A stretch of 64,000 nt of DNA. It comes from Thiotrichaceae bacterium UBA7357 (GTDB lineage: Bacteria; Pseudomonadota; Gammaproteobacteria; Eutrophobiales; Eutrophobiaceae). The DNA lies in assembly GCA_002470825.1 (NCBI GenBank), contig DKOR01000018.1:120482-184481 (forward strand), written 5' to 3'. Both the position numbers and the translations under genes were made by a program. The notes under the pieces were generated by a model. The model saw only the letters and a list, made by a program, of their open reading frames with translations. It made no database searches and was not told the DNA's origin. Each line of letters opens with the position of its first letter. The first letter of the stretch is position 1. This document shows positions 1 to 64,000 of this stretch, piece by piece.

Positions 1-428
1 GGGATAAGTCCGGGCTTTAAAAAGATATCGGCGTCTAGTAAAAGCAGATAGGGCGTTTTGATTAGTTGACGGCCTTGTTCCAAAGCCCATAACTTACCAC
101 TCCAACCTTCAGGTAGTGGGGTGCCCATAACAACATGTAAATTATTCAAATTTACGGCGAGAGCTTTTTCGACAGTATCATCGGTAGATTGATCATCGAT
201 CAGTATTACATTTAGTCCTTCTCCTTGTTCTTTTAGAGCAGCGAGTGTTTTATCGATTGTTTCTGTCTCATCTCTTGCAGGAATAAGAACAGTGGTATTA
301 GATAAATCGAGGTCTTCTACTGATTGGCTATCGAGTGTTTCTCGGGTGCTCCAAGCACGACACGGTAGTAGTAATATTGCGAGCCAAATAAGCAATCCTG
401 GCATTACTGCCAAGAGTGTTATTTCCAT
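1..428 (-). CDS. Family 2 glycosyltransferase, 5' portion only (gene continues past window start); HpnB-like hopanoid-associated GT
   Basis: Reverse-strand translation from the ATG at 428..426 gives MEITLLAVMPGLLIWLAILLLP (TM) ...VLIPARDETETI...ILIDDQSTDDT...GTPLPEGWSGKLWALEQG, a GT2/DPM1-like fold with the GWxGKLWA motif recalled for HpnB. The start overlaps the hpnH stop (TAATG). Confidence 0.55.
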   Translation of the reverse strand, partial: MEITLLAVMPGLLIWLAILLLPCRAWSTRETLDSQSVEDLDLSNTTVLIPARDETETIDKTLAALKEQGEGLNVILIDDQSTDDTVEKALAVNLNNLHVVMGTPLPEGWSGKLWALEQGRQLIKTPYLLLLDADIFLKPGLI

Positions 429-1555
429 TACGCGACTTGTTTGTTACTACTGCAACTTTTGGCGGCTGTAGTTTTCGCAACTAGTTTTGGTGCGATTACC
501 TCATCTTTATAAAGTATAGGTAATTCAGGTGCCATTTCGCCATCAGTCCTAGGACCTCTCAGGAATACACCCAATGCTTTAAATGGATGGTTAACTGTGT
601 CATTGACAGCGGTAGCTTCGAAGCCGCAATGAACCATACAGTTATCACATTTTGGATTTTTTCCAGTACCGTAATTGTCCCATTCGGTTTCTTCCATTAA
701 GCCAGCAAAGGTTGATGCATATCCCTCGCCAACTAATAAATAGCAAGGTTTTTGCCAGCCAAAAACATTACGGGTTGGGTTGCCCCAAGGGGTACATTCA
801 TATGTCTGATTCCCTGCCAAGAAGTCTAAATATAAGGATGATTGATTAAAACGCCAATTTTTGCCAATGCCCAGTTTAAATAAGTCACGAAAAAGTTGTT
901 TACTCTCCGTCTTTTTTAGAAACACGTCTTGCTTAGGTGCTCTTTCATAGTGATATCCTGGGGATATAGTGACAGCCTCAACACCCAATCCCATCGCCAT
1001 GTCCATGAACTCGGCTACTTCTTCGGCGGGCTCATTTTGAAATAAAGTACAATTAATAGTGACGCGGAAACCCTTTCCAATAGCCAGTTTAATTACGCTT
1101 ATACATTTTTCGAAGACACCTTCTAGGCAAACCGAAGCATCATGTCGTTTTTTGTTACCGTCTAAATGGATAGAAAAAGTTAGATAGGGTGATGGTGTGT
1201 ATTTGTCAATATGCTTTTTTAGCAATAGGGCATTAGTGCAAAGATAAACAAATTTCTTGCGTCCAATGTAGCCATTTACTATCTGAGACATTTCTTTGTG
1301 AATCAATGGTTCACCACCAGCAATAGAGACAACAGGCGCTCCACATTCATCAATTGCATTCATGCACTCGTCATAACTTAGCCGTTTATCAAGAATCTCT
1401 TTTGGGTAATCAATCTTGCCACAACCGGCGCAAGCTAAATTACACCTGAATAAAGGCTCCAACATCAATACAAGAGGATATTTCTTTACACCACTGATTT
1501 TCTTACCGAGAATATATTTACCCATTCTGTATTGCTGAATAAAGGGGACACTCAT
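428..1555 (-). CDS. hpnH: Hopanoid biosynthesis-associated radical SAM protein HpnH (adenosylhopane synthase)
   Basis: 375 aa. CNLACAGC (CX3CX2C) lies near the N-terminus and the protein aligns end to end with recalled HpnH (LVLMLEPLFRCNLACAGCGKI..., YLCTNALLL, ECTPWG.P.RN.FGWQKPCYL, CDNCMVHCG). Confidence 0.85.
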   Translation of the reverse strand: MSVPFIQQYRMGKYILGKKISGVKKYPLVLMLEPLFRCNLACAGCGKIDYPKEILDKRLSYDECMNAIDECGAPVVSIAGGEPLIHKEMSQIVNGYIGRKKFVYLCTNALLLKKHIDKYTPSPYLTFSIHLDGNKKRHDASVCLEGVFEKCISVIKLAIGKGFRVTINCTLFQNEPAEEVAEFMDMAMGLGVEAVTISPGYHYERAPKQDVFLKKTESKQLFRDLFKLGIGKNWRFNQSSLYLDFLAGNQTYECTPWGNPTRNVFGWQKPCYLLVGEGYASTFAGLMEETEWDNYGTGKNPKCDNCMVHCGFEATAVNDTVNHPFKALGVFLRGPRTDGEMAPELPILYKDEVIAPKLVAKTTAAKSCSSNKQVA

Positions 1556-1776
1556 TGTGACAACTCCAGATTATTTAATTGATTAGCAATATCCGTTAAT
1601 TTTAATTCTAACATACTAAATCACGTCAAGATAAGTGATGTTTGAGTGAATGTACAGTCTGTGTTTTATTTATTTTTTATATAGCTATAGGCCTTACTTG
1701 TATCGCTAAATTATTGTTCTTCTTGCATGCTTCTTTGTCACTATACATAATAGACACATTTGAGAGTTAATAAGTA

Positions 1777-3675
1777 ATGGATAACGACATTAATACACCT
1801 CTTTTAGATCAGATTGATTGTCCTGCAGACCTCAGAATGCTGCCCGAATCGCAATTAGAACAGCTTGTCGAAGAACTAAGATTGTTTTTATTACACTCTG
1901 TAAGTAAAAGTGGTGGACATTTTGCAGCGAGTTTGGGGGTCACTGAATTAACGGTAGCATTACATTATCTCTATAATACGCCCGAGGATCGTCTTGTCTG
2001 GGATGTGGGACATCAGGCTTATATTCATAAAATACTGACGGGTAGAAAAGATCAATTACATAGTATTCGACAATGGGAAGGTTTAAGTCCGTTTCCAAAA
2101 CGTGGTGAAAGTGAATATGATGCCTTTGGTGTAGGCCACTCCAGTACATCTATCAGCGCTGCTTTAGGGATGTCTATTGCCGCTGTGAGAACTGGTTCCG
2201 GTCGAAAGTCTGTCGCGATTATTGGCGACGGCAGTATGACTGCTGGGATGGCTTTTGAGGCATTGAATCATGCCGGTGCTTTACATAACGATCTATTAGT
2301 TATCTTGAACGATAACAATATGGCAATTTCACCTAATGTCGGAGCCTTATCAAATCGTTTTGCACAGCTATTATCTGGAAAGTTTTATACTAGTGTTCGC
2401 AGTAACAGTAAGAGAGTGCTGTCAAATATACCTAGTGCACTTGAGATAGCGAGGCGTGCCGAAGAACATGTTAAAGGGATGATTAGCCCAGGGACATTAT
2501 TTGAAGAATTTGGATTCAACTATATAGGGCCTATAGATGGTCATGATATGCACGCTTTAATTGCAACATTAAAGAATATTCAAGAACTTAAAGGTCCTCA
2601 ATTTTTACACATTATCACTAAAAAAGGTAAAGGTTATGCGCCGGCGGAAGACGATCCAATCAAATACCATGGCGTGACGCCTTTTGACCCGAATAAAGGC
2701 ATTATTTCTTCTGTTAAGCCGTTATCAGGGCCAACCTATAGTAAAGTATTTGGTGACTGGGCCTGTGATATGGCCAAGCAAGATCATCGTTTTGTAGCGA
2801 TTACTCCTGCGATGCGCGAAGGTTCCGGCTTGGTTCAGTTTGAAAAAGAACATCCAGATAAATATTATGATGTGGCAATAGCAGAACAGCACAGTGTCAC
2901 TGTTGCAGCTGGTATGGCATGCGATGGATTGAAGCCTGTTGTCGCAATTTATTCGACGTTCTTACAACGTGCATATGACCAATTGATACATGATGTCGTT
3001 GTTCAGAAATTACCAGTACTTTTTGCTATTGACAGGGCAGGCTGTGTTGGCGCCGATGGTCCGACACATAACGGTTCATATGATTTGAGCTTTATGCGTT
3101 GTTTGCCGGATATTGTGATTATGACACCTTCTGATGAAAATGAATGTCGGCAGATGCTATATACAGGCTACCAACTTGATCAACCTGTCGCTGTTCGTTA
3201 TCCACGTGGCGCGGGCCCAGGTGTTGAAGTAGTCAAAGACATGCAGGCACTTCCTATTGGTAAGTCTGAGCTCAGGCGTAAGGGTAAAAGTCTGGCTATT
3301 TTGGCGTTTGGAACAATGGTTGAACCCTGCGAACGTATTGCGCAAGACCTCGATGCCACAATCGTGAATATGCGTTTTGTTAAACCTATTGATGAAATGC
3401 TTATTATCGATATGTGCGAAACTCATGAATTGATCATTACCGTTGAAGAGAATGCTATATCCGGTGGAGCAGGTACAGCAGTGAATGAGGTGATTGCAGC
3501 AAATCGGATCAAACAAAAAATTGCTAATTATGGTTTACCAGATAGGTTACTGCAGCATGGTTCTAGAGAGGACATGTTGAGAGACGCAAAGCTTGATTAC
3601 GAAGGGATTCTTGATTTTATTACTGGGCGGATGAACGAATATGAGATGGATTATTTTGTTAGCAGTGCGTCTTAG
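1777..3675 (+). CDS. dxs: 1-deoxy-D-xylulose-5-phosphate synthase
   Basis: 632 aa with the [22 protein letters not shown] and [22 protein letters not shown]-binding motifs. Divergent from hpnH. Confidence 0.95.
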
Positions 3676-3703
3676 TTAGATAAGAATTAATAAAGATTAA
3701 TCG

Positions 3704-4786
3704 TTATTGAACAATCTTTTTCATTTCTTCAATAAATCTTTCTAAATCATTATTACTAATATCTCCCATACAAGAGATACGAAACAATGATTTGGCAAAC
3801 CCACCTTGTCCGGCATAGATGATAAAGCCAGCGTTCTTTAGTTTATCGTGTAGTTCTTCATAACTGATACCCTCAGGTAGCAGGAATGAATTTAGTACAC
3901 AGGAGGTTTCATTTCGTTCCAGTGAGGCTTTCATGTTTAATTCAAGCAAACCATTGCGAACAATGTCCATTCGTTGCCAGTATTGTTTCTGGCGTTTTCG
4001 CCAACCACCGGCATCGTTTAACTCATCTAATGCCTCGGCCAAGGCATAGAAGGTTTGTATTGATTGGGTGAAAGGTGTGCTATTGCTATCTTGTAGTTTC
4101 ATATAGGTCACAAGATCAAGATAGAGTGTGCGGGCAGGAGTTGCCGACATTTGTGTTATCGCTTCTCTATTACTGATAACGAATGAAGTGCCGGGGACAC
4201 CATGTAAACATTTATTTGCTGTTGCGGCGCAGGCAGCGATGTTCCATTCCTTGAATTTAATCTCTTCCGCACCAAAACTGCTAACGGCATCGAGCAAAAG
4301 TGGAATTCTCCCATGTTTATTAGAAAGTTCAGCAATGGCATCGATATCATTTAATCTTCCGGTGGTTGTTTCATGATGTACAACGGCAATATGGGATAGC
4401 TGTCTATTACATAGCAGCTCACTCTCTAACTTAGTCAGATCGATTTCCTCACCCCACTCATGATGAAGTATTACGTGTTCTATATTATGTGTTTTTGCTA
4501 TGTAACTTAAGCGTTCACCATAGACACCATTTTCTATAATTAAGACCTTCCCATGTGAAGGCACAAGACTAGTTATCATACCCTCCATTGCCGAGGTGCC
4601 AGAGCCAGTAAAGACTATGCTAGTCCATTGTTCTTCTGGCAGTTGATAAATATTTAGTAGATCGGTTTTGATCTTATTTTGTAATTTAATAAATTCTTGT
4701 TCACGATGACACAGATCGGGCTTTAATAGTGCCTGACGAACACGCTCACTTAAAACAACTGGACCAGGATTCAGTAATATAGTCAT
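3704..4786 (-). CDS. phnW: 2-aminoethylphosphonate:pyruvate aminotransferase (class V aminotransferase)
   Basis: 360 aa with the LLNPGPV N-terminus typical of the AGT/PhnW family. Last gene of the pepM-ppd operon. Confidence 0.75.
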   Translation of the reverse strand: MTILLNPGPVVLSERVRQALLKPDLCHREQEFIKLQNKIKTDLLNIYQLPEEQWTSIVFTGSGTSAMEGMITSLVPSHGKVLIIENGVYGERLSYIAKTHNIEHVILHHEWGEEIDLTKLESELLCNRQLSHIAVVHHETTTGRLNDIDAIAELSNKHGRIPLLLDAVSSFGAEEIKFKEWNIAACAATANKCLHGVPGTSFVISNREAITQMSATPARTLYLDLVTYMKLQDSNSTPFTQSIQTFYALAEALDELNDAGGWRKRQKQYWQRMDIVRNGLLELNMKASLERNETSCVLNSFLLPEGISYEELHDKLKNAGFIIYAGQGGFAKSLFRISCMGDISNNDLERFIEEMKKIVQ

Positions 4787-4788
4787 GA

Positions 4789-5943
4789 TTAAAAGCTGCT
4801 ATTAATATGTTTCATCAGTCTATTCAATACTTTATTTGGTGTGATGTCGGGTCTAGGTAGGTCTCCTATTGTGCCAGATGCTATTCTTAGATGGGCGAAT
4901 ACTGGCCCGTCTTGTGGTCCTATATTAAATAGCTTATCAATTATGTCGATTTCATTACTGGATAGACACACACTGTAACCACTTGCCTCTGCTACCTTCA
5001 AAAAATCGACATTACCACCAACGGTAGCTTGACCACCGGTAGAATCATGAACTTCATTATTCAATAGTATGTGGATTAGATTGTGACCTGCATAACTACC
5101 AATAGTAGCAAAATTACCCATACGCATCAGACCTGCGCCATCACCATCAATAATAACAACTTTTAAATCAGACCTAGCTAAAGCAACACCTAAACCTAAT
5201 GATGAAGCACAACCCATAGAACCCACCATATAAAAATGGTTGGAGCGATCATCGATGGCAAATAACTCACGACCGGTAAACCCTGTCGTCGCAATTAACA
5301 CTGTGTTTGCTTTAGGTGTCCGTTCGATAATTCTTTGCAAGACCTTATTACGATTAAGAGTTGATGCATCGGGATTATATGATGAATGAACAAGCGTCTT
5401 TCGTGATGAAATATCTTTCACTGGATTTTTATATAACGCCTGTGGCGCGACTGTACCTTTTTCCATTATAAAGGCGTAAGGTCTTTGTTCTTTTTTCATA
5501 TAATGATCTGCACGTTCTAGAGCTGGTCCTATATCTTCAACATTATTTGGAAATACTTCCCAAGGGACGCACATGGTGTCGAATAAATCTTTAGTTATTT
5601 GACCCATTAACTCATGTTGTGGCTCGTCTTTAATTCCAGGCTGACCACGATGAGTGCTTATAAGTAAATTTGGAATACGAAACACATAAGAAAGAGATGT
5701 TAACGGACTGATAGCGTTGCCTAGTCCTGAGTTTTGCATCATAACAACAGAACGCTGACCACCTATTGCTGCTCCTGCTGCGGTTGCTAATGCATCTCCT
5801 TCGTTAGCAGAGGAGACGTATTCCAATGTGTCATCGTTAATAACATAATTTATAAATGGTGTCAGGAATGAGCATGGCACACCCGTATAACGACTGAAAC
5901 CGAATTCGCGTGCCGCTTCAATAAATTCTTTTGCTTCGATCAA
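4789..5943 (-). CDS. ppd: Phosphonopyruvate decarboxylase (TPP-dependent)
   Basis: 384 aa with an N-terminal TPP-enzyme domain and a GDG...NN TPP-binding motif (VIIDGDGAGLMRMGNFATIG). Apparent TTG start 11 nt after the pepM stop. Confidence 0.8.
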   Translation of the reverse strand: MIEAKEFIEAAREFGFSRYTGVPCSFLTPFINYVINDDTLEYVSSANEGDALATAAGAAIGGQRSVVMMQNSGLGNAISPLTSLSYVFRIPNLLISTHRGQPGIKDEPQHELMGQITKDLFDTMCVPWEVFPNNVEDIGPALERADHYMKKEQRPYAFIMEKGTVAPQALYKNPVKDISSRKTLVHSSYNPDASTLNRNKVLQRIIERTPKANTVLIATTGFTGRELFAIDDRSNHFYMVGSMGCASSLGLGVALARSDLKVVIIDGDGAGLMRMGNFATIGSYAGHNLIHILLNNEVHDSTGGQATVGGNVDFLKVAEASGYSVCLSSNEIDIIDKLFNIGPQDGPVFAHLRIASGTIGDLPRPDITPNKVLNRLMKHINSSF

Positions 5944-5954
5944 TTTCGCTCTCT

Positions 5955-7592
5955 TTATTTTATAAAGTCGCTAGCGCGATCTATATCATCCAATGAATTT
6001 ACATCAAGCCAATGACCGTCTATATAATGAACATGGACTGGTTTCTCTTCTTGTATCAAATAATTTAACAAGTCAGGTATCGTAAGTTCATTGAAGTTTT
6101 TTGCTGACTTTAATTTTGTCAGCGCCGACTCTATCCATTCTCGGCCTTGTTTTCTGACACGCATCATCCCGATCCAGTAACCAGAAGGCTTTTTCTTAGA
6201 GGTATCAATTGAAGAAGATAGCTGTATTAATGTGACATCTTGCATAAACGGAGAACGATCATCATCTTTACTGCAATAGGCATAATCAGGATTGCCGGTT
6301 ATATTTGGATTATCCAAAGCAGAATCAACGATAATGACGACTTCCCCATCTGTTTCAATCAAGTCTCTCAGAATATATTCCCGAAACAATAGATCGCTAT
6401 AAAGAATCAACATATCGTCATTAAAATTTTCGTTTGCACAAATCAGTGTTTGTAGTTCATCACCTCTTTCGTAATCTTCATTGATACATTTCTCAATGCC
6501 GAGGAGATCTATCGCTTCCGCTTTATAACCTGCTATTACAGTAGATTTATTTATACCTACTTTTTTCAAGCCATCCATTAATCGACCTAGTAAGGTTTTA
6601 CCGCCAATACTGATCATCGCCTTTGGTTTATCATGTGTCAGCTCTCGTAATTCACTGCCCCTGCTTGCAGCTAGGATGACGGCATGGACATCTGATTTTT
6701 GTACTAAATATCTATCTTGTGCCTGACTTAATTCATCAGCACCTTGTAACTGAAAGATATGATCAACACTGGCAATTTTATCTTCAATATCGGCTAGAGA
6801 TTCTGAATCAAAAATAGCTTTACTAGTTTTTTCCATTTCATGAACAGAAGAGCGAATTAAATGATTGGCCCAAATAACCAAATTAATTCCTGCCTTACGA
6901 AAGGCATCTGTTGGTGTACTATAATATTTAGTTGGGACAATAACCAAGGGTGAGCGCTCAGCCCATTCTTTTGCAAAGGTGAGGATCTCATCTGGTCTGG
7001 AGAGTTTACTATGAATCAATACACCATCAGCACCGGCTTGACGATAGGCCTCTGCTCGCTTCAGTGCTTCATTTAATCCCCAGCCGGCAATCAGCGCTTC
7101 AACTCTCGCAACGATACTAAAATCATCATCGGATTGACTATCTTTACCTGCTTTAATTTTGCCACAAAATTCATCAATATCGGCCAAGGGTTGTTTGTTA
7201 CCATCGATAAAGCTATTTGTTTTTGGAAATTGTTTATCCTCTATACAAACGCCAGCAATATCACGTTGTTCTAGTTTTACGACAAGTCGACGCATATTGT
7301 TGAAATTACCATAACCGGTATCACCATCTAACAAGATTGGAATGCTTGTTGCGTCAGACATAAACTCTAGCATGTCGACTACCTGAGTCCAGCTTGCTTC
7401 GTTGCTGTCACGCACACCAAATTGTGCTGATATGGCAAGACCACTACCCCAGATACCTTTAAAACCGGCACTTTCTACAATACTTGCAGAAATACCATTA
7501 TGTGCTTCCAGAATGAATTCAAGTTCATTTGATTCAAGCAAAGAGCTTAGTTGTTTACACTTGCTAATTTTTTCACGACTATTTTTAGACAT
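5955..7592 (-). CDS. pepM: Phosphoenolpyruvate phosphomutase fused to a C-terminal LicC/CTP-transferase-like nucleotidyltransferase domain
   Basis: 545 aa. The N-terminal ~290 aa are an ICL/PEP mutase fold ([10 protein letters not shown]..., EDKQFPK..NSF); the C-terminal ~250 aa carry the NTase motif ([14 protein letters not shown]...[12 protein letters not shown]). Confidence 0.85.
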
Positions 7593-7611
7593 TTTTATAT
7601 TTAGCTAATGA

Positions 7612-8361
7612 TTAATAATTGATAGGTGATAATTTAGGGATTATCTCATTTTGGGCACGTTCAATATCTTCAGGAAAATCTATTTCGATCCAAGGAATGC
7701 CAGTAACATCTTCATAGCCAAATTGCTCGGGATATATTAATAATAGATCGCGAATTGCTTCTTCATACGGTGTATTGTTTTTGTTTTTTGCAAGATAGTC
7801 ATTTATTCGCCCAAGCAATGATGTGCCTATTAGCTTAGTAAACTTGAAAAAGCCGACTGATTCACCTTGTATAGCGTAATCAAGCTTTTCATCGATATTT
7901 TTTCTAAACTCATTTATTTGAGCATTTTTATCAACACAAATTTTTACAGGTTCATTACCAGGGATAAAATCACGGTCGAGCAAAAGGCAGTTTTTTATAT
8001 TCGTATTGATCAGACGAGTTATCATTTCATGACCATACAGAACATCAGCATCCATCAAAATAAATTCAGATTCATTGTATAGTGTTTCTTGTGCACAACT
8101 AAGGCTGATAATACTTCCTTCGGCATAACGATCATTATAAATATAGTTTATTGGTATTGTTTCATTGCTGAGATGAGTCTTTATCATTTCAGACTGATAG
8201 CCAGTGACTATTGTTATTTCTTCGATATGATTTGCCGAAAGAATTTCAATATGACGCTTTAATAGACTTTTCCCTTCAAACTTCAGTAATGACTTAGGTT
8301 GATTGGCAGCATGCATACCGAGTCTGTTACCAATGCCTGCGGCAAGAATAATAGCCTTCAT
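7612..8361 (-). CDS. LicC-like nucleotidyltransferase (CTP:phospho-base cytidylyltransferase family)
   Basis: MKAIILAAGIGNRLG N-terminus from the ATG at 8361..8359. The ORF is open further upstream to 8505, but that extension has no NTase similarity. Confidence 0.7.
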   Translation of the reverse strand: MKAIILAAGIGNRLGMHAANQPKSLLKFEGKSLLKRHIEILSANHIEEITIVTGYQSEMIKTHLSNETIPINYIYNDRYAEGSIISLSCAQETLYNESEFILMDADVLYGHEMITRLINTNIKNCLLLDRDFIPGNEPVKICVDKNAQINEFRKNIDEKLDYAIQGESVGFFKFTKLIGTSLLGRINDYLAKNKNNTPYEEAIRDLLLIYPEQFGYEDVTGIPWIEIDFPEDIERAQNEIIPKLSPINY

Positions 8362-8906
8362 AATCTTGTTATTTATACCTTTGTGTAAATGGTTCTTGAA
8401 CCAAAGGACTTCAAGTCCCTCATTTGCAACTATCAGGAATAGTTGGATTGTATCATTGTTACAAAAAATGTCCTTATGTACATTTGCAGATGAAAATATA
8501 GTCATGAATAATATATGTTAATAAGCCATTATGAATGATTATAATCAATATAATTAGCCCTATAAATAAATATTACTGAGCAACTTGACGATGAGAGTAT
8601 GTGATTCATTTGTCAAAGAGCAATGAATTATCGGTCAGGCAAGGTACTATTTTAGGGTAAGTCTTGATTAATTGCTGGCTTCATGGGTTATATTAAAATT
8701 GTAAGTAAGTATGCAAATACACAAAATTGTTTTTCATCTCTATGGCATGATTTCTGTAAAATCAAATCAACTAATATATCTTCGGCTAATACTTTCTTTT
8801 TTTATTTAATTCAAATTGAATATCTATTATTTTTTACTCGACTATCTATGCAGGTCATTAATTGAAAAATTTTTTGTAATTATATTCATGTACGTTTCTC
8901 GAACAA

Positions 8907-10496
8907 TCAATTTTTACAAGAGTTATGTTGTTTATATAGATTGATTAGATTCTGTGTGGATGAGTCCATTCCTTTTGATGCTACCGTGTCTTCTAAATTA
9001 TCATTAATCTTAACAGCAAGCTTTTTTCCTAGCTCGACACCATGCTGATCAAAAGAGTTAATATCCCAGAGTAGGCCCTGTACAAATGTTCTGTGTTCAT
9101 AAATTGCAATCAAAGATCCTAGCGTTTTTGGTGTTAGCTTAGAATACAAAATAGTTGTACTTGGCTTGTTGCCGGGAAAATATTTTTTTGGGTCAGAGTT
9201 TTTTTCCCCTTGCATTAAAGCTTGACTCTGAGCAAAGCAGTTAGCAACTAATTGTGCATGATGCGTTTTATTTCCTTTTTTTGATAATGGCACAAGAAAA
9301 TCAATTGGGACGAAATGAGTTCCTTGGTGGAGTAATTGAAAAAATGAGTGTTGAGAGTTTGATCCTGTTGAACCCCAGACAATGGGCATTGTTTTGTAAT
9401 TAATGGGTTCGCCATTTAAATTAAATGATTTACCATTACTCTCCATAAAAAGTTGAGCGAGATAATCTGGAAAAAGTCTCAGTGATTCGTCATAAGGAAT
9501 GAATGCGTGTGTTTGTGCATCAAAGAAATTGGAATACCAATAATCAACTAAAGCAAGGATAATAGGGATATTTTTTTCTATTGTTGTTTTAGAAAAATGT
9601 TCATCTACCTCATGGGCGCCAGAAAGCAAGTCTTCGAAGTTATTGAAACCAATTGATAATGCAATAGGTAGTCCAATTGAAGACCATAATGAAAAACGGC
9701 CGCCTACCCAATCCCACAACTCAAAAATATTTTCACTCGTTATACCAAATTCACGTGCCGCATCGAGATTATTAGAAACGGCTACAAAATGTTTTCCAAT
9801 ATCATCACACCCAATTTTTTGCATCCATGTTTTTAGCGTCCTCGCATTTGTTAACGTTTCTATTGTTTTAAATGATTTAGATGAAACAATGAATAATGTT
9901 GTTTCAGGATTTATTGATTTTTGTAGAGATTCGATTGTTTGATAATCAATATTAGATATAAAAAAGGATCGTAAGTCATCATGTCGATATTTTTCTAGGG
10001 CATCAACTACCATTTTCGGACCTAGATCGGAACCGCCAATTCCTATATTAACAAAAGTATCAATAGGTTTGTTTGTCCATCCACGATGAGTTTTGTCATG
10101 AACCTTTTCAACAAAAGCTTTAATTCTATTGAGCTCAGCATGAACTTTTCCAACGATATCTTTATTATCTACTTCAATTTTTTGTCTAATTGTAGCTCTC
10201 AGCGCTGTGTGTAGCGCAGCACTATTTTCTGTTGTATTAATCTTCGCACCAGCGAACATTGATCTTATAGATTCTTCAACCTTTGATGCTTTTGCAAACT
10301 TGAAAAGTAATCCTAATGTCTCATCAGTAATAATGTTTTTAGAAAAATCTATGTAAAGTGTAGATAGTTGTTGCATATAGTTTTTGCCACGGTGTTGATC
10401 ATCCATAAATAAATCATGCAAATGGATATTATGACTTGCTTCAAAATGGACTGATAGTTGATGAAGGATCTCTTGCTTATCATTAGGAAGATTCAT
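8907..10496 (-). CDS. pgi: Glucose-6-phosphate isomerase
   Basis: 529 aa with the PGI signature (GGRFSLWSSIGLPIALSIG, SNGKS). Confidence 0.95.
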   Translation of the reverse strand: MNLPNDKQEILHQLSVHFEASHNIHLHDLFMDDQHRGKNYMQQLSTLYIDFSKNIITDETLGLLFKFAKASKVEESIRSMFAGAKINTTENSAALHTALRATIRQKIEVDNKDIVGKVHAELNRIKAFVEKVHDKTHRGWTNKPIDTFVNIGIGGSDLGPKMVVDALEKYRHDDLRSFFISNIDYQTIESLQKSINPETTLFIVSSKSFKTIETLTNARTLKTWMQKIGCDDIGKHFVAVSNNLDAAREFGITSENIFELWDWVGGRFSLWSSIGLPIALSIGFNNFEDLLSGAHEVDEHFSKTTIEKNIPIILALVDYWYSNFFDAQTHAFIPYDESLRLFPDYLAQLFMESNGKSFNLNGEPINYKTMPIVWGSTGSNSQHSFFQLLHQGTHFVPIDFLVPLSKKGNKTHHAQLVANCFAQSQALMQGEKNSDPKKYFPGNKPSTTILYSKLTPKTLGSLIAIYEHRTFVQGLLWDINSFDQHGVELGKKLAVKINDNLEDTVASKGMDSSTQNLINLYKQHNSCKN

Positions 10497-10706
10497 GCTT
10501 TTTATTTCTCAGCGTATTAATTAGTTCAAAGGTTCAGTTGGCTGATTTTTGAGTCGAATTATATTAATAAAATTCTAATCAGATAGACTAATGATCTAAA
10601 TTATACACCGTAATGAACTAATATGAGCCTTAATTTATTGCAGATGAATATAATTAAGAATGATATTAAATATCAAAGCTATATATTCATTATTGATGTA
10701 ATCATG

Positions 10707-11144
10707 TCACGTTGTATCAGAAATGTAATGCTCTAGTTGTTCAATAATAAATTCCTTTTCTGAAATTATGTTCTTGACAACATCAATAACGGACAAAAGA
10801 CCTAAAGTTTTATTATTGTCCACTACTGGCAAATGACGTATGTGGTTGTTCGACATGATAATCATACATTCATCAATCGTTTGAGATGAGTTGACTGTTT
10901 TTAAATCAGAAGTCATTATTTCACTAACATTTATTTCAGATGAACTTCTATTGTTTAAGATAACTTTTCTAGTGTAATCCCTCTCTGACATAATTCCGAC
11001 TAGATTATCGTTTTCCATGACTAGTAAGGCACCGACTTCTTTTTCATTCATCATCTTTATTGCATCAATGACGAGAGAATTTGGTGTCACCGAAAAAACA
11101 TCATTTTGTATAGTATTTAGTAGCTGGCTAACTGTCGTAGTCAT
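10707..11144 (-). CDS. CBS-pair domain protein
   Basis: 145 aa with two CBS motifs (VGALLVMEN..LVGIMSERD; HIRHLPVVDNNKTLGLLSVIDV). Divergent from the kinase gene. Confidence 0.75.
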   Translation of the reverse strand: MTTTVSQLLNTIQNDVFSVTPNSLVIDAIKMMNEKEVGALLVMENDNLVGIMSERDYTRKVILNNRSSSEINVSEIMTSDLKTVNSSQTIDECMIIMSNNHIRHLPVVDNNKTLGLLSVIDVVKNIISEKEFIIEQLEHYISDTT

Positions 11145-11351
11145 GTTTATCTCTTTTTTTCACAAAGTCGAAAATGATAGACGCGCTTGTGTTTGTATTC
11201 CAGTATAGTACGCCTGATATTGAAATCAATATAGATATATTAATATTTCGCTTTAATTTAAATTACTTTGTTAAATTTGATATATTACATTTTTGTTGTA
11301 TCGCACACTAAGTGAATTCATTTAAATTTTAAAGATAGGCATAACAATCTC

Positions 11352-12644
11352 ATGACTGACAACATGCCAGAAAAAATTGGAAAATATGAAGTTCGAAATG
11401 AGATCAATCGCGGGAGTATGGGAGTCGTTTATCTTGGACACGATCCTTACGTAAATCGACATGTTGCTTTGAAGCTCGCATTTCTAGACTCACTTAATGA
11501 ACCAGAGTTTGGTGAGCGATATCGTAAAATGTTTTTTAATGAAGCTCATACTGCTGGTTTACTAACGCACCCCAATATTATTAATATTTATGATGCTGGT
11601 GTAGATGGTGACAATTGTTATATTGTTATGGAATATATTGAAGGTGGTAATACACTTAAGCCATATTGTGATTCCAATATGTTATTACCTATCAATAAAG
11701 TCGTTGAAATAATATTTAAATGTGCAAGTGCACTTGACTACGCACATCGACAAGGGGTTGTACATAGAGATATTAAACCTTCAAATATACTTTTTACGCC
11801 CGACCAAAATGTAAAGATTGCGGATTTTAGTATTGCTCATATATATAACGCAGATTCAACGACGACACAGGTGGGTGGAATGATGGGGTCGCCAAGATAT
11901 ATGTCTCCGGAACAACTTAAAGAAGAATACATAACTAACCAGAGTGATATTTTTTCATTAGGTGTGGTCATGTATGAGTTGTTGACAGGACGACAACCAT
12001 TTGCTGCAAATAGCTTTTCAGGATTGGTAAATAGTGTATTAAATGATGAGCCGCCGCCAATGAATAACTATCGGAATAATCTGCCTGAAGCTTTAAAAGA
12101 GATCGTAAATAAAGCTTTGAACAAAGATCTTTCTAATCGCTACAAGATGGGATTAGATTTTGCTGCAGATCTTACTAAAGCATTTGATATGTTGGGGAAG
12201 CCTAGAGAAGATATTTTTGTTAAAGAAAGATTTAATGCTGTCAAAACATTAGAATTTTTTGCTGATTTTGACGACACAGAAATTTGGGAAATTTTACATG
12301 CTAGTACATGGAAAGCTTATCATACTAATGATGATATTATTGTTGAAGGAGATATAGATGATTGTTTTTATGTCATCGTTAATGGCAGTGTTGAGGTGAC
12401 GAAAAATAGATCAGTCATTCGAAGGTTGGAAAAAGGCGATTGTTTTGGTGAAATGGGTTATCTATCTAAAACTAAGCGAACTGCCACTATCAAATCACTT
12501 GATTGTACGTCGATAATGAAAATTAATTCAACAGTGATTAATCAGGCATCAATAAATTGCCAGGTACGATTTTACAAGGTTTTTTTGAGAACCTTAATAA
12601 ATCGACTATCTGAAACTACAGAAAAGATATCTCAGGAGGTCTGA
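11352..12644 (+). CDS. Eukaryotic-like Ser/Thr protein kinase fused to a C-terminal cyclic-nucleotide-binding (CAP-family) domain
   Basis: 430 aa. Hanks kinase motifs are present (GRGSMGVVY, VALK, HRDIKPSNILF, ADFSIA, SPEQ); the C-terminal ~120 aa show a cNMP-binding pattern (IIVEGDIDDCFYVIVNGSVEV..GDCFGEMGYL..RTATIKS). Confidence 0.8.
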   Translation: MTDNMPEKIGKYEVRNEINRGSMGVVYLGHDPYVNRHVALKLAFLDSLNEPEFGERYRKMFFNEAHTAGLLTHPNIINIYDAGVDGDNCYIVMEYIEGGNTLKPYCDSNMLLPINKVVEIIFKCASALDYAHRQGVVHRDIKPSNILFTPDQNVKIADFSIAHIYNADSTTTQVGGMMGSPRYMSPEQLKEEYITNQSDIFSLGVVMYELLTGRQPFAANSFSGLVNSVLNDEPPPMNNYRNNLPEALKEIVNKALNKDLSNRYKMGLDFAADLTKAFDMLGKPREDIFVKERFNAVKTLEFFADFDDTEIWEILHASTWKAYHTNDDIIVEGDIDDCFYVIVNGSVEVTKNRSVIRRLEKGDCFGEMGYLSKTKRTATIKSLDCTSIMKINSTVINQASINCQVRFYKVFLRTLINRLSETTEKISQEV

Positions 12645-12962
12645 TTAATATCAGGGTATTAGGGGATAATGGGACAATATAGAATTAATTTATTGGATAT
12701 CCTTTATATGGAGGGTTCCAATGCTTGTAATGTGATTTAATAAAACATCTTATTTAATTGGACAATAATTTCTCATATGTTGGTTAAAGATATTAACTTT
12801 TAAATGAGCATGCAGTTAGAAGTTATTGTTGAAAATAGTAAAAATTAAAAACCTAAAACTTATAGGCTGAGAATGCTAAAGAAGATATAATATTCTTGAT
12901 GTTTCAAGTAATAACGAAATATATATATAACTTATATTACCTGTGTAAAGTATTAAATTTAG

Positions 12963-13036
12963 TGTCCCCAACAGGAGTCGAACCTGTAATCTACTCCTTA
13001 GGAGGGAGTTGCGTTATCCAATTACGCTATGGGGAC
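12963..13036 (-). tRNA. tRNA-Arg (anticodon CCU)
   Basis: 74-nt cloverleaf read by hand: GTCCCCA / GCGT..ACGC / ACTCC-CTCCTAA-GGAGT / ACAGG-TTCGACT-CCTGT / TGGGGAC-A. CCA is not encoded. Confidence 0.9.
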
Positions 13037-13061
13037 ATATGAAGTATATCCACACTCTAAT

Positions 13062-13093
13062 TTTAGCCATACTTTAGTTGCGCATCCAGTGTT
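13062..13093 (-). promoter_or_regulatory. Candidate sigma70 promoter for tRNA-Arg (TTGACA -35 with a weak -10)
   Basis: The reverse strand shows TTGACA, then an 18-20 nt spacer, then actaaa/TAAAGT about 25 nt upstream of the tRNA 5' end. Sequence inspection only. Confidence 0.25.
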
Positions 13094-13296
13094 ATCTGTC
13101 AATTAAGCTACTCAAGATCCTTATAATTCTACAAGTATATAAATAATACAATATACTAAAAGAAACAGGTCATAGTTTAAATCACGAATCAGGATTGGAT
13201 GGTTATATTCAACTCAGCTAATAATGTATTTTACTTTCATCATGATTATTATTTTGAAATGGTAAAGTAATCAAAATCAACAAAGGCATAACAAAT

Positions 13297-14259
13297 ATGT
13301 ACGATACATCATCTTTACTCAATCAAAGAAAATTTCCAATGATTAAGCGAAAGAGCCTAACTACGCTACAAATCAATATTGGCTTGAAGTGTAATCAGCA
13401 GTGTTTTCATTGCCATGTTAATTCGAGCCCCAAAAGAAAAGAAAAAATGTCTAATGCCACTATTAAGGCAATTAAGCTATTTCTAAAAAATAATAATATT
13501 GAATCACTTGATATCACTGGTGGTGCGCCAGAACTTCACTCAGAATTCAGATCTCTTATAAAATATGCGCGTGAAAATGATGTGCATGTTATAGATCGGT
13601 GTAATCTGACTATTTTAGAAGAGCCAGGGATGGAATACCTTGCGCAATTTTTAGCAGATTATGAAGTAGAAATTATAGCTTCTCTACCTTGCTATGAACT
13701 AGAAAATGTTGATAAACAACGAGGTGTAGGTGTGTTTGAGAAAAGTATCAGGGGTTTGAAAAAATTGAATAAAGTAGGTTATGGACATTCAAATTTGGAG
13801 TTACCTTTGAATTTAGTATTTAATCCTCAGGGGGCAGCATTGCCACCACCACAAGATTATCTGGAACGAACTTATAAAAAAGAATTATTGGAGAGGCATG
13901 GAATTAAATTCAATAAACTTTTTACATTATGTAATATGCCAATAAACAGATTTGGAAGTACCTTGGTATCCAAAAATCAATTAGATGACTATATGAGAAT
14001 GCTTACGGGTTCGCATAGGGAAGAGAATCTAAGAGATGTGATGTGTCGTAGTTTAATCAGTGTTGACTGGCAAGGTTATGTATATGATTGTGATTTTAAT
14101 CAAATGTTGAATATAAATTTAAATGATGCCGAAGAAAAAATATCGATTTCTGATTTGGTTGGTAATGATATTGAAGGTGATATAATTGCAGTGCGGGATC
14201 ATTGTTATGGTTGTACGGCAGGGCAAGGTAGTAGCTGTAGCGGTGCATTAACTGCTTGA
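13297..14259 (+). CDS. Radical SAM / C-terminal Cys-rich domain protein, ArsS-like (TIGR04167-type rSAM/selenodomain protein, Cys version)
   Basis: 320 aa with an N-terminal CNQQCFHC (CX3CX2C), the ITGGAPELH glycine-rich motif and a C-terminal Cys cluster CYGCTAGQGSSCSG. Immediately followed by its two usual partner transferases. Confidence 0.75.
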   Translation: MYDTSSLLNQRKFPMIKRKSLTTLQINIGLKCNQQCFHCHVNSSPKRKEKMSNATIKAIKLFLKNNNIESLDITGGAPELHSEFRSLIKYARENDVHVIDRCNLTILEEPGMEYLAQFLADYEVEIIASLPCYELENVDKQRGVGVFEKSIRGLKKLNKVGYGHSNLELPLNLVFNPQGAALPPPQDYLERTYKKELLERHGIKFNKLFTLCNMPINRFGSTLVSKNQLDDYMRMLTGSHREENLRDVMCRSLISVDWQGYVYDCDFNQMLNINLNDAEEKISISDLVGNDIEGDIIAVRDHCYGCTAGQGSSCSGALTA

Positions 14260-14265
14260 GATTAT

Positions 14266-14946
14266 ATGCAAAAAAAAATATCTATTATAATCCCAACACT
14301 AAATGAAGCCGACCAAGTTGAACGACAGCTGGCTAAGCTTCAGACGTTACGGAAAAATGGTCATGAGGTGATTTTAGTAGATGGTGGCAGTATTGATGGT
14401 ACAGTTTCATTAGTAATATCATTATGTGATCAAGTTTATGAGTCTCAACGATCACGCTCAATTCAAATGAACTATGGAGCAAGAAAAGCGACGGGAAAAT
14501 GTTACGTATTTTTACATGCTGATACAATTCTTCCAGATGACATTATTCAGTTTTTGTTGAAGATTAATAATATTGAAGAAAAATGGGGCAGGTTCGATAT
14601 AAGTCTGTCAGGAAGACACTGGCTATTCCGTGTTATTGAGTCATTTATTAATTGTCGATCAAGTTTTACAGGTATTGTTACAGGTGATCAGGTTATTTTT
14701 ATTGGAGAGGAATTGTTTTCCAGAGTGGGAGGATATCCAGAAATAGCTTTAATGGAAGATATTGCTATATCTAGTTTGTTGATTAAATTTTCAAAGCCAA
14801 TTCGAACTAGAAAAAAGGTAATCAGTTCTAGTCGACGTTGGGAAAAAAATGGAATATTTAAAACAATTATAACAATGTGGATATTAAGATTATTATATTT
14901 CTTTGATTATGATATTAATAAAATAGCAAGATACTATGGAAAATGA
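14266..14946 (+). CDS. Family 2 glycosyltransferase (rSAM/selenodomain-associated transferase 2, TIGR04283-like)
   Basis: 226 aa with the ISIIIPTLNE...VILVDGGSIDGT GT2 N-terminus. Starts 6 nt after the rSAM stop and overlaps the next gene by 11 nt. Confidence 0.75.
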   Translation: MQKKISIIIPTLNEADQVERQLAKLQTLRKNGHEVILVDGGSIDGTVSLVISLCDQVYESQRSRSIQMNYGARKATGKCYVFLHADTILPDDIIQFLLKINNIEEKWGRFDISLSGRHWLFRVIESFINCRSSFTGIVTGDQVIFIGEELFSRVGGYPEIALMEDIAISSLLIKFSKPIRTRKKVISSSRRWEKNGIFKTIITMWILRLLYFFDYDINKIARYYGK

Positions 14947-15580
14947 ATTTTCTAGAGGAGCTCTCTTAATCTTTACAAAAGCACCTGTGCGCGGACATGT
15001 TAAAACACGATTAATCCCAAGCATTGGTCTAGAGCATGCTACTTCGATATATCAAGAAATTTTAACAAAGACGCTAAGCACGGCAAGAAAATCTAATTTT
15101 TCTTCTATACAGGTATGGGTTGATGGTGGGGTTGAGCATGCTTATTTTAAGCGTTTAAAAAGTAGGCATAAGGTTAAATTTTACAAACAGAAAGGTAAGG
15201 ATTTAGGAGTACGAATGATGAACGCCTTTAAAATTGCTTTACGTCAATATTCTCATGCTGTTTTAATTGGTGGAGACTGTCCTTCATTAGAATATTTAGA
15301 TTTAATAATGGCAAGTGACTATCTTAAGAACAATACAGATGTAGTCTTAGGCCCTGCAATTGATGGCGGTTACTATTTGATAGGTTTAAATAAAAACAAT
15401 GCTCAAATATTCACAAATGTAAAATGGGGTAAAAGCGGAGTGTTTGCTCACACTTGTGAAAATATAAGTGCTCTAGGCTTGAAGCTTGACTTGTTGCCAG
15501 AGCGTTGGGATGTTGACCGAACTGTTGATTTACTACCTTACTTCAAGATGAAACGAAAAAACGCCACTCTTTACTACTAA
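14936..15580 (+). CDS. DUF2064 / MobA-like nucleotidyltransferase-fold protein (rSAM/selenodomain-associated transferase 1, TIGR04282-like)
   Basis: 214 aa with LIFTKAPVRGHVKTRL...DLGVRMMNAF...LIGGDCP...GPAIDGGYYLIG. The G-x-D-x-P and DGGY motifs are typical of the DUF2064 family. Confidence 0.65.
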   Translation: MENEFSRGALLIFTKAPVRGHVKTRLIPSIGLEHATSIYQEILTKTLSTARKSNFSSIQVWVDGGVEHAYFKRLKSRHKVKFYKQKGKDLGVRMMNAFKIALRQYSHAVLIGGDCPSLEYLDLIMASDYLKNNTDVVLGPAIDGGYYLIGLNKNNAQIFTNVKWGKSGVFAHTCENISALGLKLDLLPERWDVDRTVDLLPYFKMKRKNATLYY

Positions 15581-15853
15581 ACAACAAACCTGTTTCGACA
15601 AGTGTCAGTGAAATGACAGAATGTTGAGTCTGTTCTTCATTTGTGTGGTCATCAGTATTTGATGTTTATGGTGAATCTCAATGTCAAGATTAACGATTAA
15701 ATCAATTAGTAAATAGGTCATATTTGATGTGAATGCCCTACACTTTTAGCAGATAAATAGTTTCTATAAGAACCAATACTCAAGTTTATTTTAACTTTCT
15801 GTAACGCATTGCGTAGACATACTTTATTCTATAATCTCCGATACGGTAGAGAA

Positions 15854-15944
15854 GGAGAGGTGTCCGAGTGGTTTAAGGAGCACGCTTGGAAAGCGTGTAT
15901 ACGTTAATAGCGTATCGAGGGTTCGAATCCCTCTCTCTCCGCCA
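15854..15944 (+). tRNA. tRNA-Ser (anticodon GGA), type II with long variable arm; CCA encoded
   Basis: GGAGAGG acceptor, anticodon arm CACGC-TTGGAAA-GCGTG, variable arm ATACG..CGTAT, T-arm GAGGG-TTCGAAT-CCCTC, then TCTCTCC-G-CCA. The six-frame ORF 15824..16138 (-) overlapping it is spurious. Confidence 0.9.
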
Positions 15945-16227
15945 TTACTATGAATAAACCATAAACTTTCATTATACATACCCAAAGGCATACTCCAAAT
16001 AATTAACTGTAGTTTGTGTATTGTTATATTGAGTAACGTGTTTGTGCCGTGAAAAATAATTGGTCTAGTCGAAAAATCGACTTCTGCTAACCACACCTCC
16101 GGGATCCCCCCGTGTTCTGAAAAACGCATAGGCACCATCTACATAGCATTTTGGATGGGTGATTTTAGTTTTTGTACATCTGCTTACTATGATAGTTTTA
16201 GAATGAGAAAGACAAATATTAGGACCA

Positions 16228-17319
16228 CTATAATTTTGTATTTTTTATACGAATAATACAGTCAATTGTAGCATGCTGGAAATCCATAAATTCATTCGGT
16301 TTACATCCAATAACTTTTGGATCAAATGACCCCAAAACATCAATTTCTAATTGGTTGGCTAATTTCCTTATTAAAGGCTCGACGACTTCCATTGTTAGTC
16401 TGTTTTTCGAATTAATGTTAGCCCATACATTTGGATGGTAGGGAGTAAGAAGAAAAACTGGAGTAACACCTTTGTTAATTAGAGAGCGTATGTGTCTACG
16501 ATATAGATCTAATGCATTAAGATCATAGTATGTGCCTTCCGTAAGATATGTTGGTTCTATCAACGGGATTGGAAAAACTTTCGAATTATCTATTTTTTTT
16601 GCAGAATAGATGATACTTCCATCAGGTAACAAAACAGAGTCTTCTAATCCAACCTCTTCGTCAAAAGAAGGAGCATCCTTGATTGATTCTTTGCCATTAG
16701 CGGCCAAAAACATTGCTTTTTTTATAGATCGAATCGTATATTCAAGACTTAATAGATTTGATAGTTTAGCACTGTTGAACTTGTCAGAGTTTGTCGTGAG
16801 TGTATCAACCTGTTCCAACTCCTTCAATGCATTCATATATACATCTGGGTACGCATTCTGCCAAGCTAAGCCTTTACCAATATGGAATACCCAAGGATCT
16901 ATACAAAAAATAATTTTATTTGGTTTTTGATTAGAGTTGGTAGCAGCAAAGGAAAGTGCAATATGATCTTCAAGTAGAGCACCAGAAACTGCGAGATTAA
17001 AAATCTTTTCGCACATTTCTGCCAAGGAACTTTTTTTTCGAAAACTACTCAATTGCATTGCGTGGCTGCTACCAATTATCACGCAGTCAACTTCACCAAC
17101 TGATTGCGCTAATTCAATCTTAATCTTTCGATCATTCCATGAATGAGATTTGAAAAATAAGCCATGATGAGATTGTATCAATCTATTAGCGTATTCCTTC
17201 GAGCTATTACTGGATACCCTGTAAATTCCTGCAGGGTCATACACAATGTTGACTGAAACAGCTGCGGACAACACTAATGTAGCAAACAATCCTAATATTA
17301 TCAGATAGCGTTTCGACAT
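16228..17319 (-). CDS. Periplasmic SGNH-like O-acyltransferase partner protein (AlgJ/AlgX/DltD/PatB-like)
   Basis: 363 aa with an N-terminal signal anchor, a GSSH (GDS-like) motif at VIIGSSHAMQ and a C-terminal DFQH. Immediately downstream of the MBOAT gene, 3-nt gap. Confidence 0.5.
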   Translation of the reverse strand: MSKRYLIILGLFATLVLSAAVSVNIVYDPAGIYRVSSNSSKEYANRLIQSHHGLFFKSHSWNDRKIKIELAQSVGEVDCVIIGSSHAMQLSSFRKKSSLAEMCEKIFNLAVSGALLEDHIALSFAATNSNQKPNKIIFCIDPWVFHIGKGLAWQNAYPDVYMNALKELEQVDTLTTNSDKFNSAKLSNLLSLEYTIRSIKKAMFLAANGKESIKDAPSFDEEVGLEDSVLLPDGSIIYSAKKIDNSKVFPIPLIEPTYLTEGTYYDLNALDLYRRHIRSLINKGVTPVFLLTPYHPNVWANINSKNRLTMEVVEPLIRKLANQLEIDVLGSFDPKVIGCKPNEFMDFQHATIDCIIRIKNTKL

Positions 17320-17322
17320 TGT

Positions 17323-18867
17323 TCAGAACTGAAAATATAGGAATTGGCTCGTCTTTTTAAGATTCAGCAAAGCAAATCCTAAAACAAGCCCAGCCATTAC
17401 TGCCCATACCTTGGTAGGACGCCAACTCAACCAACTTATCTGACGCTCATTCCGACTTGAGTCCAATGCAAGTGAGTAATGGGTGAGCCATTGCTGAACA
17501 TTGGGCAATATCCAGACAACAAATAACCCTCCAACAAGCCAACAGATAGTAACCTTTCCAGCACCACCACCTATTAATGGGGCCAAACCATTAAAAATGA
17601 TGTAATCGCTCCGTACCATGTGGCTCAGGAATGGGTAAAACTGATTGGGTAAACTAATCCCATTCAGCCCTATCATGCCCGATAAAATACTCATTGCTGC
17701 ATCCATATTTTCCGCACGGAAAAACACCCATGCAGCCGTTACCGCTATAAAAGTCAAAAAAATCATAAATATATGGGCAAATTTTCCTAATGGCACGGCG
17801 CTTGTTCCAATCAGTGTACGCCAACTATGGTTGAGCACTAAGTACGCACCGTGCAACCCTCCCCAAATAATGAAATTCCACCCAGCACCGTGCCATAAAC
17901 CGCCTAGAAGCATGGTTGCCATTATATTCCGATAGCGGATGAATTTACCATGACGGTTGCCCCCGAGAGGTATGTAGAGATATTCTCGTAAGAATGCGGA
18001 CAATGTTATGTGCCAACGCCGCCAGAAATCAATAATATTTGAAGCTTTGTAAGGTGAATTGAAGTTCAGCGGAAGACGAATATTGAACATGCGCGATAAA
18101 CCTATAGCCATATCCGAATATCCTGAAAAATCGAAATACAATTGCAGGGAGTAAGCTAGTGCCCCAAACCAAGCTTCAAAAAACATTGACTGCTCACCAC
18201 TAGCAGCGCCATTAAAAACCGGTGTGGCATATAAGGCGAACTGGTCTGCAAGTACAACTTTTTTGAATAACCCAACAGCAAAAATTGTAATGCCAATAGC
18301 CAAATGATCATAATTTAGTTTATATACCCAATCTTTTGCAAACTGAGGCATCATTTCCTTATGGTGGACAATCGGGCCAGCAATTAACTGAGGAAAGAAA
18401 GTGACAAATAAACAATAATGCAGAAAATTATATTCTCTTGTTTTTCCTTTATATGCATCGACTAAATAAGCTATTTGCTGAAAGGTAAAAAAAGAAATTG
18501 CCAAAGGTAAAATAATGGTCTTTAAATTAAAGTCTAATCCAATTGCCAGGTTCAAATTATCTACAAAAAAATTGGCGTATTTAAAATAACCGAGAAGTAC
18601 AATATTCCCAGAAATCCCAATAAAAAGTAATGATTTCTCATGGGACCAGACCTTCTTTACTAACATCACTCCAATCGAATAATTAAACAGAATCGAGAAT
18701 AGTATTAATCCAAGATAAGCAGGATTCCACCATCCATAAAAAAAAAGTGAGGCACCCACTAACCAAGAAATAGCAATTCTATGATGCCCTTTCTTGCCAA
18801 TCATAAAAAAGCCAATCAATGTAAATGGTAAAAATAGAAAGATGAATGCGTAAGAGTTGAAAAGCAT
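17323..18867 (-). CDS. MBOAT-family membrane-bound O-acyltransferase (AlgI/DltB/PatA-like)
   Basis: Start taken at MLFNSYAFIFLFLPF (ATG at 18867..18865), which is the typical AlgI/DltB N-terminus; the ORF is open further upstream to 18984. MBOAT signature WRRWHITLSAFLREYLYIPLGG plus an invariant His. Confidence 0.85.
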   Translation of the reverse strand: MLFNSYAFIFLFLPFTLIGFFMIGKKGHHRIAISWLVGASLFFYGWWNPAYLGLILFSILFNYSIGVMLVKKVWSHEKSLLFIGISGNIVLLGYFKYANFFVDNLNLAIGLDFNLKTIILPLAISFFTFQQIAYLVDAYKGKTREYNFLHYCLFVTFFPQLIAGPIVHHKEMMPQFAKDWVYKLNYDHLAIGITIFAVGLFKKVVLADQFALYATPVFNGAASGEQSMFFEAWFGALAYSLQLYFDFSGYSDMAIGLSRMFNIRLPLNFNSPYKASNIIDFWRRWHITLSAFLREYLYIPLGGNRHGKFIRYRNIMATMLLGGLWHGAGWNFIIWGGLHGAYLVLNHSWRTLIGTSAVPLGKFAHIFMIFLTFIAVTAAWVFFRAENMDAAMSILSGMIGLNGISLPNQFYPFLSHMVRSDYIIFNGLAPLIGGGAGKVTICWLVGGLFVVWILPNVQQWLTHYSLALDSSRNERQISWLSWRPTKVWAVMAGLVLGFALLNLKKTSQFLYFQF

Positions 18868-19999
18868 ATTTTTATTATATCTAACGACCTCTAAATTGTA
18901 ACGCAACATCTTTCGGTATGAAAAAAATAAGAAGTGAAGTGTTGAATAATGGAACACTATGCGTATTTTGATAGTAAGGAACATACTTCATAGGAACTAA
19001 GACTCAGAAGGATGGGTACTAACTGATTTAGAAATGGACCATCTTTTTGGTAAGGATTTAGTTCTCTCAGTTTTACTGAAAACATCTCTTGCTGCTGTGA
19101 CTGTTGTAAATAACAATTAGCTTAATCTAGCTGTATTGCCAATAAGTTACTATAACGATGAAGAGCTGTTTTTTGTAAATTAATTCTGTAGCTTATGTTG
19201 GATTGTAAGCTTCTTAATCGCTTTACTTCCTCGAGTCTTTTCGTTATCTATTACGACATATGTAAAGGACATACCAGAAAAAATATTTCTTGAAATAGCA
19301 TTCAATTTAGATTTACCAGCAATGAAAGTTCTTCATTTTTTTGTAGATAAATATCAATCCGTCTTTACACACAGAAGACATAAATGGTTAAGAAGAGGTA
19401 TAAAAGTATATGCAGAGGTATTTATGGCACTTTTACATAAAAAATATCTGAGTTGGCTTATCTATAATAGTTAAGAAAAGTGATGTTCTTTCTAAGGTGC
19501 CAACATAAAACGTATCCTGAGAATCAAGGTAACTAGGATGTGCTGTTTCTATCCTCAGAATTATTCTCTAAGAGTAATCCATTTCCTGTTCTTGAGTGTA
19601 GTAAAATTTGTCGATATGTCGTAACATTTTGATGTAATAAAATTATACAGATTGTGTAACAGAAGGTTGTCTAAATTAGGTGAGATTCCCTATATTTTCT
19701 CAATTTTAGCGAAATTAATAGAGATACTGGATAACTCTAGACTGTAACCACTGCCATATTCTGTATGCGACTAATTGAATAAAATTATATTTCTAGATTT
19801 AGATAATGATCCTATATTTGATATTCAGATACTATATGAATATAGAGTAACTGTGATTTGTAATGAACGCAGATTCAATTATATTATAAATATTAAGATG
19901 CTGGGTCGATTATTCTAATGAGATAAAAGGATTTACTGCTATACATTACGTATAAAGGCTTTTTCGATAACTTCATCAATTATAAATTTACTTCACACA

Positions 20000-21157
20000 A
20001 TGCCAAATATATTTAAATTTTTGTATCAACTCTATATAGCCTTATTTTATATATTTTTTGTCGCGAACACCTATGCCTACGAGAATGATGTCAATGCATC
20101 ATCTTGTGAAGAACGACAGCAATTTACCTTTAGCTGGCAATTTAATACACACTGCGACATGGTCCCAAGAGGTGGAACCACTCATGGAACAAAAATATCT
20201 TTGGATCCAAGCCCACATCAAGGCTGGTTAGATCTAAAAGAAAAAGGGCTATCGAAGTTTGAAAAAGATCGAAGAGCTATATTAGCTATGTCCGGGCCTT
20301 ATCGCACAAGTTTTGATTTTATTGAAATAGTCGGTTATATCCCTAGTTTCCGCCCAGACAAACCATATCAATCTTGGGGGACTGAATATGTTTACGTAGT
20401 TGAAGATCAGGACGATTTTATTAGCCTGCAACATATCATGGTTATGTATGTAAAAACCAACGATAAAATTTCAGAGCCAATAGTAATGAAACATTGGCGT
20501 CAGGATTGGCAATATGAGAAACAAGAAATTCTTAGCTACATTGGCAATAACACATGGAAAAAGGTAAGTCTGTCAAAAGAAGAAATTAATGGTAACTGGT
20601 CACAAGCTGTTTATCAGGTTGAAGATTCTCCTCGATATGAATCATTTGGTCGATGGGAACATAACTCTGATTTTTCCACTTGGCTGAGTGCAAAGACGTG
20701 GCGTCCCCTGCCTCGACGCGAATACAGTGTCCGTGATGACTATCAGATTCTCGATGGCTTTAATCGTCATACTATAGTGCCGAGCGGTTGGGTTCATGAA
20801 CAGGAAAACTACAAATTAGTCCTAAATTCCAATGATAAATTTAAACAAAAAAAATCTTATTTATCTAAGGAGTTAGGTTTAAATCGATATGAACGAATTG
20901 TCGAACATGATTTCACTCCGGGTCACCGTTATTGGGAAAAAACCAACTCTTACTGGCGAGATGTACGAATTATATGGTCAGAACTTATTCATAAAAAATC
21001 AGTGCTAGTGATGGAGAAATTAGTAGATGGACAACCTCTTTTTATCAACCTGTTCGATTACGCGGAAAAATTACAAATTCAGCCATATGATTCTGAAAAG
21101 GGAAAAATATTTATACGTAAGACTCTAACCGATTATATAAAGATTCATGCTTCCTAG
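20000..21157 (+). CDS. Hypothetical secreted/periplasmic protein (signal peptide, Trp/Tyr-rich, no recognised domain)
   Basis: 385 aa. The N-terminus IALFYIFFVANTYA|YEN looks like a Sec signal peptide. No family recognised by eye. Preceded by a 1 kb ORF-free AT-rich tract. Confidence 0.55.
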   Translation: MPNIFKFLYQLYIALFYIFFVANTYAYENDVNASSCEERQQFTFSWQFNTHCDMVPRGGTTHGTKISLDPSPHQGWLDLKEKGLSKFEKDRRAILAMSGPYRTSFDFIEIVGYIPSFRPDKPYQSWGTEYVYVVEDQDDFISLQHIMVMYVKTNDKISEPIVMKHWRQDWQYEKQEILSYIGNNTWKKVSLSKEEINGNWSQAVYQVEDSPRYESFGRWEHNSDFSTWLSAKTWRPLPRREYSVRDDYQILDGFNRHTIVPSGWVHEQENYKLVLNSNDKFKQKKSYLSKELGLNRYERIVEHDFTPGHRYWEKTNSYWRDVRIIWSELIHKKSVLVMEKLVDGQPLFINLFDYAEKLQIQPYDSEKGKIFIRKTLTDYIKIHAS

Positions 21158-21218
21158 ATTGAGAATAAGAGTTACGCCATAACTTTTTTTAATGCATAGG
21201 CTTTATCACTATAAATCG

Positions 21219-21821
21219 TTAATGGATGATTTTAGCCTGTTCGATTAGACGAATATTTATTTGAATACGTTCTAGGGGATTGTCTTTGCTATCTCGTTTT
21301 TGTGAAACAATCTTGTCTACGATTTCTATACCTTCAGTCACTTCACCAAACACAGTATATTGTCCATCAAGAAAGTTTGAGTCCTTCACAACAATAAAAA
21401 ATTGAGAGCCGGCACTGTTTGGATCTTGGGAACGTGCCATCGAGAGGACGCCTCTTTTATGGGGACGTTTATTAAATTCAGAAGGGATTTCGTAATCAGG
21501 GCCACCTGTACCGTAGAGTGATTTGTCTGTACCTTTTGTTAATGGATCTCCTCCCTGAATCATAAAACCTGGAATGACGCGATGAAAAATAGTCCCGTCA
21601 TAAAATCCTGATCCTGCTAATGTTAAAAAATTATCGACATGTTTAGGCGCATCATCAGGGAAAAATCGAAGTTCGATATTACCAAATTTCGTTTCGATGA
21701 CGCTTGTTGGTAATGATTCCTCAGCAAAGACAAAAGCAGATATTATCAGAAGTAAAAAACCAATATTGAAACGACAAATATTTTTTGTATTAATAAAAAT
21801 CATAGACAAAGTATATTCCAT
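21219..21821 (-). CDS. ppiA: Periplasmic peptidyl-prolyl cis-trans isomerase, cyclophilin type
   Basis: 200 aa with a signal peptide plus FHRVIPGFMIQGGDP and SMAR..PNSAGSQFFI cyclophilin motifs. Confidence 0.9.
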   Translation of the reverse strand: MEYTLSMIFINTKNICRFNIGFLLLIISAFVFAEESLPTSVIETKFGNIELRFFPDDAPKHVDNFLTLAGSGFYDGTIFHRVIPGFMIQGGDPLTKGTDKSLYGTGGPDYEIPSEFNKRPHKRGVLSMARSQDPNSAGSQFFIVVKDSNFLDGQYTVFGEVTEGIEIVDKIVSQKRDSKDNPLERIQINIRLIEQAKIIH

Positions 21822-21925
21822 TTAAAGATTAGGATGTTTTCCAACTTATGATATAAAGAAATAATTTTTAGTTCAATAATAAAACTTTATATCAATTATG
21901 CTAATACGTATTATCATTAACAATT

Positions 21926-23209
21926 ATGCAAGATTTAAACAAATTACTTGATATAGATAAAAATTTAATCTGGCATCCTTATAGTGCCATGTCTTCTGAC
22001 TTACCGATTTACCATGTTGACTCTGCCAATGGTGTGCGTCTAAAACTCAGTAATGGACAAGAACTGATTGATGGGATGTCATCTTGGTGGAGTGTTATTC
22101 ATGGCTATAATCATCCAGCAATGAATCAAGCTTTAGAACGACAGCTTAAGGATATGGCGCATATCATGTTCGGTGGTTTGACTCATACGCCCGCAATTAG
22201 ACTAACTGAAAAGATAATAGACATCACCCCCGAACCTTTAAATGCTGTCTTTTACTCCGATTCTGGTTCAGTTGCAGTTGAAGTTGCGATGAAGATGGCG
22301 ATTCAATATTGGCATGCTAAAGGAAAAACAAAGCGACAACGATTTATCAGTTTACGTTCGGGATATCATGGTGACACCTTAGGTGCGATGTCAGTATCTG
22401 ACCCTGAGACAGGCATACATAGCTTGTTTTCTGGCATGCTTCCCAAACAGATATTTATCGAACAACCTCAATGTCGCTTCGGTGAGCCTTGCACAGATAA
22501 TAATATTGCAGTACTCAAGAAGGTATTAACGGAATATGGAAAACACTGTGCGGCTTTGATTATAGAGCCGATAGTACAAGGTGCGGGTGGAATGTGGTTC
22601 TATTCGGCAGATTATTTAGTGAAAGCTCGTAAATTATGTGATGAACACGATTTGTTGCTAATCTTCGATGAAATAGCGACAGGGTTTGGTCGAACAGGAA
22701 AATTATTTGCCTGCGAACATGCTAATGTTGTTCCCGATATAATGTGTCTTGGCAAGGCTTTGACTGGTGGATATTTGTCTTTAGCAGCAACATTAACAAA
22801 ACAAGAGATATATCTAACAATTGACGGAGGTGACCCTGGGGTTTTTATGCATGGGCCTACTTTTATGGCGAATCCACTGGCTTGTAGAGCGGCACTTACT
22901 AGTATCTGTTTATTACTAGAGTCTAAATGGCAAGTAAATATTAATCGAATTCAACAATTATTAGAGAAAGGATTGGCTCCTTGTCGTAATTCATCTAAGG
23001 TAAATGATGTCCGTGTTTTAGGTGGCATTGGGGTTGTAGAATTGAAAAAACCAGTTGATATGTACACAACAGTACCAAAATTTGTAAAAGCAGGAGTTTG
23101 GATACGTCCTTTTGGTAAGTTAATATATGTTATGCCTCCATACATCATTAGTGATGCAGACTTAGCAACTTTGACTAGTGTCATAGTCTCTGTCATTGAT
23201 GATAGTTAG
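21926..23209 (+). CDS. bioA: Adenosylmethionine-8-amino-7-oxononanoate aminotransferase
   Basis: 427 aa with LIFDEIATGFGRTGKLFACEH and the PLP-Lys GKALTGG; BioA-like throughout. Confidence 0.9.
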   Translation: MQDLNKLLDIDKNLIWHPYSAMSSDLPIYHVDSANGVRLKLSNGQELIDGMSSWWSVIHGYNHPAMNQALERQLKDMAHIMFGGLTHTPAIRLTEKIIDITPEPLNAVFYSDSGSVAVEVAMKMAIQYWHAKGKTKRQRFISLRSGYHGDTLGAMSVSDPETGIHSLFSGMLPKQIFIEQPQCRFGEPCTDNNIAVLKKVLTEYGKHCAALIIEPIVQGAGGMWFYSADYLVKARKLCDEHDLLLIFDEIATGFGRTGKLFACEHANVVPDIMCLGKALTGGYLSLAATLTKQEIYLTIDGGDPGVFMHGPTFMANPLACRAALTSICLLLESKWQVNINRIQQLLEKGLAPCRNSSKVNDVRVLGGIGVVELKKPVDMYTTVPKFVKAGVWIRPFGKLIYVMPPYIISDADLATLTSVIVSVIDDS

Positions 23210-23279
23210 AAAATTCTTATTTTAAATAAACACGATGTCCAAATGATTTTGCAGTTGGTACCATCCTTACTTGTTCAAT

Positions 23280-23391
23280 GGTGGCCTTTACCGGTCCCCT
23301 CGCAACACGAAATTGTGAATCCCGCCAGGTCCGGAAGGAAGCAACGGTAGCAGTCGATGTGTGTGACGGGGTAGGGACGGTATAGGCCGCC
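23280..23391 (+). ncRNA. ffs: Signal recognition particle RNA (4.5S RNA, small SRP RNA)
   Basis: Contains the near-invariant domain IV sequence GTGAATCCCGCCAGGTCCGGAAGGAAGCAACGGTAG. The 5' GGTGGCC pairs with the 3' GGCCGCC and the RNA is followed by a T8 run (23396..23403). Typical position just upstream of dnaX. Confidence 0.85.
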
Positions 23392-23528
23392 TCCATTTTT
23401 TTATACAGTATTTGTATGTCATTTGTGAAAATTCAAAACGTTTCGCGGCTATGGGTTTCCTTATGTATAATGAGGATAAATCATGATGTTATTTTAGTGA
23501 TAATTAAACAACAAAAAAACAAAAACCT

Positions 23529-25121
23529 ATGACTTATCAGGTGCTTGCACGAAAATGGCGGCCAAAATCATTCCAAGAAATGGCCGGACAATCACATGTT
23601 TTAAAAGCATTGACTAACGCGCTAGACCAAGATCGTTTACACCATGCTTATTTGTTTGCTGGTACACGTGGAGTGGGCAAGACAACCTTGGCTAGAATTC
23701 TGGCTAAATGTCTAAATTGTGATACTGGTGTAAGTTCGACTCCTTGTGGAATATGTAATGCTTGTGTTGCAATAGACGAAGGTAGATTTGTTGATTTAAT
23801 TGAAGTCGATGCCGCATCTCGCGCCAAAGTAGAGGAAACACGTGATTTGATGGATAATGTCCAGTACGCTCCAAGCATTGGTAGATATAAAGTTTATCTC
23901 ATTGATGAAATCCATATGTTTTCTAATCATAGCTTCAATGCCTTACTAAAAACACTTGAAGAACCACCACCGCATGTTAAATTTTTACTGGCAACAACTG
24001 AACCTAAAAAATTACCCATTACGATATTGTCGCGATGCTTACAATTTAATTTAAGTCATTTAACTAATCATCAAATTACGAAACAGGTTGAAATGATATT
24101 GGGGCATGAAAAGATAAATTTTGATTTTGAATCAGTAGAGCATATTGCTCGTGGCGCGACTGGAAGTATGCGCGATGCGCTAAGTTTATTAGATCAAGCG
24201 ATTGCTTATTGTGGTGGAATTTTGGAAGAATCTCAGGTCCGCGCTATGATGGGAACGGTCAACAGCAGTGACTTGAATGGTCTTATTCAGGCATTGATTG
24301 ATGCTGATCCAGAATCATTGTTAAGCACAATAGAATCTATTGCATTACAAAACCCTGATTTTGATGCTTTGTTGGCAGAACTATTAAGCCTGCTACAAAA
24401 AATAGCAATAATACAAATATTGCCAGCAAATTCTAGCAACCCAATAAAAGATAATCCTATATTAGTTGATTTTGCTAATGTGATGAATAAAGAAGACACT
24501 CAACTTTATTATCAAATAGGTATGATGGGGCGTAAAGATATTCATTTTGCCCCGGATGTTAAGTCAGGCTTTGAAATGGTTATGATAAGGATGTTGGTAT
24601 TTAAACCAAACATAGAAAATGAACCAAAATTTCAAAAATCAAACACTAAAACACCAACTGAAGTTCTAGCAAAGAATTCTGTGACACCAATAGCAACACA
24701 GAAAGCAAAGGAGAATAAAACATCAATAAAAAAAATAACGTCCAATAATGAATGGAAAAAAATCACTGAAAAAATGGAGCTGGCTGGACTGGTGAAAGAA
24801 TTGGCTGAAAATTGTGTATTGAAGGCACATGTTGATAATCGTATAGCGCTAGCATTATCACCAACACAAGAACACTTACTACTTAATCAAAATCAAAGAG
24901 ATCGTTTTGAGCAAGCGATTCAAACTCATTTTGGACAAAATGTTAAATTAGTGATTCTGCTGGAAGACTCAACAAATGAAACACCTTCCGAAACCAATGC
25001 TCGAGTAAAGAGAGAAAAACAAAAAGCGGCTGAAAATTCTTTAAAAAACGATCCAACAGTTAAGTCATTAATGGATACATTTGATGCATCAATTGATCAA
25101 GATTCAATTCAACCACAATAA
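23529..25121 (+). CDS. dnaX: DNA polymerase III subunits gamma/tau
   Basis: 530 aa with the Walker A GTRGVGKTT, the zinc module CGICNAC and the ATTEP..KLP box. Confidence 0.95.
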   Translation: MTYQVLARKWRPKSFQEMAGQSHVLKALTNALDQDRLHHAYLFAGTRGVGKTTLARILAKCLNCDTGVSSTPCGICNACVAIDEGRFVDLIEVDAASRAKVEETRDLMDNVQYAPSIGRYKVYLIDEIHMFSNHSFNALLKTLEEPPPHVKFLLATTEPKKLPITILSRCLQFNLSHLTNHQITKQVEMILGHEKINFDFESVEHIARGATGSMRDALSLLDQAIAYCGGILEESQVRAMMGTVNSSDLNGLIQALIDADPESLLSTIESIALQNPDFDALLAELLSLLQKIAIIQILPANSSNPIKDNPILVDFANVMNKEDTQLYYQIGMMGRKDIHFAPDVKSGFEMVMIRMLVFKPNIENEPKFQKSNTKTPTEVLAKNSVTPIATQKAKENKTSIKKITSNNEWKKITEKMELAGLVKELAENCVLKAHVDNRIALALSPTQEHLLLNQNQRDRFEQAIQTHFGQNVKLVILLEDSTNETPSETNARVKREKQKAAENSLKNDPTVKSLMDTFDASIDQDSIQPQ

Positions 25122-25152
25122 AATATATTTTTAAATATGGGGAAATAAAACG

Positions 25153-25476
25153 ATGAAAGGTGGTATGGGAAATATCATGAAACAAGCTCAGCAGATGCAG
25201 GGTAATATGGAAAAAGCACAAAAAGAACTTGCTGATACAGAAGTCATAGGTGAATCAGGAGCAGGTTTGGTTAAAATTACAATGAATGGCCGTCATGATG
25301 TAAAACGTGTTGTTATTGATCCCGAGCTTATGAATGATGATAAAGAGATGCTTGAAGACCTTATTGCTGCAGCTGTAAATGATGCGAATCGGCGGGTAGA
25401 AATAATGACACAGGAAAAGATGGCTAGTGTTACCGCTGGAATGGATTTACCAGCAGGAATGAAACTTCCGTTTTAA
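25153..25476 (+). CDS. ybaB: Nucleoid-associated protein YbaB/EbfC
   Basis: 107 aa matching the YbaB family pattern ([12 protein letters not shown]...), in the conserved dnaX-ybaB-recR order. Confidence 0.9.
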
Positions 25477-25506
25477 TCTTTTGATAAAAATTCAGTTAGT
25501 AGTCTT

Positions 25507-26100
25507 ATGATTCAAAAATCCTTGTTAGAAAAATTGGTTGAAGCGTTGCGTTGTATGCCTGGGATAGGAAAGAAATCAGCCCAACGTATCGCATATCAGT
25601 TATTACAAAGAGATCGTGATGCTGCAAAGCACCTATCTAGACTCTTGGGAGAGGCAATGGAAAAAATTGGACATTGTGAACGTTGTCGCACCTACACTGA
25701 AAATACATTATGTCAACTTTGTGAAAATAAAAAACGTGATGATAGTATTCTTTGTATCGTAGAAAATCCATCTGATGTTGACTCAATTGAAGAAGCAAAT
25801 TATCGAGGACGATATTATGTTTTACTTGGGCATTTGTCGCCGTTAGATGGAATTGGACCTGATGATATAGGTCTAAATGAATTGCCAAGATTATTAGATG
25901 ATGAAGAATTAAATGAAGTGATCCTTGCAACGAGCAGTACTGTTGAAGGAGAGGCCACAGCACATTTTATCAGCGAAATGGTAAAAGTACGTGGAAAAAC
26001 AGTCTCCAGGATAGCACATGGAGTGCCTATGGGTGGAGAGCTTGAATACGTTAATAGTTTGACAATCGCTCATGCAATAAATGGACGAAAAGCGATCTGA
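25507..26100 (+). CDS. recR: Recombination protein RecR
   Basis: 197 aa with a C4 zinc finger (CERCRTYTENTLCQLC) and a Toprim domain. Confidence 0.95.
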   Translation: MIQKSLLEKLVEALRCMPGIGKKSAQRIAYQLLQRDRDAAKHLSRLLGEAMEKIGHCERCRTYTENTLCQLCENKKRDDSILCIVENPSDVDSIEEANYRGRYYVLLGHLSPLDGIGPDDIGLNELPRLLDDEELNEVILATSSTVEGEATAHFISEMVKVRGKTVSRIAHGVPMGGELEYVNSLTIAHAINGRKAI

Positions 26101-26299
26101 TGATTAGTTGTTTATAAATAAGTTAAAGTGACATATTTGTTCTTCTAAATTGGAGTACATCATATTTTAAGAATGTAATATGAACTTACTGCTAATGATG
26201 ATGATATGTAAGTCAAAAAAACAAGATTATTTTCAAGTAAACGTATAAAGCTAAATTTTTTACGAAATATCTCTCATTTTATAGGTCGGCACGGCTAGT

Positions 26300-26860
26300 T
26301 TCTTGGCCTTGGACTATTACCATTTCTTTGTTTAAGAGTTTACCGTGTCGCTATGGACTTTGACAATAGCAGTACTATTCTTAAAAGAAGTTGTAACTAT
26401 AAAAAAGATAATAGCCGTTTTATTTGGAATGGCAGATATCTTAGTTATATTAAAACCAGGTATTGAAATAATTGAACTGACATCACTTGTTGTTTTGATT
26501 GCAGTTATTGGATATGCAGTTTCACATGTTACTACCAAATCATTATCAAACACGGAGTATTCATTAACAGTTTTGTTTTATATGTGTCTTGTACAGTCAA
26601 CAGTTAGTTTTTTATTGACTATTAATAATTGAATATTTCCTGATTTGAAACAATGGCTATGGTTTGGGATAGTTGCTATAGTAGCTTTAATAGCGCATCA
26701 CTCTATTACTAATTCGATGAAACTATAGGAAGCGGTAATTGTAGTAACTCTAGATTTCTTGCGACTGTCATTGATCGCTATTATCGGCGTCATTTGTCAT
26801 GATGAGGCATTTGAGATTGTATTAATTTTAGAGGGGGTGTTTAATACTGTTTGACAATTT
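26300..26860 (+). pseudogene. Remnant of an EamA/DMT-family transporter gene (5'-truncated, frameshifted)
   Basis: Three short ORF pieces in different frames carry EamA-like TM segments: ILVILKPG...LIAVIGYAVSHVTTKSL, then WLWFGIVAIVALIAHHSITNSMKL, then AVIVVTLDFLRLSLIAIIGVICHDE. There is no intact start or first domain. Confidence 0.4.
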
Positions 26861-26960
26861 GATGAATTTGAACATACAAAAATAATAATAAATATAACAA
26901 AGTTAGTTATAGTCTTGATTTGAATTCATAACATTGCGCTGATGTATTACTTATTACCAT

Positions 26961-27254
26961 TTATTTTCCTTGATTGAAATGATAAAAGGAATCGTTTAGA
27001 TAAGTTGTAACTTGATCTGTCTCCTCTTCAAACCACATTAACTCAGACATTAACTCACATTGAACGACACGTTCATGTAGTAACGGATAGCTTTGAATTT
27101 TGCTTTCTTTTCGAGTGTAGAGAGAATGTTCATGACAACGTACACAATTGTCGTTGTGTAGTATCTTGCCATTTTCACTATCAAAAGCATATGCTGTTGA
27201 GTACAACAATGTGAAAACCATGAAGTTTAATAAAGTTCTGTAAAGTAAATTCAT
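26961..27254 (-). CDS. Small secreted protein with a single CxxCH motif (possible heme-binding or metal-binding periplasmic protein)
   Basis: 97 aa with signal peptide MNLLYRTLLNFMVFTLLYSTAYA|FD and the motif CVRCHEH. Its ATG overlaps the stop of the upstream M48 protease gene (ATGA), so the two are translationally coupled. Confidence 0.45.
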   Translation of the reverse strand: MNLLYRTLLNFMVFTLLYSTAYAFDSENGKILHNDNCVRCHEHSLYTRKESKIQSYPLLHERVVQCELMSELMWFEEETDQVTTYLNDSFYHFNQGK

Positions 27255-28495
27255 GTGAACTTATTCATCAAGTGCGCGATTCTAATTGGTGCTGGTGGGT
27301 GTGAATCATGGAATGATGAATATAATGGATCAGGTGTTAAAGTGTTTGCATTCTCACGATATAAGCTGACTAATGCTGTAATTAAGTTTTCTGTTTGTGC
27401 TTGGCTTGCTGCGAAATCATCAGCCTCAAACTCGTGTTGGCGAGAAATAAACGAGAACATTGGTTGTAGAAAAAATGTAAATGCAGGCGAGGCTAATAAA
27501 AATAATATTAACGCCATATAATTAGATGCTTCATCTACTCCAAGACCATTATAGAACCAGGACTCGTTAATCAACCAACCAAGTAACGCCAAGCCAATCA
27601 GAAAAACAGCTCCCAATATCGATATGCGCTTACGAATATGATTACATTTGAAATGCCCAAGTTCGTGTGCCAGAACAGCTTCAATCTCATCGTAACTAAG
27701 TTCGTCGACTAAGGTATCAAAAAAGACAATGCGTTTATTTGCACCAAGTCCTGTAAAGTAGGCGTTGCCATGTGTCGAACGAGTGGAACCATCCATAACG
27801 AAGATACCCTGACTTTTGAATCCATTACGAGTAAGTAGATTTTCAATACGTGTTCTTAATTCTTCATTGTCCAAGGGCCTAAATTTATTAAAAATGGGTG
27901 CTATAAAAGCAGGGTAAGCCCACATCATGATGAGACTAAAACTCAACCATGTCGCCCAAACATAAAGCCACCAATGACTACCACTATTTTCCATAATCCA
28001 AAGCACAAGCAGTAAGATTGGTGTACCGATCAATAGTCCTACTACAGCATTTTTAAGTAGATCAGCGATGAATATTTTTGATGTCGTTTTATTGAAACCA
28101 AAAATTTGTTCTAGTTTAAATGTGCGATAGATAGACATTGGTAAATCGAGTATGGACATGATGACGAAGACACTGAGAATGAAGCCTGTACCGGTCCAAA
28201 TATCCGATAAGCCAAATGAACGTAACCAGTCATCTAGTAACTGAAGACCACCTGCTAATGTCCATAGTATTAAGAATACTGAACCAATGATGAGCTCAGC
28301 GAAACCTGTTCTTACTTTGGCTTGGGTATAGTCTGCAGCCCTATGATGTGCTTCAATTGAAATTTTACCATTGAAGGCATCAGGGACTTCTTCACGATGT
28401 GAACTAATATGGTTGATGTGTCTTTGCACTAAAAACCATTGAATAATAATGCTGACACCTAGGCTCAGTACAAAAATGGTAGTAAAGTGATTCAC
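27251..28495 (-). CDS. M48-family zinc metalloprotease, Ste24/CAAX-protease-like integral membrane protein
   Basis: 414 aa with several N-terminal TM helices, the HELGHFKCNH HExxH motif and a downstream EFEAD motif. GTG start. Confidence 0.85.
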   Translation of the reverse strand: MNHFTTIFVLSLGVSIIIQWFLVQRHINHISSHREEVPDAFNGKISIEAHHRAADYTQAKVRTGFAELIIGSVFLILWTLAGGLQLLDDWLRSFGLSDIWTGTGFILSVFVIMSILDLPMSIYRTFKLEQIFGFNKTTSKIFIADLLKNAVVGLLIGTPILLLVLWIMENSGSHWWLYVWATWLSFSLIMMWAYPAFIAPIFNKFRPLDNEELRTRIENLLTRNGFKSQGIFVMDGSTRSTHGNAYFTGLGANKRIVFFDTLVDELSYDEIEAVLAHELGHFKCNHIRKRISILGAVFLIGLALLGWLINESWFYNGLGVDEASNYMALILFLLASPAFTFFLQPMFSFISRQHEFEADDFAASQAQTENLITALVSLYRENANTLTPDPLYSSFHDSHPPAPIRIAHLMNKFT

Positions 28496-28596
28496 GTGGT
28501 TTTAGTCTCCTGAAAAAAATATTTTCCGTTTTGTAATAAGTTTCTAATTATGTTCATATTCAATAAATAATGGTTAAAATAAAAACTGGATAAAAT

Positions 28597-29139
28597 ATGT
28601 CATATTCTAAAAATAATCTTATATGGATCGATCTGGAAATGACAGGTCTTGATACTGATATTGATCAAATCATAGAGATCGCAACTATTGTTACTGATTC
28701 ACAGCTGAACATCCTTGAGGAAGGCCCAATAATAGCAATCTTTCAAACTGATGATGTACTGAATCAAATGGATGAATGGAATACACGACAACATAATCAA
28801 TCCGGTTTGGTAGAAAGAATCAAGACTAGTTCCTATAATCTCGCTGAAGCTGAGAGTTTTACACTGACATTTTTAAATAAACTCGTTCCAAAAGGAAAAT
28901 CACCAATGTGTGGCAATAGTATATGTCAGGATCGCAGGTTTATGCACCGATTAATGCCAAATTTAGAAGCCTATTTCCATTATCGAAATCTTGATGTAAG
29001 TACTATCAAGGAGATCAAAAATCGCTGGGCGCCTGAACATAAAGATTATAATAAGCAAAGTAACCATCTTGCTATGGACGACATACGCGATTCAATCAAT
29101 GAATTACTATTTTATAGAGAGCATGTCTTTAAAATATAA
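28597..29139 (+). CDS. orn: Oligoribonuclease
   Basis: 180 aa with the DEDDh motifs ([11 protein letters not shown]; HYRNLDVST). Confidence 0.95.
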
Positions 29140-29141
29140 CT

Positions 29142-30650
29142 ATGCCAGAACTTGATCGAAAATTGTCGACTAAGTTATATAGCGCCGAACAAGTTAGAGA
29201 ACTCGAACTAATTGCATCTGAAGTCTATGCTATCTCTAGCTATTCTCTTATGGAACGTGCTGCATACTATAGCTATGAAGTACTCAAACAACACTGGCCA
29301 GATGCAAATAACATAGCTGTTGTCTCTGGCTTTGGTAATAATGCGGGTGATGGTTACGTCCTAGCTAAACTGGCAATAGAAGACGGTAAACAAGTCGAAC
29401 TGATTAATATGTCCAATATTGAAAACTTGAATGGTGATGTCGCAACTGCATATCAGGATTTAAGCACTTTCAATATAAATCTAAAAAGTAATTCGTATAA
29501 ACTATTTGATGGTGTTGACGTTATCGTGGACGCCCTATTTGGAATAGGACTTAATCGCGATATAGAAGGGGAGTTCTATGATTTAATAAAGCTGATGAAC
29601 ACATCTGATTGTCCAACTATTTCTATCGATATCCCATCAGGGATAAATGCGAATACAGGAAAAATAATGAATATTGCAGTAGTTGCTGATGTCACTGTGA
29701 CATTTATAGGATTAAAGCAGGGAATGTTTACGAATGATGGTCTTGCTGCATCAGGTAAGATTCAATTTAATGATCTCGATATACCGCAAGAAATTTACCA
29801 ACAGATAGACCTTAACAGTAATTTACATACTGTTTCTAGATTAATGCTTCATGATTTAAATAAAGTACTCAAACCGCGGCAACGTAATTCACATAAAGGA
29901 CATTTTGGGCATGTACTTGTTGTCGGTGGTGATGAAGGTTATCTTGGTGCAGCTAGGATGGCAGCAGAGGCAGCGGCGCGTGTGGGTTCAGGTTTAGTAA
30001 GCATTGCAACACGTTCTTCACATGCAAGCTTATTGAGCACAATGAGACCTGAAATAATGTCTCATCCTGTTGAATTACAGGATGACCTTATGCAATTAAT
30101 TAAACGTGCGACAGTGATTGTTATAGGACCAGGCTTAGGAAAATCAGAATGGGCCAAATTGTTGCTAGCAACTGTACTAGAATCAAATCTTCCGATAGTG
30201 ATTGATGCTGATGCATTAAATCTATTAGCTGAGAGAAAACAGTTCTCAAAAGCATGGGTAATAACACCGCATCCGGGTGAAGCGGGACGTTTATTAGACA
30301 TCGATACAGAAAAAATTCAGCAAGATAGACTCAAGTCTTTAGGGTCCTTACATGAAAAATTTCAGGGGCCAGTTGTACTTAAAGGCAGTGGGACATTAAT
30401 CGCAGATACAAAAGGAGATTTTTTTATTTGTGATACGGGTAATCCAGGGATGTCATCAGGGGGTATGGGGGATGTCTTAGTTGGAGTTATTGCAGGTTTG
30501 ATTGCACAAGGGATAGAGATTAATCATTCTACAAAACTAGGAGTTTGTTTACATGCCGGTGCGGCAGATAGAGCTATTATTAATGGTGAGCGGGGTTTAC
30601 TGGCTATGGATTTGATGCCGCATCTTCGTTACCTAGTAAATCCAAGATAA
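29142..30650 (+). CDS. nnr: Bifunctional NAD(P)H-hydrate repair enzyme (epimerase + ADP-dependent dehydratase)
   Basis: 502 aa with a YjeF_N domain (GNNAGDG) and a C-terminal carbohydrate-kinase-like domain (GPGLG...GDVLVG). Confidence 0.9.
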   Translation: MPELDRKLSTKLYSAEQVRELELIASEVYAISSYSLMERAAYYSYEVLKQHWPDANNIAVVSGFGNNAGDGYVLAKLAIEDGKQVELINMSNIENLNGDVATAYQDLSTFNINLKSNSYKLFDGVDVIVDALFGIGLNRDIEGEFYDLIKLMNTSDCPTISIDIPSGINANTGKIMNIAVVADVTVTFIGLKQGMFTNDGLAASGKIQFNDLDIPQEIYQQIDLNSNLHTVSRLMLHDLNKVLKPRQRNSHKGHFGHVLVVGGDEGYLGAARMAAEAAARVGSGLVSIATRSSHASLLSTMRPEIMSHPVELQDDLMQLIKRATVIVIGPGLGKSEWAKLLLATVLESNLPIVIDADALNLLAERKQFSKAWVITPHPGEAGRLLDIDTEKIQQDRLKSLGSLHEKFQGPVVLKGSGTLIADTKGDFFICDTGNPGMSSGGMGDVLVGVIAGLIAQGIEINHSTKLGVCLHAGAADRAIINGERGLLAMDLMPHLRYLVNPR

Positions 30651-31111
30651 TGTTGTTATCACTTGAAAACGAGTCCGAAACAATCTACTTGGGCGCTATC
30701 ATGGCTAATATATTAACCGGAGGTGAGCTTGTTTACTTACAGGGAGAACTCGGGGCGGGTAAGACCACTTTTGTACGTGGTCTACTAAATGCTCTAGGTT
30801 ATTTAGGTAACGTAAAAAGCCCTACTTATACATTAGTCGAGCCTTATTTGATTGCAGGAATTGATGTATATCATTTTGATTTATATCGTATTAATGATCC
30901 TGGAGAGCTTGAGGCGATGGGCATTCGTGATTATTGTGATGGTAAATCAATTTGCCTGTTTGAATGGGCTGAGAAGGGAGCTAGTGTTCTACGCAAGTCA
31001 GATATTACTTTGCTCTTTTCATATCACTCACTAGGAAGAGAGGTCGAAATTAAGTCTAATTCTATTATTGGAAAGAAGATTCTAGAATTCCTCAAAAAAA
31101 CCTATAAATGA
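30650..31111 (+). CDS. tsaE: tRNA threonylcarbamoyladenosine biosynthesis ATPase TsaE
   Basis: 153 aa with the GELGAGKTTFVRG P-loop. Conserved position after nnr. Confidence 0.9.
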   Translation: MLLSLENESETIYLGAIMANILTGGELVYLQGELGAGKTTFVRGLLNALGYLGNVKSPTYTLVEPYLIAGIDVYHFDLYRINDPGELEAMGIRDYCDGKSICLFEWAEKGASVLRKSDITLLFSYHSLGREVEIKSNSIIGKKILEFLKKTYK

Positions 31112-31256
31112 TTTAATTAATAAAGTTGAGATATATTAATATATCTACTATTATTTATATAAAACATGTATATAGGTTGCTTTTTTAAAAAAAAATTGAA
31201 ACTATATTCCATATAGTACTAAAAACAATAAGAAATCTGATTAAACTTTACGAAAA

Positions 31257-32558
31257 ATGCGTTTAATTTTATTAAATATCTTCATTTTCTTATCATCGTC
31301 AGTTCTCGCTGAGACGGTGACAATTAATAATGTACGAGTTTGGGCCGCGCCTGATAGTACACGTGTTGTGTTTGATGTCAGTGGACCTGTTAAACATGAG
31401 CTTACACAACTATCAGCGCCTCATCGGACGGTTATCGATCTAAAAGAAACATCAATGACCAAAAAATTAATACAGCCAGGCTCTGAAGATAAATATCTAA
31501 AAGCTATTCGATCAGCTACCCGTAATCAATATGATCTTCGCATAGTATTTGATCTGAAAAAAGTCGTTCAATATAAAACATTTCAGTTAAAACCAAATAA
31601 AAAATATGGTCATCGACTTGTCGTTGACCTCTATGAGTCTGATGCTGAAGAAAATAAGAGGAGTATGATTCAAAAAGTAGTTACAGATTTGAAACGAGCT
31701 CGTGATGTGATAGTTGCTATAGATGCTGGTCATGGTGGTGAAGATCCTGGTGCAGAGGGACCTAGTGGCGTTTATGAAAAAGATGTGGTGTTGAAGATTT
31801 CTCAAGAGCTTGTAGACATCATCAATAAAGAATATGGCATGCGTGCAGTGATGATTCGTAAGGGCGATTACTATATGTCTCTTCGAAAGCGTATTAATAA
31901 AGCACGTGAATATAAGGCGGATTTATTTATGTCCGTTCATGCAGATGCATTTCGTGATCCGAAGGTGCAAGGCTCCTCTGTTTATGTTTTGTCCAAAAGA
32001 GGAGCAAGTAGTGAAGCAGCTAAATGGATAGCCGAATCTGAAAATGCATCTGATCTGATAGGTGGCGTCAGTTTAGATAACAAAGATAATGTGCTGGCTT
32101 CGGTATTACTAGACTTGTCACAGACTGCTAGTCTTGAAGCTAGTATTGATATTGCTGATCGTGTGTTAAAAGGACTAAAGAGTGTTGGTAAGGTACATAA
32201 GCGTACTGTGCAGTCAGCTGGTTTTGCGGTATTGAAGTCACCTGATATTCCTTCAATATTGATCGAAACAGCATTTATCTCTAATCCGAATGAAGAACGA
32301 AAATTATTGAGTAAAAAACATCGTACCAATATGGCAAATGCTATCATGGTTGGGTTACGTGGTTATTTTAGAGACTTTGCTCCAGACGGAACTGTGTTGG
32401 CATCACGAAAGCATATTATAGGATATGGTGAGACGCTCTCGACCATTGCACAGCACTATCAGATCAGTACGGATACTTTACGACGACACAATGATTTGAA
32501 AGGCGATTTAGTTCGCACTGGGCAGACCATAAGCATTCCAAAAAGTAGTGGCACCTAA
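31257..32558 (+). CDS. amiB: N-acetylmuramoyl-L-alanine amidase (AMIN domain + Amidase_3 + C-terminal LysM)
   Basis: 433 aa with a signal peptide, an AMIN domain, the Amidase_3 motif (AIDAGHGGEDPGA) and LysM (GETLSTIAQHY...GQTISIP). The tsaE-amiB-mutL synteny matches E. coli. Confidence 0.85.
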   Translation: MRLILLNIFIFLSSSVLAETVTINNVRVWAAPDSTRVVFDVSGPVKHELTQLSAPHRTVIDLKETSMTKKLIQPGSEDKYLKAIRSATRNQYDLRIVFDLKKVVQYKTFQLKPNKKYGHRLVVDLYESDAEENKRSMIQKVVTDLKRARDVIVAIDAGHGGEDPGAEGPSGVYEKDVVLKISQELVDIINKEYGMRAVMIRKGDYYMSLRKRINKAREYKADLFMSVHADAFRDPKVQGSSVYVLSKRGASSEAAKWIAESENASDLIGGVSLDNKDNVLASVLLDLSQTASLEASIDIADRVLKGLKSVGKVHKRTVQSAGFAVLKSPDIPSILIETAFISNPNEERKLLSKKHRTNMANAIMVGLRGYFRDFAPDGTVLASRKHIIGYGETLSTIAQHYQISTDTLRRHNDLKGDLVRTGQTISIPKSSGT

Positions 32559-32614
32559 TATAATTTAAACTCTAGGACTACCTACTCAGTAATACCTGCC
32601 GTATCATACGTCCC

Positions 32615-34291
32615 ATGTTAGATAGTAAAAATTTTCCTCGCATCCATAAACTTCCTGTTTTAGTTTCAAATCAAATTGCAGCTGGTGAAGTGATAGAACG
32701 ACCGGCTTCTGTAGTGAAGGAATTAATTGAAAATAGTATTGATGCATCAGCTACTAAGATTATTATCGATATCGAAGATGCAGGCAAAAGTTTAATACGT
32801 GTGCGTGATAATGGACAGGGGATACACAAGGATGATCTTGTATTAGCGTTGCAAGCACATGCGACCAGTAAATTATCGACATTTTCTGATCTGACACATA
32901 TAGTCAGCATGGGTTTTAGGGGCGAAGCCATTCCCAGTATAGCTTCGGTATCACTATTTAAAATGATATCACGGCTTAAAGGGACTAAAAATGCTTGGGC
33001 TATCAACAACCAATTTCAAATAAAACCTGCATCTCATGAGATAGGGACGACAGTTGAAGTCAATGAATTATTTTTTTCTATACCAGGGCGTCGCAAATTT
33101 TTAAAATCAGAAAAGACTGAGTATTTACATATTCAGTCTTTGATTAGAGCGTTTGCTTTAAGTCACTTTTCGACTGGTTTTTTTGTTAAACATAATGGTA
33201 ACCCTCTATTTAATTTATCTGAGTGTAATAATGAAATTCAGCAACGTGTCATTAGCATTTGCGGACGGACATTCATTGATAAAAGTGTAGAACTTGATAC
33301 AGCAAAAGAGAGTATGCATTTATGGGGTTGGTTGGGATTAAGTGATGTATCTCGAAGTCAATCTGACCGACAGTATTTTTATCTTAATGGGCGCATTATT
33401 CGTGATAAACATGTCAATCACGCGATACGTTTAGCATATGATGATCGTATTCCTACTGGTCGTTACCCCAGTTATGTATTGTATTTTGAAATAGACCCAT
33501 CACTAGTTGATGTAAATGTTCACCCAGCGAAATCGGAAGTCAGATTTTCAGAAATAAGAAATGTACATGATTTTATTTACAGTAGTCTATTAGGAGCTTT
33601 AAGAAAACCAAAACTATTAATAGAGAATAATATTTACAATAATACGAATGAGTTTAATGATCAGAAATCTAGTAATAAAAAATCTAATGCATATAGTACG
33701 CCAAATGCTAAAAAAAATGATGTTGATTTAAGTAATAGATCATCACTAAAGTATTTATCATTACTATCAAATAAATTTCTAATTGCCATGTTTAACGGTG
33801 ATGAATATTTAATTGATATTGTAAAAGCGAAAAAATTAATAACTTCGCAATATTTATATAAAAACTTCTTGTCAAGGACAATAGTAATGAGGCCAATTCT
33901 TGTACCTGTGGCCTGTGAGTTGGATGTGGATATCCTGAAGTTTCTAAACAAAGATATAACCCGCATTGAACAATGGGGTTTTAAATTAGAACAAATAGCT
34001 CCAACTCAAATATTAATACGTTCTATACCAGCAGTGTTAATCTATTCTGATGTGATTTTGCTAGTTAAAAATCTACTTGATGCTCTATACGTAAATAAAA
34101 CAAATACAGTAATTGCTAAAAGAATTGCTGAACATGTTAATGACTCAGGCACAATACTAGATGATGACAATACGACAAAATTGATCGGCGAAATTATTTC
34201 ATTTGAAAAAATGACACATGAATTTGGTCTATTACCATGGAGGAAGCTTGATTCTAAAATTTTGTCGTTAATTTTAGATGAAAAAGAATGA
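32615..34291 (+). CDS. mutL: DNA mismatch repair protein MutL
   Basis: 558 aa with a GHKL ATPase N-terminus (QIAAGEVIERPASVVKELIENSIDA; DNGQGI). Confidence 0.9.
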   Translation: MLDSKNFPRIHKLPVLVSNQIAAGEVIERPASVVKELIENSIDASATKIIIDIEDAGKSLIRVRDNGQGIHKDDLVLALQAHATSKLSTFSDLTHIVSMGFRGEAIPSIASVSLFKMISRLKGTKNAWAINNQFQIKPASHEIGTTVEVNELFFSIPGRRKFLKSEKTEYLHIQSLIRAFALSHFSTGFFVKHNGNPLFNLSECNNEIQQRVISICGRTFIDKSVELDTAKESMHLWGWLGLSDVSRSQSDRQYFYLNGRIIRDKHVNHAIRLAYDDRIPTGRYPSYVLYFEIDPSLVDVNVHPAKSEVRFSEIRNVHDFIYSSLLGALRKPKLLIENNIYNNTNEFNDQKSSNKKSNAYSTPNAKKNDVDLSNRSSLKYLSLLSNKFLIAMFNGDEYLIDIVKAKKLITSQYLYKNFLSRTIVMRPILVPVACELDVDILKFLNKDITRIEQWGFKLEQIAPTQILIRSIPAVLIYSDVILLVKNLLDALYVNKTNTVIAKRIAEHVNDSGTILDDDNTTKLIGEIISFEKMTHEFGLLPWRKLDSKILSLILDEKE

Positions 34292-35214
34292 TGAAATCAC
34301 CACATGTAATTTTTATCATGGGGCCGACCGCGACTGGTAAAACAGATTTGGCACTGTATTTACATGAAAACATTGATAGTGAAATCATAAGTGTAGACTC
34401 TGCGATGATATATAAAGATATGAATATAGGCACAGCGAAACCAGATAAAGAACTCTTAGCAAAAGCGCCTCATAGATTGATTGATATTCGTAATCCGTTG
34501 GAATCGTATTCAGCAGCACAATTTAGAGACGACGCAAATTTGGCTATCAAAGAGATCTTGGCTAAAAATAGGACTCCTGTGCTTGTTGGTGGAACAGGTC
34601 TATATTTTAGAGCTCTTGAGCAAGGTTTGGCGGATTTACCAGAAGCCAATTATAGTATACGTGCAAGAATTGAGGCAGATGCTGATGCCGATGGTTGGAA
34701 TACTTTGCATAAGAGGTTAAAAATAATCGATCCTGATGCGGCAAATCGAATTAATGAAAATGATTCGCAACGTATACAGCGGGCATTAGAAGTGTATGAA
34801 ATAACGGGTAAAACATTAACATCTTTGATTTTTGCAGAACGTAAAGAACCATTTCCATATCCGATAAAAAAAATCATCTTGTCACCTAAAGACCGTTCAG
34901 TTCATCACGATCGAGTCAAACACCGCTTCCTAGAAATGTTGAAGTCTGGTTTCGTCGATGAGGTTGAAGCCTTATATAGGCGTAGTGACTTATCATTAAA
35001 CTTACCCTCTATGCGTTTGGTCGGTTATAGACAAGTCTGGCATTATTTAGATGAAGAATGTAACTATGAGGAAATGTGTAATTATGTCCTTATTGCAACA
35101 AGACAACTTGCCAAACGTCAAATTACCTGGTGTCGTTCAGAAGGTAATGCTGAATGGTACGATCCATATCAGAACGGAGCTTTCTCTGAAATATTGAAAA
35201 ACCTGCATAATTAA
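34288..35214 (+). CDS. miaA: tRNA dimethylallyltransferase
   Basis: 308 aa with the P-loop GPTATGKT and the VGGTGLY motif. Confidence 0.95.
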   Translation: MMKSPHVIFIMGPTATGKTDLALYLHENIDSEIISVDSAMIYKDMNIGTAKPDKELLAKAPHRLIDIRNPLESYSAAQFRDDANLAIKEILAKNRTPVLVGGTGLYFRALEQGLADLPEANYSIRARIEADADADGWNTLHKRLKIIDPDAANRINENDSQRIQRALEVYEITGKTLTSLIFAERKEPFPYPIKKIILSPKDRSVHHDRVKHRFLEMLKSGFVDEVEALYRRSDLSLNLPSMRLVGYRQVWHYLDEECNYEEMCNYVLIATRQLAKRQITWCRSEGNAEWYDPYQNGAFSEILKNLHN

Positions 35215-35327
35215 CCGTAAATTTTTCTCATTTGTAATATACTTGGTGGACATGTTGACAAAAGTTAGTCGATAAATAAATTTATGCGAGTAACAATAAG
35301 AATAATTAAATTCAAAGGAGAAATATT

Positions 35328-35573
35328 ATGAGTAAGGGGCACTCATTGCAGGATCCTTTTTTAAACTTATTAAGGAAAGAACGAATTCCTGTATCCATAT
35401 TTTTGGTAAATGGGATAAAATTACAAGGACACGTAGAATCTTTTGATCAATTCGTAATATTACTTAGAAATACAGTGAGTCAATTGGTTTATAAACATGC
35501 AGTTTCTACAATTGTGCCATCGAGGAACGTTAAACTACCCCGAACTGATGAAGAGGTTAGCGAAGAAACGTGA
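35328..35573 (+). CDS. hfq: RNA chaperone Hfq
   Basis: 81 aa with an Sm fold (LQDPFLN...[21 protein letters not shown]; [10 protein letters not shown]). Good AAGGAG RBS. Confidence 0.95.
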
Positions 35574-35600
35574 CCTCAATTAATATAGTCTGGTAGGCAA

Positions 35601-36884
35601 TTGGAATCACAATCTGCTGACATTCAGCGTGTCTTAATCGTTTATGTTGATTTCTACAAATCTACGGTTGATGATGCATACAGTGAGTTTATTCAATTAG
35701 TCGATTCCTCTGGCTTAGATATCATCGGATCAATTGAGGCCCCAAGACAATTTCCTGACGCAGAACTCTTTGTTGGTAAAGGTAAGGTCGATGAAATTAC
35801 AGAACAAGCTGAACAATTGAATGCTGACGTAGTCATATTTAACTATCCGCTCACACCAGCACAGGAGAGAAACCTCGAGAATCATATTAAAGTGCGGGTT
35901 ATAGATAGGATCGGTTTGATTCTGGATATATTTGCTCAGCGTGCACGAAGTTATGAAGGTAAATTACAGGTTGAATTAGCTCAATTGCAGCATTTATCGA
36001 CACGTCTAATCAGGGGTTGGACGCATCTAGAGCGTCAAAAAGGTGGGATTGGGTTACGTGGCCCGGGTGAAACCCAACTTGAAACGGATCGTCGTCTTGT
36101 AGGTTTTAGAATTAAATTGATTAATCAACGTCTGGAAAAAGTTCGAAAGCAACGATATTTGAGTAGGCAACAACGCCAGAAAAATGATGTGCCAGTTATT
36201 TCTCTGGTTGGTTATACCAATGCAGGAAAATCAACTCTGTTTAATCGTCTGACTGGAGCTGACGTTAGGACTGCGGATCAATTGTTTGCGACTCTAGATC
36301 CGACATTGAGACGAGTCGAGATGGATTCTGGAAGAAATATTATTTTAACGGATACTGTGGGATTTATTCGAGATTTACCGCACGATCTAGTTGAATCATT
36401 TCAGGCGACACTGGAAGAGGTTCGAGAAGCAGATCTATTAATACATGTTATTGATGTTGACCATGATCAGCGAGTGCAAAGAATAAATGAGGTCAATAAG
36501 GTTATCGAGTTAATTGGTGCAGAAAATGTTCCTCAAATAGAGGTATACAACAAGATAGATAAATATTCAGAACAAACAGCGCGAATTGAAATAACAAGTA
36601 ACCGTCCTAATATGAGAGTATGGTTATCTTCACAGTCTGGTGAAGGGTTAGAGCTATTGTTGAAAGGAATTGAGCAGCAATTACGACAAGACAGAAAGCC
36701 GCATTATCTCAATTTACCAGTCACTGCAGGTCAGTTAAGAGCGAAATTATTTGATCTTGGAGCTGTTAGACAGGATGATGAGAATGACAAAGGTGGCTGG
36801 ATAATGGAAGTTGAGTTGGAAGAATTTAGGCTCAATAAGCTTTGTGAAGAAGCAAGCTTGGATATGCTGCAGTTGCAGTCATAG
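35601..36884 (+). CDS. hflX: GTPase HflX
   Basis: 427 aa with G motifs GYTNAGKST, DTVGF and NKID. Apparent TTG start. Confidence 0.9.
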   Translation: MESQSADIQRVLIVYVDFYKSTVDDAYSEFIQLVDSSGLDIIGSIEAPRQFPDAELFVGKGKVDEITEQAEQLNADVVIFNYPLTPAQERNLENHIKVRVIDRIGLILDIFAQRARSYEGKLQVELAQLQHLSTRLIRGWTHLERQKGGIGLRGPGETQLETDRRLVGFRIKLINQRLEKVRKQRYLSRQQRQKNDVPVISLVGYTNAGKSTLFNRLTGADVRTADQLFATLDPTLRRVEMDSGRNIILTDTVGFIRDLPHDLVESFQATLEEVREADLLIHVIDVDHDQRVQRINEVNKVIELIGAENVPQIEVYNKIDKYSEQTARIEITSNRPNMRVWLSSQSGEGLELLLKGIEQQLRQDRKPHYLNLPVTAGQLRAKLFDLGAVRQDDENDKGGWIMEVELEEFRLNKLCEEASLDMLQLQS

Positions 36885-36979
36885 CCTGTTCGCTATTAAG
36901 ATTGAGCGGAAATTCATTTATTATATTATTTATACAAGGATATTTTGTATATCCATAAATTTCGTCGGAGAAATACATA

Positions 36980-38116
36980 ATGGGCTGGAATGAACCACCT
37001 GAAAATAAAGGTAAAGATCCTTGGGGTAATAGAGATAAAGGAGATGGGCCACCTGACCTTGACGACATTATCAAGAAGATGCAAAAAGGTATAGGCGGTA
37101 TATTTGGTAATAGACCTACCAAAATAGGTGGCAATAATTCCGCATTTCCATTTGCCGTGGGAATTATCTTACTTTTAATTTGGTTAGCCTTTGATGCGAC
37201 ATACTTGATCGATCAACAAGAACGGGGTGTTGTGCTTCGTTTTGGTAAACATGTTGACACCCTTGAGCCGGGTTTAAATTTTCGTTTTCCAAGACCGATA
37301 GAAGTTGTACAAAAAGTAAATGTAGGTCAGGTTCGTTCAATTACGCATAAAGCATTGATGCTGACTCAAGACGAAAATATTGTTGATGTTGAAGTCGCTG
37401 TACAATGGCGAATAGGTAATGCTGATGATTATTTATTTAATGTTTTCTCTCCAGCCTCAACATTAAGGCAGGTAACTGAGAGTTCAGTTCGTGAGGTGAT
37501 TGGTAAAAGTAAATTGGATTTCGTTTTGACCGAAGGACGAAGTGAAATAGCAGAAAGAATACAATCTTTAATACAAGAGACACTCGGAGAATATAAAACA
37601 GGCATATATATATCCACCGCAGAAATGCAACCAGCGAAACCGCCAGAAGAAGTTAAAGCAGCATTTGATGATGCTATCAAAGCACGAGAAGATGAACAAC
37701 GACAGGTAAATGAAGCGGAAGCCTACAGAAATGACATCTTGCCAAAGGCTCGCGGTGGCGCAGCTCGATTACGTGAAGAATCAAATGGCTACAAGTCACG
37801 AATAATATCTAAGGCTGAAGGTGAAGCGAGCCGTTTCGGCCAACTATTGGCTGAATATCAGCGTGCACCTGAAGTAACACGTGAAAGATTATATTTGGAT
37901 GCAATTGAATCTGTATTCAGGAATACTAATAAAGTGCTCATAGATAATGATAACGGAAATAGTTTGATGTACTTGCCGATAGATAAATTGATTGATAAAC
38001 GTCAGAACAATAGCTCGACTAATGCTAACCAAAACTTCAATGATACTTCTACATCATCTAATATTATGGATGATACGCGGCAAAGACTTGAACAACGACT
38101 CAGAGGTACGCGCTAA
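36980..38116 (+). CDS. hflK: FtsH protease modulator HflK (SPFH/band-7)
   Basis: 378 aa with an N-terminal Gly-rich region, a TM helix and an SPFH domain. Confidence 0.9.
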   Translation: MGWNEPPENKGKDPWGNRDKGDGPPDLDDIIKKMQKGIGGIFGNRPTKIGGNNSAFPFAVGIILLLIWLAFDATYLIDQQERGVVLRFGKHVDTLEPGLNFRFPRPIEVVQKVNVGQVRSITHKALMLTQDENIVDVEVAVQWRIGNADDYLFNVFSPASTLRQVTESSVREVIGKSKLDFVLTEGRSEIAERIQSLIQETLGEYKTGIYISTAEMQPAKPPEEVKAAFDDAIKAREDEQRQVNEAEAYRNDILPKARGGAARLREESNGYKSRIISKAEGEASRFGQLLAEYQRAPEVTRERLYLDAIESVFRNTNKVLIDNDNGNSLMYLPIDKLIDKRQNNSSTNANQNFNDTSTSSNIMDDTRQRLEQRLRGTR

Positions 38117-38982
38117 TGACTTTGAATCCTAAAATTATAATTCCTTTAATCCTCATCGGAATCCTTGCCTATACAGCTGTATTCACAGTCAAGCAATCGG
38201 AGCAGGCTTTGGTTTTTAAATTTCGTGAGATTGTTCGGTCTGATGATCAACCAGGTTTACATTTTATGGTGCCGATTGTGAATGCGGCCAAGAAGTTTGA
38301 AAAGCGATTACTAAACCTTGATCAAGAACCCCAACGCTTTTTAACAATAGAAAAGAAAGATGTGATCGTTGATTACTATGCGAAGTGGCGAATTACTGAT
38401 GTTGATAAGTTTTATACTGCAACACGAGGTGATGTGCTTTATGCCAATGGTTTGTTAGGTCAGCGTATTAATCGAGCATTACGAGATGAATTTGGTGCGC
38501 GAACCGTTCAGGAAGTTGTTGCCGGCGAACGGACTCAAATTCTTAGTGTTGTTACTGCAAGTACTTCAAACTTGCCTCAAGAACTAGGTATCACAGTGGT
38601 TGATGTTCGCACCAAGAGAATTGACTTGCCAACAGAAGTCAGTAATTCAGTCTATGAACGAATGCGAGCAGAACGTAATCGTGTCGCCAAAGATTTTCGA
38701 GCACGTGGTTCTGAAGCTTCAGAGCGTATACGTGCTAATGCTGACCGTGAACGTGAAATTATATTGGCGAATGCCTATAGGGATGCTGAAATGATACGTG
38801 GTGAAGGAGATGCGCAAGCGACTGAAATTTATGCCGCCGCTTATACCAAGGATGAAGAATTTTATTCGTTTTATCGTAGTTTGGATGCGTATAAAAACAG
38901 CTTTAATGATAGTAACGATGTGTTACTGATAGAACCCAAATCAGATTTCTTTAGATATTTTAATAATCCAAAAGGTAATTAA
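38116..38982 (+). CDS. hflC: FtsH protease modulator HflC (SPFH/band-7)
   Basis: 288 aa with an N-terminal TM helix and SPFH domain. Start overlaps the hflK stop. Confidence 0.9.
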   Translation: MTLNPKIIIPLILIGILAYTAVFTVKQSEQALVFKFREIVRSDDQPGLHFMVPIVNAAKKFEKRLLNLDQEPQRFLTIEKKDVIVDYYAKWRITDVDKFYTATRGDVLYANGLLGQRINRALRDEFGARTVQEVVAGERTQILSVVTASTSNLPQELGITVVDVRTKRIDLPTEVSNSVYERMRAERNRVAKDFRARGSEASERIRANADREREIILANAYRDAEMIRGEGDAQATEIYAAAYTKDEEFYSFYRSLDAYKNSFNDSNDVLLIEPKSDFFRYFNNPKGN

Positions 38983-39061
38983 ACTCAGCTTTACAAATTG
39001 CAGGTCTATTTAAAAAGCATAAATAAGGCTGTTTCAATGAAAATAGTTATGGTGAGAGTGA

Positions 39062-39259
39062 TTGTTTAATATTGATTTTTCTGATCTATTAGCTGCACTT
39101 GCATTAGTTTTTATATTAGAAGGCTTGATCCCATTTTTGAATCCTGAAAGTATTCGAAAAATATTTCTTGCTGCTGCTCAAATGGATAATCAAACATTAC
39201 GATTTTTGGGTGTCTCAAGTATGTTGGTGGGTTCGATAATGTTATACATTATTCGTTGA
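39062..39259 (+). CDS. yjeT: Small membrane protein, DUF2065 (YjeT-like)
   Basis: 65 aa with two TM segments (LAALALVFILEGL; VSSMLVGSIMLYII), in the conserved slot between hflC and purA. Apparent TTG start. Confidence 0.6.
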   Translation: MFNIDFSDLLAALALVFILEGLIPFLNPESIRKIFLAAAQMDNQTLRFLGVSSMLVGSIMLYIIR

Positions 39260-39266
39260 TTAAATT

Positions 39267-40448
39267 ATGAATATTATAAATCGTTGGTTACTTCCCGAAG
39301 GTGTTGAAGAGATTCTGCCTCCGAAGGCGATAGAACTTGAAAATCTTTGCAGAACAATAATTGATCTATTTTCATCATGGGGCTATGAACTTGTTATTCC
39401 GCCTATGGTTGAATACCTAGAATCTTTACTCACAGGGACTGGTGGAGATCTAGACTTAAAAACATTTAAATTGACTGATCAGTTGAATGGTCGTTTGATG
39501 GGTATTCGTGCAGATATAACTCCACAAGTTGCACGTATAGATGCGCATTTATTGAAAAGAGATACGCCTACTCGTCTTAGTTATCTCGGTTCAGTACTAC
39601 ATACACGTCCTGGTAAGTCCGGCGAAACACGTGCACCATTGCAAGTGGGCGCTGAACTTTACGGTCATTCGGGCGCAGCAAGTGATATTGAAATAGTTAA
39701 ACTAATGCTGGCAACGTTGAAGCAGGTGGGTATTAACAAAACGTATATTGATATTGGTCATATTGGTATTTTTAGAACATTAAGTACTGACTCTTCATTG
39801 AGCCCTTTTCAACTCGAACAAGTGTTTGAAGCCTTACAAAGAAAAGCCAAAAACGAATTAAAATGTCTACTAAAAGAATGGGGTATTACTAACGCGGCTA
39901 GTAAAGCATTAGTTGAGATTGTCGACTTGAATGGAGATATAACAGTGTTAGATGAGGCTAAAAAATTATTGGCTAAAACTTCTCCTGATAGTTTGCAATA
40001 TCTTGATGAAATCAAAGCATTGACTCAGTCAATAGCTGGACAGTCGGGAGTATCTATTAATGTCGATTTAGCTGAGTTACGTGGTTACCACTATCATACC
40101 GGTATGGTCTATACCGCTTTTGTTCCTGGTGAGGGTGAGGGTATAGCATTTGGTGGACGATATGATGATATTGGTAGTGCCTTTGGACGTGCAAGACCCG
40201 CAACAGGATTTAGTGCAGACGTTAAATCTTTGTTAAAACAACAGAGTATATCTAAGAGAACACCTTCAAATATTTTTGCTCCACTATCATCAGACATGGC
40301 ATTAAATGAAAAAATAAATGGACTTCGCAAAAGCGGTAAAATTGTCATTGAAGAGTTAGAAGGACAACAAGCTTCAGCACGCGAAATGAATTGCGATCAG
40401 CAACTATCATTTGTAAATGGCGAGTGGGTCGTTGAAGACATAAAATGA
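39267..40448 (+). CDS. hisZ: ATP phosphoribosyltransferase regulatory subunit HisZ (HisRS paralogue)
   Basis: 393 aa class-II aaRS-like protein without an anticodon-binding domain (GVEEILPP...GIRADITPQVAR; GGRYD). Confidence 0.8.
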   Translation: MNIINRWLLPEGVEEILPPKAIELENLCRTIIDLFSSWGYELVIPPMVEYLESLLTGTGGDLDLKTFKLTDQLNGRLMGIRADITPQVARIDAHLLKRDTPTRLSYLGSVLHTRPGKSGETRAPLQVGAELYGHSGAASDIEIVKLMLATLKQVGINKTYIDIGHIGIFRTLSTDSSLSPFQLEQVFEALQRKAKNELKCLLKEWGITNAASKALVEIVDLNGDITVLDEAKKLLAKTSPDSLQYLDEIKALTQSIAGQSGVSINVDLAELRGYHYHTGMVYTAFVPGEGEGIAFGGRYDDIGSAFGRARPATGFSADVKSLLKQQSISKRTPSNIFAPLSSDMALNEKINGLRKSGKIVIEELEGQQASAREMNCDQQLSFVNGEWVVEDIK

Positions 40449-40451
40449 TGA

Positions 40452-41753
<1,302 letters not shown>

Positions 41754-42154
41754 ATAAGTCTTTTATCTGAGCGTAGATTTAAAAAAATTATGTTTTCATT
41801 GCTGAAAAGAGCTGGCTATTGTAATCCTATTTTGCTCTCTTAATTATAAATAGATATCGACGTTATTTTATTAGCTTTACACTTTAATCATTTTTTTAAA
41901 GCTTATGTCTTCTTCAATATTATTATCATTTACAGTGACTCCTTCGAGAGACTCTCAATTAAAGGTACAGGTAATAACCATTAATGATGTTATGTTTTTT
42001 TTAATCATTGAATTTACTAAGTCGCTATTCCTCTTCTTGCGTAAGTTTCAAAAACCAGGAGAAATTGATGTTTAAAACCCCCATAAATAACTCAGTTCAG
42101 TATGATAACTTTTTCTATGGAAAATCTTCGAAATAGTGCTGTGGGATATCTCAA

Positions 42155-43462
42155 ATGAAAATGTTATTCAATTATTCGGGATTTTTACCTTATATCGTTG
42201 TAGTCTTTTTAAATGCATTTGTTGACCTTGGCCATAAAATAATTATTCAGAATACGATTTTTAAAATTTATGATGGTCAGGAACAAATAATTTTAACTGC
42301 AATCGTTAATGCTTTAATACTAATACCTTTCGTATTACTCGTCTCTCCAGTAGGGTTTTGTTCTGATAAGCTTCCAAAAAACAAAGTCATGCTGATTAGC
42401 GCTTGGGCCGCTATTGGTATCACCCTATGCATTACTTTATTTTATTATCTGGGTTGGTTTTGGCCGGCTTTTGTGATGACCTTTGTTCTTGCATTACAAA
42501 GTGCATTTTATTCTCCAGCAAAATATGGATATATTAAAGAGATGGTCGGCAATAATAATCTGGCTAGAGCGAATGGATTAGTTCAAGCGACGACGACGGT
42601 TGCTATTCTCTCGAGTATCTTTGTATTCTCAATATTTTTTGAAGTGTTCTTGATCGGTACGAAATATAATGATACTTCTTCATTGCTGATTAATATTGCA
42701 CCAATTGGTTGGAGCCTAGTGGTATTAAGTATTATTGAGTTAGGTCTCGCCTATAAGTTGCCTCAGAAATATGCAGTTGATGCTGAGATGAAGTTTGAAG
42801 TGAAAAAATATATTAGCGGTCAATATTTAAAATCGAATATGCGCGCTGTTCTTGGTCATGAAACTATATTTTTATCAATTATTGGTCTGGCAATATTCTG
42901 GGCGATATCACAAGTGATCTTGGCTATATTTCCCACCTACGTTAAGGAAACATTGAGCATTACTAACACCATTATTATTCAAGGAATTTTAGCCTGCTCT
43001 GGTATGGGTATTATGTTAGGTTCAATTATTGCTGGACGTTTATCAAAAACACGTATAGAAACTGGTTTAATCCCAGTCGGCTCAATTGGCATTACGTTTT
43101 GTCTATTAATCTTGCCAGCACTGAGCAATGTCTATCTGCAAGCGATACTCTTTTTTGGATGGGGGATATTTGGTGGTTTTATATTAATACCGTTAAACTC
43201 ACTGATACAATTTCATGCTGAAAAGAATGAACTTGGCCGAATACTTGCGAGTAGTAATTTGATTCAAAATACAGTGATGTTGATCTTTCTGGGATTGACA
43301 GTGTTATTTGCTTTGTATGGAATCAATAGCCTTACGTTGTTTCATATATTGTCTGTCGTTGCCATCCTTGGGACGTTTTATACTGTCTACAAATTACCGC
43401 AATCATTCGCCCAATTTATTGCTAATCACGTAATCGTTAATGTATTCAGGCCTAAAATTTGA
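42155..43462 (+). CDS. lplT: MFS-type lysophospholipid transporter LplT-like
   Basis: 435 aa with 12 predicted TM helices. It aligns by eye with E. coli LplT at YSPAKYGYI, NGL..AT..AIL and IPLNSLIQ. Confidence 0.65.
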   Translation: MKMLFNYSGFLPYIVVVFLNAFVDLGHKIIIQNTIFKIYDGQEQIILTAIVNALILIPFVLLVSPVGFCSDKLPKNKVMLISAWAAIGITLCITLFYYLGWFWPAFVMTFVLALQSAFYSPAKYGYIKEMVGNNNLARANGLVQATTTVAILSSIFVFSIFFEVFLIGTKYNDTSSLLINIAPIGWSLVVLSIIELGLAYKLPQKYAVDAEMKFEVKKYISGQYLKSNMRAVLGHETIFLSIIGLAIFWAISQVILAIFPTYVKETLSITNTIIIQGILACSGMGIMLGSIIAGRLSKTRIETGLIPVGSIGITFCLLILPALSNVYLQAILFFGWGIFGGFILIPLNSLIQFHAEKNELGRILASSNLIQNTVMLIFLGLTVLFALYGINSLTLFHILSVVAILGTFYTVYKLPQSFAQFIANHVIVNVFRPKI

Positions 43463-43755
43463 AGGATATTTTGAAACTAAGGTGTTTTATCATTGAGTAG
43501 TTACTTCAGTCACATCGACTAGTAACTGTCATGGACATATGAGTGATCCTTCAGGATTGACTCTGTACTCTTATATTTTTGTTACTTCCCGTTTTATATC
43601 GCTTACTTATGTTATCTTTATGTACTCCATATGAAATATTTGTCATTGTGTCTATTAGGATGACTTCTTTTGTGAGCTTGTAAATCAGAGTATAAGAAAC
43701 CGATAAAAGGCAAATTTCAACTAACATACTAAAATAGTATTAAAATACAAAGGTC

Positions 43756-45927
43756 ATGAGTAAAAAATCAAAATCCCAAACATCTCTAAATAAGGTATTC
43801 AAGTTACCAGAACGGGAAGCGATCTTGATATTCTTACGTGAAGCGCAGCGACCACAGAAGCGTAAGCAATTTGCGGAGGCTTTCGCCATACGCGATCCGG
43901 AAACTCGAAGAGCATTAGGACGTAGACTTAAAGCGATGGAACGTGATGGCCAATTGATTCGTAATCGTCGTGGTAGTTATGGATTGATTGAAAAAATGGA
44001 TTTGATAAAAGGTCGCGTTATTGGACATTCGGATGGTTATGGTTTTGTTGCTCCAGATGAAGGTGGAAAAGATCTTTATTTATCAGGAAAAGAGATGCGA
44101 AGCATTTTAAATGGCGACCGCGTTTTAGTACGCCAAGTGAGTGTAGATAAACAGGGTAAACGTGAAGGTGCGTTAGTGGAAATCCTAGAACGCGCTAACA
44201 CACAGTTGGTGGGACGTTATTATAAAGATGACGGTATTGCTTATGTCGTCCCTGATAATAAACGTATAAATCAGAATTTGTTAGTGCCGCCAAATAATAA
44301 AAATAAAGCAAAGCATGGGCAATATGTAGTCGCTAAAATTGTGCATCAACCTGGAAAGTATAGACAACCGATAGGAGAGATTTTAAGTGTTATCGGTGAT
44401 GGTCTTGATACTAACATGGCAGTGTCTATTGCTATTAGAAGCTATGACTTACCATTTGAATGGTCGAAGGGCGTCGATAATGAGATAGTAGGGTTAACAG
44501 AGAAAGTCGATTCGAATAATATTTCCGATAGAATTGATTATCGTGACATACCCTTCGTCACTATTGATGGTGAAGATGCGAGAGATTTTGATGATGCTGT
44601 TTTCTGCCAAAAAAATGATAATAAAAAAGAGATTAGCTGGCGTTTATTGGTTGCGATTGCAGATGTCTCTAACTATGTAAAAAAAGAAAGTGAACTTGAT
44701 GATGAGGCACGCTTGCGAGGCACCTCAGTTTATTTTCCTGATCGAGTTATTCCTATGTTACCAGAGGTTTTATCGAATGGTTTATGTTCGCTTAAGCCTC
44801 ATGTTGATCGGTATAGTTTAGTTTGCGAATTAAACATTGATAATAGTGGGAAAGTCAAAGATTTCTCTTTCTACAAGGGGATTATTAAATCAGTTGCACG
44901 TTTAACTTATACGGAAATGTCTGCAATTGTTGTTGATAAAGATAGTGATGTCAGAAAGAAATATAATGCAATTGTATCTCATCTCGATGATCTATATCAG
45001 CTATATGAGTTGTTACATGAGGAGCGAAAAAGACAAGGCCTAATTGATTTCTCTTCACATGAATCGCGATTTGAATTTAATGATGCAGGTGATATCAAGA
45101 CTATTCATACGGTTAAAAGAAATGAAGCGCATCGTTTAATTGAAGAAATGATGTTGATAGCTAATGTTGCAGCCGGTGAGTTTCTTGAAAAAAATGAAGT
45201 TTCAACAATGTATCGTATACACGAAACGCCTAAGTTAGAAAAACTTGAGAATGTTAGGTCATTATTGTTGCAACTGGGTTTATCATTAGATGGTGGTGAT
45301 AAACCTTCATCTAAAGATTATACAAAGTTGATGGATATCATTAAAAAACGTGATGATGCACAAATGCTGGAAACAGTTTTGTTGAGAAGTATGCCACTTG
45401 CGTCCTACAGCATGGTGAATAAAGGTCATTTTGGTTTGGGTTTTCCAGTCTATGCGCATTTCACATCACCTATAAGACGCTATCCTGATTTAATGGTGCA
45501 TAGAGCGATAGCGCATATGATAAAAGGTGATGCTGCCACAACATTTAGTTACTCCTCACAACAAGTCTTGGAATTGGCTGAACATTGTTCAATGACCGAG
45601 CGACGTGCTGAAGAAGCATCGCGTGATTCTATACAGCGACTCAAGTGCGCATTTATGGAAGATAAAGTGGGTGAAATGTTCAGTGGCATAGTAAGTTCGG
45701 TCACGTCATTTGGTCTATTTGTTATAATCGATGACATGTATGTTGAAGGTTTGATTCATATTAGTAATCTACCTGTTGATTATTATCACTTTGATGAAAT
45801 TACACATACTTTAGCTGGAGAACGCGGTGGTAAGGTTTTCAAGCTAGGACAGAAACTTGATGTGTTAGTCGCTCGAGTTGACTTGGAAGAGCGTAAAATA
45901 GACTTTCAGCTAAAAGAAAATGAATAA
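43756..45927 (+). CDS. rnr: Ribonuclease R
   Basis: 723 aa with an RNB domain (HFGLGFPVYAHFTSPIRRYPDLMVHR), cold-shock domains and a C-terminal S1 domain. Confidence 0.95.
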   Translation: MSKKSKSQTSLNKVFKLPEREAILIFLREAQRPQKRKQFAEAFAIRDPETRRALGRRLKAMERDGQLIRNRRGSYGLIEKMDLIKGRVIGHSDGYGFVAPDEGGKDLYLSGKEMRSILNGDRVLVRQVSVDKQGKREGALVEILERANTQLVGRYYKDDGIAYVVPDNKRINQNLLVPPNNKNKAKHGQYVVAKIVHQPGKYRQPIGEILSVIGDGLDTNMAVSIAIRSYDLPFEWSKGVDNEIVGLTEKVDSNNISDRIDYRDIPFVTIDGEDARDFDDAVFCQKNDNKKEISWRLLVAIADVSNYVKKESELDDEARLRGTSVYFPDRVIPMLPEVLSNGLCSLKPHVDRYSLVCELNIDNSGKVKDFSFYKGIIKSVARLTYTEMSAIVVDKDSDVRKKYNAIVSHLDDLYQLYELLHEERKRQGLIDFSSHESRFEFNDAGDIKTIHTVKRNEAHRLIEEMMLIANVAAGEFLEKNEVSTMYRIHETPKLEKLENVRSLLLQLGLSLDGGDKPSSKDYTKLMDIIKKRDDAQMLETVLLRSMPLASYSMVNKGHFGLGFPVYAHFTSPIRRYPDLMVHRAIAHMIKGDAATTFSYSSQQVLELAEHCSMTERRAEEASRDSIQRLKCAFMEDKVGEMFSGIVSSVTSFGLFVIIDDMYVEGLIHISNLPVDYYHFDEITHTLAGERGGKVFKLGQKLDVLVARVDLEERKIDFQLKENE

Positions 45928-46669
45928 AAGAATAGATCGAATTTTTGGTTTGCATGCTGTTAAGCAAGTTTTAGAGAATGCACCTGAAACGATTTTGAAT
46001 GCATCAATACAAGAATCAATTCAATCTGAATCGGTGAGTTCGCTTCGTGAATTGCTTAATAAGCTAGGCGTTTCGATTCAAATAGTCCCACGTGTTGCAC
46101 TAAATAGAATGGTTAAAAATCAGAATCATCAAGGCATCCTCTTAGAGGTACAAAAGAAGACTAAAAAAACGGAACGTGATCTTGACGACATTTTGGCACA
46201 AAACCAAGATGCTAACCCGCTCTATTTAATTCTCGACTCAATTCAAGATCCTCATAACCTTGGAGCCTGTATTCGAACTGCTAATGCGGTAGGTGTCACA
46301 GCAGTGATTATCCCTAATGACCGTGCCGCCAATATAAATGAGACAGTACGTAAAGTGGCAAGCGGTGCGGTAGAGAATGTTGTCGTTGTTAATGTTGTGA
46401 ATCTAGTGCGTGCGATAAAGAAAATAAAAGAATCTGGTGTCTGGGTTGTGGGTACCACCGGTGATACTGAACAATCAATCTATGCCCTTGATTTAAAGAT
46501 ACCAACTGCCATTGTAATGGGCGGTGAAGGCAAAGGCATGCGCGATTCGGTACAAAAGGAATGCGATTATGTTGCATCCATACCTATTAACGGTCAGGTC
46601 GGAAGTCTTAATGTATCAGTCGCGGCAGGCGTTGTCTTATACGAAGTTATTAGACAACGAGGAACCTGA
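45920..46669 (+). CDS. rlmB: 23S rRNA (guanosine-2'-O)-methyltransferase RlmB (SpoU family)
   Basis: 249 aa with the SpoU_sub_bind and SpoU methylase motifs (DPHNLGA; GGEGKGMR). rnr-rlmB synteny. Confidence 0.9.
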   Translation: MNKRIDRIFGLHAVKQVLENAPETILNASIQESIQSESVSSLRELLNKLGVSIQIVPRVALNRMVKNQNHQGILLEVQKKTKKTERDLDDILAQNQDANPLYLILDSIQDPHNLGACIRTANAVGVTAVIIPNDRAANINETVRKVASGAVENVVVVNVVNLVRAIKKIKESGVWVVGTTGDTEQSIYALDLKIPTAIVMGGEGKGMRDSVQKECDYVASIPINGQVGSLNVSVAAGVVLYEVIRQRGT

Positions 46670-46709
46670 AGCTCAATAAGCGAGTTTTAAAATACAAAAA
46701 TAGCAATGA

Positions 46710-46739
46710 TTGACTATTTTAAACTGATTCTTGTAATTT
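46710..46739 (+). promoter_or_regulatory. Candidate sigma70 promoter for the rpsF operon
   Basis: TTGACT at 46710..46715, then 17-18 nt, then GTAATT/TAATTT at 46733..46739. This lies ~120 nt upstream of the rpsF ATG, leaving a leader that could hold the S6:S18 autoregulatory structure. Confidence 0.3.
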
Positions 46740-46857
46740 CCGTCCGCATCGCATTGCAGTAGTTAATCCAATCCATTAGAATCCACTCGCTTTACATTTA
46801 CAGATCCTTGCTTCACCTTGAAATAATAGGGAGGCTAATAAACCTTGGGGATAGACA

Positions 46858-47346
46858 ATGAGACACTACGAAATTGTATTTTTGGTTCATCCGGACCAGA
46901 GCGAACAAGTTTCTGCGATGATTGATCGCTATAAGAACATAATCACGAGTAATAACGGTATAATCCATCGTCTGGAAGATTGGGGTCGTCGACTACTGGC
47001 ATATCCAATTAATAAAATTCATAAGGCACACTACGTGCTTATGAACATCGAATGTGATGCCGAATCGTTAAATCAATTAACAGATGGTTTTCGATTTAAC
47101 GATGCAGTTATCCGTAATCTGATTATCAAAAAAGATGAAGCTGTTACTGAGGCATCTCTCTTGGTCAAAATCAGGGATGAAGAAGATTCGCGACCCAAAC
47201 CTACCGCGATAGCTAAAAAATCGGCAGTAATCGCTGAAGAGCTGGTTCCTGTAGAAACTGCAGTTGTTGAAGAATTAGTTTCAGCTGAACCTATTCCCAC
47301 GGGCGAAGAAACTAACCAGAACGAAACAGCCGATAAACCTGAATAA
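46858..47346 (+). CDS. rpsF: 30S ribosomal protein S6 with extended acidic C-terminal tail
   Basis: 162 aa: [18 protein letters not shown]... S6 fold followed by a ~50 aa Glu/Pro/Val-rich tail. Confidence 0.95.
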
Positions 47347-47372
47347 GAAGATTAAATTGAGAGGAATATAAA

Positions 47373-47597
47373 ATGGCTCGTTATTTTAAACGTAAAAGAT
47401 TTTGCAGGTTTACAGCAGACGGTGTTAAAGAGATTGATTATAAAGATCTCAATACATTAAAGAATTATGTGTCTGAAAATGGAAAGATTGTTCCAAGTCG
47501 GATTTCAGGTACCAAAGCTCGTTACCAAAGACAGTTATCAACTGCAATCAAGCGTGCGCGCTACCTTGCTTTGATTCCTTATTGTGATGCGCATTAA
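47373..47597 (+). CDS. rpsR: 30S ribosomal protein S18
   Basis: 74 aa: ...[16 protein letters not shown]...RISGT.A..QRQL..AIKRAR.LAL.PY. Confidence 0.95.
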
Positions 47598-47702
47598 ACT
47601 AGACGAATTGAAGTATAAATAGCTCATATTCATCTAGGTTATAGGTGAGTGTATTGAATTTGAAAACCAACTGTAAATCGTTCAATCAGTAGTTATCACT
47701 AA

Positions 47703-48605
47703 ATGTTAGGTAAGTATATATTGAGTGGCAAATCTCAGGCAATCACTGCTACAACGGTGAGTACTCTGGTTTCGTTGTTATTGCCACCGCTTGCCTTTCT
47801 AATATGCGGGTCTGTGGTCGCTTTGATGACTCTCAGGAAAGGAGTTACTGTAGTACTGCAAATATTAGCGGCGAGTTTGATAATGTTAATGGCATTTTCA
47901 TTACTTGTGAATTTACCAATAAAATTGGTTCTTGTTTATATATTTATCATTTGGATCCCTGCTTGGTCAGTAGCGATGATTCTTCGTTTTTTTGAACAGC
48001 AAGGTTTACTATTAGTTGCAGTAGGTTTATTAGCAACAATGTTAATTGTTGCCATATACCTAGTTGTTGGTGATGTTTCTGGATGGTGGGAACAATGGCT
48101 GACTGTCATGATAGAGAAGACAGTGCCTCCAGAAAATATTAGCCAATATAAAGAATTATTAGAACCTGCGGTTGATATGGTCAATGGAATGATGATCGCT
48201 GGTTTTATGTTGAATGTAATTATGAGTGTCCTGTTTGCTAGGTGGTGGCAATCAAGATTATTCAACCCGGGCGCATTTCAAAAGGAGTTTTATGCGCTGA
48301 GGTTGCCATCGGAAATATTGCCAGTAAGTGGATTGGCTATATTGTTGCTATTGATGATAAGTGAGCAATGGCAAGACTTGTTTAGAGATATTGTGTTTGT
48401 CTTAATATTGATGTATCTAATACAGGGGATTTCATCAGTACATCGAAACGTTGATAAATTAATGTTATCAACGGCATGGATTGTCTCGATGTATTGTTTG
48501 TTGATACTTTTGCCGCAAATGGGGTTATTTATAGCATGTTTGGGTATGACTGAAGTTTATATTAGTTGGCATAGAAGAAAATTTGGCTCGAAAACTAAAT
48601 TGTGA
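47703..48605 (+). CDS. Polytopic membrane protein, DUF2232 (YybS-like)
   Basis: 300 aa with ~7 TM helices. It occupies the position between rpsR and rplI that YybS holds in Firmicutes. Confidence 0.55.
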   Translation: MLGKYILSGKSQAITATTVSTLVSLLLPPLAFLICGSVVALMTLRKGVTVVLQILAASLIMLMAFSLLVNLPIKLVLVYIFIIWIPAWSVAMILRFFEQQGLLLVAVGLLATMLIVAIYLVVGDVSGWWEQWLTVMIEKTVPPENISQYKELLEPAVDMVNGMMIAGFMLNVIMSVLFARWWQSRLFNPGAFQKEFYALRLPSEILPVSGLAILLLLMISEQWQDLFRDIVFVLILMYLIQGISSVHRNVDKLMLSTAWIVSMYCLLILLPQMGLFIACLGMTEVYISWHRRKFGSKTKL

Positions 48606-48664
48606 AACGAGTCAGCTTGTAAAGAATCTGTTATTATAAAATTGTTATCAATTGAGGTGATTTG

Positions 48665-49117
48665 ATGGACGTAATTTTACTTGAAAAAGTACACAAACTC
48701 GGTGAACTAGGTGATCAGGTCAAGATCAAACCTGGTTTTGGTAGAAATTATCTTATACCAAGTGGTAAAGCCATTTTTGCTACAGCAGATAACATAGCTA
48801 AATTTGATGCCCGAAGAACTGAATTGGAAAAAAGTCAAAAAGAATCGTTAAACGCGGCAAATGCTCGTGCTGATAAATTAAATTTAGTGAATATTTCTAT
48901 TGTACGTAAAGCAGGAGCTGAAGGTAAATTATTTGGTTCGGTTGGTACTATAGATATTGCTGATACAGTTACCGAATCTGGTGTTGAATTGGCTAAGCAT
49001 GAAATTAGGTTGCCTGATGGACCGATACGTAGCACGGGTGAATTTGAAGTTGTTATTCATCTTCATGCTGATATTGCTGCTAAAATCAAGGTGAATGTTG
49101 TTCCAGAAGAAGATTAA
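48665..49117 (+). CDS. rplI: 50S ribosomal protein L9
   Basis: MDVILLEKVHKLGELGDQVKIKPGFGRNYLIP; the ORF opens one codon earlier, at 48662. Confidence 0.9.
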   Translation: MDVILLEKVHKLGELGDQVKIKPGFGRNYLIPSGKAIFATADNIAKFDARRTELEKSQKESLNAANARADKLNLVNISIVRKAGAEGKLFGSVGTIDIADTVTESGVELAKHEIRLPDGPIRSTGEFEVVIHLHADIAAKIKVNVVPEED

Positions 49118-49195
49118 TTTTTTATTTAGCTTAATAATTTAATTTAATTTTTTTGACTATTTATTTGGATCGATTTTCGATCCAGGGAATTGTTT

Positions 49196-50599
49196 ATGCA
49201 GGAATCGATACATACATCTTTATCGAGTGATGCTGAGACTCTGGCATTAAAAATTCCGCCGCATTCTATAGAAGCAGAACAAGCCGTTTTAGGCGGAGCA
49301 TTTCTCGATAAAGAAGCATGGGATAAGGTCGTTGAGCGCGTCCGCGAAGAAGATTTTTACCGAAAAGACCATCGTATTATTTTTCGTGCTATAAGTGCTC
49401 TCAGTGAAGATGGACAGCCCTATGATATTGTTACGGTTGCAGAATGGTTGGAAAACCACCAGTTACTCGATGAAGCTGGAGGTATGCGCAACCTTGCAGC
49501 TCTTGCTGAAAACACGCCGAGTGCAAGTAATATCAGTGCTTATGCTGATATTGTTCGTAAACGCTCTATTCTCAGACAATTGATCAGCGCCACAACTGAT
49601 ATCAATGATACTGTTTTTAATCCTCAGGGACGCAGCAGTGAACAAATCCTCGAATTCGCTGAACAGACGGTTTTTGAAATCGCAGAAAATGAAAGTCGTG
49701 GTCGAAAAAGCTATCAAGAAATCAAAGAATTTTTGAAAGAAGCTCTGAACAGAGTTGATGAATTGTTTCATAAAGATAGTCCCATCACTGGAATAGCAAC
49801 AGGTTACGACGATCTTGATTTAAAGACAGCAGGATTTCAGCGTTCGGACTTGATTATCGTTGCTGGTAGACCTTCCATGGGAAAGACCGCTTTTGCGGTA
49901 AACATAGCAGAAAATGCAGCAATAAAAGGAGAGCATAGTGTTGCTATATTTAGTATGGAAATGCCAGGTGAGCAACTCGCTATGCGTATGATGTCTTCCC
50001 TAGGCAGGATTGATCAACATAAGGTTCGTACAGGAAAACTGGAAGATGATGATTGGCCTCGGTTAACATCAGCAGTTGGAATGTTACAAGAAACGCGTAT
50101 GTTTATTGACGATACACCTGCTTTAACGCCAGCTGAATTGAGAGCGCGATGTCGTCGTATTTCAAGGGAGTCTGGACTCGATCTTGTTGTTGTCGATTAT
50201 TTACAATTGATGCAAGTAGCGGGCACAAATGAGAATCGTGCAACAGAAATTTCAGAAATATCACGCTCACTAAAAGCGATGGCAAAAGAACTTAAAGTGC
50301 CTGTTATCGCATTATCTCAGTTAAATCGAAGTCTTGAATCACGTACGGATCGAAGACCTGTTATGTCTGATTTACGTGAATCAGGAGCGATTGAACAAGA
50401 TGCTGATGTTATTTTGTTTATTTATCGAGATGAAGTTTATGATGAAGAGAGTAATGATAAAGGCATTGCAGAAATAATTATAAGTAAACAACGTAACGGC
50501 CCAATAGGAAAAGTTAAACTGGCTTTTAGAGGGCAATACACACGGTTTGAAAATTTAGCAGATGATTACATTCATTCTTCTTCTGGATTTTCTGAATGA
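49196..50599 (+). CDS. dnaB: Replicative DNA helicase DnaB
   Basis: LKIPPHSIEAEQAVLGG N-terminal domain, Walker A GRPSMGKTAFA and RecA-like motifs. ATG at 49196 with an AGGGA RBS; the six-frame ORF begins at a TTG at 49190. Confidence 0.95.
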   Translation: MQESIHTSLSSDAETLALKIPPHSIEAEQAVLGGAFLDKEAWDKVVERVREEDFYRKDHRIIFRAISALSEDGQPYDIVTVAEWLENHQLLDEAGGMRNLAALAENTPSASNISAYADIVRKRSILRQLISATTDINDTVFNPQGRSSEQILEFAEQTVFEIAENESRGRKSYQEIKEFLKEALNRVDELFHKDSPITGIATGYDDLDLKTAGFQRSDLIIVAGRPSMGKTAFAVNIAENAAIKGEHSVAIFSMEMPGEQLAMRMMSSLGRIDQHKVRTGKLEDDDWPRLTSAVGMLQETRMFIDDTPALTPAELRARCRRISRESGLDLVVVDYLQLMQVAGTNENRATEISEISRSLKAMAKELKVPVIALSQLNRSLESRTDRRPVMSDLRESGAIEQDADVILFIYRDEVYDEESNDKGIAEIIISKQRNGPIGKVKLAFRGQYTRFENLADDYIHSSSGFSE

Positions 50600-51675
50600 C
50601 ACGACCATCAAGGGTTGTTATTGATAAAGAGGCGCTTAAACATAACTTCCTAAGAGTCCGTGAGCTCGCTCCAGGTTCAAAAATTATGGCAATCATTAAG
50701 GCAGATGCCTATGGTCATGGTTTAGTCAGAGTTGCAAATACACTCGGTGATGCAGATGCATTTGGCGTTGCCTTCCTCGAAGAAGCCGAAGAGTTAAGAT
50801 CTGCGTCGATTACAAACACTATAGTCTTGCTTGAAGGACCGCACAAAGCTGTTGACTTAGCATCAATCGTTCAATTACAACTCGAAATAGTGGTTCATAA
50901 CGAATACCAATTAGATATTTTAGAGCAAGCAATCCTAGATGAACCACTTCAAGTGTGGATAAAAATTGATACAGGAATGCATCGTTTAGGTTTCCCATTA
51001 GAGGATATAAATAATATTTTAAAACGTGTTGCACAATGCAAAAATATCAAACCTTCCTTTCGACTAATGACTCATCTAGCGACCGCTAATGAACAGGATA
51101 ATCCATTGACACGACACCAATTGGAAAATTTTAAACAAGCTTGTACTAGTATGAAACTAGAAAAATCGGTCGCGAATTCTGCAGCTGTTATAGGCTTTTC
51201 AGAAACACATGCAGATTGGAATAGACCCGGGCTAATGCTCTATGGTGTATCTCCGTTGACCGATAGAGATGGGAATGAATTGGAGTTAAAACCGGTTATG
51301 ACATTAGAGTCAGAATTAATATCAATTCAAAAATTAAAAAAAGGTGAGCCTGTTGGTTATGGGGCAACTTGGCATTGTCCGGAGAACATGCCAGTCGGTG
51401 TTGTTGCTGCTGGTTATGGTGATGGGTTCCCTCGCCATGCCAAGTCTGGGACACCAATACTTGTCAATGATGTACGTTGTGCGTTGATAGGTCGAGCCTC
51501 AATGGATATGTTGACTGTCGATCTTAGAAATCAACCGCAGGCTAAAATTGGCGACAGGGTTGTTTTATGGGGAGAGTCATTACCTGTTGAAGAAATTGCT
51601 CGGTGTGCTGATACCATACCCTATGAATTATTATGCGGTGTGCATAAACGATTAAAATTTGTTGAACGTGGCTAA
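50596..51675 (+). CDS. alr: Alanine racemase
   Basis: 359 aa with PLP-Lys AIIKADAYGHG. Overlaps the dnaB stop; dnaB-alr synteny as in E. coli. Confidence 0.9.
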   Translation: MTRPSRVVIDKEALKHNFLRVRELAPGSKIMAIIKADAYGHGLVRVANTLGDADAFGVAFLEEAEELRSASITNTIVLLEGPHKAVDLASIVQLQLEIVVHNEYQLDILEQAILDEPLQVWIKIDTGMHRLGFPLEDINNILKRVAQCKNIKPSFRLMTHLATANEQDNPLTRHQLENFKQACTSMKLEKSVANSAAVIGFSETHADWNRPGLMLYGVSPLTDRDGNELELKPVMTLESELISIQKLKKGEPVGYGATWHCPENMPVGVVAAGYGDGFPRHAKSGTPILVNDVRCALIGRASMDMLTVDLRNQPQAKIGDRVVLWGESLPVEEIARCADTIPYELLCGVHKRLKFVERG

Positions 51676-53041
51676 AGCAAAAATAAAATTTTATTGTAAT
51701 AAATGTGGATCAGAAACACCGAAGTGGGCTGGTCAATGTCCGGAGTGTATGGCTTGGAATACACTTCAGGAAAGCGTAGTTGAAAAAATACTTGTATCTA
51801 GTTCTAGTCGTTTTCGTGAACACCTCACAGGTCCATCAGAAGTTTGTTCTCTTAATTCTGTAGAAATGGCGCAGACACCAAGACAGGCAACTGGGTTAGT
51901 GGAATTAGATCGTGTTATGGGTGGTGGTCTTGTAAATGGTTCTGTTACATTAATTGGTGGTGACCCAGGAATCGGTAAGTCAACCTTACTATTACAGACA
52001 TTAGCTTGTTTAGACAGCGCTTCTGGTGTGCCAAGTTTATATGTAACAGGTGAAGAATCTGCACAACAAGTTGGGCTGCGTGGTAAACGGCTAGGATTAT
52101 CTTTAGGGCCATTACGAATTTTGACTGAGAACTATCTTGAGCGAATTTTGAATGTCGCGAGTAAAGAAAAAGCAAAAGTGATCGTTATAGATTCGATTCA
52201 AACTGTTTACAGTGACATTTTACAATCCGCGCCAGGGTCAGTCGCACAAGTAAGAGAATGTGCTGCACAATTGGTTCGATTTGCAAAACATACAAACACA
52301 GCATTGTTTCTTGTTGGTCATGTTACTAAAGAGGGTACATTAGCAGGACCAAGAGTATTGGAACACATGGTCGATACGGTTCTTTATTTTGAAGGTGATA
52401 GCAGTAGTCGTTATCGAGTTGTCCGAACAGTTAAAAATCGTTATGGAGCGGTAAATGAATTAGGTATATTTGATATGACCGATAAAGGACTTAGAGAAGT
52501 CTCTAATCCTTCTGCTATATTTTTATCACGTCATGACGAACAAGTTTCAGGAAGTGCCATTATGGTCACTCGCGAGGGTACTCGACCGATGTTAGTTGAA
52601 GTTCAAGCGTTGGTTGACCAATCACATCTGGGCAATCCTCGTCGTGTTGCGCTTGGACTTGAACAAAATAGATTGGCCATGTTGCTGGCCGTATTACATC
52701 GTCATATTGGAATATCAATGAGTGATCAGGATGTGTTTATTAATGTTGTTGGTGGTGTACGTATCGCCGAGACAGCGGCAGACTTACCTTTATTATTAGC
52801 AATAATTTCAAGTTTTAAAAACAAACCTCTTCCAAAAGATATGGTGATGTTTGGCGAAATAGGATTGTCTGGTGAGATTCGGCCAGTCCAAAATGGGGTA
52901 GAACGTTTGAATGAAGCTGCAAAACATGGATTTAAACAATCACTAATTCCTATCGCAAACAAGCCAAAAATTCTTGTACGAAATATGGAAATTCAAACAG
53001 CAACTCATGTTTCGCAAGTGGTTAAGTTATTAGACTTTTAA
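51668..53041 (+). CDS. radA: DNA repair protein RadA (Sms)
   Basis: C4 zinc finger CNKCGSE..CPEC, Walker A GDPGIGKST, KNRYG motif and a Lon-like C-terminus. GTG start at 51668 gives MAKAK...; the track ORF begins at a TTG at 51659. Confidence 0.9.
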   Translation: MAKAKIKFYCNKCGSETPKWAGQCPECMAWNTLQESVVEKILVSSSSRFREHLTGPSEVCSLNSVEMAQTPRQATGLVELDRVMGGGLVNGSVTLIGGDPGIGKSTLLLQTLACLDSASGVPSLYVTGEESAQQVGLRGKRLGLSLGPLRILTENYLERILNVASKEKAKVIVIDSIQTVYSDILQSAPGSVAQVRECAAQLVRFAKHTNTALFLVGHVTKEGTLAGPRVLEHMVDTVLYFEGDSSSRYRVVRTVKNRYGAVNELGIFDMTDKGLREVSNPSAIFLSRHDEQVSGSAIMVTREGTRPMLVEVQALVDQSHLGNPRRVALGLEQNRLAMLLAVLHRHIGISMSDQDVFINVVGGVRIAETAADLPLLLAIISSFKNKPLPKDMVMFGEIGLSGEIRPVQNGVERLNEAAKHGFKQSLIPIANKPKILVRNMEIQTATHVSQVVKLLDF

Positions 53042-53155
53042 ATTTAAAATAAAAATGTACTGTTCTATTCATTTAGTATTTTTAAATGTTATCAATATGT
53101 AGATACCACCTTTTATAATAAAGATTATTAAATTATGCATCATTATCTAGTGATT

Positions 53156-53181
53156 AAAAAAGAGACATCGCCTCGTTTTTT
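53156..53181. terminator. Possible bidirectional intrinsic terminator between convergent radA and yfjD
   Basis: AAAAAAGAG-ACATCGC-CTCGTTTTTT: an A-tract, a short imperfect stem and a T-tract. Weak. Confidence 0.2.
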
Positions 53182-53294
53182 GCTGAGTGTCAAATACAAT
53201 ATGGTTTAATTGACGTCTATCCGGTAAGTGGCAAAACCTGATATTCCTGTATGGCTTATGTACTTGCAACGTATGAAAATATAATCTTGGACTG

Positions 53295-54584
53295 TTAAAT
53301 TTCAGGTGCAATACTTTCTGTGCTCTCTTCAAGTAGCTTTATGCGTGCCATTTTCACAGAGTTTTCGGAAACTTGTGTAACTTCTACAAGATAATTGTCT
53401 ACTTTCAATGTGGTTCCTGATTCAGGTATAAATTCCAGATGCTCTAATAAAAATCCATTTAAAGTTTTCGGTCCATTAGTTGGAAGCTTCCACTGTAATT
53501 GACGATTTATCTCTCGAAGGTGAACAGAACAATCAATCAGATAAGAACCATCTTCTTGATTTTGAATATCAAGATTATGAGTTTGCATATCTGTCGTAAA
53601 TTCACCGACAATTTCTTCCAATATGTCTTCTAGTGTCACTAAACCCTGAATAACACCATACTCATCAACAACTATTCCAAAGCGACCTTTGTTGTGTTGG
53701 AAATTCGACATCTGGGTATGAAGAGGCGTACCTTTGGGAACAAAATAGCTATCGATAAGAATGTTTCTTATGACCTCATACGTAAGCTCATTTTTTTCCG
53801 ACAGGAGTCGGGCAACGTGGCGGAGGTGAATCACCCCGATAATATTATCGATACTAGACTGATACACCGGTAAGCGAGTATGTTGACAATGACTTATCTG
53901 ATCAATTATTTCATTTATAGATTCGTCTAGATCTATCGCCACCATCTCATTTCTAGGAACCATAATGTCATCAACTGTAACATTTTCTAGTTCTAGTATA
54001 TTAATCAACATACGTCGATGACGTTGTGGAATCAAGTGCCCGGCTTCCAAAACAATAGTCCTTAATTCTTCTCTTGAAAGGTAGTCAGCCTTTTGATCAT
54101 TTAAGGTTATTCCGATGAAACCTAATAAGCCATTTGAGACCCAGTTTACCAGCCAAACTGCTGGGTATGCTAATTTCATCATAGGTGCCAAGACGTAGCT
54201 TGCTGGGAATGCAATCAACTCTGGTTTCAGCGCAGCAATTGTTTTTGGCATAACTTCAGCAAAGATTAAAAACACCATCACTAAGACAACGGGAGCTATC
54301 GCGACACCTAGATCACCCAACAAACGTATTCCAATTAGCGTTGCTATCGATGCAGCCATAAAATTAACCAGATTATTTCCTAAAAGAATGAGACCAATTA
54401 GACGGTCAGGTCTTGAAAGCAGATTCTCAGAAATAATTGCGCTTCGCATTCCTCCTTTTGCTAAATGACGTAAGCGATAACGATTCAAGGCTATCATGGC
54501 AGTCTCTGAGCTCGAAAAAAATGCAGAAAAAATAACTAAGCAGAATAGGATTCCTAATAGAATCGATATCGGAATGTCGTCCAA
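53295..54584 (-). CDS. yfjD: CNNM/CorC-HlyC family transporter (DUF21 + CBS pair + CorC_HlyC)
   Basis: 429 aa with an N-terminal 4-TM DUF21 domain, a CBS pair and a C-terminal transporter-associated domain. Confidence 0.85.
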   Translation of the reverse strand: MDDIPISILLGILFCLVIFSAFFSSSETAMIALNRYRLRHLAKGGMRSAIISENLLSRPDRLIGLILLGNNLVNFMAASIATLIGIRLLGDLGVAIAPVVLVMVFLIFAEVMPKTIAALKPELIAFPASYVLAPMMKLAYPAVWLVNWVSNGLLGFIGITLNDQKADYLSREELRTIVLEAGHLIPQRHRRMLINILELENVTVDDIMVPRNEMVAIDLDESINEIIDQISHCQHTRLPVYQSSIDNIIGVIHLRHVARLLSEKNELTYEVIRNILIDSYFVPKGTPLHTQMSNFQHNKGRFGIVVDEYGVIQGLVTLEDILEEIVGEFTTDMQTHNLDIQNQEDGSYLIDCSVHLREINRQLQWKLPTNGPKTLNGFLLEHLEFIPESGTTLKVDNYLVEVTQVSENSVKMARIKLLEESTESIAPEI

Positions 54585-54669
54585 GAAATAATGACCTCAA
54601 TTATTAGAAGTGTGTATTGTGATGGATCACCCGGTACCTATGTCAAGTGATTGCTTTAATTATATGGGC

Positions 54670-55476
54670 TTAGAGACGTTGTAAAATAACTTCAAGAACA
54701 AATTTTGAACCGAGATAAGCGAGTAACAATGCCGTAAAACCACCTAAGGCCCAACGAATTATCTTTTTCCCACGCCAACCGGCCGACCACCTTCCCCAGA
54801 GTAAGGTGGCATAAATGAACCACGCCATAATAGATAGTATCGTTTTATGTGCCAAATGTTGTCTGAATATGTCATCTATAAACATCGTTCCAGACACAAG
54901 ACTGAGACTCAACATGAAAAAACCGATAATAATGATTTGTATTAGCAGAGCTTCCATTATTTGTAGAGGAGGCAGTTTACTCATAACAATGAAGGCACGT
55001 TTTTCTTTAATTAGTTTTTCCTGTAAAGCTAGCATAAGAGCCTGAATAGCACTGATCATTAGTAAACTGTATGCGCAGATAGATAATAAGATGTGAATGC
55101 GCAAACCTATTGATAAAGACTCACTTAGAAGTCGTCCATCCAAGACAAAAAGCTCAAGTAAGATGGCTGAGCCAGCAATTGGGAAAAGTATAAGGAGTAG
55201 GTTTTCCAATGGACGGAATAATGAAGTGATTAGTACTATGGATGTAACCAGCCAACTGATCAATGAAACCGCATTGAAGAATCCAAAATCAAAGCCACTA
55301 TCTAAAACAATTGACTGATACAATAAATGACCATGCAGAATGATTCCAGTAAAACCGATTATTAGGGATACAATCCGCGTCTTTTTAGAAACACTTGATG
55401 AGCCAAATATTTTAATGCCTAACAGGCATGTGCATATTATGTATGATATTACAGCTGCAATAGTTTGAATAATCAT
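54670..55476 (-). CDS. ypjD: Cytochrome c assembly (CcsA-like) family inner membrane protein YpjD
   Basis: 268 aa, polytopic, with a W-rich C-terminus (WGRWSAGWRGKKIIRWALGGFTALLLAYLGSKFVLEVIL). Divergent from ffh as in E. coli. Confidence 0.8.
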   Translation of the reverse strand: MIIQTIAAVISYIICTCLLGIKIFGSSSVSKKTRIVSLIIGFTGIILHGHLLYQSIVLDSGFDFGFFNAVSLISWLVTSIVLITSLFRPLENLLLILFPIAGSAILLELFVLDGRLLSESLSIGLRIHILLSICAYSLLMISAIQALMLALQEKLIKEKRAFIVMSKLPPLQIMEALLIQIIIIGFFMLSLSLVSGTMFIDDIFRQHLAHKTILSIMAWFIYATLLWGRWSAGWRGKKIIRWALGGFTALLLAYLGSKFVLEVILQRL

Positions 55477-55639
55477 AGTTTAAAATTTACCATATTCATC
55501 TTTAGATGATTGCATATTCTGACAGTCTGTAAAAGTGTTGTTTCTGCCATAAACAGGCTAATAATTTTCAAGTAATAGGATTAATAAGTTAGAATAACGA
55601 AATATTCAACTAATTTTAAATTGACGAATTCAGAACACT

Positions 55640-57007
55640 ATGTTTGACGCCCTATCAGATAAATTAACCCGAATTTTTAGGGACCTGCGTGGCCATGGTC
55701 GATTAAGCGAAGATAATATTAGTGATGGTTTACGTGAAGTGCGTATGGCTCTACTTGAAGCTGATGTCGCTTTACCGGTTGTGCTTGAATTCATTCAGCA
55801 TGTCCGTGATCGATCATTGGACAAAGAAGTTGTCAGTAGCCTCACTCCGGGACAGGCACTGATTAAAATCGTTAATGAAGAGTTGATTTCTCTAATGGGA
55901 GGAAGCAACGAACCGCTAAATCTGAAAGTACAACCTCCCGCTGTTATTCTTCTGGCTGGATTGCAAGGAGCAGGTAAAACGACTACTACTGCAAAATTAG
56001 GTCGTTGGATTCAACACAAAGAGAATAAAAAGGTTGCTGTTGTCAGTTGCGATGTATATCGACCAGCGGCTATTAAGCAATTACAAACGTTAGCGAATGA
56101 AAATAACCTGGTCTGGATTGAAAGTAAAGAAACTGAAGAACCTATTAAAATAGTGGCAAATGCGGTTGATACTGCTCGACGTCAGTTGATAGAGGTACTT
56201 ATTGTTGATAGTGCGGGTAGATTGCATATTGATGATAAGATGATGCGAGAAATCAAAGCTGTCCATGATGAAATAATGCCTGTTGAAACATTGTTTGTTA
56301 TCGATAGCATGATGGGACAAGATGCTATTAATGCTGCTGCAGCATTTAATAATACATTGCCATTAACAGGCACGATTTTGACCAAGACTGATGGTGATGC
56401 ACGTGGTGGAGCGGCATTAACTGTTAAGCATGTTACTGGTAAACCAATTAAATTCATTGGTATCGGTGAAAAAATTGATGCATTAGCTCCGTTTCATCCA
56501 GAACGTATTGCTTCTCGAATATTAGGAATGGGCGATATCCTAAGTCTAATTGAAGAAGTAGAGGAAAAAACAGATCAAAAACAAGCCTTAAAATTAGCGA
56601 AGAAACTTAAAACAGGAAAAGGCTTTAACTTGGAAGATTTTCGTCAGCAGTTATCACAAATGAGGAGTATGGGAGGTGTTGCGGGGTTGATAGATAAAAT
56701 ACCTGGGATGTCACAACTATCAGCAGGTGCAGCAACACAGGTGAATGATAAGGATTTTGTAAAACTAGGCGCGATTATTGATTCTATGACGCGTAAGGAA
56801 CGGGTAGACATCACTATAATTAATGGGTCACGTAAGAAACGAATTGCTAGCGGCTCGGGAACACAAATTCAAGATATCAATAAATTATTAAAACAATTTA
56901 AACAAATGCAAAAGATGATGAAAAAAATGACTGGTAAAGGAGGCATGGCTAAGTTCTTACGTGAAATGAGAGGCAATATGCCGCCAGCAGGGATACCATT
57001 TAAGTAA
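55640..57007 (+). CDS. ffh: Signal recognition particle protein Ffh
   Basis: 455 aa with an NG domain (GLQGAGKTTT, DSAGR, TKTDGDARGG) and a Met-rich M domain. Confidence 0.95.
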   Translation: MFDALSDKLTRIFRDLRGHGRLSEDNISDGLREVRMALLEADVALPVVLEFIQHVRDRSLDKEVVSSLTPGQALIKIVNEELISLMGGSNEPLNLKVQPPAVILLAGLQGAGKTTTTAKLGRWIQHKENKKVAVVSCDVYRPAAIKQLQTLANENNLVWIESKETEEPIKIVANAVDTARRQLIEVLIVDSAGRLHIDDKMMREIKAVHDEIMPVETLFVIDSMMGQDAINAAAAFNNTLPLTGTILTKTDGDARGGAALTVKHVTGKPIKFIGIGEKIDALAPFHPERIASRILGMGDILSLIEEVEEKTDQKQALKLAKKLKTGKGFNLEDFRQQLSQMRSMGGVAGLIDKIPGMSQLSAGAATQVNDKDFVKLGAIIDSMTRKERVDITIINGSRKKRIASGSGTQIQDINKLLKQFKQMQKMMKKMTGKGGMAKFLREMRGNMPPAGIPFK

Positions 57008-57009
57008 TA

Positions 57010-59259
57010 ATGTCAGACGAAACAGAAAAGTCCGCTCTAGATTATCATCGCTTTCCCAAACCAGGGAAGATAGAAATATCCGCAACTAAACCATTAGCAA
57101 ACCAACGTGATTTAGCTTTGGCTTATAGTCCTGGTGTGGCTGAGCCATGCAAGGCTATCGTAACGGAAAGCCGTATGGTTGCTGAATTAACTGCACGCTC
57201 AAACCTTGTTGCTGTTGTCACAAATGGTACGGCTGTTTTAGGTTTGGGTGATATTGGACCTTTAGCAGCAAAACCAGTGATGGAAGGAAAGGCGGTACTA
57301 TTTAAAAAATTTGCTGGTATCGATGTCTTTGATCTTGAAATTGATGAAAAAGATCCAGATAAGCTTATTGATATTATTGCCAGTCTAGAACCTACTTTTG
57401 GTGGCATAAATCTTGAAGATATACGTTCGCCAGAATGCTTTTTGGTTGAAGGTAAATTGCGAAAACGATTAAATATCCCTGTTTTTCATGATGATCAACA
57501 CGGTACGGCCATTATAGTTGCAGCTGGAATTATTAATGCATTAGAAATTGTTGATAAACATATTTCTAAAGTTAAGTTAGTCACAACTGGAGCTGGTGCA
57601 GCAGGTATCGCTTGTCTTAAGTTGCTCGTTAAGTTAGGCATGAAAAAAGATAATATTATTGCCGTTGACCATGTTGGCGTAATTTATAAATCGAGACGTA
57701 CTGAACAAACACCACACAAACGCATCTTTGCAAGTAATACTAAGTTAAGAACTCTGACTGATGTGATGAAAGATGCAGATATTTTCCTTGGATTATCAGC
57801 TCCTGGTATTTTAAAACAGGAGATGGTGAGAAGTATGGCAGATAATCCCATCATATTTGCTTTGGCGAATCCTATTCCAGAAATACTGCCTGAAGAGATT
57901 AAGGCGGTTCGAGATGATGCTATCATTGCTACGGGCAGGTCAGATTACCCTAATCAGGTTAATAATGTGCTGTGCTTTCCCTTTATATTCCGTGGTGCTC
58001 TTGATGTGGTTGCTACGACAATCAACGATGCGATGAAGATTGCTACGGTGAATGCTTTAGCAAATATGGTCAAAGAGGAAACACCTGAATCTGTTATTTC
58101 AGTTTATGGTGGAGAAGAGTTTAAATTTGGTCGAGATTATTTAATTCCAAAGCCTTTCGATCCAAGATTGATTGTTAAGCTCGCCCCTGCAATAGCACAG
58201 GCAGCGATGGACAGTGGTGTTGCGACACGACCGATTGAAAATATGGAAGTTTATCGTCAGCATTTATCGAAATATGTGTTTGAGTCAATTATTTTAATGA
58301 AGCCACTGTTTGAGAGAGCAAAAAATGATCCTAAGCGACTGGTTTATACAGAAGGTGAACAAACAAAAATTTTACATAGTGTTCAGTCAGTGTTTGATGA
58401 AGGTTTGGCTAAACCCATTCTTATAGGTGATCCATATATAATAGAAAATAGAATCAAAGACATGGGTCTTCGTATCAGACCGAATGTTGATATAGAGATT
58501 ATCGAGCCTAGTGCGTATATGAAAAACATGAATATTAATCATGGTAGCATGACAGAGATTAACACCTGTGTGGCTACTAGAATGATAAGGCAAGGAGAAG
58601 CTGATTCTATGATTTGTGGGACGGATGGCCATTTTCATGGCCATCTTGCACACGTCATAAAAGAATTAGGACTTAACGAAGAATATAATCAAGCAGCAGC
58701 AATTAATGTGTTGTTGCTTAAAAAAGGTGCATATTTTATTTGTGATACGGCCGTAACTGCCAACCCTACGGCAGAACAAATTGCAAACAACACTATGTTA
58801 GCCGCAAAAGCTGTGCAGCGCTTTGGATTGATACCAAAAGTTGCTTTATTGTCTTTTTCAAATGGAGATGATATTGATTCAGAAACAAATCAGAAGATGA
58901 TTGCGGCAATGAATATACTTCATAAGCAGAATTCTGATTTAGAAGTGCAGGGACCAATCAGGGCAGATGCAGCGTTGCTGAAAGATATACGTCGACGTGT
59001 GTTGCCGTATTCAAAACTGGTTGAAAATGCAAATCTGCTAATTATGCCCAATCTCGATGCTGCAAAGATTGCATATGATATGGTCAAGGTTTTAGGTGAG
59101 GCGGTATCGATTGGTCCAATTTTGGTCGGGCTTAATCATCCTGTACATGTACTAACACCGTCATCAACGGTACGTCGAATAGTCAATGCTAGCGCTATTG
59201 CTGTTATTGATGCACAGATAAAGGCGAATGAGTCGGAGTCTTTATTAAAAGCATTTTAA
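57010..59259 (+). CDS. maeB: NADP-dependent malic enzyme (malic enzyme + PTA-like domain)
   Basis: 749 aa with an N-terminal malic enzyme domain ([15 protein letters not shown]) and a C-terminal phosphate-acetyltransferase-like domain. Confidence 0.95.
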
Positions 59260-59420
59260 AACGCATTTTTTCGTGTATATGTGTTATTTGTAGGTTCCAA
59301 TGTCAACAAATCAAACTTTTCTCAGGTACCGAAAGTACATCATACTTCTGTTGGAGATACTTTCCTCAGAAGGAAGTAATGAGGTACTCGAAATCATAGA
59401 ATTATCTTTTTAAATAAATG

Positions 59421-59930
59421 TCAAAATTCAAATAGTTTTCTCTCAGGTTTTAACATGAAGATTGCCAGAATAGTCGTTATAGCAATACTGCTGAAAAAAA
59501 TCAGACTCCATTCTGGAATAGACAGACCAATAAATTGCCATTGAATTTCAGCACATTCCCCAGAACCACTAAGTATCATCTTTAATGCTTGTCCAAAAGG
59601 GAACACTTCAAGCATATATTCAAGACCAGGTCCACATTCAGGAACTAACTCTGGTGGCAAATGCTGTAACCATGTTTGTCTGCCAGCAATAGCAGCACCT
59701 ATCAAGGCGAAAAAAATTAATAGAATATTGTATATGATTCGAAAGAGTCCCATAGAATTATGAATAGCACCTATAAGCGCAAGGAAAGCAATTGCTATAT
59801 AGCTGAATCGTTGAAACGCGCATAATGGACAAGTCTCGAGTCCTTTGACATGCTCTAAGTAAAAGCCAAAGCTAAGTAAAGATAGACTAATAATAAAAAG
59901 AAAGGTAAAAAATAATCTTGAAGTCAGCAT
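59421..59930 (-). CDS. dsbB: Disulfide bond formation protein B
   Basis: 169 aa with 4 TM helices, the CPLC pair in the first periplasmic loop (ETCPLCAFQR) and a second Cys pair (CGPG...CAEIQW). Confidence 0.85.
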   Translation of the reverse strand: MLTSRLFFTFLFIISLSLLSFGFYLEHVKGLETCPLCAFQRFSYIAIAFLALIGAIHNSMGLFRIIYNILLIFFALIGAAIAGRQTWLQHLPPELVPECGPGLEYMLEVFPFGQALKMILSGSGECAEIQWQFIGLSIPEWSLIFFSSIAITTILAIFMLKPERKLFEF

Positions 59931-60161
59931 AACGTTATAATTGATTTTTGGCGCAATTTTAAAAAATTATTAATATTCATGTCGCATATAATTCAATATA
60001 ATATCTCTAAGTGACTAAAAATAAAAATAAACCTTGTAATTACTAATCTATTACGTTGCTAAAAAACAACAATGATTAGTATACTTACTTATAATTTAGA
60101 ACTATATCTCGTTAAGTCTTTGTTGATTGTTATTTCTAAATATTCAAGAATTTATAGATAA

Positions 60162-61007
60162 TTATTTGAATTTTTGTTCAAAAAATTCAGCAAGTCTTTT
60201 TTCACTCCAAATTTTTGCCTTGAAAGGCGTATGTTCATAGATAAAACCAATATGACCGCCTTGCTCGGTGAGTTCTAATGTGACCTCCTTCGATAAATCA
60301 TCTTCACTAGGGAGCGCGCTTCGATTCATGAATGGGTCATCTTTGCTCTGGAGTATCAGAGTTGGAATACTTATATTTTTCATGAAGTTTTTGCAACTTG
60401 ACCTAGTGTAATAATCATCAACACTTATGAAACCGTGCAAGGGTGCTGTAACATTGTGATCGAAAGAGTAGAAATTAGTCCATTCTTTTAATTTTTTTAA
60501 ATTTATAGGTGCGGATTTCTCTTTGAATTTATTATTTATTTTTTTATTGAGACTTCTGATCAAATACCTCTGATATATTCTAGAAAATCCTGTTTCTAAT
60601 TCTTTGGCACATATGGATAAATCAAAAGGAACTGAAATTGCTATTGCTGCTGTTAATGGACAATTATTACCTTGCTCACCTAGATATTTAATTAGGACAT
60701 TACCACCGAGAGATATACCTATCGCTGCAATTTTTCTACCAGGATATCGATTTGTTAATTCTATGATAACAGAATTGATATCGCCTGTATCACCAGAATG
60801 ATAGCTTCTATCTAAACGGTTATGTCGACCGCTGCAACCACGAAAATGCATGAGTACGCCTTGCCAGCCACGATCTATAACGGTTTTTAATATGCCTTTT
60901 ACATATGACGAGTTTATAGATCCCTCAAGGCCATGAAGTAGTAGAACTATAGGAATAGTTTCTTTTTTTTCAGTCCAAACAAGATCAATGAAGTCACCAT
61001 CAGGCAA
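60162..61007 (-). CDS. yheT: Alpha/beta hydrolase, YheT family (N-terminally ambiguous start)
   Basis: 281 aa from the TTG at 61007; HGLEGS, GISLGGN and C-terminal His are present. The frame stays open another 44 codons upstream and encodes conserved YheT N-terminal sequence (..AWWCSNRHLQTLYSALFR..), but contains no ATG/GTG/TTG, so the true start is uncertain. Confidence 0.7.
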   Translation of the reverse strand: MPDGDFIDLVWTEKKETIPIVLLLHGLEGSINSSYVKGILKTVIDRGWQGVLMHFRGCSGRHNRLDRSYHSGDTGDINSVIIELTNRYPGRKIAAIGISLGGNVLIKYLGEQGNNCPLTAAIAISVPFDLSICAKELETGFSRIYQRYLIRSLNKKINNKFKEKSAPINLKKLKEWTNFYSFDHNVTAPLHGFISVDDYYTRSSCKNFMKNISIPTLILQSKDDPFMNRSALPSEDDLSKEVTLELTEQGGHIGFIYEHTPFKAKIWSEKRLAEFFEQKFK

Positions 61008-61159
61008 ATTAAATTCTTCATTGATAATATTTAAGGGAATCGATGTACGAAATAATGCTGAATACAGAGTTTGTAAATGGCGGTTAGAACACCACCATGC
61101 GGGTTTGAAATCACTTTTGATGATGTTGATTGATGAAGTACCTTAATAATTATTATTAT

Positions 61160-62158
61160 TCAATTGATAGCATAAGGTAGGTCGATAATCGTGACTCGTT
61201 GATTATTAATGATTAATTTTTCTTTTGATTTATCTAATACGATTACCGCTAGCGCGTAGCATAGACCATTAGGATGCATCGCTGAATTGATGATAGCACC
61301 AGCCTTGTTATTAGATGATTCTATAATTAGTTGTTCGCCAATAGATAACAGTTGTTTTGATTGTATCAGGCCAACTCGTTTTTTTACTTCCCCACGATAA
61401 TGCAATCGTGCAATAACTTCTTGACCAGGGTAACAACCTTTTTGATAACTTAATCCATTTAGGACATCAAGATTTAACATCTGTGGTAAGTACTGCTCCT
61501 TAGACAATGATGTCACCCATGGTAGGCCAGCAAGAATGTCTAGTATGTTCCATAGAGCACTGCTCAATATAGGCACACTCTTTTTAAATTTTGATATTTT
61601 TTTAATCAATTCTTCAGTGTTGCCGGTAATTAAGTGACGATCAGTTTTATCAGGATGACAAATAATAATTTGATTATCAAATACGTTTATTTCTCCGGGG
61701 CTTGTTGGTAAATTTTTGATTGATGAAGTAGAAGCATTACAATTAGCCATACCTACTAAAGGTGATGAGTCGGAAATATCATTTATCTTTACATTAGAAC
61801 GCATAACAAACATTAGGAGTCTTTTTTTTACAAACTCTTTTAAGTCTTCTTTGAATATCAAAAGATAAGCAGTGCCTGTATTAATAATGATAAAATTTGT
61901 GATTAACTGACCTTTAGAATTACACCACGCGGAAATTTGTGCGGCAGGAGTTTTAATAAGATTTAGATCATTGATGAATTGATTATGCAGAAATTCATGA
62001 CGATCGTTCCCACTAACTTCTAGCATTGCAAAACCCGAGAGGGGTGCGGCTAAGGGGGTTTCTGAAAGATTAATGTCTGAATTATTAAAATCGATAATAT
62101 ATTTATCTTTTGTTTTTGCAGTTTCTTGCTCTAGAAAGGCTTGCCAATTCTCTTGCAT
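61160..62158 (-). CDS. ygfZ: tRNA-modifying / Fe-S cluster repair folate-binding protein YgfZ
   Basis: 332 aa with the hallmark KGCYPGQE motif and GcvT-like fold. Confidence 0.85.
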   Translation of the reverse strand: MQENWQAFLEQETAKTKDKYIIDFNNSDINLSETPLAAPLSGFAMLEVSGNDRHEFLHNQFINDLNLIKTPAAQISAWCNSKGQLITNFIIINTGTAYLLIFKEDLKEFVKKRLLMFVMRSNVKINDISDSSPLVGMANCNASTSSIKNLPTSPGEINVFDNQIIICHPDKTDRHLITGNTEELIKKISKFKKSVPILSSALWNILDILAGLPWVTSLSKEQYLPQMLNLDVLNGLSYQKGCYPGQEVIARLHYRGEVKKRVGLIQSKQLLSIGEQLIIESSNNKAGAIINSAMHPNGLCYALAVIVLDKSKEKLIINNQRVTIIDLPYAIN

Positions 62159-62167
62159 AATTGTATT

Positions 62168-62416
62168 TCAATTAATTTTTCTGGATTGTCGAATCAAAGT
62201 GATGATGTTTTTTAGACCGTCGTTTCTCGGTTCATCTTTTTCCATTATCCAGTTTAGAATATCAAGATCAGCTTCGTTCAATAGTTGTGAAAATGAACTT
62301 TTATCAGCATCATTTAGCATGTCATATGACTGATTTAAAAATTCTTGAAGCACGATATCCATTTCCCGAATTCCACGGCGACAACGCCAGAGAAGACGAG
62401 AACGATTATCTTTCAT
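62168..62416 (-). CDS. sdhE: FAD assembly factor SdhE (YgfY)
   Basis: 82 aa with the RLLWRCRRGIREMDIVL (RGxxE) motif. Confidence 0.8.
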   Translation of the reverse strand: MKDNRSRLLWRCRRGIREMDIVLQEFLNQSYDMLNDADKSSFSQLLNEADLDILNWIMEKDEPRNDGLKNIITLIRQSRKIN

Positions 62417-63199
62417 TTAAAGAGTACGAGACAGCATCAGTCTTTTGATTTCAGCTATTGCCTTTGCTGGATTTAATCCCTTCGGACAGGCATTAGTACA
62501 ATTCATGATTGTATGACAACGATAAAGCCGAAACGGATCTTCCAGATTATCTAGACGTTCCCCGGTAAATTCATCTCTGCTGTCCGCGATCCATCGATAG
62601 GCTTGTAATAAAATAGCAGGCCCAAGATAACGATCACTATTCCACCAATAACTAGGACAACTAGTAGAACAACATGCGCATAATATACATTCATATAAGC
62701 CATCTAGTTCGGCACGTTCTTCTTTTGATTGGAGCGTTTCTCCATCCGGAGGAGGAGCAGTTTGAGTTTGAAGCCAAGGTTTAATTGATGCGTACTGAGC
62801 ATAAAAATGTGTTAGGTCTGGAACTAGGTCCTTTATTACAGGCATATGCGGTAATGGATAGATTGGAACATCACTTTTACATTCATTTACTGCCTTGATA
62901 CAGGCTAAAGTATTTGTGCCACCTATATTCATAGCACAAGAGCCACAAATACCTTCACGACAAGAGCGACGAAAGGTTAATGTTGAGTCAATCTCGTTTT
63001 TAATATAGATGATCGCGTCTAGAACCATAGGACCACAGTTGTCGAGGTTGATTTCATAGCTATCTAATCTAGGGTTTTCACCTGAATCAGGTTCCCATCG
63101 ATAAATGTGAAATGTTTTCTTGTTTACGGCCCCTTCCGCCTTTGCGAAGGTTTTACCGATTTTAACTTTGGAATTTTTTGGTAATCTAAATTCAGCCAT
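62417..63199 (-). CDS. sdhB: Succinate dehydrogenase iron-sulfur subunit
   Basis: 260 aa with the 2Fe-2S (CREGICGSC), 4Fe-4S ([12 protein letters not shown]) and 3Fe-4S ([14 protein letters not shown]) Cys clusters. Confidence 0.95.
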
Positions 63200-63225
63200 A
63201 GTTATTCTCTATTTTTGTAATTCTA

Positions 63226-64000
63226 TTAGTACACACGTTTCTTTGGTGGGAAAACGTCGACTTCATCTGTTAATGTAAACATATGTACGGGTCGATATTT
63301 GAAACTGACTTCACCGTTATCGTTAAATGTAGCTAAAGTGTGTTTCATCCAATTGTCGTCATCTCGTTCAGGGAAATCTTCTCGCGCATGGCCACCACGA
63401 CTTTCTTCGCGATTATAAGCGCTATGTATACTGACCATGGCACATCGTAGTAGATTATCTAGTTCCAGTGTTTCAACGAGATCGGTGTTCCAAATCATAC
63501 CCTTGTCTCCAATCTTCACTTGTGAAAATGAATCCCATATTTTTGCCATTTCGTCTACACCATGTTTCATTGATTCGCCAGTGCGAAATACTGCCGCATC
63601 ATTTTGCATAGTCCGTTGCATCTTATTGCGTATTTCAGAAGTCGGTATCGAACCTTTGTTGTGACGTAACTTATCTAGACGGTCCAGACTTTCATCACCG
63701 GCGTCAGGCATCGATTTATGCGTTTGGTTTGGTTTTATGTTCTCGGAACAGTAGTTGGCTGCAGCACGACCAAAGACGATCAGATCTAGCAATGAATTCG
63801 AACCTAGACGATTAGCGCCATGGACTGACACACAGGCTGCTTCACCTATGGCCATTAGACCTTGTACGATTGTGTCAGGATTCCCATCTTTTAAATTTAC
63901 CACTTGGCCGTGATAATTAGTTTGTATACCTCCCATGTTGTAATGCACAGTTGGTATGACTGGTATGGGTTCTTTGGTGACATCCACTCCTGCAAAGATT
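63226..64000 (-). CDS. sdhA: Succinate dehydrogenase flavoprotein subunit, C-terminal portion (gene continues past window end)
   Basis: C-terminal ~255 aa of SdhA ([38 protein letters not shown]). The reading frame is still open at the window edge. Confidence 0.95.

Follow-up and report, generated by a model that had tools for sequence, protein, structure and literature searches.

The stretch of DNA analysed here, a window of 64,000 nucleotides, begins within a locus that probably represents one arm of a split hopanoid pathway, the arm for C35 side chains and envelope trafficking, with a cyclase that would be encoded elsewhere in the genome. This locus is most likely organized as a four-gene operon, hpnH-hpnB-hpnM-hpnS, that points away from dxs, and the window holds its promoter-proximal part. 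The genes are of known kinds, and their split layout is unusual.

Gene content of the window

The features identified at the beginning of the window are listed in Table 1. It was verified that the hpnH product, already named HpnH in an earlier note on this DNA, exceeds the TIGR03470 cutoff of 225.05 bits with a score of 538.3 and with the whole profile covered (positions 1-318 of 318). The second-ranked radical SAM family reaches no more than 79 bits. In a published benchmark, TIGR03470 detected every validated HpnH and none of the negative controls (bioRxiv 10.1101/2025.07.29.667474). The protein combines a Radical_SAM domain (PF04055) with a C-terminal DUF3463 (PF11946), and its CxxxCxxC cluster motif corresponds to CNLACAGC at residues 38-45. 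Judging from the characterised family, HpnH would add the 5′-deoxyadenosyl radical to diploptene, generating adenosylhopane, in what would be the committed step toward the C35 bacteriohopanepolyols.

Table 1. Features of the hpnB-hpnH-dxs region in window coordinates
Feature	Position	Strand	Description	Remark
hpnB, 5′ part	1..428	-	Hopene-associated family-2 glycosyltransferase, codons 1-142 of 370	Remainder left of the window
hpnH	428..1555	-	Radical SAM adenosyl-hopene transferase, 375 aa	Heads the operon
Divergent control region, hpnH/dxs	1556..1776		221 bp	Conserved sequence blocks
Putative hpnH-operon promoter-like element	1628..1656	-	TGTACA, 17 nt, TATCTT	Conserved block, inferred
Putative dxs promoter-like element	1723..1751	+	TTGCAT, 17 nt, CATAAT	Conserved block, inferred
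dxs	1777..3675	+	1-deoxy-D-xylulose-5-phosphate synthase, 632 aa, first enzyme of the MEP route to isoprenoids	

The stop codon of hpnH and the start codon of hpnB overlap in the sequence TAATG (TAA of hpnH, ATG of hpnB), in which the translational overlap described earlier can be recognized. The 142-aa HpnB fragment encoded in the window has TIGR03469 as its top NCBIfam match (99.6 bits), and the full-length protein, available from a contig identical to the window (L001:11128-12240), passes the cutoff of this model (395.2 versus 379.25 bits), so that its assignment as an HpnB-type GT2 holds. The GT2 DxD motif is present as DAD at residue 132. HpnB is a putative membrane family-2 glycosyltransferase travelling with hpnH; its function has not been demonstrated (PMC12583986).

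The dxs product scores 899 bits on TIGR00204, for which the cutoff is 465.95, in agreement with its previous identification as DXS, and this neighbouring gene would supply the isoprenoid precursors. The two genes were described as divergent, which is correct, and as back to back, which is a loose expression for genes placed head-to-head with 221 bp between them. The control region that separates them contains blocks conserved even among clade members (see below) whose synonymous sites are saturated, and no credible Rfam family was detected in this spacer. The block that may act as promoter of the hpnH operon is kept in 18 aligned clade intergenic regions; it was absent from the output of a promoter consensus scan applying a stricter rule. 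On the other side, the candidate dxs element lies 26 nt upstream of the dxs ATG, and its block, ATTATGAATAGTGAC...GCATGCAAGAAGA when read on the opposite strand, is conserved clade-wide.

Leftward continuation of the operon

Over 11,555 nt, the sequence of the window is the same as that of a 189-kb contig from a marine metagenome (ERZ978241 k127_315510), from which the leftward continuation of the operon was obtained. The 10 kb to the left comprise the rest of hpnB, followed by hpnM (MlaC-like) and hpnS (MlaA-like), and then glcDEF, RNase G and yhdP. According to the earlier note, the remaining hpn genes, among them shc and hpnG, had to lie directly beyond the left end of the window, and an inspection of these 10 kb for shc/hpnF, hpnG, hpnA and hpnCDE revealed none of them. 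That note had also overlooked hpnM and hpnS, which would make up the transport half of this operon.

HpnM belongs to family PF05494, passes TIGR03481 marginally (166.4 bits against a cutoff of 160.1) and shows, by eye, a hydrophobic N-terminus. HpnS was assigned on the basis of its MlaA family (PF04333), a lipobox-like LAAGC and its position directly after hpnM, and it is distinct from the housekeeping MlaA, since a separate MlaA paralogue is found at L078:21962, ~8 kb right of the window. HpnM may therefore be a periplasmic MlaC-like lipid carrier and HpnS an MlaA-like outer-membrane lipoprotein. In E. coli, the Mla phospholipid transport system moves lipid from the outer membrane toward the inner one, and its MlaA and MlaC share with the present proteins the families PF04333 and PF05494, a predicted signal peptide and a lipobox. 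Unlike E. coli Mla, HpnS and HpnM remain far under the equivalog cutoffs of MlaA (NF011672, 123 versus 375 bits) and MlaC (39 versus 195 bits), respectively, and no MlaFEDB genes are adjacent to hpnM-hpnS.

HpnM and an MlaA-like HpnS were proposed as hopanoid trafficking factors by Lawrence et al., who would have them ferry hopanoids between the two membranes, a hypothesis that the preprint derives from synteny and AlphaFold (bioRxiv 10.1101/2025.07.29.667474). The present module resembles the one described there in that, beside hopanoid genes in a diderm gammaproteobacterium, an HpnM of MlaC type precedes a lipoprotein of MlaA type. However, the preprint recognized its module by the nearness of shc or hpnN (bioRxiv 10.1101/2025.07.29.667474), whereas the module reported here shares an operon with hpnH-hpnB and has no link to either of those two genes.

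Conservation of the locus

The layout in which dxs diverges from hpnH-hpnB-hpnM-hpnS recurs in 48 species-level gammaproteobacterial MAGs (the clade), with GC contents of 33-66%, which come from pelagic seawater, from associations with sponges and corals, from groundwater and from soil. All four genes were found in order in 35 of the 37 clade loci with enough downstream sequence (48 loci in all), and dxs was divergent from hpnH in 38/40 loci with enough upstream sequence. Beyond dxs, a pepM/AEP (phosphonate) cluster was present in 25 of 31 loci for which enough sequence was available, and in the atypical loci L037 and L067 the upstream genes were housekeeping only.

Additionally, all four operon genes are under purifying selection, with dN/dS values against close relatives of 0.03-0.05 for hpnH, 0.08-0.13 for hpnB, 0.13-0.15 for hpnM and 0.09-0.15 for hpnS (0.03-0.15 overall), which are comparable to or tighter than those of dxs (0.04-0.07) and glcF. 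With a GC content of ~37% and uncultured Gammaproteobacteria MAGs as its nearest genomes, the window can acceptably be ascribed to an AT-rich gammaproteobacterium, as was done before. In the assembly collection, 61 index blocks contain the exact HpnH of the window, and the six contigs carrying it that were inspected all derive from environmental metagenome assemblies, including one marine metagenome and one TARA sample; therefore, the organism looks common in seawater.

Absence of the cyclase arm from the locus

A search of the window together with 10 kb on each side (~85 kb) detected no shc, sqs/hpnCDE, hpnG, hpnA or hpnN, and the six frames of the window and of L001 contained no DxDD(T/S)(A/G) and QW motifs. 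The locus does not belong to a contiguous shc-centred hpn cluster, since shc, hpnG and squalene genes are lacking within a few kb of hpnH, and the same was observed in the clade, where 0 of 48 genomes showed shc, a squalene synthase gene, hpnG, hpnA or hpnN within 10 kb of hpnH. The only SQS_PSY-family gene nearby, located near sdh (L078:19534-20388), was rejected as a squalene synthase because both Asp-rich motifs are absent and its HpnD score is 94 bits against a cutoff of 278.

The search was extended with two lists of SHC matches, one obtained with a Methylococcaceae-type SHC (P0001) and the other with a sister-lineage SHC (P0121). Among the best 120 matches of each list, none fell on the at least 14 complete or near-complete chromosomes carrying the clade hpnH; as the lists reach down only to 62-67% identity, this is weak as a test of absence. 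A HMMER scan of 1.84 billion representatives, followed by cluster and genomic-context look-ups, yielded several candidates that were discarded as the clade cyclase: P0291 belongs to a genome of 29% GC in which the cluster is complete, P0121 and P0433 to sister lineages with shc adjacent, and P0126 and P0285 to unrelated lineages, and P0143 and P0128 are found on phage-like contigs. P0123, a Sqs-SHC fusion with hpnG and hpnA, and no hpnH, nearby, was set aside on the basis of tetranucleotide usage and shared genes, which show no link to the clade. A scan of JGI metagenomes with P0123 retrieved 80 Sqs-SHC or sqs-shc loci, none of them assignable to the organism of the window, and a literature search found no report of hopanoids in this bacterial group. 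As the cyclase was not located, hopanoid production by this organism is unproven.

Comparison with shc-linked clusters

In sister and outgroup lineages (L081, L175, L104, L107, L108, L115, L117, L118, L128, L152), hpnH-(hpnB)-hpnM-hpnS points directly away from sqs-shc-hpnG, and dxs often follows within a few kb. Related lineages thereby have sqs-shc-hpnG in the place that is taken, in the clade, by the spacer to dxs alone. With this gammaproteobacterial supercluster, hpnS-hpnM-(hpnB)-hpnH facing sqs-shc-hpnG and then dxs (L081, L118, L175 and the Methylococcales-like L104-L129), the locus shares the four-gene module, conserved in order and orientation, and the presence of dxs in the neighbourhood. 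The corresponding identities are 70% for HpnH (measured against HpnH proteins adjoining sqs-shc), 44-48% for HpnB, ~41% for HpnS and 31-33% for HpnM, and in a neighbour-joining tree of HpnH the clade is monophyletic and nested inside the shc-linked HpnH. In contrast to the supercluster, the clade locus lacks sqs-shc-hpnG, and usually also ispH upstream of hpnH. The cyclase arm, comprising squalene synthase, shc and hpnG, has been eliminated from this locus throughout the clade and presumably resides at another genomic site.

The classical hpn clusters of Zymomonas, Rhodopseudomonas and Burkholderia comprise hpnA-hpnH plus hpnN, with hpnM as a member. The present locus has in common with them hpnM and, according to curated HMMs, orthologues of hpnH and hpnB, but hpnCDE, shc/hpnF, hpnG, hpnA and hpnN are missing from the ~85 kb. 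At the least, the pathway is distributed over separate loci.

Alternative explanations

A cyclase located elsewhere is the reading that we favour, and a true loss of the cyclase arm seems unlikely to us. In the latter case, hpnH-hpnB-hpnM-hpnS would act on hopanoids, or on another isopropenyl-bearing isoprenoid, not made by the cell itself; for example, exogenous diploptene could be taken up by HpnS and HpnM and tailored by HpnH. Such a loss agrees with the fact that exactly sqs-shc-hpnG is missing between hpnH and dxs in comparison with related loci, and that no cyclase or squalene synthase was found in the ~85 kb or in any clade locus, nor any SHC on clade chromosomes among the matches described above. 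The direction of E. coli Mla transport would also suit uptake, and the strong purifying selection on the four genes implies that they do something. However, the ~85 kb covered correspond to <5% of a 2-2.7 Mb genome, and the SHC lists are blind to homologues under ~62% identity. Additionally, a literature search found no case of hpnH without shc, a free-living pelagic bacterium would hardly draw on free diploptene as a resource, and the adjacency of dxs fits endogenous isoprenoid synthesis. The broader proposition, that a widespread uncultured gammaproteobacterial clade excised sqs-shc-hpnG, has no cyclase, imports diploptene-type lipids via HpnS/HpnM and extends them by HpnH, must be considered improbable as well.

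It is very improbable that the radical SAM protein, as a paralogue resembling HpnH, has a role unrelated to hopanoids and that the GT2 and the Mla-like genes serve another envelope lipid, such as one connected with the adjoining phosphonate cluster. This idea could draw on the unlinked cyclase, on the frequent pepM/AEP cluster on the far side of dxs and on the status of the HpnB and HpnM models, which are only of the "hypothetical equivalog" type. Nevertheless, HpnH scores more than twice its equivalog cutoff over the full length of a model that produced no false positives in the benchmark cited above, the next-best radical SAM family lags far behind, and the protein is 70% identical to HpnH encoded beside sqs-shc and nests among the shc-linked HpnH in the tree.

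Finally, although many bacteria have shc only a few kb away from hpnH (L054-L064, L080, L081, L171), the view of the locus as the edge of a canonical contiguous cluster, with shc/hpnF, hpnG, hpnA and hpnCDE immediately to the left, is refuted by the gene content of the left 10 kb on the identical contig and by the 48 related genomes, which likewise have no shc there.

Biological significance

The locus represents an independent and strongly conserved case in which hpnM and hpnS are co-operonic with hpnH, which supports the recent idea that both belong to hopanoid handling. Moreover, when a tailoring and trafficking arm is split from a separate (or lost) cyclase arm, neighbourhood searches centred on shc miss the hopanoid genes of the whole clade. 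If the reading without a cyclase were true, the members of this clade would be hopanoid scavengers or tailors, and marine C35 hopanoids would come partly from organisms unable to cyclise squalene. It is poorly constrained which organisms supply the bacteriohopanepolyols of the open ocean, and on the favoured reading of a split pathway this organism would be a candidate source, provided that the cyclase is present.

Organization of the proposed hopanoid tailoring and transport locus

The left end of the window (GC ~37%) had been described as carrying hpnH and an HpnB-like GT2 divergent from dxs, which was upheld by the TIGR03470, TIGR03469 and TIGR00204 scores and the gene positions (see table), since hpnH, the start of hpnB and dxs were identified and their arrangement was read from the sequence. 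The second-best radical SAM family for this HpnH reached 79 bits in the NCBIfam profile search; residues 38–45 form a CxxxCxxC motif, and Pfam assigns Radical_SAM and DUF3463. The proposed translational overlap with the GT2 gene also held, the hpnH TAA stop and the hpnB ATG having one base in common (TAATG).

The exact HpnH protein is present on many metagenome contigs, including ERZ978241 k127_315510 (189 kb, run labelled marine metagenome), which has 0 mismatches to the window over 11,555 nt. On this contig the full-length GT2 comprises 370 aa (395.2 bits, HpnB cutoff 379.25), with hpnM 123 bp past hpnB and hpnS 99 bp past hpnM, the latter name being used for the MlaA-like gene beside hpnM (bioRxiv 10.1101/2025.07.29.667474). 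Because these three genes trail hpnH and are followed by convergent, opposite-strand glcF/E/D-like genes, then RNase G and yhdP, the unit is a four-gene operon, hpnH-hpnB-hpnM-hpnS. The earlier note had placed shc, hpnG, hpnA and hpnCDE just left of the window; this proved wrong, and the genes read there instead refute a contiguous hpn cluster at the window edge. Some 8 kb beyond the right end of the window, a second MlaA-family gene presumably encodes the housekeeping MlaA, so that the hpnM-linked copy would be a dedicated paralogue.

Pairwise Nei-Gojobori dN/dS, calculated against relatives with unsaturated dS, demonstrated that purifying selection acts on all four operon genes, with constraint on hpnH equal to or greater than that on dxs. 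In the hpnH-dxs spacer, blocks conserved among clade members with saturated synonymous sites probably correspond to two divergent sigma-70-like promoters, and GGAG precedes the hpnH ATG. Neither site was listed by a stricter promoter consensus scan, and Rfam gave no credible match in the spacer.

Features of the locus (window positions unless a locus is named; L078 reaches right of the window end; hpnM, hpnS and glcF lie on k127_315510)
Feature	Position	Strand	Description	dN/dS
hpnS			263 aa, MlaA-family, lipobox-like LAAGC	0.09–0.15
hpnM			207 aa, MlaC-fold; TIGR03481, 166.4 bits (cutoff 160.1)	0.13–0.15
glcF				0.11–0.13
hpnB (5′ part in window)	off left window end	−	142 codons; top match HpnB TIGR03469, 99.6 bits	0.08–0.13
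hpnH	428–1555	−	375 aa; NCBIfam equivalog TIGR03470, 538.3 bits (cutoff 225.05), whole model covered	0.03–0.05
Predicted hpnH promoter, sigma-70-like	1628–1656	−	TGTACA-17-TATCTT, conserved block
Predicted dxs promoter, sigma-70-like	1723–1751	+	TTGCAT-17-CATAAT, conserved block
dxs	1777–3675	+	TIGR00204, 899 bits; head-to-head with hpnH, 221 bp between	0.04–0.07
2-Aminoethylphosphonate (AEP) biosynthesis set, complete	3704–8505	−	AEP transaminase, phosphonopyruvate decarboxylase, PEP mutase-nucleotidyltransferase fusion, second nucleotidyltransferase
Kinase fusion	11352–12644	+	eukaryote-type Ser/Thr protein kinase with cyclic-nucleotide-binding domain (Pfam Pkinase + cNMP_binding)
Arsenosugar-type cassette, three genes	13297–15580	+	ArsS radical SAM (TIGR04167, 446 bits), TIGR04283 glycosyltransferase, TIGR04282 protein
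Acyltransferase pair	16228–18984	−	MBOAT-family membrane acyltransferase (DltB-like, 165 bits, below cutoff); 363-aa protein without family match
SQS_PSY-family gene	L078:19534–20388	−	284 aa, ~5.5 kb right of window end; adjoins DUF1674 and sdhCDAB
Second MlaA-family gene	L078:21962 onward	+	237 aa

Conservation of the layout

A comparative scan with one genome per species yielded 48 loci whose HpnH is 72–96% identical to that of the window, all from uncultured Gammaproteobacteria MAGs with GC from 33 to 66% and, to judge by isolate names and record titles, apparently from seawater, sponges, corals, groundwater and soil. The closest relatives are UBA7359 (96%) and UBA973 (94%), both NCBI-labelled Thiotrichaceae bacterium, and the clade loci form a single group in an unbootstrapped neighbour-joining HpnH tree. 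The order hpnH-hpnB-hpnM-hpnS was found in 35 of 37 loci that extend 3 kb or more downstream, and dxs was divergent from hpnH in 38 of 40 whose upstream sequence was long enough. SHC, Sqs, HpnG, HpnA and IspH were found within 10 kb of hpnH in none of the 48. In one relative, L053 (CALSOP010000002.1, 1.07 Mb contig), hpnH, hpnB, hpnM, dxs and pepM appear split into several ORFs; because housekeeping genes are broken too, frameshift errors of long-read sequencing look likelier than operon decay.

Outside the clade, the module and sqs-shc-hpnG are immediate, divergent neighbours; in many cases ispH lies upstream of hpnH, and dxs is reached a few kb further on. This was seen in L081/L118 and L175 (HpnH 70% identical to the window's), in the Methylococcales-like loci L104, L107, L108, L115, L117 and L128, and in L054 and L055. 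The clade layout is the same, except that sqs-shc-hpnG is missing between hpnH and dxs; judged from gene order, one excision or relocation at the clade base would be the simplest reading.

Search for the cyclase arm

An ORF motif scan detected DxDD(T/S)(A/G) in no ORF of the window or of L001, the locus of the 189-kb contig, and precomputed Pfam annotation contained no SQHop_cyclase, PNP_UDP_1 (hpnG) or MMPL (hpnN) in the window and 10 kb past its right end. Phmmer with Sqs, SHC, HpnG, HpnA, HpnC/D/E, IspH and IspA from other loci gave 0 matches in the window. The sole SQS_PSY-family gene was ruled out as a squalene synthase, since its full-length alignment to HpnD reached only 94 bits against a cutoff of 278.6 and both Asp-rich catalytic motifs are gone; its product is probably assembly-factor-like, not a squalene/phytoene synthase.

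The sequence inspected represents < 5% of the genome. In searches with Methylococcaceae-type and sister-lineage SHC queries, none of the best 120 of 8000 matches for each query (down to ~62% identity) could be assigned to any of the at least 14 complete or near-complete clade chromosomes. SHC candidates from 1.84 billion representatives were rejected, since their contexts belonged to other lineages, were contigs of phage-like appearance or showed Sqs-SHC fusions. When a Sqs-SHC fusion served as query against JGI metagenomes, none of the 80 loci listed was attributable to the window organism.

Matches to the fusion query were very common in JGI data (L088, L091–L170; at least 591 confirmed in one metagenome scan). 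L088 and L092 encode Sqs and SHC domains in a single ORF of ~1,000 aa, and many other loci of the scan have sqs and shc as separate adjacent ORFs. With ispA upstream, hpnG and hpnA downstream and no hpnH within 10 kb, L088 and L092 provide a second case in which the pathway is split.

Two different full-length SHC homologues, P0143 (646 aa, on 21 contigs) and P0128 (625 aa), both retain the DxDD motif. The contigs on which they sit, L083–L086 (ENA GROS21-1 metagenome, 51–251 kb; longest of that SHC cluster, 371 kb) and L087 (JGI 3300063142, 46 kb) carry dozens of small same-strand ORFs and look like large phage genomes; PHROG matches on L083 include PhoH, RNA ligase, HNH endonuclease, RecBCD inhibitor and phrog_26613 (267 bits). 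Two IMG/VR scans gave no match, and no paper linking 'jumbo phage' with squalene-hopene cyclase was found; a phage-borne hopanoid cyclase, if true, would be unusual.

Neighbouring genes

Of the 31 clade loci whose upstream sequence spans 9 kb or more, 25 have the pepM cluster, the phosphonate set keeping its position directly past dxs. A pepM gene also occurs within 6 kb in L166, an unrelated hopanoid locus. The dxs-adjoining region may be an envelope-lipid island; a link between the phosphonate set and hopanoids is speculative. In another unrelated locus (L090:5983–8704), an arsenosugar-type cassette of the same kind directly adjoins a Sqs-SHC fusion gene. The gene pair at 16228–18984 possibly serves O-acylation of a polysaccharide or lipid.

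Interpretation

The best-supported reading, which we consider probable, is that the locus represents one arm, for the C35 side chain and envelope trafficking, of a hopanoid pathway whose genes are divided among separate loci. HpnH would convert diploptene to adenosylhopane, dxs would supply precursors, and HpnM and HpnS would shuttle hopanoids across the periplasm, as proposed for the pair (bioRxiv 10.1101/2025.07.29.667474); HpnB is a membrane GT2 co-occurring with hpnH, with function unestablished (PMC12583986). The main rival, true cyclase loss with the module acting on lipids not made by the cell, appears unlikely, and interest would climb sharply only if complete clade genomes turned out without shc. 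A non-hopanoid role of an HpnH-like enzyme is highly improbable because of the TIGR03470 score of HpnH, its tree position and the published TIGR03470 specificity (bioRxiv 10.1101/2025.07.29.667474).

The gene families of this locus are already known, and public annotation already labels proteins of this group HpnH. The modest novelty lies in a gammaproteobacterial clade, broad and common in the environment, whose tailoring and transport genes form an operon of their own beside dxs and are unlinked from the cyclase; the locus also represents an independent case of hpnM-hpnS co-operonic with hpnH.

What the first reader, a model, noticed from the sequence alone, without database searches (positions are those of the whole stretch)
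3704..8505. Complete 2-aminoethylphosphonate biosynthesis operon with PepM-cytidylyltransferase fusion plus a second LicC-like nucleotidyltransferase
Four co-directional genes with 2-22 nt gaps encode the full route to AEP: PEP mutase (fused in cis to a LicC-like NTase domain), phosphonopyruvate decarboxylase and AEP transaminase. The operon is led by a separate LicC-like NTase. C-P bond biosynthesis is accessory, and fusing PepM to an NTase implies direct formation of CMP-AEP (or a related NMP-phosphonate) for attachment to a glycan or lipid. The second NTase could activate a different head group (for example phosphocholine or N-methylated AEP) or be the true AEP cytidylyltransferase. No transferase that would move the activated phosphonate onto an acceptor is encoded in the operon, so the target (LPS core, capsule, glycoprotein or lipid) is open. 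The operon sits between dxs and pgi.
Basis: partly seen in the sequence, partly recalled or inferred. Interest (0 to 1): 0.65.

Follow-up and report, generated by a model that had tools for sequence, protein, structure and literature searches.

The report
Aminoethylphosphonate operon beside hopanoid genes
This is a real but already well-described four-gene operon that makes the carbon-phosphorus compound 2-aminoethylphosphonate and activates it for attachment to the cell envelope; its repeated placement inside hopanoid-lipid gene clusters suggests an undescribed phosphonate-decorated hopanoid.

Summary
Four co-directional minus-strand genes, with gaps of 19, 11 and 2 nt, encode a LicC/PntC-type nucleotidyltransferase (NT1), a PEP mutase fused to a second NTase-like domain (NT2), phosphonopyruvate decarboxylase and AEP transaminase. 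The true 5' end is 8361, not 8505.

The architecture is not new. PF12804 fusions make up about 33% of PEP mutases, and "two PntCs, one fused to Ppm" is the core of the commonest ppm neighbourhood in RefSeq.

- **NT1 is the canonical enzyme.** It keeps GXGxR-X8-PK and the Lys153 equivalent, and its best solved relative is the AEP cytidylyltransferase Tde-PntC. NT2 lacks the PPi-site arginine in 119/119 close homologs.
- **NT1 is always present.** It sits directly upstream of the fusion in 79/80 related loci and is fused to it in one protein.
- **The cassette lies among hopanoid genes.** Here that is dxs, hpnH and hpnB. It is interleaved with hopanoid genes in other Gammaproteobacteria, including cultured Salinisphaera, and in Nostocales, often with a CDP-alcohol phosphotransferase.

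No transferase is found in this window. Verdict: a new member of a known kind, of moderate interest because of the testable phosphono-hopanoid hypothesis.

The parts
7612..8361 (-). NT1: stand-alone LicC/PntC-type cytidylyltransferase (249 aa). It is the first gene of the operon and the predicted AEP cytidylyltransferase that makes CMP-AEP.
   Evidence: PF12804 E = 1.9e-13. Best solved relative is 6PD1 Tde-PntC, E = 3e-15, aligned over the full length. The start at MKAIILAAG is shared by 73/75 homologs. 118/118 close homologs keep G at position 1 and R at position 5 of the signature.
8293..8346 (-). NT1 nucleotidyltransferase signature LAAGIGNRLGMHAANQPK (GXGxR-X8-PK), with the Arg15 and Lys25 equivalents intact.
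   Evidence: The consensus and the mutational importance of Arg15, Lys25 and Lys153 come from PMC6697681. The Lys153 equivalent (K155) and the LMDADVL motif are invariant in 75 homologs.
6699..7592 (-). PEP mutase (Ppm) domain of the fusion protein, residues 1-298.
   Evidence: TIGR02320 392 bits against a cutoff of 320. 1M1B Mytilus PEP mutase, 435 bits.
7212..7241 (-). Ppm-specific catalytic motif [10 protein letters not shown], matching EDK(X)5NS.
   Evidence: Conserved in 73/73 related fusions.
5955..6698 (-). NT2: C-terminal NTase-like domain fused to Ppm (residues 299-545 plus stop). It is strongly constrained but non-canonical, and its role is unresolved.
   Evidence: PF12804 E = 6.4e-9. 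Best solved relatives are ST0452 (2GGO) and LicC, E about 1e-9. Invariant YGDLLFR, GHWLDVN and PK motifs.
6621..6674 (-). NT2 altered signature [18 protein letters not shown]. The first Gly is replaced by Ser, and the Arg15 position is Glu. A conserved Arg sits at position 2.
   Evidence: Position 5 is never Arg in 119 close homologs. It is Arg in only 5 of 55 fused or N-terminally extended representatives, against 38 of 45 stand-alone NTases in the same search.
4789..5943 (-). Phosphonopyruvate decarboxylase (Ppd), TTG start. Its decarboxylation step pulls the unfavourable mutase equilibrium forward.
   Evidence: TIGR03297 432 bits against a cutoff of 312, plus PF02775 and PF02776.
3704..4786 (-). 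2-aminoethylphosphonate transaminase (AEPT, AepZ type).
   Evidence: TIGR03301 393 bits against a cutoff of 361. The catabolic PhnW model TIGR02326 scores below its cutoff.
8362..8906 (-). AT-rich 545-nt intergenic region between pgi and NT1, presumed to hold the promoter. In relatives a Ser/Thr kinase paralog sits here, but it is absent in this window.
   Evidence: Promoter-like hexamers at 8566-8538 are not above chance overall: 49 sites found against 44.9 expected.
3682..3729 (-). AT-rich hairpin spanning the AEPT stop codon, between the convergent AEPT and dxs genes. It may be a bidirectional terminator.
   Evidence: MFE -12 kcal/mol, z = -2.8 against shuffles. This is weak evidence.
1777..3675 (+). 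dxs (DXP synthase, isoprenoid precursor supply). It is convergent with the cassette and divergent from hpnH.
   Evidence: TIGR00204 899 bits. The layout is conserved in 30 related loci.
428..1555 (-). hpnH (adenosylhopane synthase), which carries out the first step of extended-hopanoid side-chain synthesis.
   Evidence: TIGR03470 538 bits against a cutoff of 225.
3..407 (-). N-terminal part of hpnB (hopene-associated GT2 glycosyltransferase), running off the window edge.
   Evidence: tblastn 54% identity to HpnB cluster c9. The c9 representative scores TIGR03469 382 bits against a cutoff of 379.

Best explanation
The locus is a phosphonyl-tailoring (Pnt) cassette.

**Shown by sequence and family membership.**
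- The Ppm domain converts PEP to phosphonopyruvate.
- Ppd decarboxylates that to phosphonoacetaldehyde.
- AEPT transaminates it to 2-aminoethylphosphonate (AEP).

**Inferred: which NTase activates AEP.** The stand-alone NT1, not the fused domain, is the canonical PntC that condenses AEP with CTP to give CMP-AEP (probability about 0.75). The Ppm-fused NT2 is a conserved, non-redundant NTase-like module that has lost the PPi-site arginine. It is either a nucleotide-binding regulatory or scaffolding domain, or an NTase with altered chemistry. I rate those two options about equally.

**Inferred: where the phosphonate goes.** CMP-AEP is the donor for a transferase encoded outside this window, which puts AEP on a membrane lipid. 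In relatives that transferase is a small CDP-alcohol phosphotransferase next to NT1. The cassette is repeatedly interleaved with hopanoid side-chain genes, so the most interesting and reasonably likely acceptor is a bacteriohopanepolyol hydroxyl. I put that at about 0.35-0.45 for this organism. The alternative is a diacylglycerol-type phosphonolipid.

**Classification.** The cassette is the four-gene subset of the published seven-gene "Group 1 phosphonolipid / Burkholderiales_CDP-OH" core.
For: **Enzyme identities.**

**NT1 is canonical.**
- Signature GIGNR-X8-PK, invariant Lys153 equivalent, Glu196 equivalent.
- Best PDB hit is Tde-PntC.
- Arg15, Lys25 and Lys153 alanine mutants of Tde-PntC keep less than 10% activity (PMC6697681).

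**NT2 is non-canonical across the whole fused subfamily.**

**NT1 and NT2 are not redundant.**
- NT1 lies directly upstream of the fusion in 79/80 loci from Gammaproteobacteria and Nostocales.
- P0102 is a 797-aa NT1-Ppm-NT2 triple fusion that keeps both signatures.
- All biochemically characterised PntCs were the non-Ppm-fused NTases (PMC6697681).

**Lipid and hopanoid destination.**
- This window has hpnH and hpnB next to dxs.
- 26/30 non-cyanobacterial and 11/24 cyanobacterial loci of at least 15 kb carry hpn genes within 10 kb.
- L074: shc-hpnG-PhyH-hpnN-hpnA-hpnL-NT1-PpmNT2-Ppd-AEPT, then dxs on the opposite strand, then hpnH-hpnB-hpnM.
- L083, Salinisphaera sp. T31B1: one co-directional string, shc-hpnG-hpnN-CAPT-hpnA-DUF2147-unknown 350-aa ORF-oxygenase-hpnL-NT1-PpmNT2-Ppd-AEPT-hpnH-hpnB-hpnM.
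- L084: hpnN-NT1-CAPT-hpnA-hpnL-ispH-hpnH.
- Nostocales: hpnJ/K/I-CAPT-oxygenase-NT1-PpmNT2-Ppd-AEPT, followed by hpnH and hpnA on the opposite strand.

**Independent data from supplements of 10.1101/2025.07.29.667474.**
- CDP-alcohol phosphatidyltransferase is seen 1409 times within 20 ORFs of 3662 shc loci.
- In Gammaproteobacteria, K01841 (Ppm) and K09459 (Ppd) co-occur with shc, r = 0.43 (p = 3e-58) and r = 0.38 (p = 1e-46).
Against: - **No biochemistry.** All specificity and destination claims are inferred.
- **NT1 differs from Tde-PntC at one contact.** It has Asp, like LicC, where Tde-PntC has the AEP-contacting Glu104. Its substrate could differ from AEP.
- **NT2 may still be active.** It keeps Lys25, both metal-binding Asp positions and a conserved Arg at loop position 2. 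From memory, this resembles the PARxxSxK/R loop of the CMP-sugar synthetases KdsB and NeuA.
- **No transferase nearby.** This window and its closest relatives have no CAPT, HpnL or oxygenase within 10 kb.
- **Synteny in this gammaproteobacterial lineage is generally conservative.** pgi, a CBS protein and a kinase are also retained next to the cassette. Adjacency to hpnH here is therefore weak evidence on its own.
- **The link is not universal.** 13/24 long cyanobacterial loci show no hpn gene within 10 kb.
- **HpnL is not phosphonate-specific.** It occurs in hopanoid clusters without any phosphonate genes.
- **No known product.** No phosphorus-containing hopanoid was found in the searchable literature.
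- **Possible sampling bias.** The shc-Ppm co-occurrence statistic may be driven by Burkholderiales sampling.
Confidence: 0.72

Rival explanations
1. The roles are reversed. The Ppm-fused NT2 is the working AEP cytidylyltransferase, channelling pathway product directly to CMP-AEP. NT1 activates a different head group such as phosphocholine, phosphoethanolamine or a modified phosphonate.
For: NT2 is under strong purifying selection and keeps Lys25 and both metal-binding Asp positions. Fom1 sets a precedent for an active Ppm-fused cytidylyltransferase, although from a different Pfam family (PMC6697681). NT1 has Asp, as in LicC, at the Glu104 position. JGI labels NT1 homologs "choline kinase" and NCBI labels them "phosphocholine cytidylyltransferase family".
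Against: NT2 lacks the Arg15 equivalent, whose alanine mutant in Tde-PntC keeps less than 10% activity. NT1 is closer than NT2 to Tde-PntC (59.7 against 30.3 bits). NT1 travels with the cassette in 79/80 loci, and no licA or licB choline genes are nearby. L084 keeps NT1 plus CAPT without the fusion.
Confidence: 0.12
2. Both NTases are active and act on different phosphonates or at different pathway steps. For example, one acts on AEP and the other on a hydroxylated or otherwise tailored phosphonate. The literature labels both as PntCs.
For: Both are retained everywhere, including in a triple fusion. Many relatives add a 2OG or PhyH oxygenase that would create a second substrate, 1-hydroxy-AEP (PMC8942020).
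Against: This window and its closest relatives lack the oxygenase but keep both NTases. The NT2 signature change argues against a standard NTP-dependent reaction.
Confidence: 0.15
3. CMP-AEP goes to an ordinary glycerolipid, giving a diacylglycerol-AEP analogue of phosphatidylethanolamine, or to a glycan or LPS. The hopanoid neighbourhood then reflects a shared membrane-lipid island or inherited synteny, not a shared product.
For: Yu et al. and Li & Horsman predict the homologous seven-gene core to make a phosphonolipid (PMC8942020). CDP-alcohol phosphotransferases classically use glycerolipid or polyol partners (NCBIfam hits). pgi and other housekeeping genes are equally syntenic in this lineage. 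Many Nostocales loci lack hpn genes nearby. A CAPT plus HpnL-like pair also occurs in a non-hopanoid context (L086).
Against: The cassette and CAPT are inserted between hopanoid genes in at least five different arrangements across two phyla. They co-occur genome-wide with shc in Gammaproteobacteria. Ppm-shc linkage has also been noted in Nitrosococcus and Acetobacteraceae.
Confidence: 0.4
4. The operon is catabolic or salvage-oriented, degrading AEP rather than making it.
For: AEP transaminases are reversible, and TIGR03301 covers both PhnW and AepZ.
Against: The operon contains a bona fide PEP mutase and Ppd and no phosphonatase (phnX), phnA, PalA or C-P lyase. The phosphonopyruvate hydrolase model scores below its cutoff (229 against 374 bits). 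The rest of the window is housekeeping.
Confidence: 0.02

Closest known systems
"Group 1 phosphonolipid" / "Burkholderiales_CDP-OH" ppm neighbourhood (Yu et al. 2013; Li & Horsman 2022, PMC8942020)
   Same: It has a Ppm fused to a PF12804 NTase, a second stand-alone PntC, Ppd and AEPT. That is exactly the four genes found here. It is described as the most abundant ppm neighbourhood family, 36% of those analysed.
   Different: The published core has seven genes. This window lacks the 2OG oxygenase, the CDP-alcohol phosphatidyltransferase and the second membrane or phospholipid gene. Relatives such as L041, L083 and Nostocales carry them. The product of the family is still uncharacterised.
Tde-PntC (Tde1415, PDB 6PD1/6PD2) and Ari-PntC, the characterised AEP-specific cytidylyltransferases (Rice et al. 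2019, PMC6697681)
   Same: NT1 aligns over its full length with Tde-PntC (E = 3e-15). It keeps the Arg15, Lys25, Lys153 and Glu196 equivalents. Like those enzymes, it is the non-Ppm-fused NTase of a cluster that also has a Ppm-fused one.
   Different: NT1 is stand-alone, whereas Tde1415 is fused to AEPT. NT1 has Asp where Tde-PntC has Glu104. No activity data exist for NT1.
Spn-LicC CTP:phosphocholine cytidylyltransferase (PDB 1JYK/1JYL)
   Same: Same fold and signature. NT1 shares the DAD and EID metal-site motifs.
   Different: There are no lic genes here. The genomic partner is an AEP pathway. LicC prefers phosphocholine 200-fold over AEP.
Fom1 (fosfomycin pathway), a Ppm with an active fused cytidylyltransferase
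   Same: It is a precedent for a catalytically relevant NTase fused to Ppm.
   Different: The Fom1 domain is N-terminal and belongs to PF01467, and it acts on hydroxyethylphosphonate. NT2 is C-terminal, belongs to PF12804, and lacks the consensus Arg.
IPCT/DIPPS (inositol-1-phosphate cytidylyltransferase fused to a CDP-alcohol phosphotransferase)
   Same: NT1's best NCBIfam hit is the N-terminal half of this model. The CAPT next to NT1 in relatives hits the C-terminal half. The logic is the same two steps: activate with CTP, then transfer to an alcohol.
   Different: Scores are far below the cutoff (82 against 580 bits). The two proteins are separate. The substrates are different.
Hopanoid (hpn) biosynthetic gene clusters
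   Same: hpnH and hpnB are in the window. Relatives place the cassette between hpnL and hpnH, or next to hpnA, G, I, J, K and N.
   Different: No described hopanoid pathway uses a phosphonate. The functions of HpnA, HpnB and HpnL are still unknown. Published comments are limited to antiSMASH-style "phosphonate-terpene" remarks.

Membership tests
PEP mutase (Ppm, EC 5.4.2.9) | ICL/PEP-mutase superfamily domain scoring above the equivalog cutoff, and not better explained by sister families | tested here: met
   TIGR02320 scores 392 against a cutoff of 320. PPH (229 against 374), PrpB (134 against 354) and CPEP mutase (82 against 420) are all below their cutoffs. 435 bits to 1M1B.
PEP mutase (Ppm, EC 5.4.2.9) | EDKXXXXXNS catalytic motif | tested here: met
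   [10 protein letters not shown] at residues 118-127. Conserved in 73/73 relatives.
PEP mutase (Ppm, EC 5.4.2.9) | PEP to phosphonopyruvate activity | not testable with these tools
   Needs an enzyme assay or 31P-NMR.
Phosphonopyruvate decarboxylase (Ppd) | TPP-enzyme N- and C-terminal domains, scoring above the TIGR03297 cutoff | tested here: met
   432 bits against a cutoff of 312. PF02775 and PF02776 are present. Sulfopyruvate decarboxylase models score below their cutoffs.
AEP transaminase (AepZ/PhnW) | Class-V aminotransferase scoring above the TIGR03301 cutoff | tested here: met
   393 bits against a cutoff of 361.
PntC (phosphonyl-tailoring cytidylyltransferase): NT1 | GXG(T/S)RX4-8PK signature with Arg15 and Lys25 | tested here: met
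   GIGNRLGMHAANQPK. The T/S position is Asn here and variable in homologs. G and R are invariant in 118/118.
PntC (phosphonyl-tailoring cytidylyltransferase): NT1 | Lys153 equivalent and the AEP-amine contacts Glu104 and Glu196 | tested here: inconclusive
   The Lys153 equivalent (K155) is invariant and the Glu196 equivalent is present. Glu104 is replaced by an invariant Asp, as in LicC.
PntC (phosphonyl-tailoring cytidylyltransferase): NT1 | Encoded within a few genes of ppm | tested here: met
   Adjacent here (19-nt gap), adjacent in 79/80 loci, and fused in P0102.
PntC (phosphonyl-tailoring cytidylyltransferase): NT1 | Preference for AEP and CTP | not testable with these tools
   Needs kinetics.
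PntC (phosphonyl-tailoring cytidylyltransferase): NT2 (Ppm-fused domain) | GXG(T/S)RX4-8PK signature with Arg15 | tested here: not met
   The sequence is [15 protein letters not shown]. Position 1 is Ser or Thr in 118/119 close homologs. Position 5 is E, A, G, S or N and never R in 119. Lys25 is retained.
PntC (phosphonyl-tailoring cytidylyltransferase): NT2 (Ppm-fused domain) | PF12804 LicC-like fold | tested here: met
   PF12804 36.6 bits against a cutoff of 27. It aligns to 2GGO, 1JYK and 6PD1.
Seven-gene "Burkholderiales_CDP-OH" / Group 1 phosphonolipid core | Ppm-PntC fusion, second PntC, Ppd and AEPT | tested here: met
   compared with PMC8942020.
Seven-gene "Burkholderiales_CDP-OH" / Group 1 phosphonolipid core | 2OG-Fe(II) oxygenase, CDP-alcohol phosphatidyltransferase and a second phospholipid-type membrane gene in the cluster | tested here: not met
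   None is in the 64-kb window. They are present in relatives L041, L083 and Nostocales.
Hopanoid biosynthetic cluster (as an accessory module) | Physical linkage to hpn genes recurring in independent lineages and arrangements | tested here: met
   hpnH and hpnB are in the window. Linkage is seen in 37/54 long loci. There are five distinct interleavings.
Hopanoid biosynthetic cluster (as an accessory module) | A hopanoid product that carries the phosphonate | not testable with these tools
   Needs lipid LC-HRMS and 31P-NMR. No such compound was found in the literature searches.

The most novel reading that the evidence does not exclude
The cassette supplies CMP-AEP for a so far undescribed lipid class, a phosphono-hopanoid. 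In it, AEP (or 1-hydroxy-AEP in relatives that carry the oxygenase) is phosphonoester-linked to a bacteriohopanepolyol hydroxyl. The link would be made by the small CDP-alcohol phosphotransferase that accompanies NT1 inside hpn clusters.

This would identify the product of the most abundant ppm gene-cluster family. It would also explain why CDP-alcohol phosphotransferase is among the commonest unexplained shc neighbours.

A corollary is that the Ppm-fused PF12804 domain, found on about a third of all PEP mutases, is not a conventional PntC. It would be a regulatory or otherwise non-canonical nucleotide-binding module, which is why a separate PntC always accompanies it.
Probability: 0.33. Interest if true: 0.8.

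Novelty: new member of a known kind. Interest (0 to 1): 0.45.

Why it matters
On its own the operon adds another uncultured marine gammaproteobacterium (closest relative: a "Thiotrichaceae UBA7359" MAG, 94% identity) to the many bacteria predicted to decorate their envelope with AEP. That is relevant to marine phosphonate cycling but is not surprising.

The comparative results matter more.

**They separate the two "PntCs".** One is a canonical enzyme. The other belongs to a systematically altered subfamily that lacks the PPi-site arginine. That subfamily covers roughly a third of all known PEP mutases and has never been assayed.

**They point to a product.** They turn a scattered antiSMASH-level remark ("phosphonate-terpene") into a concrete, testable hypothesis in culturable organisms such as Salinisphaera sp. 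T31B1, Nostocales HT-58-2, Nostoc spp. and Nitrosococcus. The hypothesis is that the phosphonate is attached to hopanoids. Two questions have been open for a long time:
- What is the product of the Group 1 phosphonolipid clusters?
- What are the unassigned genes around hopanoid clusters for?

Both become directly addressable by lipid mass spectrometry and a few knockouts.

Tried and rejected
- **Transferase search inside the window.** A six-frame regex for the CDP-alcohol phosphotransferase motif gave no hit. Pfam or NCBIfam scans of about 45 ORFs found only housekeeping genes, an arsenosugar trio, and an MBOAT with an unknown partner. There was no LicD, PF01066 or sulfatase-type enzyme. tblastn of every conserved neighbour family from 80 related loci against the window found no CAPT, HpnL, HpnA or oxygenase.
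- **Transferase search in relatives that lack hpn neighbours (L025, L027, L036).** I found TPR/cytochrome, GT4, polysaccharide-export, helicase and DNA-methylase genes. Nothing was conserved.
- **Promoter and terminator scans.** Counts were not above shuffled expectation. The only feature was a weak hairpin at the AEPT/dxs junction.
- **Rfam and tRNA scans.** Nothing lies in or next to the operon.
- **Horizontal-transfer signal.** Cassette GC equals window GC, so I rejected recent acquisition.
- **HpnL as a phosphonate-specific partner.** Rejected. HpnL occurs in hopanoid clusters without ppm and in non-hopanoid contexts.
- **Calling NT2 a dead pseudoenzyme.** Not adopted. The domain is highly constrained and keeps Lys25, both Asp positions and a conserved Arg at loop position 2.
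- **Literature searches for a described phosphono-hopanoid or for an assay of a Ppm-fused PF12804 domain.** Nothing was found. The library lacks most subscription journals.
- **Finding the CAPT elsewhere in the source genome.** Not possible.

Full report
**1. Observation**

The minus strand between 3704 and 8505 carries four consecutive ORFs. Pfam and NCBIfam identify them as follows.
- An NTase: PF12804, E = 1.9e-13.
- A PEP mutase fused to a second PF12804 domain: PF13714 E = 5.7e-58; TIGR02320 392 bits against a cutoff of 320.
- Phosphonopyruvate decarboxylase: TIGR03297 432 bits against 312.
- AEP transaminase: TIGR03301 393 bits against 361.

The sister families of PEP mutase (methylisocitrate lyase, carboxy-PEP mutase, phosphonopyruvate hydrolase) all score below their cutoffs. 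The domain scores 435 bits against the crystallised Mytilus PEP mutase. The diagnostic EDK(X)5NS motif is present as [10 protein letters not shown] and is conserved in 73/73 relatives.

The gaps are 19, 11 and 2 nt. The only correction concerns the 5' end. 73 of 75 homologs of the first gene start at MKAIILAAG, so it starts at 8361 rather than 8505. dxs and pgi flank the operon as stated. Its GC content matches the window.

**2. Source and conservation**

A scan of species-representative genomes returned more than 590 relatives of the fusion protein. The best 80 loci are from uncultured marine and sediment Gammaproteobacteria and from Nostocales cyanobacteria. The closest is a "Thiotrichaceae bacterium UBA7359" MAG at 94% identity, followed by Legionellales-labelled MAGs.

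The order NT1 > Ppm-NT2 > Ppd (> AEPT) is kept in essentially all of them. NT1 lies immediately upstream of the fusion in 79/80. One database protein (P0102, 797 aa) is an NT1-Ppm-NT2 triple fusion that retains both NTase signatures. The two NTases are therefore co-inherited and not redundant.

**3. What is already known**

Rice et al. 2019 (PMC6697681) reported the following.
- About 60% of PEP mutases are fused to NTase domains, 33% of them to PF12804.
- Clusters often carry a Ppm-fused NTase and a separate one.
- The separate ones (Ari1348, Tde1415) are AEP-specific cytidylyltransferases, named PntC.

Li & Horsman 2022 (PMC8942020) describe a seven-gene core: Ppm-PntC fusion, second PntC, Ppd, AEPT, 2OG oxygenase and two phospholipid genes. 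It is the most abundant ppm neighbourhood (36%), and its product is still uncharacterised.

The window's operon is the four-gene subset of that core. The finding is therefore a new member of a known kind, not a new architecture.

**4. Which NTase does what**

Rice et al. define the consensus GXG(T/S)RX4-8PK. They show that Arg15, Lys25 and Lys153 alanine mutants of Tde-PntC keep less than 10% activity.

*NT1*
- It carries GIGNR-X8-PK.
- The Lys153 equivalent is invariant, a Glu196 equivalent is present, and the LicC-like DAD and EID metal motifs are there.
- 118/118 close homologs keep the Gly and the Arg.
- Its best solved relative is Tde-PntC, aligned over the full length with E = 3e-15.

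*NT2*
- It reads [18 protein letters not shown]. The first Gly is Ser or Thr in 118/119 close homologs. The Arg15 position is E, A, G, S or N, and never Arg, in 119 close homologs.
- A search of 1.8 billion cluster representatives extends this down to about 30% identity. Fused or N-terminally extended members have Arg at that position in only 5/55. Stand-alone NTases in the same hit list have it in 38/45.
- NT2 is nevertheless strongly constrained, with invariant YGDLLFR, GHWLDVN and PK motifs.
- It has a conserved Arg, Lys or His at loop position 2. From memory, this resembles the PARxxSxK/R loop of CMP-sugar synthetases.

I conclude that NT1 is the PntC (inferred, about 0.75). NT2 is either a regulatory or scaffold nucleotide-binding module or a non-canonical enzyme, and this is unresolved.

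**5. The missing transferase**

None is encoded in the window.
- There is no CDP-alcohol phosphotransferase motif in any frame.
- There are no homologs of neighbour families from related loci.
- The remaining ORFs are housekeeping genes, an arsenosugar trio, and an MBOAT with an unknown partner.

In 18 of the 54 related loci of at least 15 kb (16 cyanobacterial, 2 other), a 200-aa PF01066 CDP-alcohol phosphotransferase lies within the 10-kb flanks. In most of those it sits just upstream of NT1, separated at most by a 2OG or PhyH oxygenase. NT1 and this CAPT hit the two halves of the bifunctional IPCT/DIPPS model. That fits an activate-then-transfer pair.

**6. Hopanoid context**

Clustering all ORFs of the 80 loci shows the gammaproteobacterial layout. 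The cassette runs pgi > NT1 > Ppm-NT2 > Ppd > AEPT. dxs follows on the opposite strand, then hpnH > hpnB > hpnM > mlaA-like (HpnS). 26/30 non-cyanobacterial loci of at least 15 kb carry hpn genes.

On its own this is weak evidence, because pgi, a CBS protein and a kinase are equally syntenic in this lineage. Other arrangements are independent of it.
- **L074:** shc-hpnG-PhyH-hpnN-hpnA-hpnL-[cassette], then dxs on the opposite strand, then hpnH-hpnB-hpnM.
- **L041:** shc, hpnA, hpnL, CAPT and oxygenase upstream of NT1.
- **Nostocales:** hpnJ/K/I-(B12 rSAM)-CAPT-oxygenase-[cassette], followed by hpnH and hpnA on the opposite strand, in 11/24 long loci.
- **L083, cultured Salinisphaera sp. T31B1:** one co-directional string, shc-hpnG-hpnN-CAPT-hpnA-DUF2147-unknown 350-aa ORF-oxygenase-hpnL-NT1-PpmNT2-Ppd-AEPT-hpnH-hpnB-hpnM.
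- **L084:** hpnN-NT1-CAPT-hpnA-hpnL-ispH-hpnH, with no ppm within 10 kb.

Hopanoid clusters of a deltaproteobacterial MAG and a Mariprofundaceae MAG have the same backbone without the phosphonate genes. The cassette therefore behaves as an accessory module inserted into the hpn operon.

**7. Independent support and prior remarks**

Supplementary tables of a hopanoid preprint (10.1101/2025.07.29.667474) contain two relevant results.
- CDP-alcohol phosphatidyltransferase occurs 1409 times within 20 ORFs of 3662 shc loci. That is comparable with hpnG and hpnN. NTase families occur 535 and 336 times.
- In Gammaproteobacteria, PEP mutase and Ppd KOs correlate with shc presence, with r = 0.43 and 0.38 and p = 3e-58 and 1e-46.

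The preprint's main text does not discuss phosphonates.

Three papers mention ppm-terpene linkage in passing: for Nitrosococcus, for GCF 731, and for Roseomonas and Belnapia. I found no description of a phosphorus-containing hopanoid. The functions of HpnA, HpnB and HpnL remain unknown.

**8. Mechanism proposed**

- **Shown by family membership:** PEP -> phosphonopyruvate (Ppm) -> phosphonoacetaldehyde (Ppd) -> AEP (AEPT).
- **Inferred:** AEP + CTP -> CMP-AEP, by NT1.
- **Inferred from relatives:** CMP-AEP + lipid-OH -> lipid-O-P(O)(O-)-CH2CH2NH3+ + CMP, by a CAPT encoded elsewhere in this genome.
- **Acceptor:** a bacteriohopanepolyol (about 0.35-0.45 here) or a diacylglycerol-type lipid (about 0.4). 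A glycan is less likely.
- **NT2:** role unresolved.

**9. Verdict**

The finding is real and correctly identified, but it is an ordinary example of a published architecture. The added value is twofold. NT1 and NT2 can be told apart as a canonical enzyme and an altered subfamily. The comparative case for a phosphonate-hopanoid link can be tested in cultured strains. Interest is 0.45.

Noticed in passing
window 13297-15580 (+): An arsenosugar-type trio: radical-SAM ArsS (TIGR04167, 446 bits), a TIGR04283 glycosyltransferase and a TIGR04282 protein. Homologs of the last two (clusters c30 and c31) also lie just upstream of pgi and the cassette in several other gammaproteobacterial loci (L032, L035-L037, L050).
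   Followed up: partly
window 16228-18984 (-): An MBOAT-family membrane O-acyltransferase (553 aa, DltB-like, 165 bits) followed by a 363-aa protein with no Pfam or NCBIfam hit. This looks like a possible polymer O-acylation pair of unknown target.
   Followed up: no
window 11352-12644 (+) and 8362-8906: A Ser/Thr kinase whose C-terminus carries a cNMP-binding-like FGE...RTA motif, seen by eye and not tested with an HMM. Most relatives have a second paralog of this kinase between pgi and NT1. In this window that slot is an empty 545-nt AT-rich spacer.
   Followed up: partly
P0102 (database protein, 797 aa): A natural triple fusion NT1-Ppm-NT2 with both NTase signatures intact. It was seen on 2 contigs. 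I have not excluded that it is a sequencing or readthrough artefact.
   Followed up: partly
loci L017, L018, L028, L032-L037, L040, L042, L050: A subset of gammaproteobacterial loci have NT1-PpmNT2-Ppd followed directly by dxs, with no AEP transaminase. Either AEPT is encoded elsewhere or the activated phosphonate is not AEP in those organisms.
   Followed up: no
L036:12727-18162: About 5.5 kb carrying a D12-class DNA adenine methyltransferase and several unknown ORFs is inserted between Ppm-NT2 and Ppd, splitting the cassette. It is probably a mobile or defence element.
   Followed up: no
L084:7648-8987: An NT1 ortholog and a CDP-alcohol phosphotransferase sit between hpnN and hpnA in a hopanoid cluster with no ppm within 10 kb. 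The NT1-CAPT pair may therefore also work with a head group made elsewhere, or with a non-phosphonate one.
   Followed up: partly
Nostocales loci, cluster c14 (e.g. L048:4010-5674): A B12-binding radical-SAM protein with DUF4070 sits directly upstream of the CAPT in many loci. Its weak best NCBIfam hit is the PhpK P-methyltransferase family (74 bits against a cutoff of 600). It could be the hopanoid methylase HpnP or a phosphonate-modifying enzyme. This is not resolved.
   Followed up: partly
window 20000-21157 (+): A DUF6607-family protein (236 bits) of unknown function lies between the MBOAT pair and a peptidyl-prolyl isomerase.
   Followed up: no
L072:19426-20658: An IS200/IS605 TnpB RNA-guided endonuclease gene is inserted between hpnA and the hpnG-like gene of the Nostocales HT-58-2 hopanoid/phosphonate cluster.
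   Followed up: no
window 12962-13036 (-), 15854-15944 (+), 23289-23385 (+): tRNA-Arg(CCU), tRNA-Ser(GGA) and the small SRP RNA. None lies next to the operon.
   Followed up: yes

Follow-up and report, generated by a model that had tools for sequence, protein, structure and literature searches.

Organisation of the kinase locus

The window analysed in this study, a stretch of 64,000 nucleotides from Thiotrichaceae bacterium UBA7357, is part of the core chromosome and carries dxs, pgi, dnaX-ybaB-recR, the SRP RNA, mutL-miaA-hflXKC-purA-rnr-rpsF, dnaB and ffh. It also contains an open reading frame, here called K2, which is surrounded by pgi, a CBS-pair gene, genes for phosphonate biosynthesis and a tRNA gene. 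The Pfam scan of the window comprised 40 proteins, with about ten further open reading frames of at least 150 amino acids and all shorter ones lying outside this direct scan. The features of the locus are the following:

8362-8906, no strand: position at which 43 relatives carry a gene of about 433 aa for the paralogous kinase K1; empty here
8907-10496, minus strand: pgi, glucose-6-phosphate isomerase (Pfam PGI, E=7.8e-183), reading in the same direction as the CBS gene and lying downstream of it
10707-11144, minus strand: standalone CBS-pair gene, 145 aa, Pfam CBS in two stretches, divergent from K2
11145-11351, no strand: divergent CBS-K2 spacer of 207 nt, a putative promoter spacer with blocks conserved in relatives
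11352-12644, plus strand: K2 gene, an open reading frame of 430 aa encoding a soluble Ser/Thr kinase fused to a cNMP-binding (CNB) domain
11385-12146, plus strand: Hanks-type kinase domain, residues 12-265 (K41, E64, HRD 138-140, N145, DFS 158-160)
11823-11912, plus strand: activation segment D158-E187, with the conserved T170 and T172 as candidate autophosphorylation sites
12147-12311, plus strand: linker and N-terminal CNB helices, residues 266-320, conserved
12312-12542, plus strand: cNMP-binding beta-barrel, residues 321-397, with beta5 R357 and the phosphate-binding cassette F365-I380 (E367, R376, T377)
12552-12638, plus strand: long C-terminal helix, hinge/lid of the CNB domain, residues 401-429, conserved as NCQVRFxKVFLRTLIxRLSxTTEK
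12962-13036, minus strand: tRNA-Arg(CCT), found by ARAGORN and Rfam, its 3′ end facing the K2 stop codon 317 nt away

An initial annotation made from the sequence had described K2 as a fusion of a kinase with a C-terminal cNMP-binding domain. Profile searches support this description, as both domains were matched above their cutoffs within the one reading frame: Pkinase (PF00069) at residues 12-265 (E=1.4e-51, 175.8 bits vs a cutoff of 31.7), spanning profile positions 1-253 of 263, and cNMP_binding (PF00027) at residues 321-397 (E=3.3e-14, 53.1 bits vs a cutoff of 27.5). The absence of a transmembrane segment and of a PASTA domain, also stated there, was found as well, with the 19-residue Kyte-Doolittle mean peaking at 1.42 and no PASTA domain returned by the Pfam and NCBIfam profile searches. 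The start codon is backed by a conserved N-terminus (MTxxxPEKLGKYEV). With a GC content of 0.350 and a GC3 of 0.260, the gene is typical of its neighbours (window GC 0.369).

The AF2 model of K2 (mean pLDDT 80.2, pTM 0.63) contains helices at residues 267-277, 288-298 and 308-316, those between 288 and 316 flanking a barrel whose strands lie within residues 318-392, followed by a single helix at 401-429. Confidence was low at residues 160-178 of the activation segment, as expected of a mobile loop. Conservation extends well into the non-catalytic parts: invariant in alignment A1 are M266, G267, A271, L274, F278, L281, E292, F294, K298, L300, F302, F303, F306, D308, E310, W312, E313, I314 and W320 of the linker as well as N402, C403, Q404, R406, F407, R418, L419, S420, T422, T423 and E424 of the C-terminal helix, with R418 and L419 conserved to at least 90% in the set of distant representatives.

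The divergent CBS-pair neighbour reported in the initial annotation was likewise confirmed. The solved structure closest to its product is 4fry, a "putative signal-transduction protein with CBS domains" (E=2.5e-42). An alignment of 25 spacers revealed conserved GATATTRAAATCAAT..TAGAT..ACATTAATAT and TTGYTGCRNYGCACA blocks, and inspection of this alignment by eye yielded no convincing CRP or sigma-54 site. Between positions 10400 and 13400, promoter-like sites were no commoner than in shuffled sequence and no terminator was found.

Distribution and inheritance of the kinase family

K2 has more than 120 homologue clusters of equal length at 67-90% identity, and in a search of 1.84 billion representatives the top 150 matches covered at least 69 distinct 50%-identity clusters with the same kinase-CNB architecture of about 430 aa. 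Both Pkinase and cNMP_binding were present in 69 of 70 representatives of distant 50%-identity clusters. The architecture, which had been called unusual, is therefore so among characterised kinases only, while as a gene layout it is widespread. The source names of the clusters are generic ("serine/threonine protein kinase") or, in the case of "PknD", mis-transferred. Literature searches found no characterised bacterial kinase-CNB protein, and surveys from 2005 contain none. The only mention obtained is a passing one in a study on Planctomycetota, of the CNB domain as one of three associated domains common to the STKs of this phylum and to yeast/C. elegans kinases (PMC11032199). The terms cNMP, cyclic nucleotide, cAMP and CNB are absent from the main text of a preprint presenting an atlas of bacterial STKs.

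The nearest relatives of K2 are encoded in MAGs of uncultured marine and sediment Gammaproteobacteria, with 90% identity to the protein of "Thiotrichaceae bacterium UBA7359". The 78 family loci compared stem from Gammaproteobacteria, Nitrosomonadales, Gallionellaceae, Desulfobacterales and Nitrospirota-type MAGs. Most relatives possess two paralogues, K1 and K2, which flank pgi-CBS and form sister clades with parallel tree topology; the K1 and K2 trees suggest that the phyletic distribution of both follows the species tree. The window contains K2 only. Searches with K1 proteins (tblastn) detected neither K1 nor a K1 remnant in positions 8362-8906 or, except for K2 itself, in the rest of the window, and the same gap is seen in the 90%-identical relative (locus L079). 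The lineage of the window has lost K1 from this locus.

The gene pgi is present in 47 of the 78 loci, typically in the order NTPt< K1> pgi< CBS< K2>, and the CBS gene adjoins K2 in 33 loci. This pgi-CBS-kinase order is kept in at least 30 genomes whose pgi has diverged to 41-50% identity. One K2 subclade has no CBS gene, and loci L026 and L040 have neither pgi nor CBS between K1 and K2. The conserved neighbourhood may reflect vertical inheritance and not functional coupling. Over the same 37 genome pairs, mean identity was 70.8% for K2 and 56.9% for pgi; K2 is under strong purifying selection, and the constraint on it exceeds that on the neighbouring glycolytic enzyme. Taken together, K2 is a vertically inherited, conserved core-chromosome gene of free-living marine Gammaproteobacteria.

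Outside the K1/K2 clade, comparison of locus neighbourhoods revealed no consistent conserved partner. Genes for a CHASE2-PP2C phosphatase adjoin family members in two loci (L055 and L071), as would be expected for a genuine phospho-signalling kinase. Further neighbours are a REC-PAS-GGDEF-EAL gene in two loci, an M48 peptidase gene in Nitrosomonadales, and MltD-like and ABC transporter genes in another clade.

The adjacency of a tRNA-Arg gene, noted before, was borne out. The initial annotation had derived from it the possibility of an islet acquired at the tRNA 3′ end, and had pointed out that soluble eukaryotic-like kinases of intracellular Legionellales are frequently translocated effectors. 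A horizontally acquired kinase delivered into a host by the Dot/Icm system would indeed be consistent with a soluble Hanks-type kinase devoid of transmembrane and PASTA segments, with the AT-rich genome, with the tRNA 3′ end lying so close downstream, and with a weak partial match to the LegK1 model. This match (NF043056), however, reaches only 36.5 bits against a cutoff of 550, the kinase domain being closest to PknB/Stk1, and none of the 78 related loci belongs to Legionellales. A motif scan detected no PmrA-like tandem site in the CBS-K2 spacer (18 matches lie elsewhere in the window), the 40 window proteins scanned gave no match to a Dot/Icm family, and the C-terminus of K2, in which the initial annotation had proposed to look for a secretion signal, consists of the CNB domain's conserved alpha-C helix. 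Acquisition as an islet finds equally little support: direct repeats derived from the tRNA-Arg are absent near K2, GC3 is typical, no integrase-type family occurs among the flanking genes scanned, and no full-length K2 homologue was found in 72,556 plasmids or 50,697 phages. K2 occurs in the same context in all relatives without variable presence, its gene order has persisted between deeply diverged genomes, and collinearity of the 90%-identical relative with the window extends over 21 kb and includes the tRNA. The tRNA-Arg(CCT) gene itself lies in the same place in L079 and L080 and further downstream, past other genes, in L026, L040 and L045; it is a conserved chromosomal landmark and not an integration site for K2. 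On the grounds of taxonomy, synteny, repeats, composition, the PmrA-like scan, the LegK1 score and the plasmid and phage searches, the effector and islet reading was rejected, and it appears extremely improbable. Very unlikely, too, is a role in anti-phage defence, in which K2, as a kinase of the PD-T4-6, MADS or BREX-PglW type, would phosphorylate host or phage proteins on infection. PADLOC models for PD-T4-6 (E down to 2.6e-82) and mad6 (4.4e-67) do match K2 strongly, the former at residues ~10-285, and NCBIfam MAD6 and PglW give partial matches, yet all of these are confined to the generic kinase domain, the NCBIfam matches stay below their cutoffs (158 vs 460 and 78 vs 990), and the CNB domain is not part of the PD-T4-6/MADS models. 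The genes nearby include no other defence genes, the full-length protein is absent from the plasmids and phages searched, and stable synteny, vertical inheritance and strong conservation are unlike the patchy, fast-evolving pattern of defence genes.

Catalytic residues, nucleotide pocket and predicted ligand

K2 contains the catalytic residues K41, E64, H138-R139-D140, K142, N145, D158, S185-P186-E187, D199 and R263, which vary little or not at all among 109 locus-derived relatives and 70 distant representatives; K41, E64, D140, K142, N145 and D158 are invariant in the former set. The catalytic Lys and Asp residues, substitution of which would have marked a pseudokinase, are thus in place. The earlier statement that all catalytic motifs are intact is nevertheless slightly too strong, since two motifs are non-canonical: the Gly-loop reads N19-R-G21-S-M-G24, with Asn replacing the first glycine of GxGxxG, and the DFG triplet is D158-F-S160. 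Neither variant is a mutation specific to the window. DFS is found in 40 of 41 K2 and 43 of 44 K1 proteins, and the Gly-loop starts with D, S, N or A in every K2 and with Gly in all 44 K1, so that both are clade-wide traits. Judging from these residues, the DFS triplet and the lost glycine could lower or alter the catalytic activity of K2. In the activation segment, T172 is present in 44/44 K1 and 40/41 K2 and T170 in 40/41 K2, and comparison with PknB-type kinases suggests a role for phosphorylation at these two positions.

The isolated CNB region of K2 gave its best matches to the CNB domains of PKG and PKA-R, with E=1.7e-31 to Plasmodium PKG (PfPKG). Alignment of the nucleotide pocket, as proposed in the initial annotation, yielded a canonical phosphate-binding cassette, F365-G-E367-M-G-Y-L-S-K-T-K-R376-T-A, which aligns to FGE...RTA of PfPKG and in which E367 would contact the ribose 2′-OH and R376 the phosphate. 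In the ungapped HMMER alignment with PfPKG CNB-D, R357 corresponds to R473, E367 to E483, R376 to R492 and T377 to T493, while M368 occupies the position of the capping residue R484. PfPKG R473, the equivalent of human PKG R297, contacts the guanine of cGMP (PMC8931422). PKA RI-alpha, which has Gly at this beta5 position in its CNB-B domain (G316; PMC4565163), was switched to cGMP by introducing Arg and Thr (G316R/A336T, T192R/A212T; PMC3765617, PMC4565163). As K2 possesses both the beta5 Arg (R357) and the cassette Thr (T377) typical of cGMP-selective PKG, the ligand predicted from these residues is either cGMP or both cGMP and cAMP. Signalling by cGMP is uncommon among bacteria. The beta5 Arg is found in 40 of 41 K2, with Gly at the same position in 40 of 44 K1, and is not conserved across the 70 distant representatives of the wider family.

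Two further readings bear on whether K2 is a kinase and whether it binds a cyclic nucleotide. It might be a pseudokinase or scaffold in which DFS and the altered Gly-loop disable phosphotransfer and which acts by cNMP-dependent binding, for instance to K1 with its canonical loop. The near-universal DFS triplet, the loss of the first glycine from every K2 while every K1 retains it, and the joint presence of K1 and K2 in 35 of 37 loci holding K2 and pgi would agree with such a function. Pseudokinases, however, usually lack at least one of the invariant catalytic residues, whereas K41, E64, D140, K142, N145 and D158 are unchanged throughout the 109 sequences and T172 is conserved. The second glycine, the most critical of the three in the Gly-loop, is kept (G21), and the window's lineage retains K2 alone after K1 was lost from the locus, which argues that K2 works by itself; we therefore consider a pseudokinase quite improbable. 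Somewhat less remote, though still unlikely, is a CNB-like domain that, instead of sensing cAMP or cGMP, has a different ligand or acts purely in dimerisation, as some domains of the CRP/FNR superfamily do. The 40 window proteins scanned include no nucleotide cyclase, the C-terminal helix, long and conserved, could represent a coiled-coil dimer interface like the CRP C-helix, and AF2 models the cassette tip (residues 369-372) with low confidence. Against this, the cassette is canonical and conserved (G366 invariant, E367 in 65/70 and R376 in 57/70 distant representatives, R376 in 40/41 K2), and the sequences matching best belong to PKG and PKA-R, whose domains are bona fide cNMP binders, and not to CRP/FNR, the CRP model scoring 40 bits against a cutoff of 266.

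Proposed mode of regulation and comparison with known systems

We consider it likely that K2 is a cytoplasmic, cyclic-nucleotide-regulated Ser/Thr kinase, an orthologue within a widespread, vertically inherited family that combines PknB-type catalysis with a PKA/PKG-type CNB domain, its predicted ligand being cGMP or both cGMP and cAMP. In such a kinase, the cyclic nucleotide would bind between the phosphate-binding cassette (E367, R376, T377) and beta5 (R357) and thereby reposition both the N-terminal helical linker and the conserved helix at the C-terminus. Activation of the kinase would follow, either because autoinhibition is relieved or because dimerisation and trans-autophosphorylation of T170/T172 are promoted; with a pTM of only 0.63 for the AF2 model, this switching mechanism is inferred. 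The conserved gene neighbourhood points to the CBS-pair protein, to PGI and to its sister kinase K1 as the best candidate targets.

Bacterial cAMP and cGMP are generally viewed as acting via CRP-type transcription factors and a few fused enzymes, and cyclic-nucleotide-dependent protein kinases are considered a eukaryotic invention. The kinase-CNB family carries all sequence hallmarks of a cyclic-nucleotide-dependent kinase, on a PknB-type core and in the domain order opposite to PKG, and K1 and K2 diverge at precisely the position that determines cAMP/cGMP selectivity in PKA and PKG. A bolder reading, which is conceivable and rather doubtful, is that K2 represents a true bacterial cGMP-dependent kinase assembled apart from eukaryotic PKG, out of a PknB-type kinase and a PKG-like CNB domain, and paired with a differently tuned K1, the two coupling cyclic-nucleotide levels to central carbon flux via the pgi-CBS genes they flank in the majority of genomes. 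K1, with Gly instead of Arg at the guanine-contact position, would then be cAMP-responsive or non-selective. If this were true, bacteria would have convergently evolved PKG- and PKA-like signalling.

Among known systems, the catalytic domain of K2 is most similar in sequence to PknB, Stk1 and PknA (E ~1e-46 to 1e-47, 31-34% identity). These kinases, e.g., M. tuberculosis PknB and S. aureus Stk1 (4eqm), also match its fold with target-normalised TM scores of 0.83-0.91; superposition of the AF2 kinase domain on PknB gave 0.89 (rmsd 1.9-2.8 A, 32% identity). K2 and the PknB/Stk1 type have in common an activation loop with Thr residues. PASTA kinases, however, possess a transmembrane helix and an extracellular PASTA sensor, whereas K2 has an intracellular C-terminal CNB domain and DFS, and it reaches 296 bits against a cutoff of 450, over the kinase domain only, in the PASTA-kinase equivalog NF033483. 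With LegK1-4, the Dot/Icm effectors of Legionella, it shares being a soluble Hanks-type kinase of a gammaproteobacterium, but it differs in its non-Legionellales host, its core, vertically inherited gene and its NF043056 score (36.5 vs 550).

On the side of the CNB domain, K2 resembles CRP/FNR proteins in fold and in a C-terminal helix that may mediate dimerisation, but has no helix-turn-helix and stays far below the cutoff of the CRP model (NF008732, 40 vs 266 bits). Direct fusion of a CNB domain to an enzyme is also known from Pat, the cAMP-regulated acetyltransferase of mycobacteria, and from the CNB-EAL protein Bd1971 of Bdellovibrio; Bd1971 and the Pat model gave weak CNB matches to K2. 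In these proteins, the output is a GNAT or EAL domain and the CNB domain is N-terminal, whereas in K2 the output is a Hanks kinase and the CNB domain is C-terminal. The PKA holoenzyme is similar to the proposed K2 kinase in the gating of a kinase by cyclic nucleotides and has homologous CNB domains (E ~1e-13 to 1e-18), and K1 resembles CNB-B of PKA RI-alpha in its Gly at the beta5 position (G316; PMC4565163). PKA, however, consists of separate R and C subunits, while K2 unites both functions in a single chain, in which no pseudosubstrate inhibitor sequence is recognisable. Human PKG I and Plasmodium PKG share with K2 the presence of kinase and CNB in one polypeptide, the best CNB match (E=1.7e-31), the beta5 Arg, the cassette Thr and the cassette Glu/Arg. 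Unlike PKG, in which tandem N-terminal CNB domains precede an AGC catalytic domain, K2 has the reverse order, one CNB domain instead of two to four, no N-terminal dimerisation/autoinhibitory segment, a PknB-like and not an AGC kinase, and M368 in place of R484. Given these differences in order, CNB number and kinase type, the architecture of K2 was probably assembled independently of PKG.

The kinase and its fused cyclic-nucleotide-binding domain

The initial annotation had described a complete kinase fused to a C-terminal cNMP-binding domain, divergent from a CBS-pair gene and close to a tRNA-Arg. This arrangement was recovered as follows:

10707-11144, minus strand: CBS-pair gene, 145 aa, two CBS motifs, divergent from K2
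11352-12644, plus strand: K2, kinase with cyclic-nucleotide-binding (CNB) domain, 430 aa
12962-13036, minus strand: tRNA-Arg(CCT)

The Pfam searches proposed at that stage (PF00069, PF00027) assigned a Pkinase domain to K2 residues 12-265 (E=1.4e-51) and the fused CNB domain to residues 321-397 (E=3.3e-14), both well over their gathering cutoffs. As initially read, K2 contains neither a membrane-spanning hydrophobic segment (19-residue hydropathy maximum of 1.42) nor a PASTA domain. The PASTA-kinase equivalog reached 296 bits against a cutoff of 450 and covered the kinase domain alone, so that a classification as PASTA kinase was rejected; no NCBIfam equivalog matched K2 at cutoff. The closest solved relative of the CBS-pair protein is 4fry, an uncharacterised structural-genomics CBS protein.

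The catalytic residues of K2, namely the beta3 lysine K41, the alpha-C glutamate E64, the HRD motif H138-R139-D140 with K142 and N145, the Mg-binding aspartate D158, the SPE motif (185-187), and D199 and R263, are all present, and the full set is invariant across 109 relatives (sequences from genomic loci). The earlier statement that all catalytic motifs are intact nevertheless has to be narrowed, since position one of the Gly-loop is an asparagine (N19; window 11406-11408) where the canon has glycine, and the DFG triplet reads DFS (S160; window 11829-11831). Both are clade-wide traits and not lesions of the window copy. DFS occurs in K2 and in K1, the paralogous kinase-CNB protein of related genomes, with DFG kept in more distant family members; the first Gly-loop glycine is gone in K2 only (D, S, N or A) and present in all 44 K1 sequences.

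An AlphaFold2 model of K2 from a 61-sequence alignment (mean pLDDT 80.2, pTM 0.63) superposed with its kinase part on M. tuberculosis PknB at a target-normalised TM of 0.83-0.91 and about 32% identity. Confidence was low for the activation loop (160-178), a stretch of the linker (282-288) and the cassette tip (369-372). The C-terminus is modelled as a single long helix (401-429), the sequence of which is near-invariant among close relatives.

For the isolated C-terminal 153 residues, matches to the CNB domains of PKG (Plasmodium, human) and of PKA regulatory subunits far outscored CRP-type ones, the best being Plasmodium PKG (PfPKG, E=1.7e-31); a designation of K2 as CRP-type regulator was rejected. 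Aligned without gaps to PfPKG CNB-D, K2 places four residues on positions known to contact the ligand:

K2 E367: PfPKG E483
K2 R376: PfPKG R492
K2 T377: PfPKG T493
K2 R357: PfPKG R473

In PfPKG and human PKG, the conserved beta5 arginine (R473 and R297, respectively) touches the guanine base of cGMP (PMC8931422). Selectivity for cGMP has classically been traced to the threonine of the cassette, T317 in PKG I-beta (PMC3765617), and this same Arg and Thr put into PKA RI-alpha (T192R/A212T, G316R/A336T) turned it from cAMP- to cGMP-selective (PMC4565163). At the beta5 position, which varies across the wider family, 40 of 41 K2 sequences have Arg and 40 of 44 K1 sequences have Gly; the cassette Thr is common to both. 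Because of this combination, K2 is predicted at the sequence level to carry the full PKG-type signature and K1 to resemble a half-converted PKA site. The predicted ligand of K2 is cGMP, or both nucleotides; an actual preference for cGMP is put forward tentatively, as a possibility.

Family breadth and the K1/K2 pair

The first protein search with K2 yielded more than 120 clusters at 67-90% identity, each 429-431 aa long, and 119 of the 120 clusters listed carried precomputed Pkinase and cNMP_binding assignments. When 1.84 billion cluster representatives were searched exhaustively with HMMER, the best 150 matches included about 70 single-stretch, full-length proteins of approximately 430 aa at 36-58% identity. 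In this distant set (n=70, window protein counted in), Pkinase was found in 70 and cNMP_binding in 69 sequences; K41, H138, K142, N145, D199 and R263 are invariant, E64, D140, D158 and E367 are conserved to at least 90%, and 57 of the 70 have R376. Source annotations of the family are generic ("serine/threonine protein kinase") or mis-transferred ("PknD").

Literature searches found no characterised bacterial kinase-CNB member. The single trace was one sentence in a published study, which lists CNB as one of three associated domains common to Planctomycetota STKs and yeast/C. elegans kinases (PMC11032199), and the main text of a bacterial STK atlas preprint contains no mention of cNMP, cyclic nucleotide, cAMP or CNB. 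The kinase and CNB combination is already visible in databases, and CNB is already listed among STK-associated domains; the ~430-aa family, the K1/K2 pairing around pgi-CBS and the PKG-type pocket appear undescribed.

A scan with one genome per species gave 244 encoded relatives, and the ORFs of the 78 loci kept were clustered for neighbourhood analysis. The order NTP-transferase< K1> pgi< CBS< K2> is common to approximately 30-45 genomes, with both K1 (~433 aa) and K2 (430 aa) being kinase-CNB proteins. They form sister clades of parallel internal topology, which indicates an old duplication followed by co-inheritance. The window protein falls in the K2 clade, sister to the UBA7359 sequence. 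K1 itself is absent from the window: tblastn over the 64 kb gave no second copy, and the 545 nt that separate the NTP-transferase gene from pgi (8362-8906) contain no K1 remnant. L079, the relative with the 90%-identical kinase, likewise lacks K1 at this slot. In both, the slot is an AT-rich spacer of 545-700 nt without a remnant. This looks like lineage-specific loss of one partner of a pair that is otherwise inherited together.

In a common set of 37 genome pairs, mean identity to the window protein was 70.8% for K2 versus 56.9% for pgi; in the deepest comparisons K2 stayed at 64-68%, pgi falling to 41-50%. Constraint of this order, and a cluster that persists over such divergence, are in keeping with a core regulatory protein and contrary to expectation for an effector or defence gene. 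The link of CBS and pgi to the kinases is suggestive but not universal: the CBS gene is missing in one K2 subclade, in two genomes K1 and K2 are direct neighbours, without pgi or CBS in between, and kinase-CNB members outside the K1/K2 clade have different neighbours. In Nitrospirota- and Thermodesulfovibrionales-type relatives, a CHASE2-PP2C membrane phosphatase is encoded directly upstream of the kinase-CNB gene (L055:1913-4108 and L071:3028-5229) and could plausibly be its cognate phosphatase; no such gene is present in the gammaproteobacterial loci.

In the divergent CBS-K2 spacer (11145-11351), compared with the aligned spacers of 24 loci, the blocks GATATTRAAATCAAT..TAGAT..ACATTAATAT and TTGYTGCRNYGCACA are conserved among closer relatives, the second lying approximately 45-60 nt upstream of the K2 start.

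Genomic setting

The window is standard gammaproteobacterial core chromosome, with dxs; pgi; dnaX-ybaB-recR; SRP RNA; orn, nnr, tsaE and amiC; mutL-miaA-hflX-hflK-hflC-hisZ-purA-rnr-rlmB-rpsF; dnaB, alr, radA, ffh and maeB. The small bacterial SRP RNA (23289-23385, plus strand; RF00169, 68.6 bits, Rfam), upstream of dnaX-ybaB-recR, is a common housekeeping feature. Genes for phosphonate biosynthesis (PEP mutase, phosphonopyruvate decarboxylase, aminotransferase) form a further cluster; at 3704-8361 (minus strand) it comprises the aminotransferase, assigned via collinearity with an Aminotran_5 gene of L079, a TPP-dependent phosphonopyruvate decarboxylase-like gene, a PEP mutase-nucleotidyltransferase fusion and, as a gene of its own, an NTP-transferase. 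The ORF listed for this last gene (297 aa) is probably over-extended, as homologues of ~249 aa place its start near 8361. A conserved trio at 13297-15580 (plus strand; radical SAM/DUF3641, family-2 glycosyltransferase, DUF2064) accompanies tRNA-Arg(CCT) in several related genomes (L026, L040, L079).

It had been suggested that K2 might be a translocated effector of the kind found in Legionellales and might have been acquired as an islet at the tRNA. This is extremely unlikely and contradicted from several sides. The best match is the marine MAG "Thiotrichaceae bacterium UBA7359" (90% identity), further loci come from uncultured Gammaproteobacteria and the cultured Methylohalomonas lacus, more distant ones from Nitrosomonadales, Gallionellaceae, Sideroxydans, Desulfobacterales and Nitrospirota-type MAGs, and none of the 78 kept loci belongs to Legionellales. 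The window is collinear over 21 kb, tRNA-Arg included, with the relative carrying the 90%-identical kinase, the tRNA-Arg 3′ end has no direct repeat, and K2 has a GC of 0.350 and GC3 of 0.260, inside the range of dnaX, mutL, purA and pgi. The spacer upstream of K2 holds no PmrA-like tandem site, and 72,556 plasmid and 50,697 phage records hold no full-length homologue, only generic kinase domains below 40% identity. The Legionella LegK1 model scored 36.5 bits against a cutoff of 550, by which K2 was rejected as LegK effector. Secretion-system, cyclase, PP2C and FHA families were unmatched in the 40 window proteins put to Pfam, a set that left out about ten ORFs of at least 150 aa (six with Pfam-annotated counterparts in the collinear L079) and shorter ORFs. 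The effector/islet context therefore drops out. An anti-phage kinase is very unlikely as well: PADLOC reports PD-T4-6 and mad6 matches, but these concern the generic kinase domain only, and such a role conflicts with the core, vertically inherited setting.

The AT-rich pattern TTAATATTNNTTAATATT (up to 3 mismatches) occurs 18 times in the whole window versus 7.4 expected from shuffles, an excess that is probably a compositional or low-complexity effect; none of the 18 lies in the kinase upstream spacer. Directly past tRNA-Ser(GGA) (15854-15944), two genes at 16228-18984 (minus strand) encode a 363-aa protein without Pfam match and a 553-aa MBOAT O-acyltransferase, whose GC3 (0.379) is the highest among genes checked. 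This pair is missing at the matching position in L079 and, if anything in the region, would be the tRNA-associated insertion, not the kinase.

Proposed function and comparison with known systems

K2 is a soluble protein under strong selection, with intact kinase, intact cNMP pocket, and conserved linker and C-terminal helix, and it is probably an active, cNMP-regulated cytoplasmic core kinase. That it serves as pseudokinase or scaffold, as DFS and the altered Gly-loop might suggest, is improbable in view of the invariant catalytic residues and of the retention of K2 by itself in the lineage of the window. That the CNB-like domain binds some other ligand or is purely structural is likewise unlikely given the canonical, conserved cassette. 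In an active, cNMP-regulated K2, nucleotide binding would shift the cassette together with the hinge/lid helix at the C-terminus, a movement known from other CNB domains, and the conserved linker could pass this shift to the kinase in one of two ways: an autoinhibitory contact might be freed, which is the mode of PKG and of mycobacterial Pat, or the kinase might be led to dimerise and to trans-autophosphorylate at T170/T172 in the manner of PknB-type kinases. By neighbourhood, the CBS-pair protein, PGI and K1 are candidate substrates; the full scenario of paired cGMP/cAMP kinases controlling carbon flux is rather doubtful.

What the family offers is a candidate cyclic-nucleotide-dependent protein kinase of bacteria that is abundant, under strong constraint and tied to a sharp specificity prediction. 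K2 belongs to the Hanks kinase and CNB superfamilies and, judged from its sequence, is predicted to function like PKG or PKA, yet it stands outside that family: its domain order is reversed, it has a single CNB domain, and its catalytic domain is PknB-like and not AGC.

Follow-up and report, generated by a model that had tools for sequence, protein, structure and literature searches.

Gene content of the locus

The window, a 64-kb stretch of DNA that was inspected together with 10 kb past each end (approximately 84 kb in total), holds just two tRNA genes, and these bracket a compact trio of protein-coding genes. On the left, tRNA-Arg(CCT) (12962..13036, minus strand; 70 bits in Rfam) is followed by an AT-rich intergenic region 5' of arsS (13037..13296, plus strand), presumed to be the promoter region. 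The trio itself consists of arsS (13297..14259; 320 aa), a gene for a family 2 glycosyltransferase (GT2) with a GT-A fold (14266..14946; 226 aa) and a gene for a DUF2064 protein (14936..15580; 214 aa), all on the plus strand. On the right, tRNA-Ser(GGA) (15854..15944, plus strand) forms the downstream landmark. Both tRNAs were called by ARAGORN with concordant Rfam matches. Together with the ORF coordinates, which place a 6-nt gap after arsS and an 11-nt overlap between the two transferase genes, these calls reproduced the bracket and the spacing (6 and −11 nt) given in the preliminary description of this DNA.

An Rfam search of 13037..13296 returned no riboswitch and no other RNA family. Upstream of arsS, sigma-70-like matches were as frequent as expected by chance (19 vs. 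18.7 expected), and a terminator scan likewise gave chance-level matches only. Sub-threshold Rfam matches to sX4 and plastid UTR families overlapped both tRNAs and were discarded as artefacts. Past tRNA-Ser(GGA), the window encodes a 363-aa unknown protein, an MBOAT protein and a DUF6607 protein; the remainder consists of housekeeping genes. HpnH is encoded at 428-1555 (HMM score of 538 bits). A phosphonate cluster lies near the trio, but the idea of a functional tie to it was discarded. Synteny of this cluster with pgi and the kinase extends across the whole order, the trio has relocated away from it in three loci (L087, L088, and L099), and in other lineages the trio is not accompanied by phosphonate genes.

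The radical SAM protein ArsS

ArsS matched TIGR04167, an equivalog HMM with a curated cut-off in NCBIfam, at 445.7 bits (cut-off 300), with residues 16-318 aligned to positions 2-303 of the 303 in the model; the runner-up family scored 47.7 bits. Its domains are PF04055 and, at the C-terminus, PF12345 (DUF3641; 183 bits). The CX3CX2C motif reads CNQQCFHC (C32/C36/C39) and the C-terminus carries the HCYGCTAGQGSSCSG motif, so that the radical SAM signature and the C-terminal Cys cluster first read from the sequence were both present. The residues H302-C303-x-x-C306-T-A-G-x-G-S-S-C314-x-G were invariant among nine aligned sequences. In ArsS alignments of 9 and 10 sequences, CX3CX2C and HCxGCTAGxGSSCxG were invariant throughout, including in the cyanobacterial arsM-linked ArsS, which is 43% identical to the protein in the window.

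The published TIGR04167 motif is GxxU, and its counterpart here is G-S-S-C. The earlier proposal that Cys takes the place of selenocysteine fits that motif; however, it could not be demonstrated directly, because all 94 fetched homologues carried Cys codons at the position of Cys314 and none a selenocysteine codon (TGA).

The ArsM/ArsS pathway of Synechocystis sp. PCC 6803 employs an enzyme of the same ArsS family. Synechocystis ArsS is reported to convert DMAs(III) and SAM to 5'-deoxy-5'-dimethylarsinoyl-adenosine (DDMAA; Xue 2019; Cheng 2021), and that enzyme is the only ArsS whose biochemistry is known. This agrees with the earlier remark that ArsS is the only characterised member of the trio. 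Its family membership predicts that the protein in the window transfers a 5'-deoxyadenosyl group to dimethylarsenite. ArsL, of arsinothricin biosynthesis, is likewise of the radical SAM type and forms a C-As bond, but it belongs to an unrelated family and transfers a 3-amino-3-carboxypropyl group after non-canonical SAM cleavage; no match to an ArsL model was obtained here.

The two transferases

The GT2 protein matched TIGR04283 at 246.1 bits (cut-off 182) as well as PF00535, and the DUF2064 protein matched TIGR04282 at 192.7 bits (cut-off 134) as well as PF09837. All three proteins thus exceeded the curated cut-offs of the families to which the preliminary description had assigned them. Catalytic motifs are kept in both transferases. 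In GT2, the signatures VDGGSxD, H-x-D, GDQ, and MED were all invariant (D39/G41/S42/D44, H84-x-D86, G140-D141-Q142, and M163-E164-D165), as were S188/R190/E193. A single-sequence AlphaFold model of GT2 was unusable (pLDDT 35).

The DUF2064 protein gave a confident structure model, whose nearest folds were the CofC/FbiD guanylyltransferases of F420 biosynthesis. This suggests that it is a CofC/FbiD-like nucleotidyltransferase, probably a guanylyltransferase. Sequence identity to CofC/FbiD is just 16-20%, and the DUF2064 family is set apart from them by two invariant motifs of its own, GxDCP and DGGY, and by having no association with F420 genes. The NCBIfam title for TIGR04282 speaks of a glycosyltransferase, and NCBIfam already labels all three proteins of the trio "arsenosugar biosynthesis".

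The transferases may not be dedicated to the ArsS product, since two loci (L054 and L100) contain the GT2-DUF2064 pair without an adjacent arsS, and the cyanobacterial Pseudanabaena cluster (arsM-TVP38-arsS) has neither a GT2 nor a DUF2064 gene within 8 kb.

Inheritance of the trio

The preliminary description regarded the trio as sitting in a tRNA-flanked slot and as possibly acquired horizontally. Its position between two tRNA genes invites the idea of a recently acquired islet, as does the somewhat low GC content of the GT2 gene (z = −2.1), and in the sister strain L085 tRNA-Ser(GGA) does serve as an integration hotspot. Nevertheless, we consider this origin highly improbable. The sister species L086 has the identical tRNA bracket around the trio, with an ArsS that is 78% identical, and tRNA-Ser(GGA) also lies 3' of the trio in L085. 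Nine species or more have the trio beside tRNA-Arg(CCT), among them relatives in which ArsS identity falls to 59% (59-64%); this tRNA precedes arsS or manC-arsS in L010, L012/L085, L020, L032, L036, L037, L041, L046, and L086. The preliminary description had itself held that identical tRNA-flanked content in all relatives would rule out recent acquisition, and by that standard the idea is refuted.

Composition and divergence lead to the same result. Codon-usage distances of arsS (z = −0.15), GT2 (+0.53), and DUF2064 (+0.13) are like those of core genes, and the GC content of the three genes (z = −1.3, −2.1, and −0.7, respectively) is similar to that of the adjacent core genes pgi, cbs, and stk, which are equally low. 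Across eight genomes, the divergence of ArsS, GT2, and DUF2064 parallels that of the flanking kinase. No att direct repeats of the tRNA ends were found, just short AT-rich chance repeats within coding regions, nor were there integrase, transposase, or other mobility genes between or beside the two tRNAs. An empty site was not seen in close relatives. The variable, island-like DNA lies beyond tRNA-Ser(GGA), outside the bracket, where L086 carries cytochrome b and RND efflux genes and L085 an IS element, a recombinase, and a terminase. The trio is a vertically inherited operon of the core chromosome without recent acquisition, and tRNA-Arg(CCT) is a conserved chromosomal landmark directly upstream of it, outside the pathway.

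Arsenic genes and the supply of dimethylarsenic

No ars, arsM, or sel genes were detected in the window or in the 10 kb past each end when all genes were compared with Pfam and NCBIfam, and a methyltransferase just outside the window, considered as a candidate ArsM, proved to be UbiG. Searches by tblastn with a verified Pseudanabaena ArsM (570 bits on NF038099) and with an ArsM probe (a consensus used as bait only) gave no matches, either in the window or across related loci totalling 1.5 Mb. The reported lack of arsM and other ars genes in the window was therefore borne out by annotation and tblastn alike. About ten relatives from the order likewise showed no ArsM-family gene within 10 kb of the trio.

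The preliminary description had concluded from this that substrate and product could not be named, which overstated the case: among 32 metagenomic ArsS loci spanning 8 kb or more, 27 also have no adjacent arsM, so its absence from the neighbourhood is uninformative, and genuine arsM is joined to the module elsewhere. One operon has the order arsS-GT2-DUF2064-arsM (L108; ArsM at 356 bits, cut-off 263), another arsS-ArsM-like-GT2-DUF2064 (L125), a third arsS-arsM (L159; ArsM at 359 bits), and a fourth arsS-PiT-AsSugarArsM (L104; 542 bits, cut-off 400). A protein search with the trio-linked ArsM-like sequence of Acinetobacter retrieved only close kin (at least 69% identical), the named ones belonging to Burkholderiales and Nitrotoga.

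Dimethylarsenic for the predicted ArsS reaction would come either from an ArsM encoded elsewhere in the genome or from the environment. Phytoplankton release DMA into seawater, and a realistic, though minority, possibility is that the same enzymes operate without an endogenous ArsM, on methylated arsenic scavenged from seawater, for detoxification or for arsenosugar lipids. The arsM-free surroundings described above are consistent with this, as is the habitat: all sampled contigs with a stated origin are marine, and identical ArsS in 75 index blocks of assemblies points to an abundant marine planktonic lineage. Moreover, compared with L098, the trio was kept through the loss of the neighbouring manC, MMPL cluster, and flagellar genes, which suggests selection for the trio. 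However, the arsM-free neighbourhood carries little weight for the reason given above, the approximately 84 kb inspected would be a small fraction of a genome like those of the related assemblies (contigs of 2.2-2.85 Mb), and no genes for DMA uptake or reduction were identified.

Proposed pathway

We consider it more likely than not that the trio is a vertically inherited ArsS organoarsenical module of an uncultured marine gammaproteobacterium that runs as a four-step pathway. In the first step, as judged by homology, ArsS would cleave SAM reductively and place the 5'-deoxyadenosyl radical on dimethylarsenite, yielding DDMAA. Since no experiments on any TIGR04282 or TIGR04283 protein were found in the literature searched, the three later steps are what we infer from gene neighbourhoods, fold, and family. 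In the second, an MTA/purine-nucleoside phosphorylase encoded elsewhere in the genome would strip the adenine and leave 5-deoxy-5-dimethylarsinoyl-alpha-ribose 1-phosphate. Such a role is suggested by other lineages: an mtnP or PNP gene adjoins the module in four of them (B. glumae, Acinetobacter, L102, and L121), and in L102 the order is arsS-DUF2064-PNP with 1-nt gaps. In the third step, going by its fold, the DUF2064 nucleotidyltransferase would convert either the sugar phosphate or the acceptor into an activated NDP derivative. In the fourth, as its family suggests, GT2 would move the arsenoribosyl group onto a glycerol or lipid acceptor; belonging to an inverting family, it would give the beta-riboside configuration of natural arsenosugars.

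Neighbourhoods elsewhere add further partners. A TVP38/FAD-oxidoreductase is common to cyanobacterial and proteobacterial clusters (40% identity), and a 339-aa ORF beside arsS in B. glumae matched no NCBIfam family. The simple scheme does not explain manC, the gene of GDP-mannose pyrophosphorylase/isomerase, which is co-operonic with the module in sister species; judging from this arrangement, GT2 could use GDP-mannose instead. Within the order, the four-gene block manC-arsS-GT2-DUF2064 has shifted together between two chromosomal contexts, while it occurs in none of 32 ArsS loci of other lineages. At this locus the species in the window has the trio but not manC, so the trio can do without ManC.

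The mobility of this block as a unit in the order, and its absence elsewhere, also fit a role outside arsenic metabolism, in which ArsS would adenosylate another soft nucleophile (an S, Se, or P species) or another substrate, and the transferases, with the ManC of sister species, would build a GDP-sugar-dependent envelope glycoconjugate. The GT2-DUF2064 pairs without adjacent arsS, the lack of arsenic genes nearby, and a literature search that yielded no characterised GT2 or DUF2064 transferase of these families are compatible with such a role. It nonetheless appears quite unlikely, given the score of ArsS on an equivalog model (446 bits), its retention of every invariant Cys and motif of arsM-linked cyanobacterial ArsS, the operons in which the GT2 and DUF2064 families stand together with verified arsM, and the missing manC in the window species.

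Elements of these readings can be combined into a more specific proposal, which we regard as speculative and rather doubtful. In an abundant marine heterotroph lacking ArsM, the minimal module would act on phytoplankton dimethylarsenic or another soft heteroatom nucleophile and, by way of phosphorolysis, CofC-like guanylyl activation, and an inverting GT2, build the product into a glycoconjugate of the membrane or envelope, with the manC co-operon reflecting GDP-sugar chemistry.

Relation to known systems and implications

The families and their order correspond to the "rSAM/selenodomain-associated" trio of NCBIfam/TIGRFAMs (TIGR04167 with TIGR04282 and TIGR04283), and arsS-GT2-DUF2064 was the commonest gene order among metagenomic loci. 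The trio is a normal copy of an already catalogued and named ArsS module in its usual chromosomal place. The version in the window is minimal: it is without the frequent partners TVP38/FAD-oxidoreductase, DUF547, YiiX, MTAP, and ArsM, and without the manC that sister species add. In cyanobacteria, arsS is co-transcribed with arsM, whereas here it is co-operonic with two transferases and has no arsM within 84 kb.

A close parallel to the proposed order of ArsS and a phosphorylase is the synthesis of the hopanoid side chain. There, HpnH adds a 5'-deoxyadenosyl group to hopene, after which HpnG, a PNP/MTAP-family enzyme, takes off the adenine and a ribosyl derivative remains. The scheme proposed here shares this logic, and ArsS and HpnH each match the HMM of the other weakly. 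They differ in acceptor and C-terminal domain, HpnH acting on a carbon of hopene and carrying DUF3463, ArsS predicted to act on arsenic and carrying DUF3641. We know of no nucleotidyl activation step in hopanoid synthesis.

No papers were found that identify enzymes turning the ArsS product into arsenosugars or arsenosugar lipids. The neighbourhood and fold evidence assembled here suggests an order of steps for this conversion, from an MTAP/PNP phosphorylase through a CofC-like nucleotidyltransferase to an inverting GT2. If the more specific proposal, with dimethylarsenic routed into a glycoconjugate, is true, these proteins would supply the long-missing enzymes that follow ArsS in arsenosugar and arsenolipid synthesis. 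The marine organoarsenic pool is usually credited to algae and cyanobacteria; if this marine lineage makes arsenosugars, heterotrophic bacterioplankton would feed that pool as well.

Identity of the gene trio

The window contains exactly two tRNA genes, tRNA-Arg(CCT) (12962–13036, minus strand) and tRNA-Ser(GGA) (15854–15944, plus strand), both in agreement with Rfam, and these bracket three plus-strand genes whose products all exceeded curated cut-offs. ORF1 (arsS; 13297–14259, 320 aa) scored 445.7 bits on TIGR04167 ArsS (cut-off 300) and matched PF04055 and PF12345; ORF2 (GT2; 14266–14946, 226 aa) scored 246.1 bits on TIGR04283 (cut-off 182) and matched PF00535; ORF3 (DUF2064; 14936–15580, 214 aa) scored 192.7 bits on TIGR04282 (cut-off 134) and matched PF09837. 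A 6-nt gap separates ORF1 from ORF2, and ORF2 and ORF3 overlap by 11 nt. The preliminary description of tRNAs and trio was accurate in every checkable detail, and its assignment to the three families was right.

A 104-aa ORF antisense over tRNA-Ser (15824–16138, minus strand; no Pfam match) is almost certainly spurious; it is called as a gene of 101–104 aa in several metagenome annotations. A sub-threshold match to the proteobacterial sRNA sX4 (15842–16054, plus strand; 36.6 bits vs. a gathering score of 70) begins at the tRNA-Ser gene, and the tRNA portion probably drives its score.

ArsS was aligned with sister-species sequences, four proteobacterial/Bacteroidota plasmid ArsS, and that of Pseudanabaena, from an arsM-TVP38-arsS cluster whose ArsM scored 570 bits on NF038099 (cut-off 400). 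The CX3CX2C motif (C32/C36/C39), C102, C250, C265, and the C-terminal motif H-C303-x-G-C306-T-A-G-x-G-S-S-C314-x-G were invariant; with a tenth sequence added, C102 fell to at least 90% conservation and the other positions remained invariant. As a putative Sec-equivalent site, G-S-S-C314 fits the GxxU motif published for TIGR04167 selenoproteins; a TGA at the C314-equivalent position occurred in none of the 94 fetched homologues. The established chemistry of Synechocystis ArsS is the conversion of dimethylarsenite, DMAs(III), and SAM to 5'-deoxy-5'-dimethylarsinoyl-adenosine (DDMAA). No structure has been solved for the ArsS family.

Organism and surrounding chromosome

Proteins of the window were 100% identical to those of a 189-kb marine metagenome contig and of many further marine contigs, and 75 indexed assembly blocks contain exactly its ArsS sequence. 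The nearest species-representative genome was "Thiotrichaceae bacterium UBA7359" (flanking kinase 90% identical); relatives are uncultured Gammaproteobacteria, and Methylohalomonas lacus is a cultured but more distant one. Outside the trio the window is core chromosome, encoding HpnH, dxs, a 2-aminoethylphosphonate cluster, pgi, a CBS protein, a Ser/Thr kinase with a cNMP domain, dnaX, recR, mutL, miaA, hfq, hflXKC, purA, rnr, ribosomal proteins, dnaB, alr, radA, ffh, and maeB; its annotated genes included none for ars, sel, or mobility functions. The 10 kb past one end hold HpnB, Mla genes, glcDEF, and RNase G, and those past the other sdhCDAB, a UbiG methyltransferase, and a squalene/phytoene synthase.

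The adenosyl-hopene transferase HpnH (428–1555, minus strand; 538 bits, cut-off 225) is a second 5'-deoxyadenosyl-transferring radical SAM enzyme, encoded 12 kb from ArsS. HpnB adjoins it just past the window start (11128–12240 of the retrieved locus L096), and given these neighbours and the squalene/phytoene synthase past the far end, the organism probably makes extended hopanoids. The phosphonate cluster (3704–8505, minus strand) comprises a PhnW/AepZ transaminase, phosphonopyruvate decarboxylase, a PEP mutase-nucleotidyltransferase fusion, and an extra MobA/IspD-like NTP transferase. Its position next to pgi is kept in about 40 species representatives of the order, pointing to a phosphonate that is activated by a nucleotide and used for a phosphonoglycan or phosphonolipid.

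Inheritance of the module

The preliminary description also held that the trio might have been horizontally acquired. Recent acquisition was refuted on four grounds: composition, island hallmarks, synteny, and divergence. Measured against the other 46 genes of the window, codon-usage distances of arsS, GT2, and DUF2064 were host-like (z of −0.15, +0.53, and +0.13); GC was slightly low (z of −1.3, −2.1, and −0.7), as it was for pgi, cbs, and the kinase gene next to them. No att-like repeats involving either tRNA and no integrase or transposase were found at the locus.

Synteny was queried with the flanking kinase (11352–12644, plus strand; C-terminal cyclic-nucleotide-binding domain) rather than ArsS, yielding 78 loci from species-representative genomes. 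The block phnW-ppd-pepM-ntp-(kinase 2)-pgi-cbs-kinase was conserved in about 40 of these, with the minus-strand tRNA-Arg(CCT) as a landmark downstream of the kinase. Two kinase paralogues, about 60% identical, flank pgi-cbs in most relatives (L008–L053), and only one is present in the window's species. The tRNA is followed directly by the trio in L032, L036, L041, and L046 (ArsS 59–64% identical), and by manC and the trio in L010, L012/L085, L020, L037, and L086. L086, with an ArsS 78% identical, has tRNA-Arg(CCT), manC, trio, and tRNA-Ser(GGA) in that order, so the bracket is formed by the same two tRNAs as in the window. The 2.75-Mb contig L098 (ArsS 62%), with kinase, DUF1302/DUF1329/BNR/MMPL, manC, trio, and flagellar cluster, looks like a fuller ancestral layout; at this locus the trio persists in the window's species, but manC, the flagellar genes, and the MMPL cluster have been lost. 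In eight genomes, identities of ArsS, GT2, and DUF2064 dropped in step with that of the kinase (kinase vs. ArsS, for example, 80% vs. 78%, 75% vs. 68%, and 65% vs. 64%).

Variable DNA sits beyond tRNA-Ser(GGA), outside the bracket: in the window (15945–21157) a 363-aa protein without family match, an MBOAT/DltB-like acyltransferase (GC3 z of +2.3), and DUF6607; in the sister species L086 (12614–19897) cytochrome b and an RND efflux system; and in the strain L085 (12390–20310) an IS element, a serine recombinase, and a terminase.

Genomic companions of arsS

The contexts of arsS were surveyed in annotated plasmids and 80 metagenomic loci, with tallies taken from the 32 metagenomic loci spanning 8 kb or more; these are lower bounds, since many contigs are truncated. 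A TIGR04283-like GT2 lay within reach of arsS in at least 19 loci, DUF2064 in at least 17, TVP38/FAD-oxidoreductase in at least 14, DUF547 in at least six, an ArsM-family gene in at least five, and MTAP in at least one. Three of the five ArsM-family proteins exceeded curated cut-offs (L108 and L159 with 356 and 359 bits on NF008823, cut-off 263; L104 with 542 bits on NF038099, cut-off 400), and those of L125 and L172 were sub-threshold members. Gene order was arsS-GT2-DUF2064-arsM in L108 and arsS-ArsM-like-GT2-DUF2064 in L125.

The trio cluster of an Acinetobacter plasmid (L093) also holds a phosphate transporter, mtnP, and a 345-aa ArsM-family methyltransferase (13262–14299; 177 bits vs. 263, below NCBIfam cut-offs), and its TVP38/FAD protein was 40% identical to that of the cyanobacterial arsM-arsS cluster. 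The annotation of this methyltransferase goes no further than "methyltransferase domain-containing". Its subfamily, whose members JGI often labels arsenite methyltransferase, is very large and strongly conserved (8000 matches at E ≤ 1e-10, the best 120 all at least 69% identical).

In several lineages, then, the survey links the trio with arsenic methylation; it also shows that an arsS locus without adjoining arsM is the rule. The absence of arsM from the window, as first described, stands, but is no anomaly; likewise, "unknown function" was an overstatement for an already named kind of trio with arsM beside the same genes elsewhere.

Proposed pathway

We propose a pathway whose first step rests on homology and whose later steps we infer. 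By its sequence, the window's ArsS would convert DMAs(III) and SAM to DDMAA. Because DDMAA, like MTA, is a 5'-substituted 5'-deoxyadenosine, the natural next step would be phosphorolysis by an MTAP/PNP-family enzyme to a 5-substituted alpha-ribose-1-phosphate. Such phosphorylases adjoin the module in four unrelated lineages: B. glumae (TIGR04282-TIGR04283-mtnP), Acinetobacter (mtnP, 315 bits on TIGR01694, cut-off 275), L102 (arsS-DUF2064-PNP with 1-nt gaps; PNP 353 bits, cut-off 218), and L121 (trio, then an MTAP-like gene with 273 bits, just short of the 274.85 cut-off). A precedent is the hopanoid pathway, in which HpnH, also encoded in the window, is followed by the phosphorylase-like HpnG. 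The GT2 protein retains the GT-A nucleotide-binding and H-x-D metal-binding signatures. Natural arsenosugars have the beta-riboside configuration, and since GT2 enzymes are inverting, this protein would turn an alpha-linked NDP-ribose donor into a beta-riboside.

Linkage to manC and pairs lacking arsS would allow a GDP-sugar-dependent step or a broader role of the two transferases. Most often in this gammaproteobacterial order, the module forms a block of four genes, manC-arsS-GT2-DUF2064 (gaps of 5 to about 30 nt), in which manC (TIGR01479, 659 bits) encodes a bifunctional mannose-1-phosphate guanylyltransferase/mannose-6-phosphate isomerase (L085/L086 8521–9969; L087/L088 and L099 8537–9973; L098 8547–9995). 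The block is intact in two chromosomal contexts, manC and trio having relocated together in sister species; manC is absent at the window's locus, and was near arsS in none of the 32 surveyed loci outside this order, many of them on truncated contigs. GT2-DUF2064 pairs without adjoining arsS occur in L100 (9373–10708), where pgi and the phosphonate cluster are the immediate neighbours, and in L054 (4764–6054). In the 2.66-Mb polished long-read MAG L088 (10965–12264) both genes are broken into 170, 58, and 130 aa; frameshifts introduced in assembly are a more probable cause than pseudogene formation, because both are intact in the short-read contig L087 (10965–12267), which has an identical ArsS.

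In the literature searched, no experiments on TIGR04282 or TIGR04283 were found, and genome papers merely reuse the PGAP name. The trio belongs to a known, already named gene kind, and the remaining interest is family-wide rather than locus-specific: the uncharacterised transferases, and where marine heterotrophs obtain the arsenic substrate.
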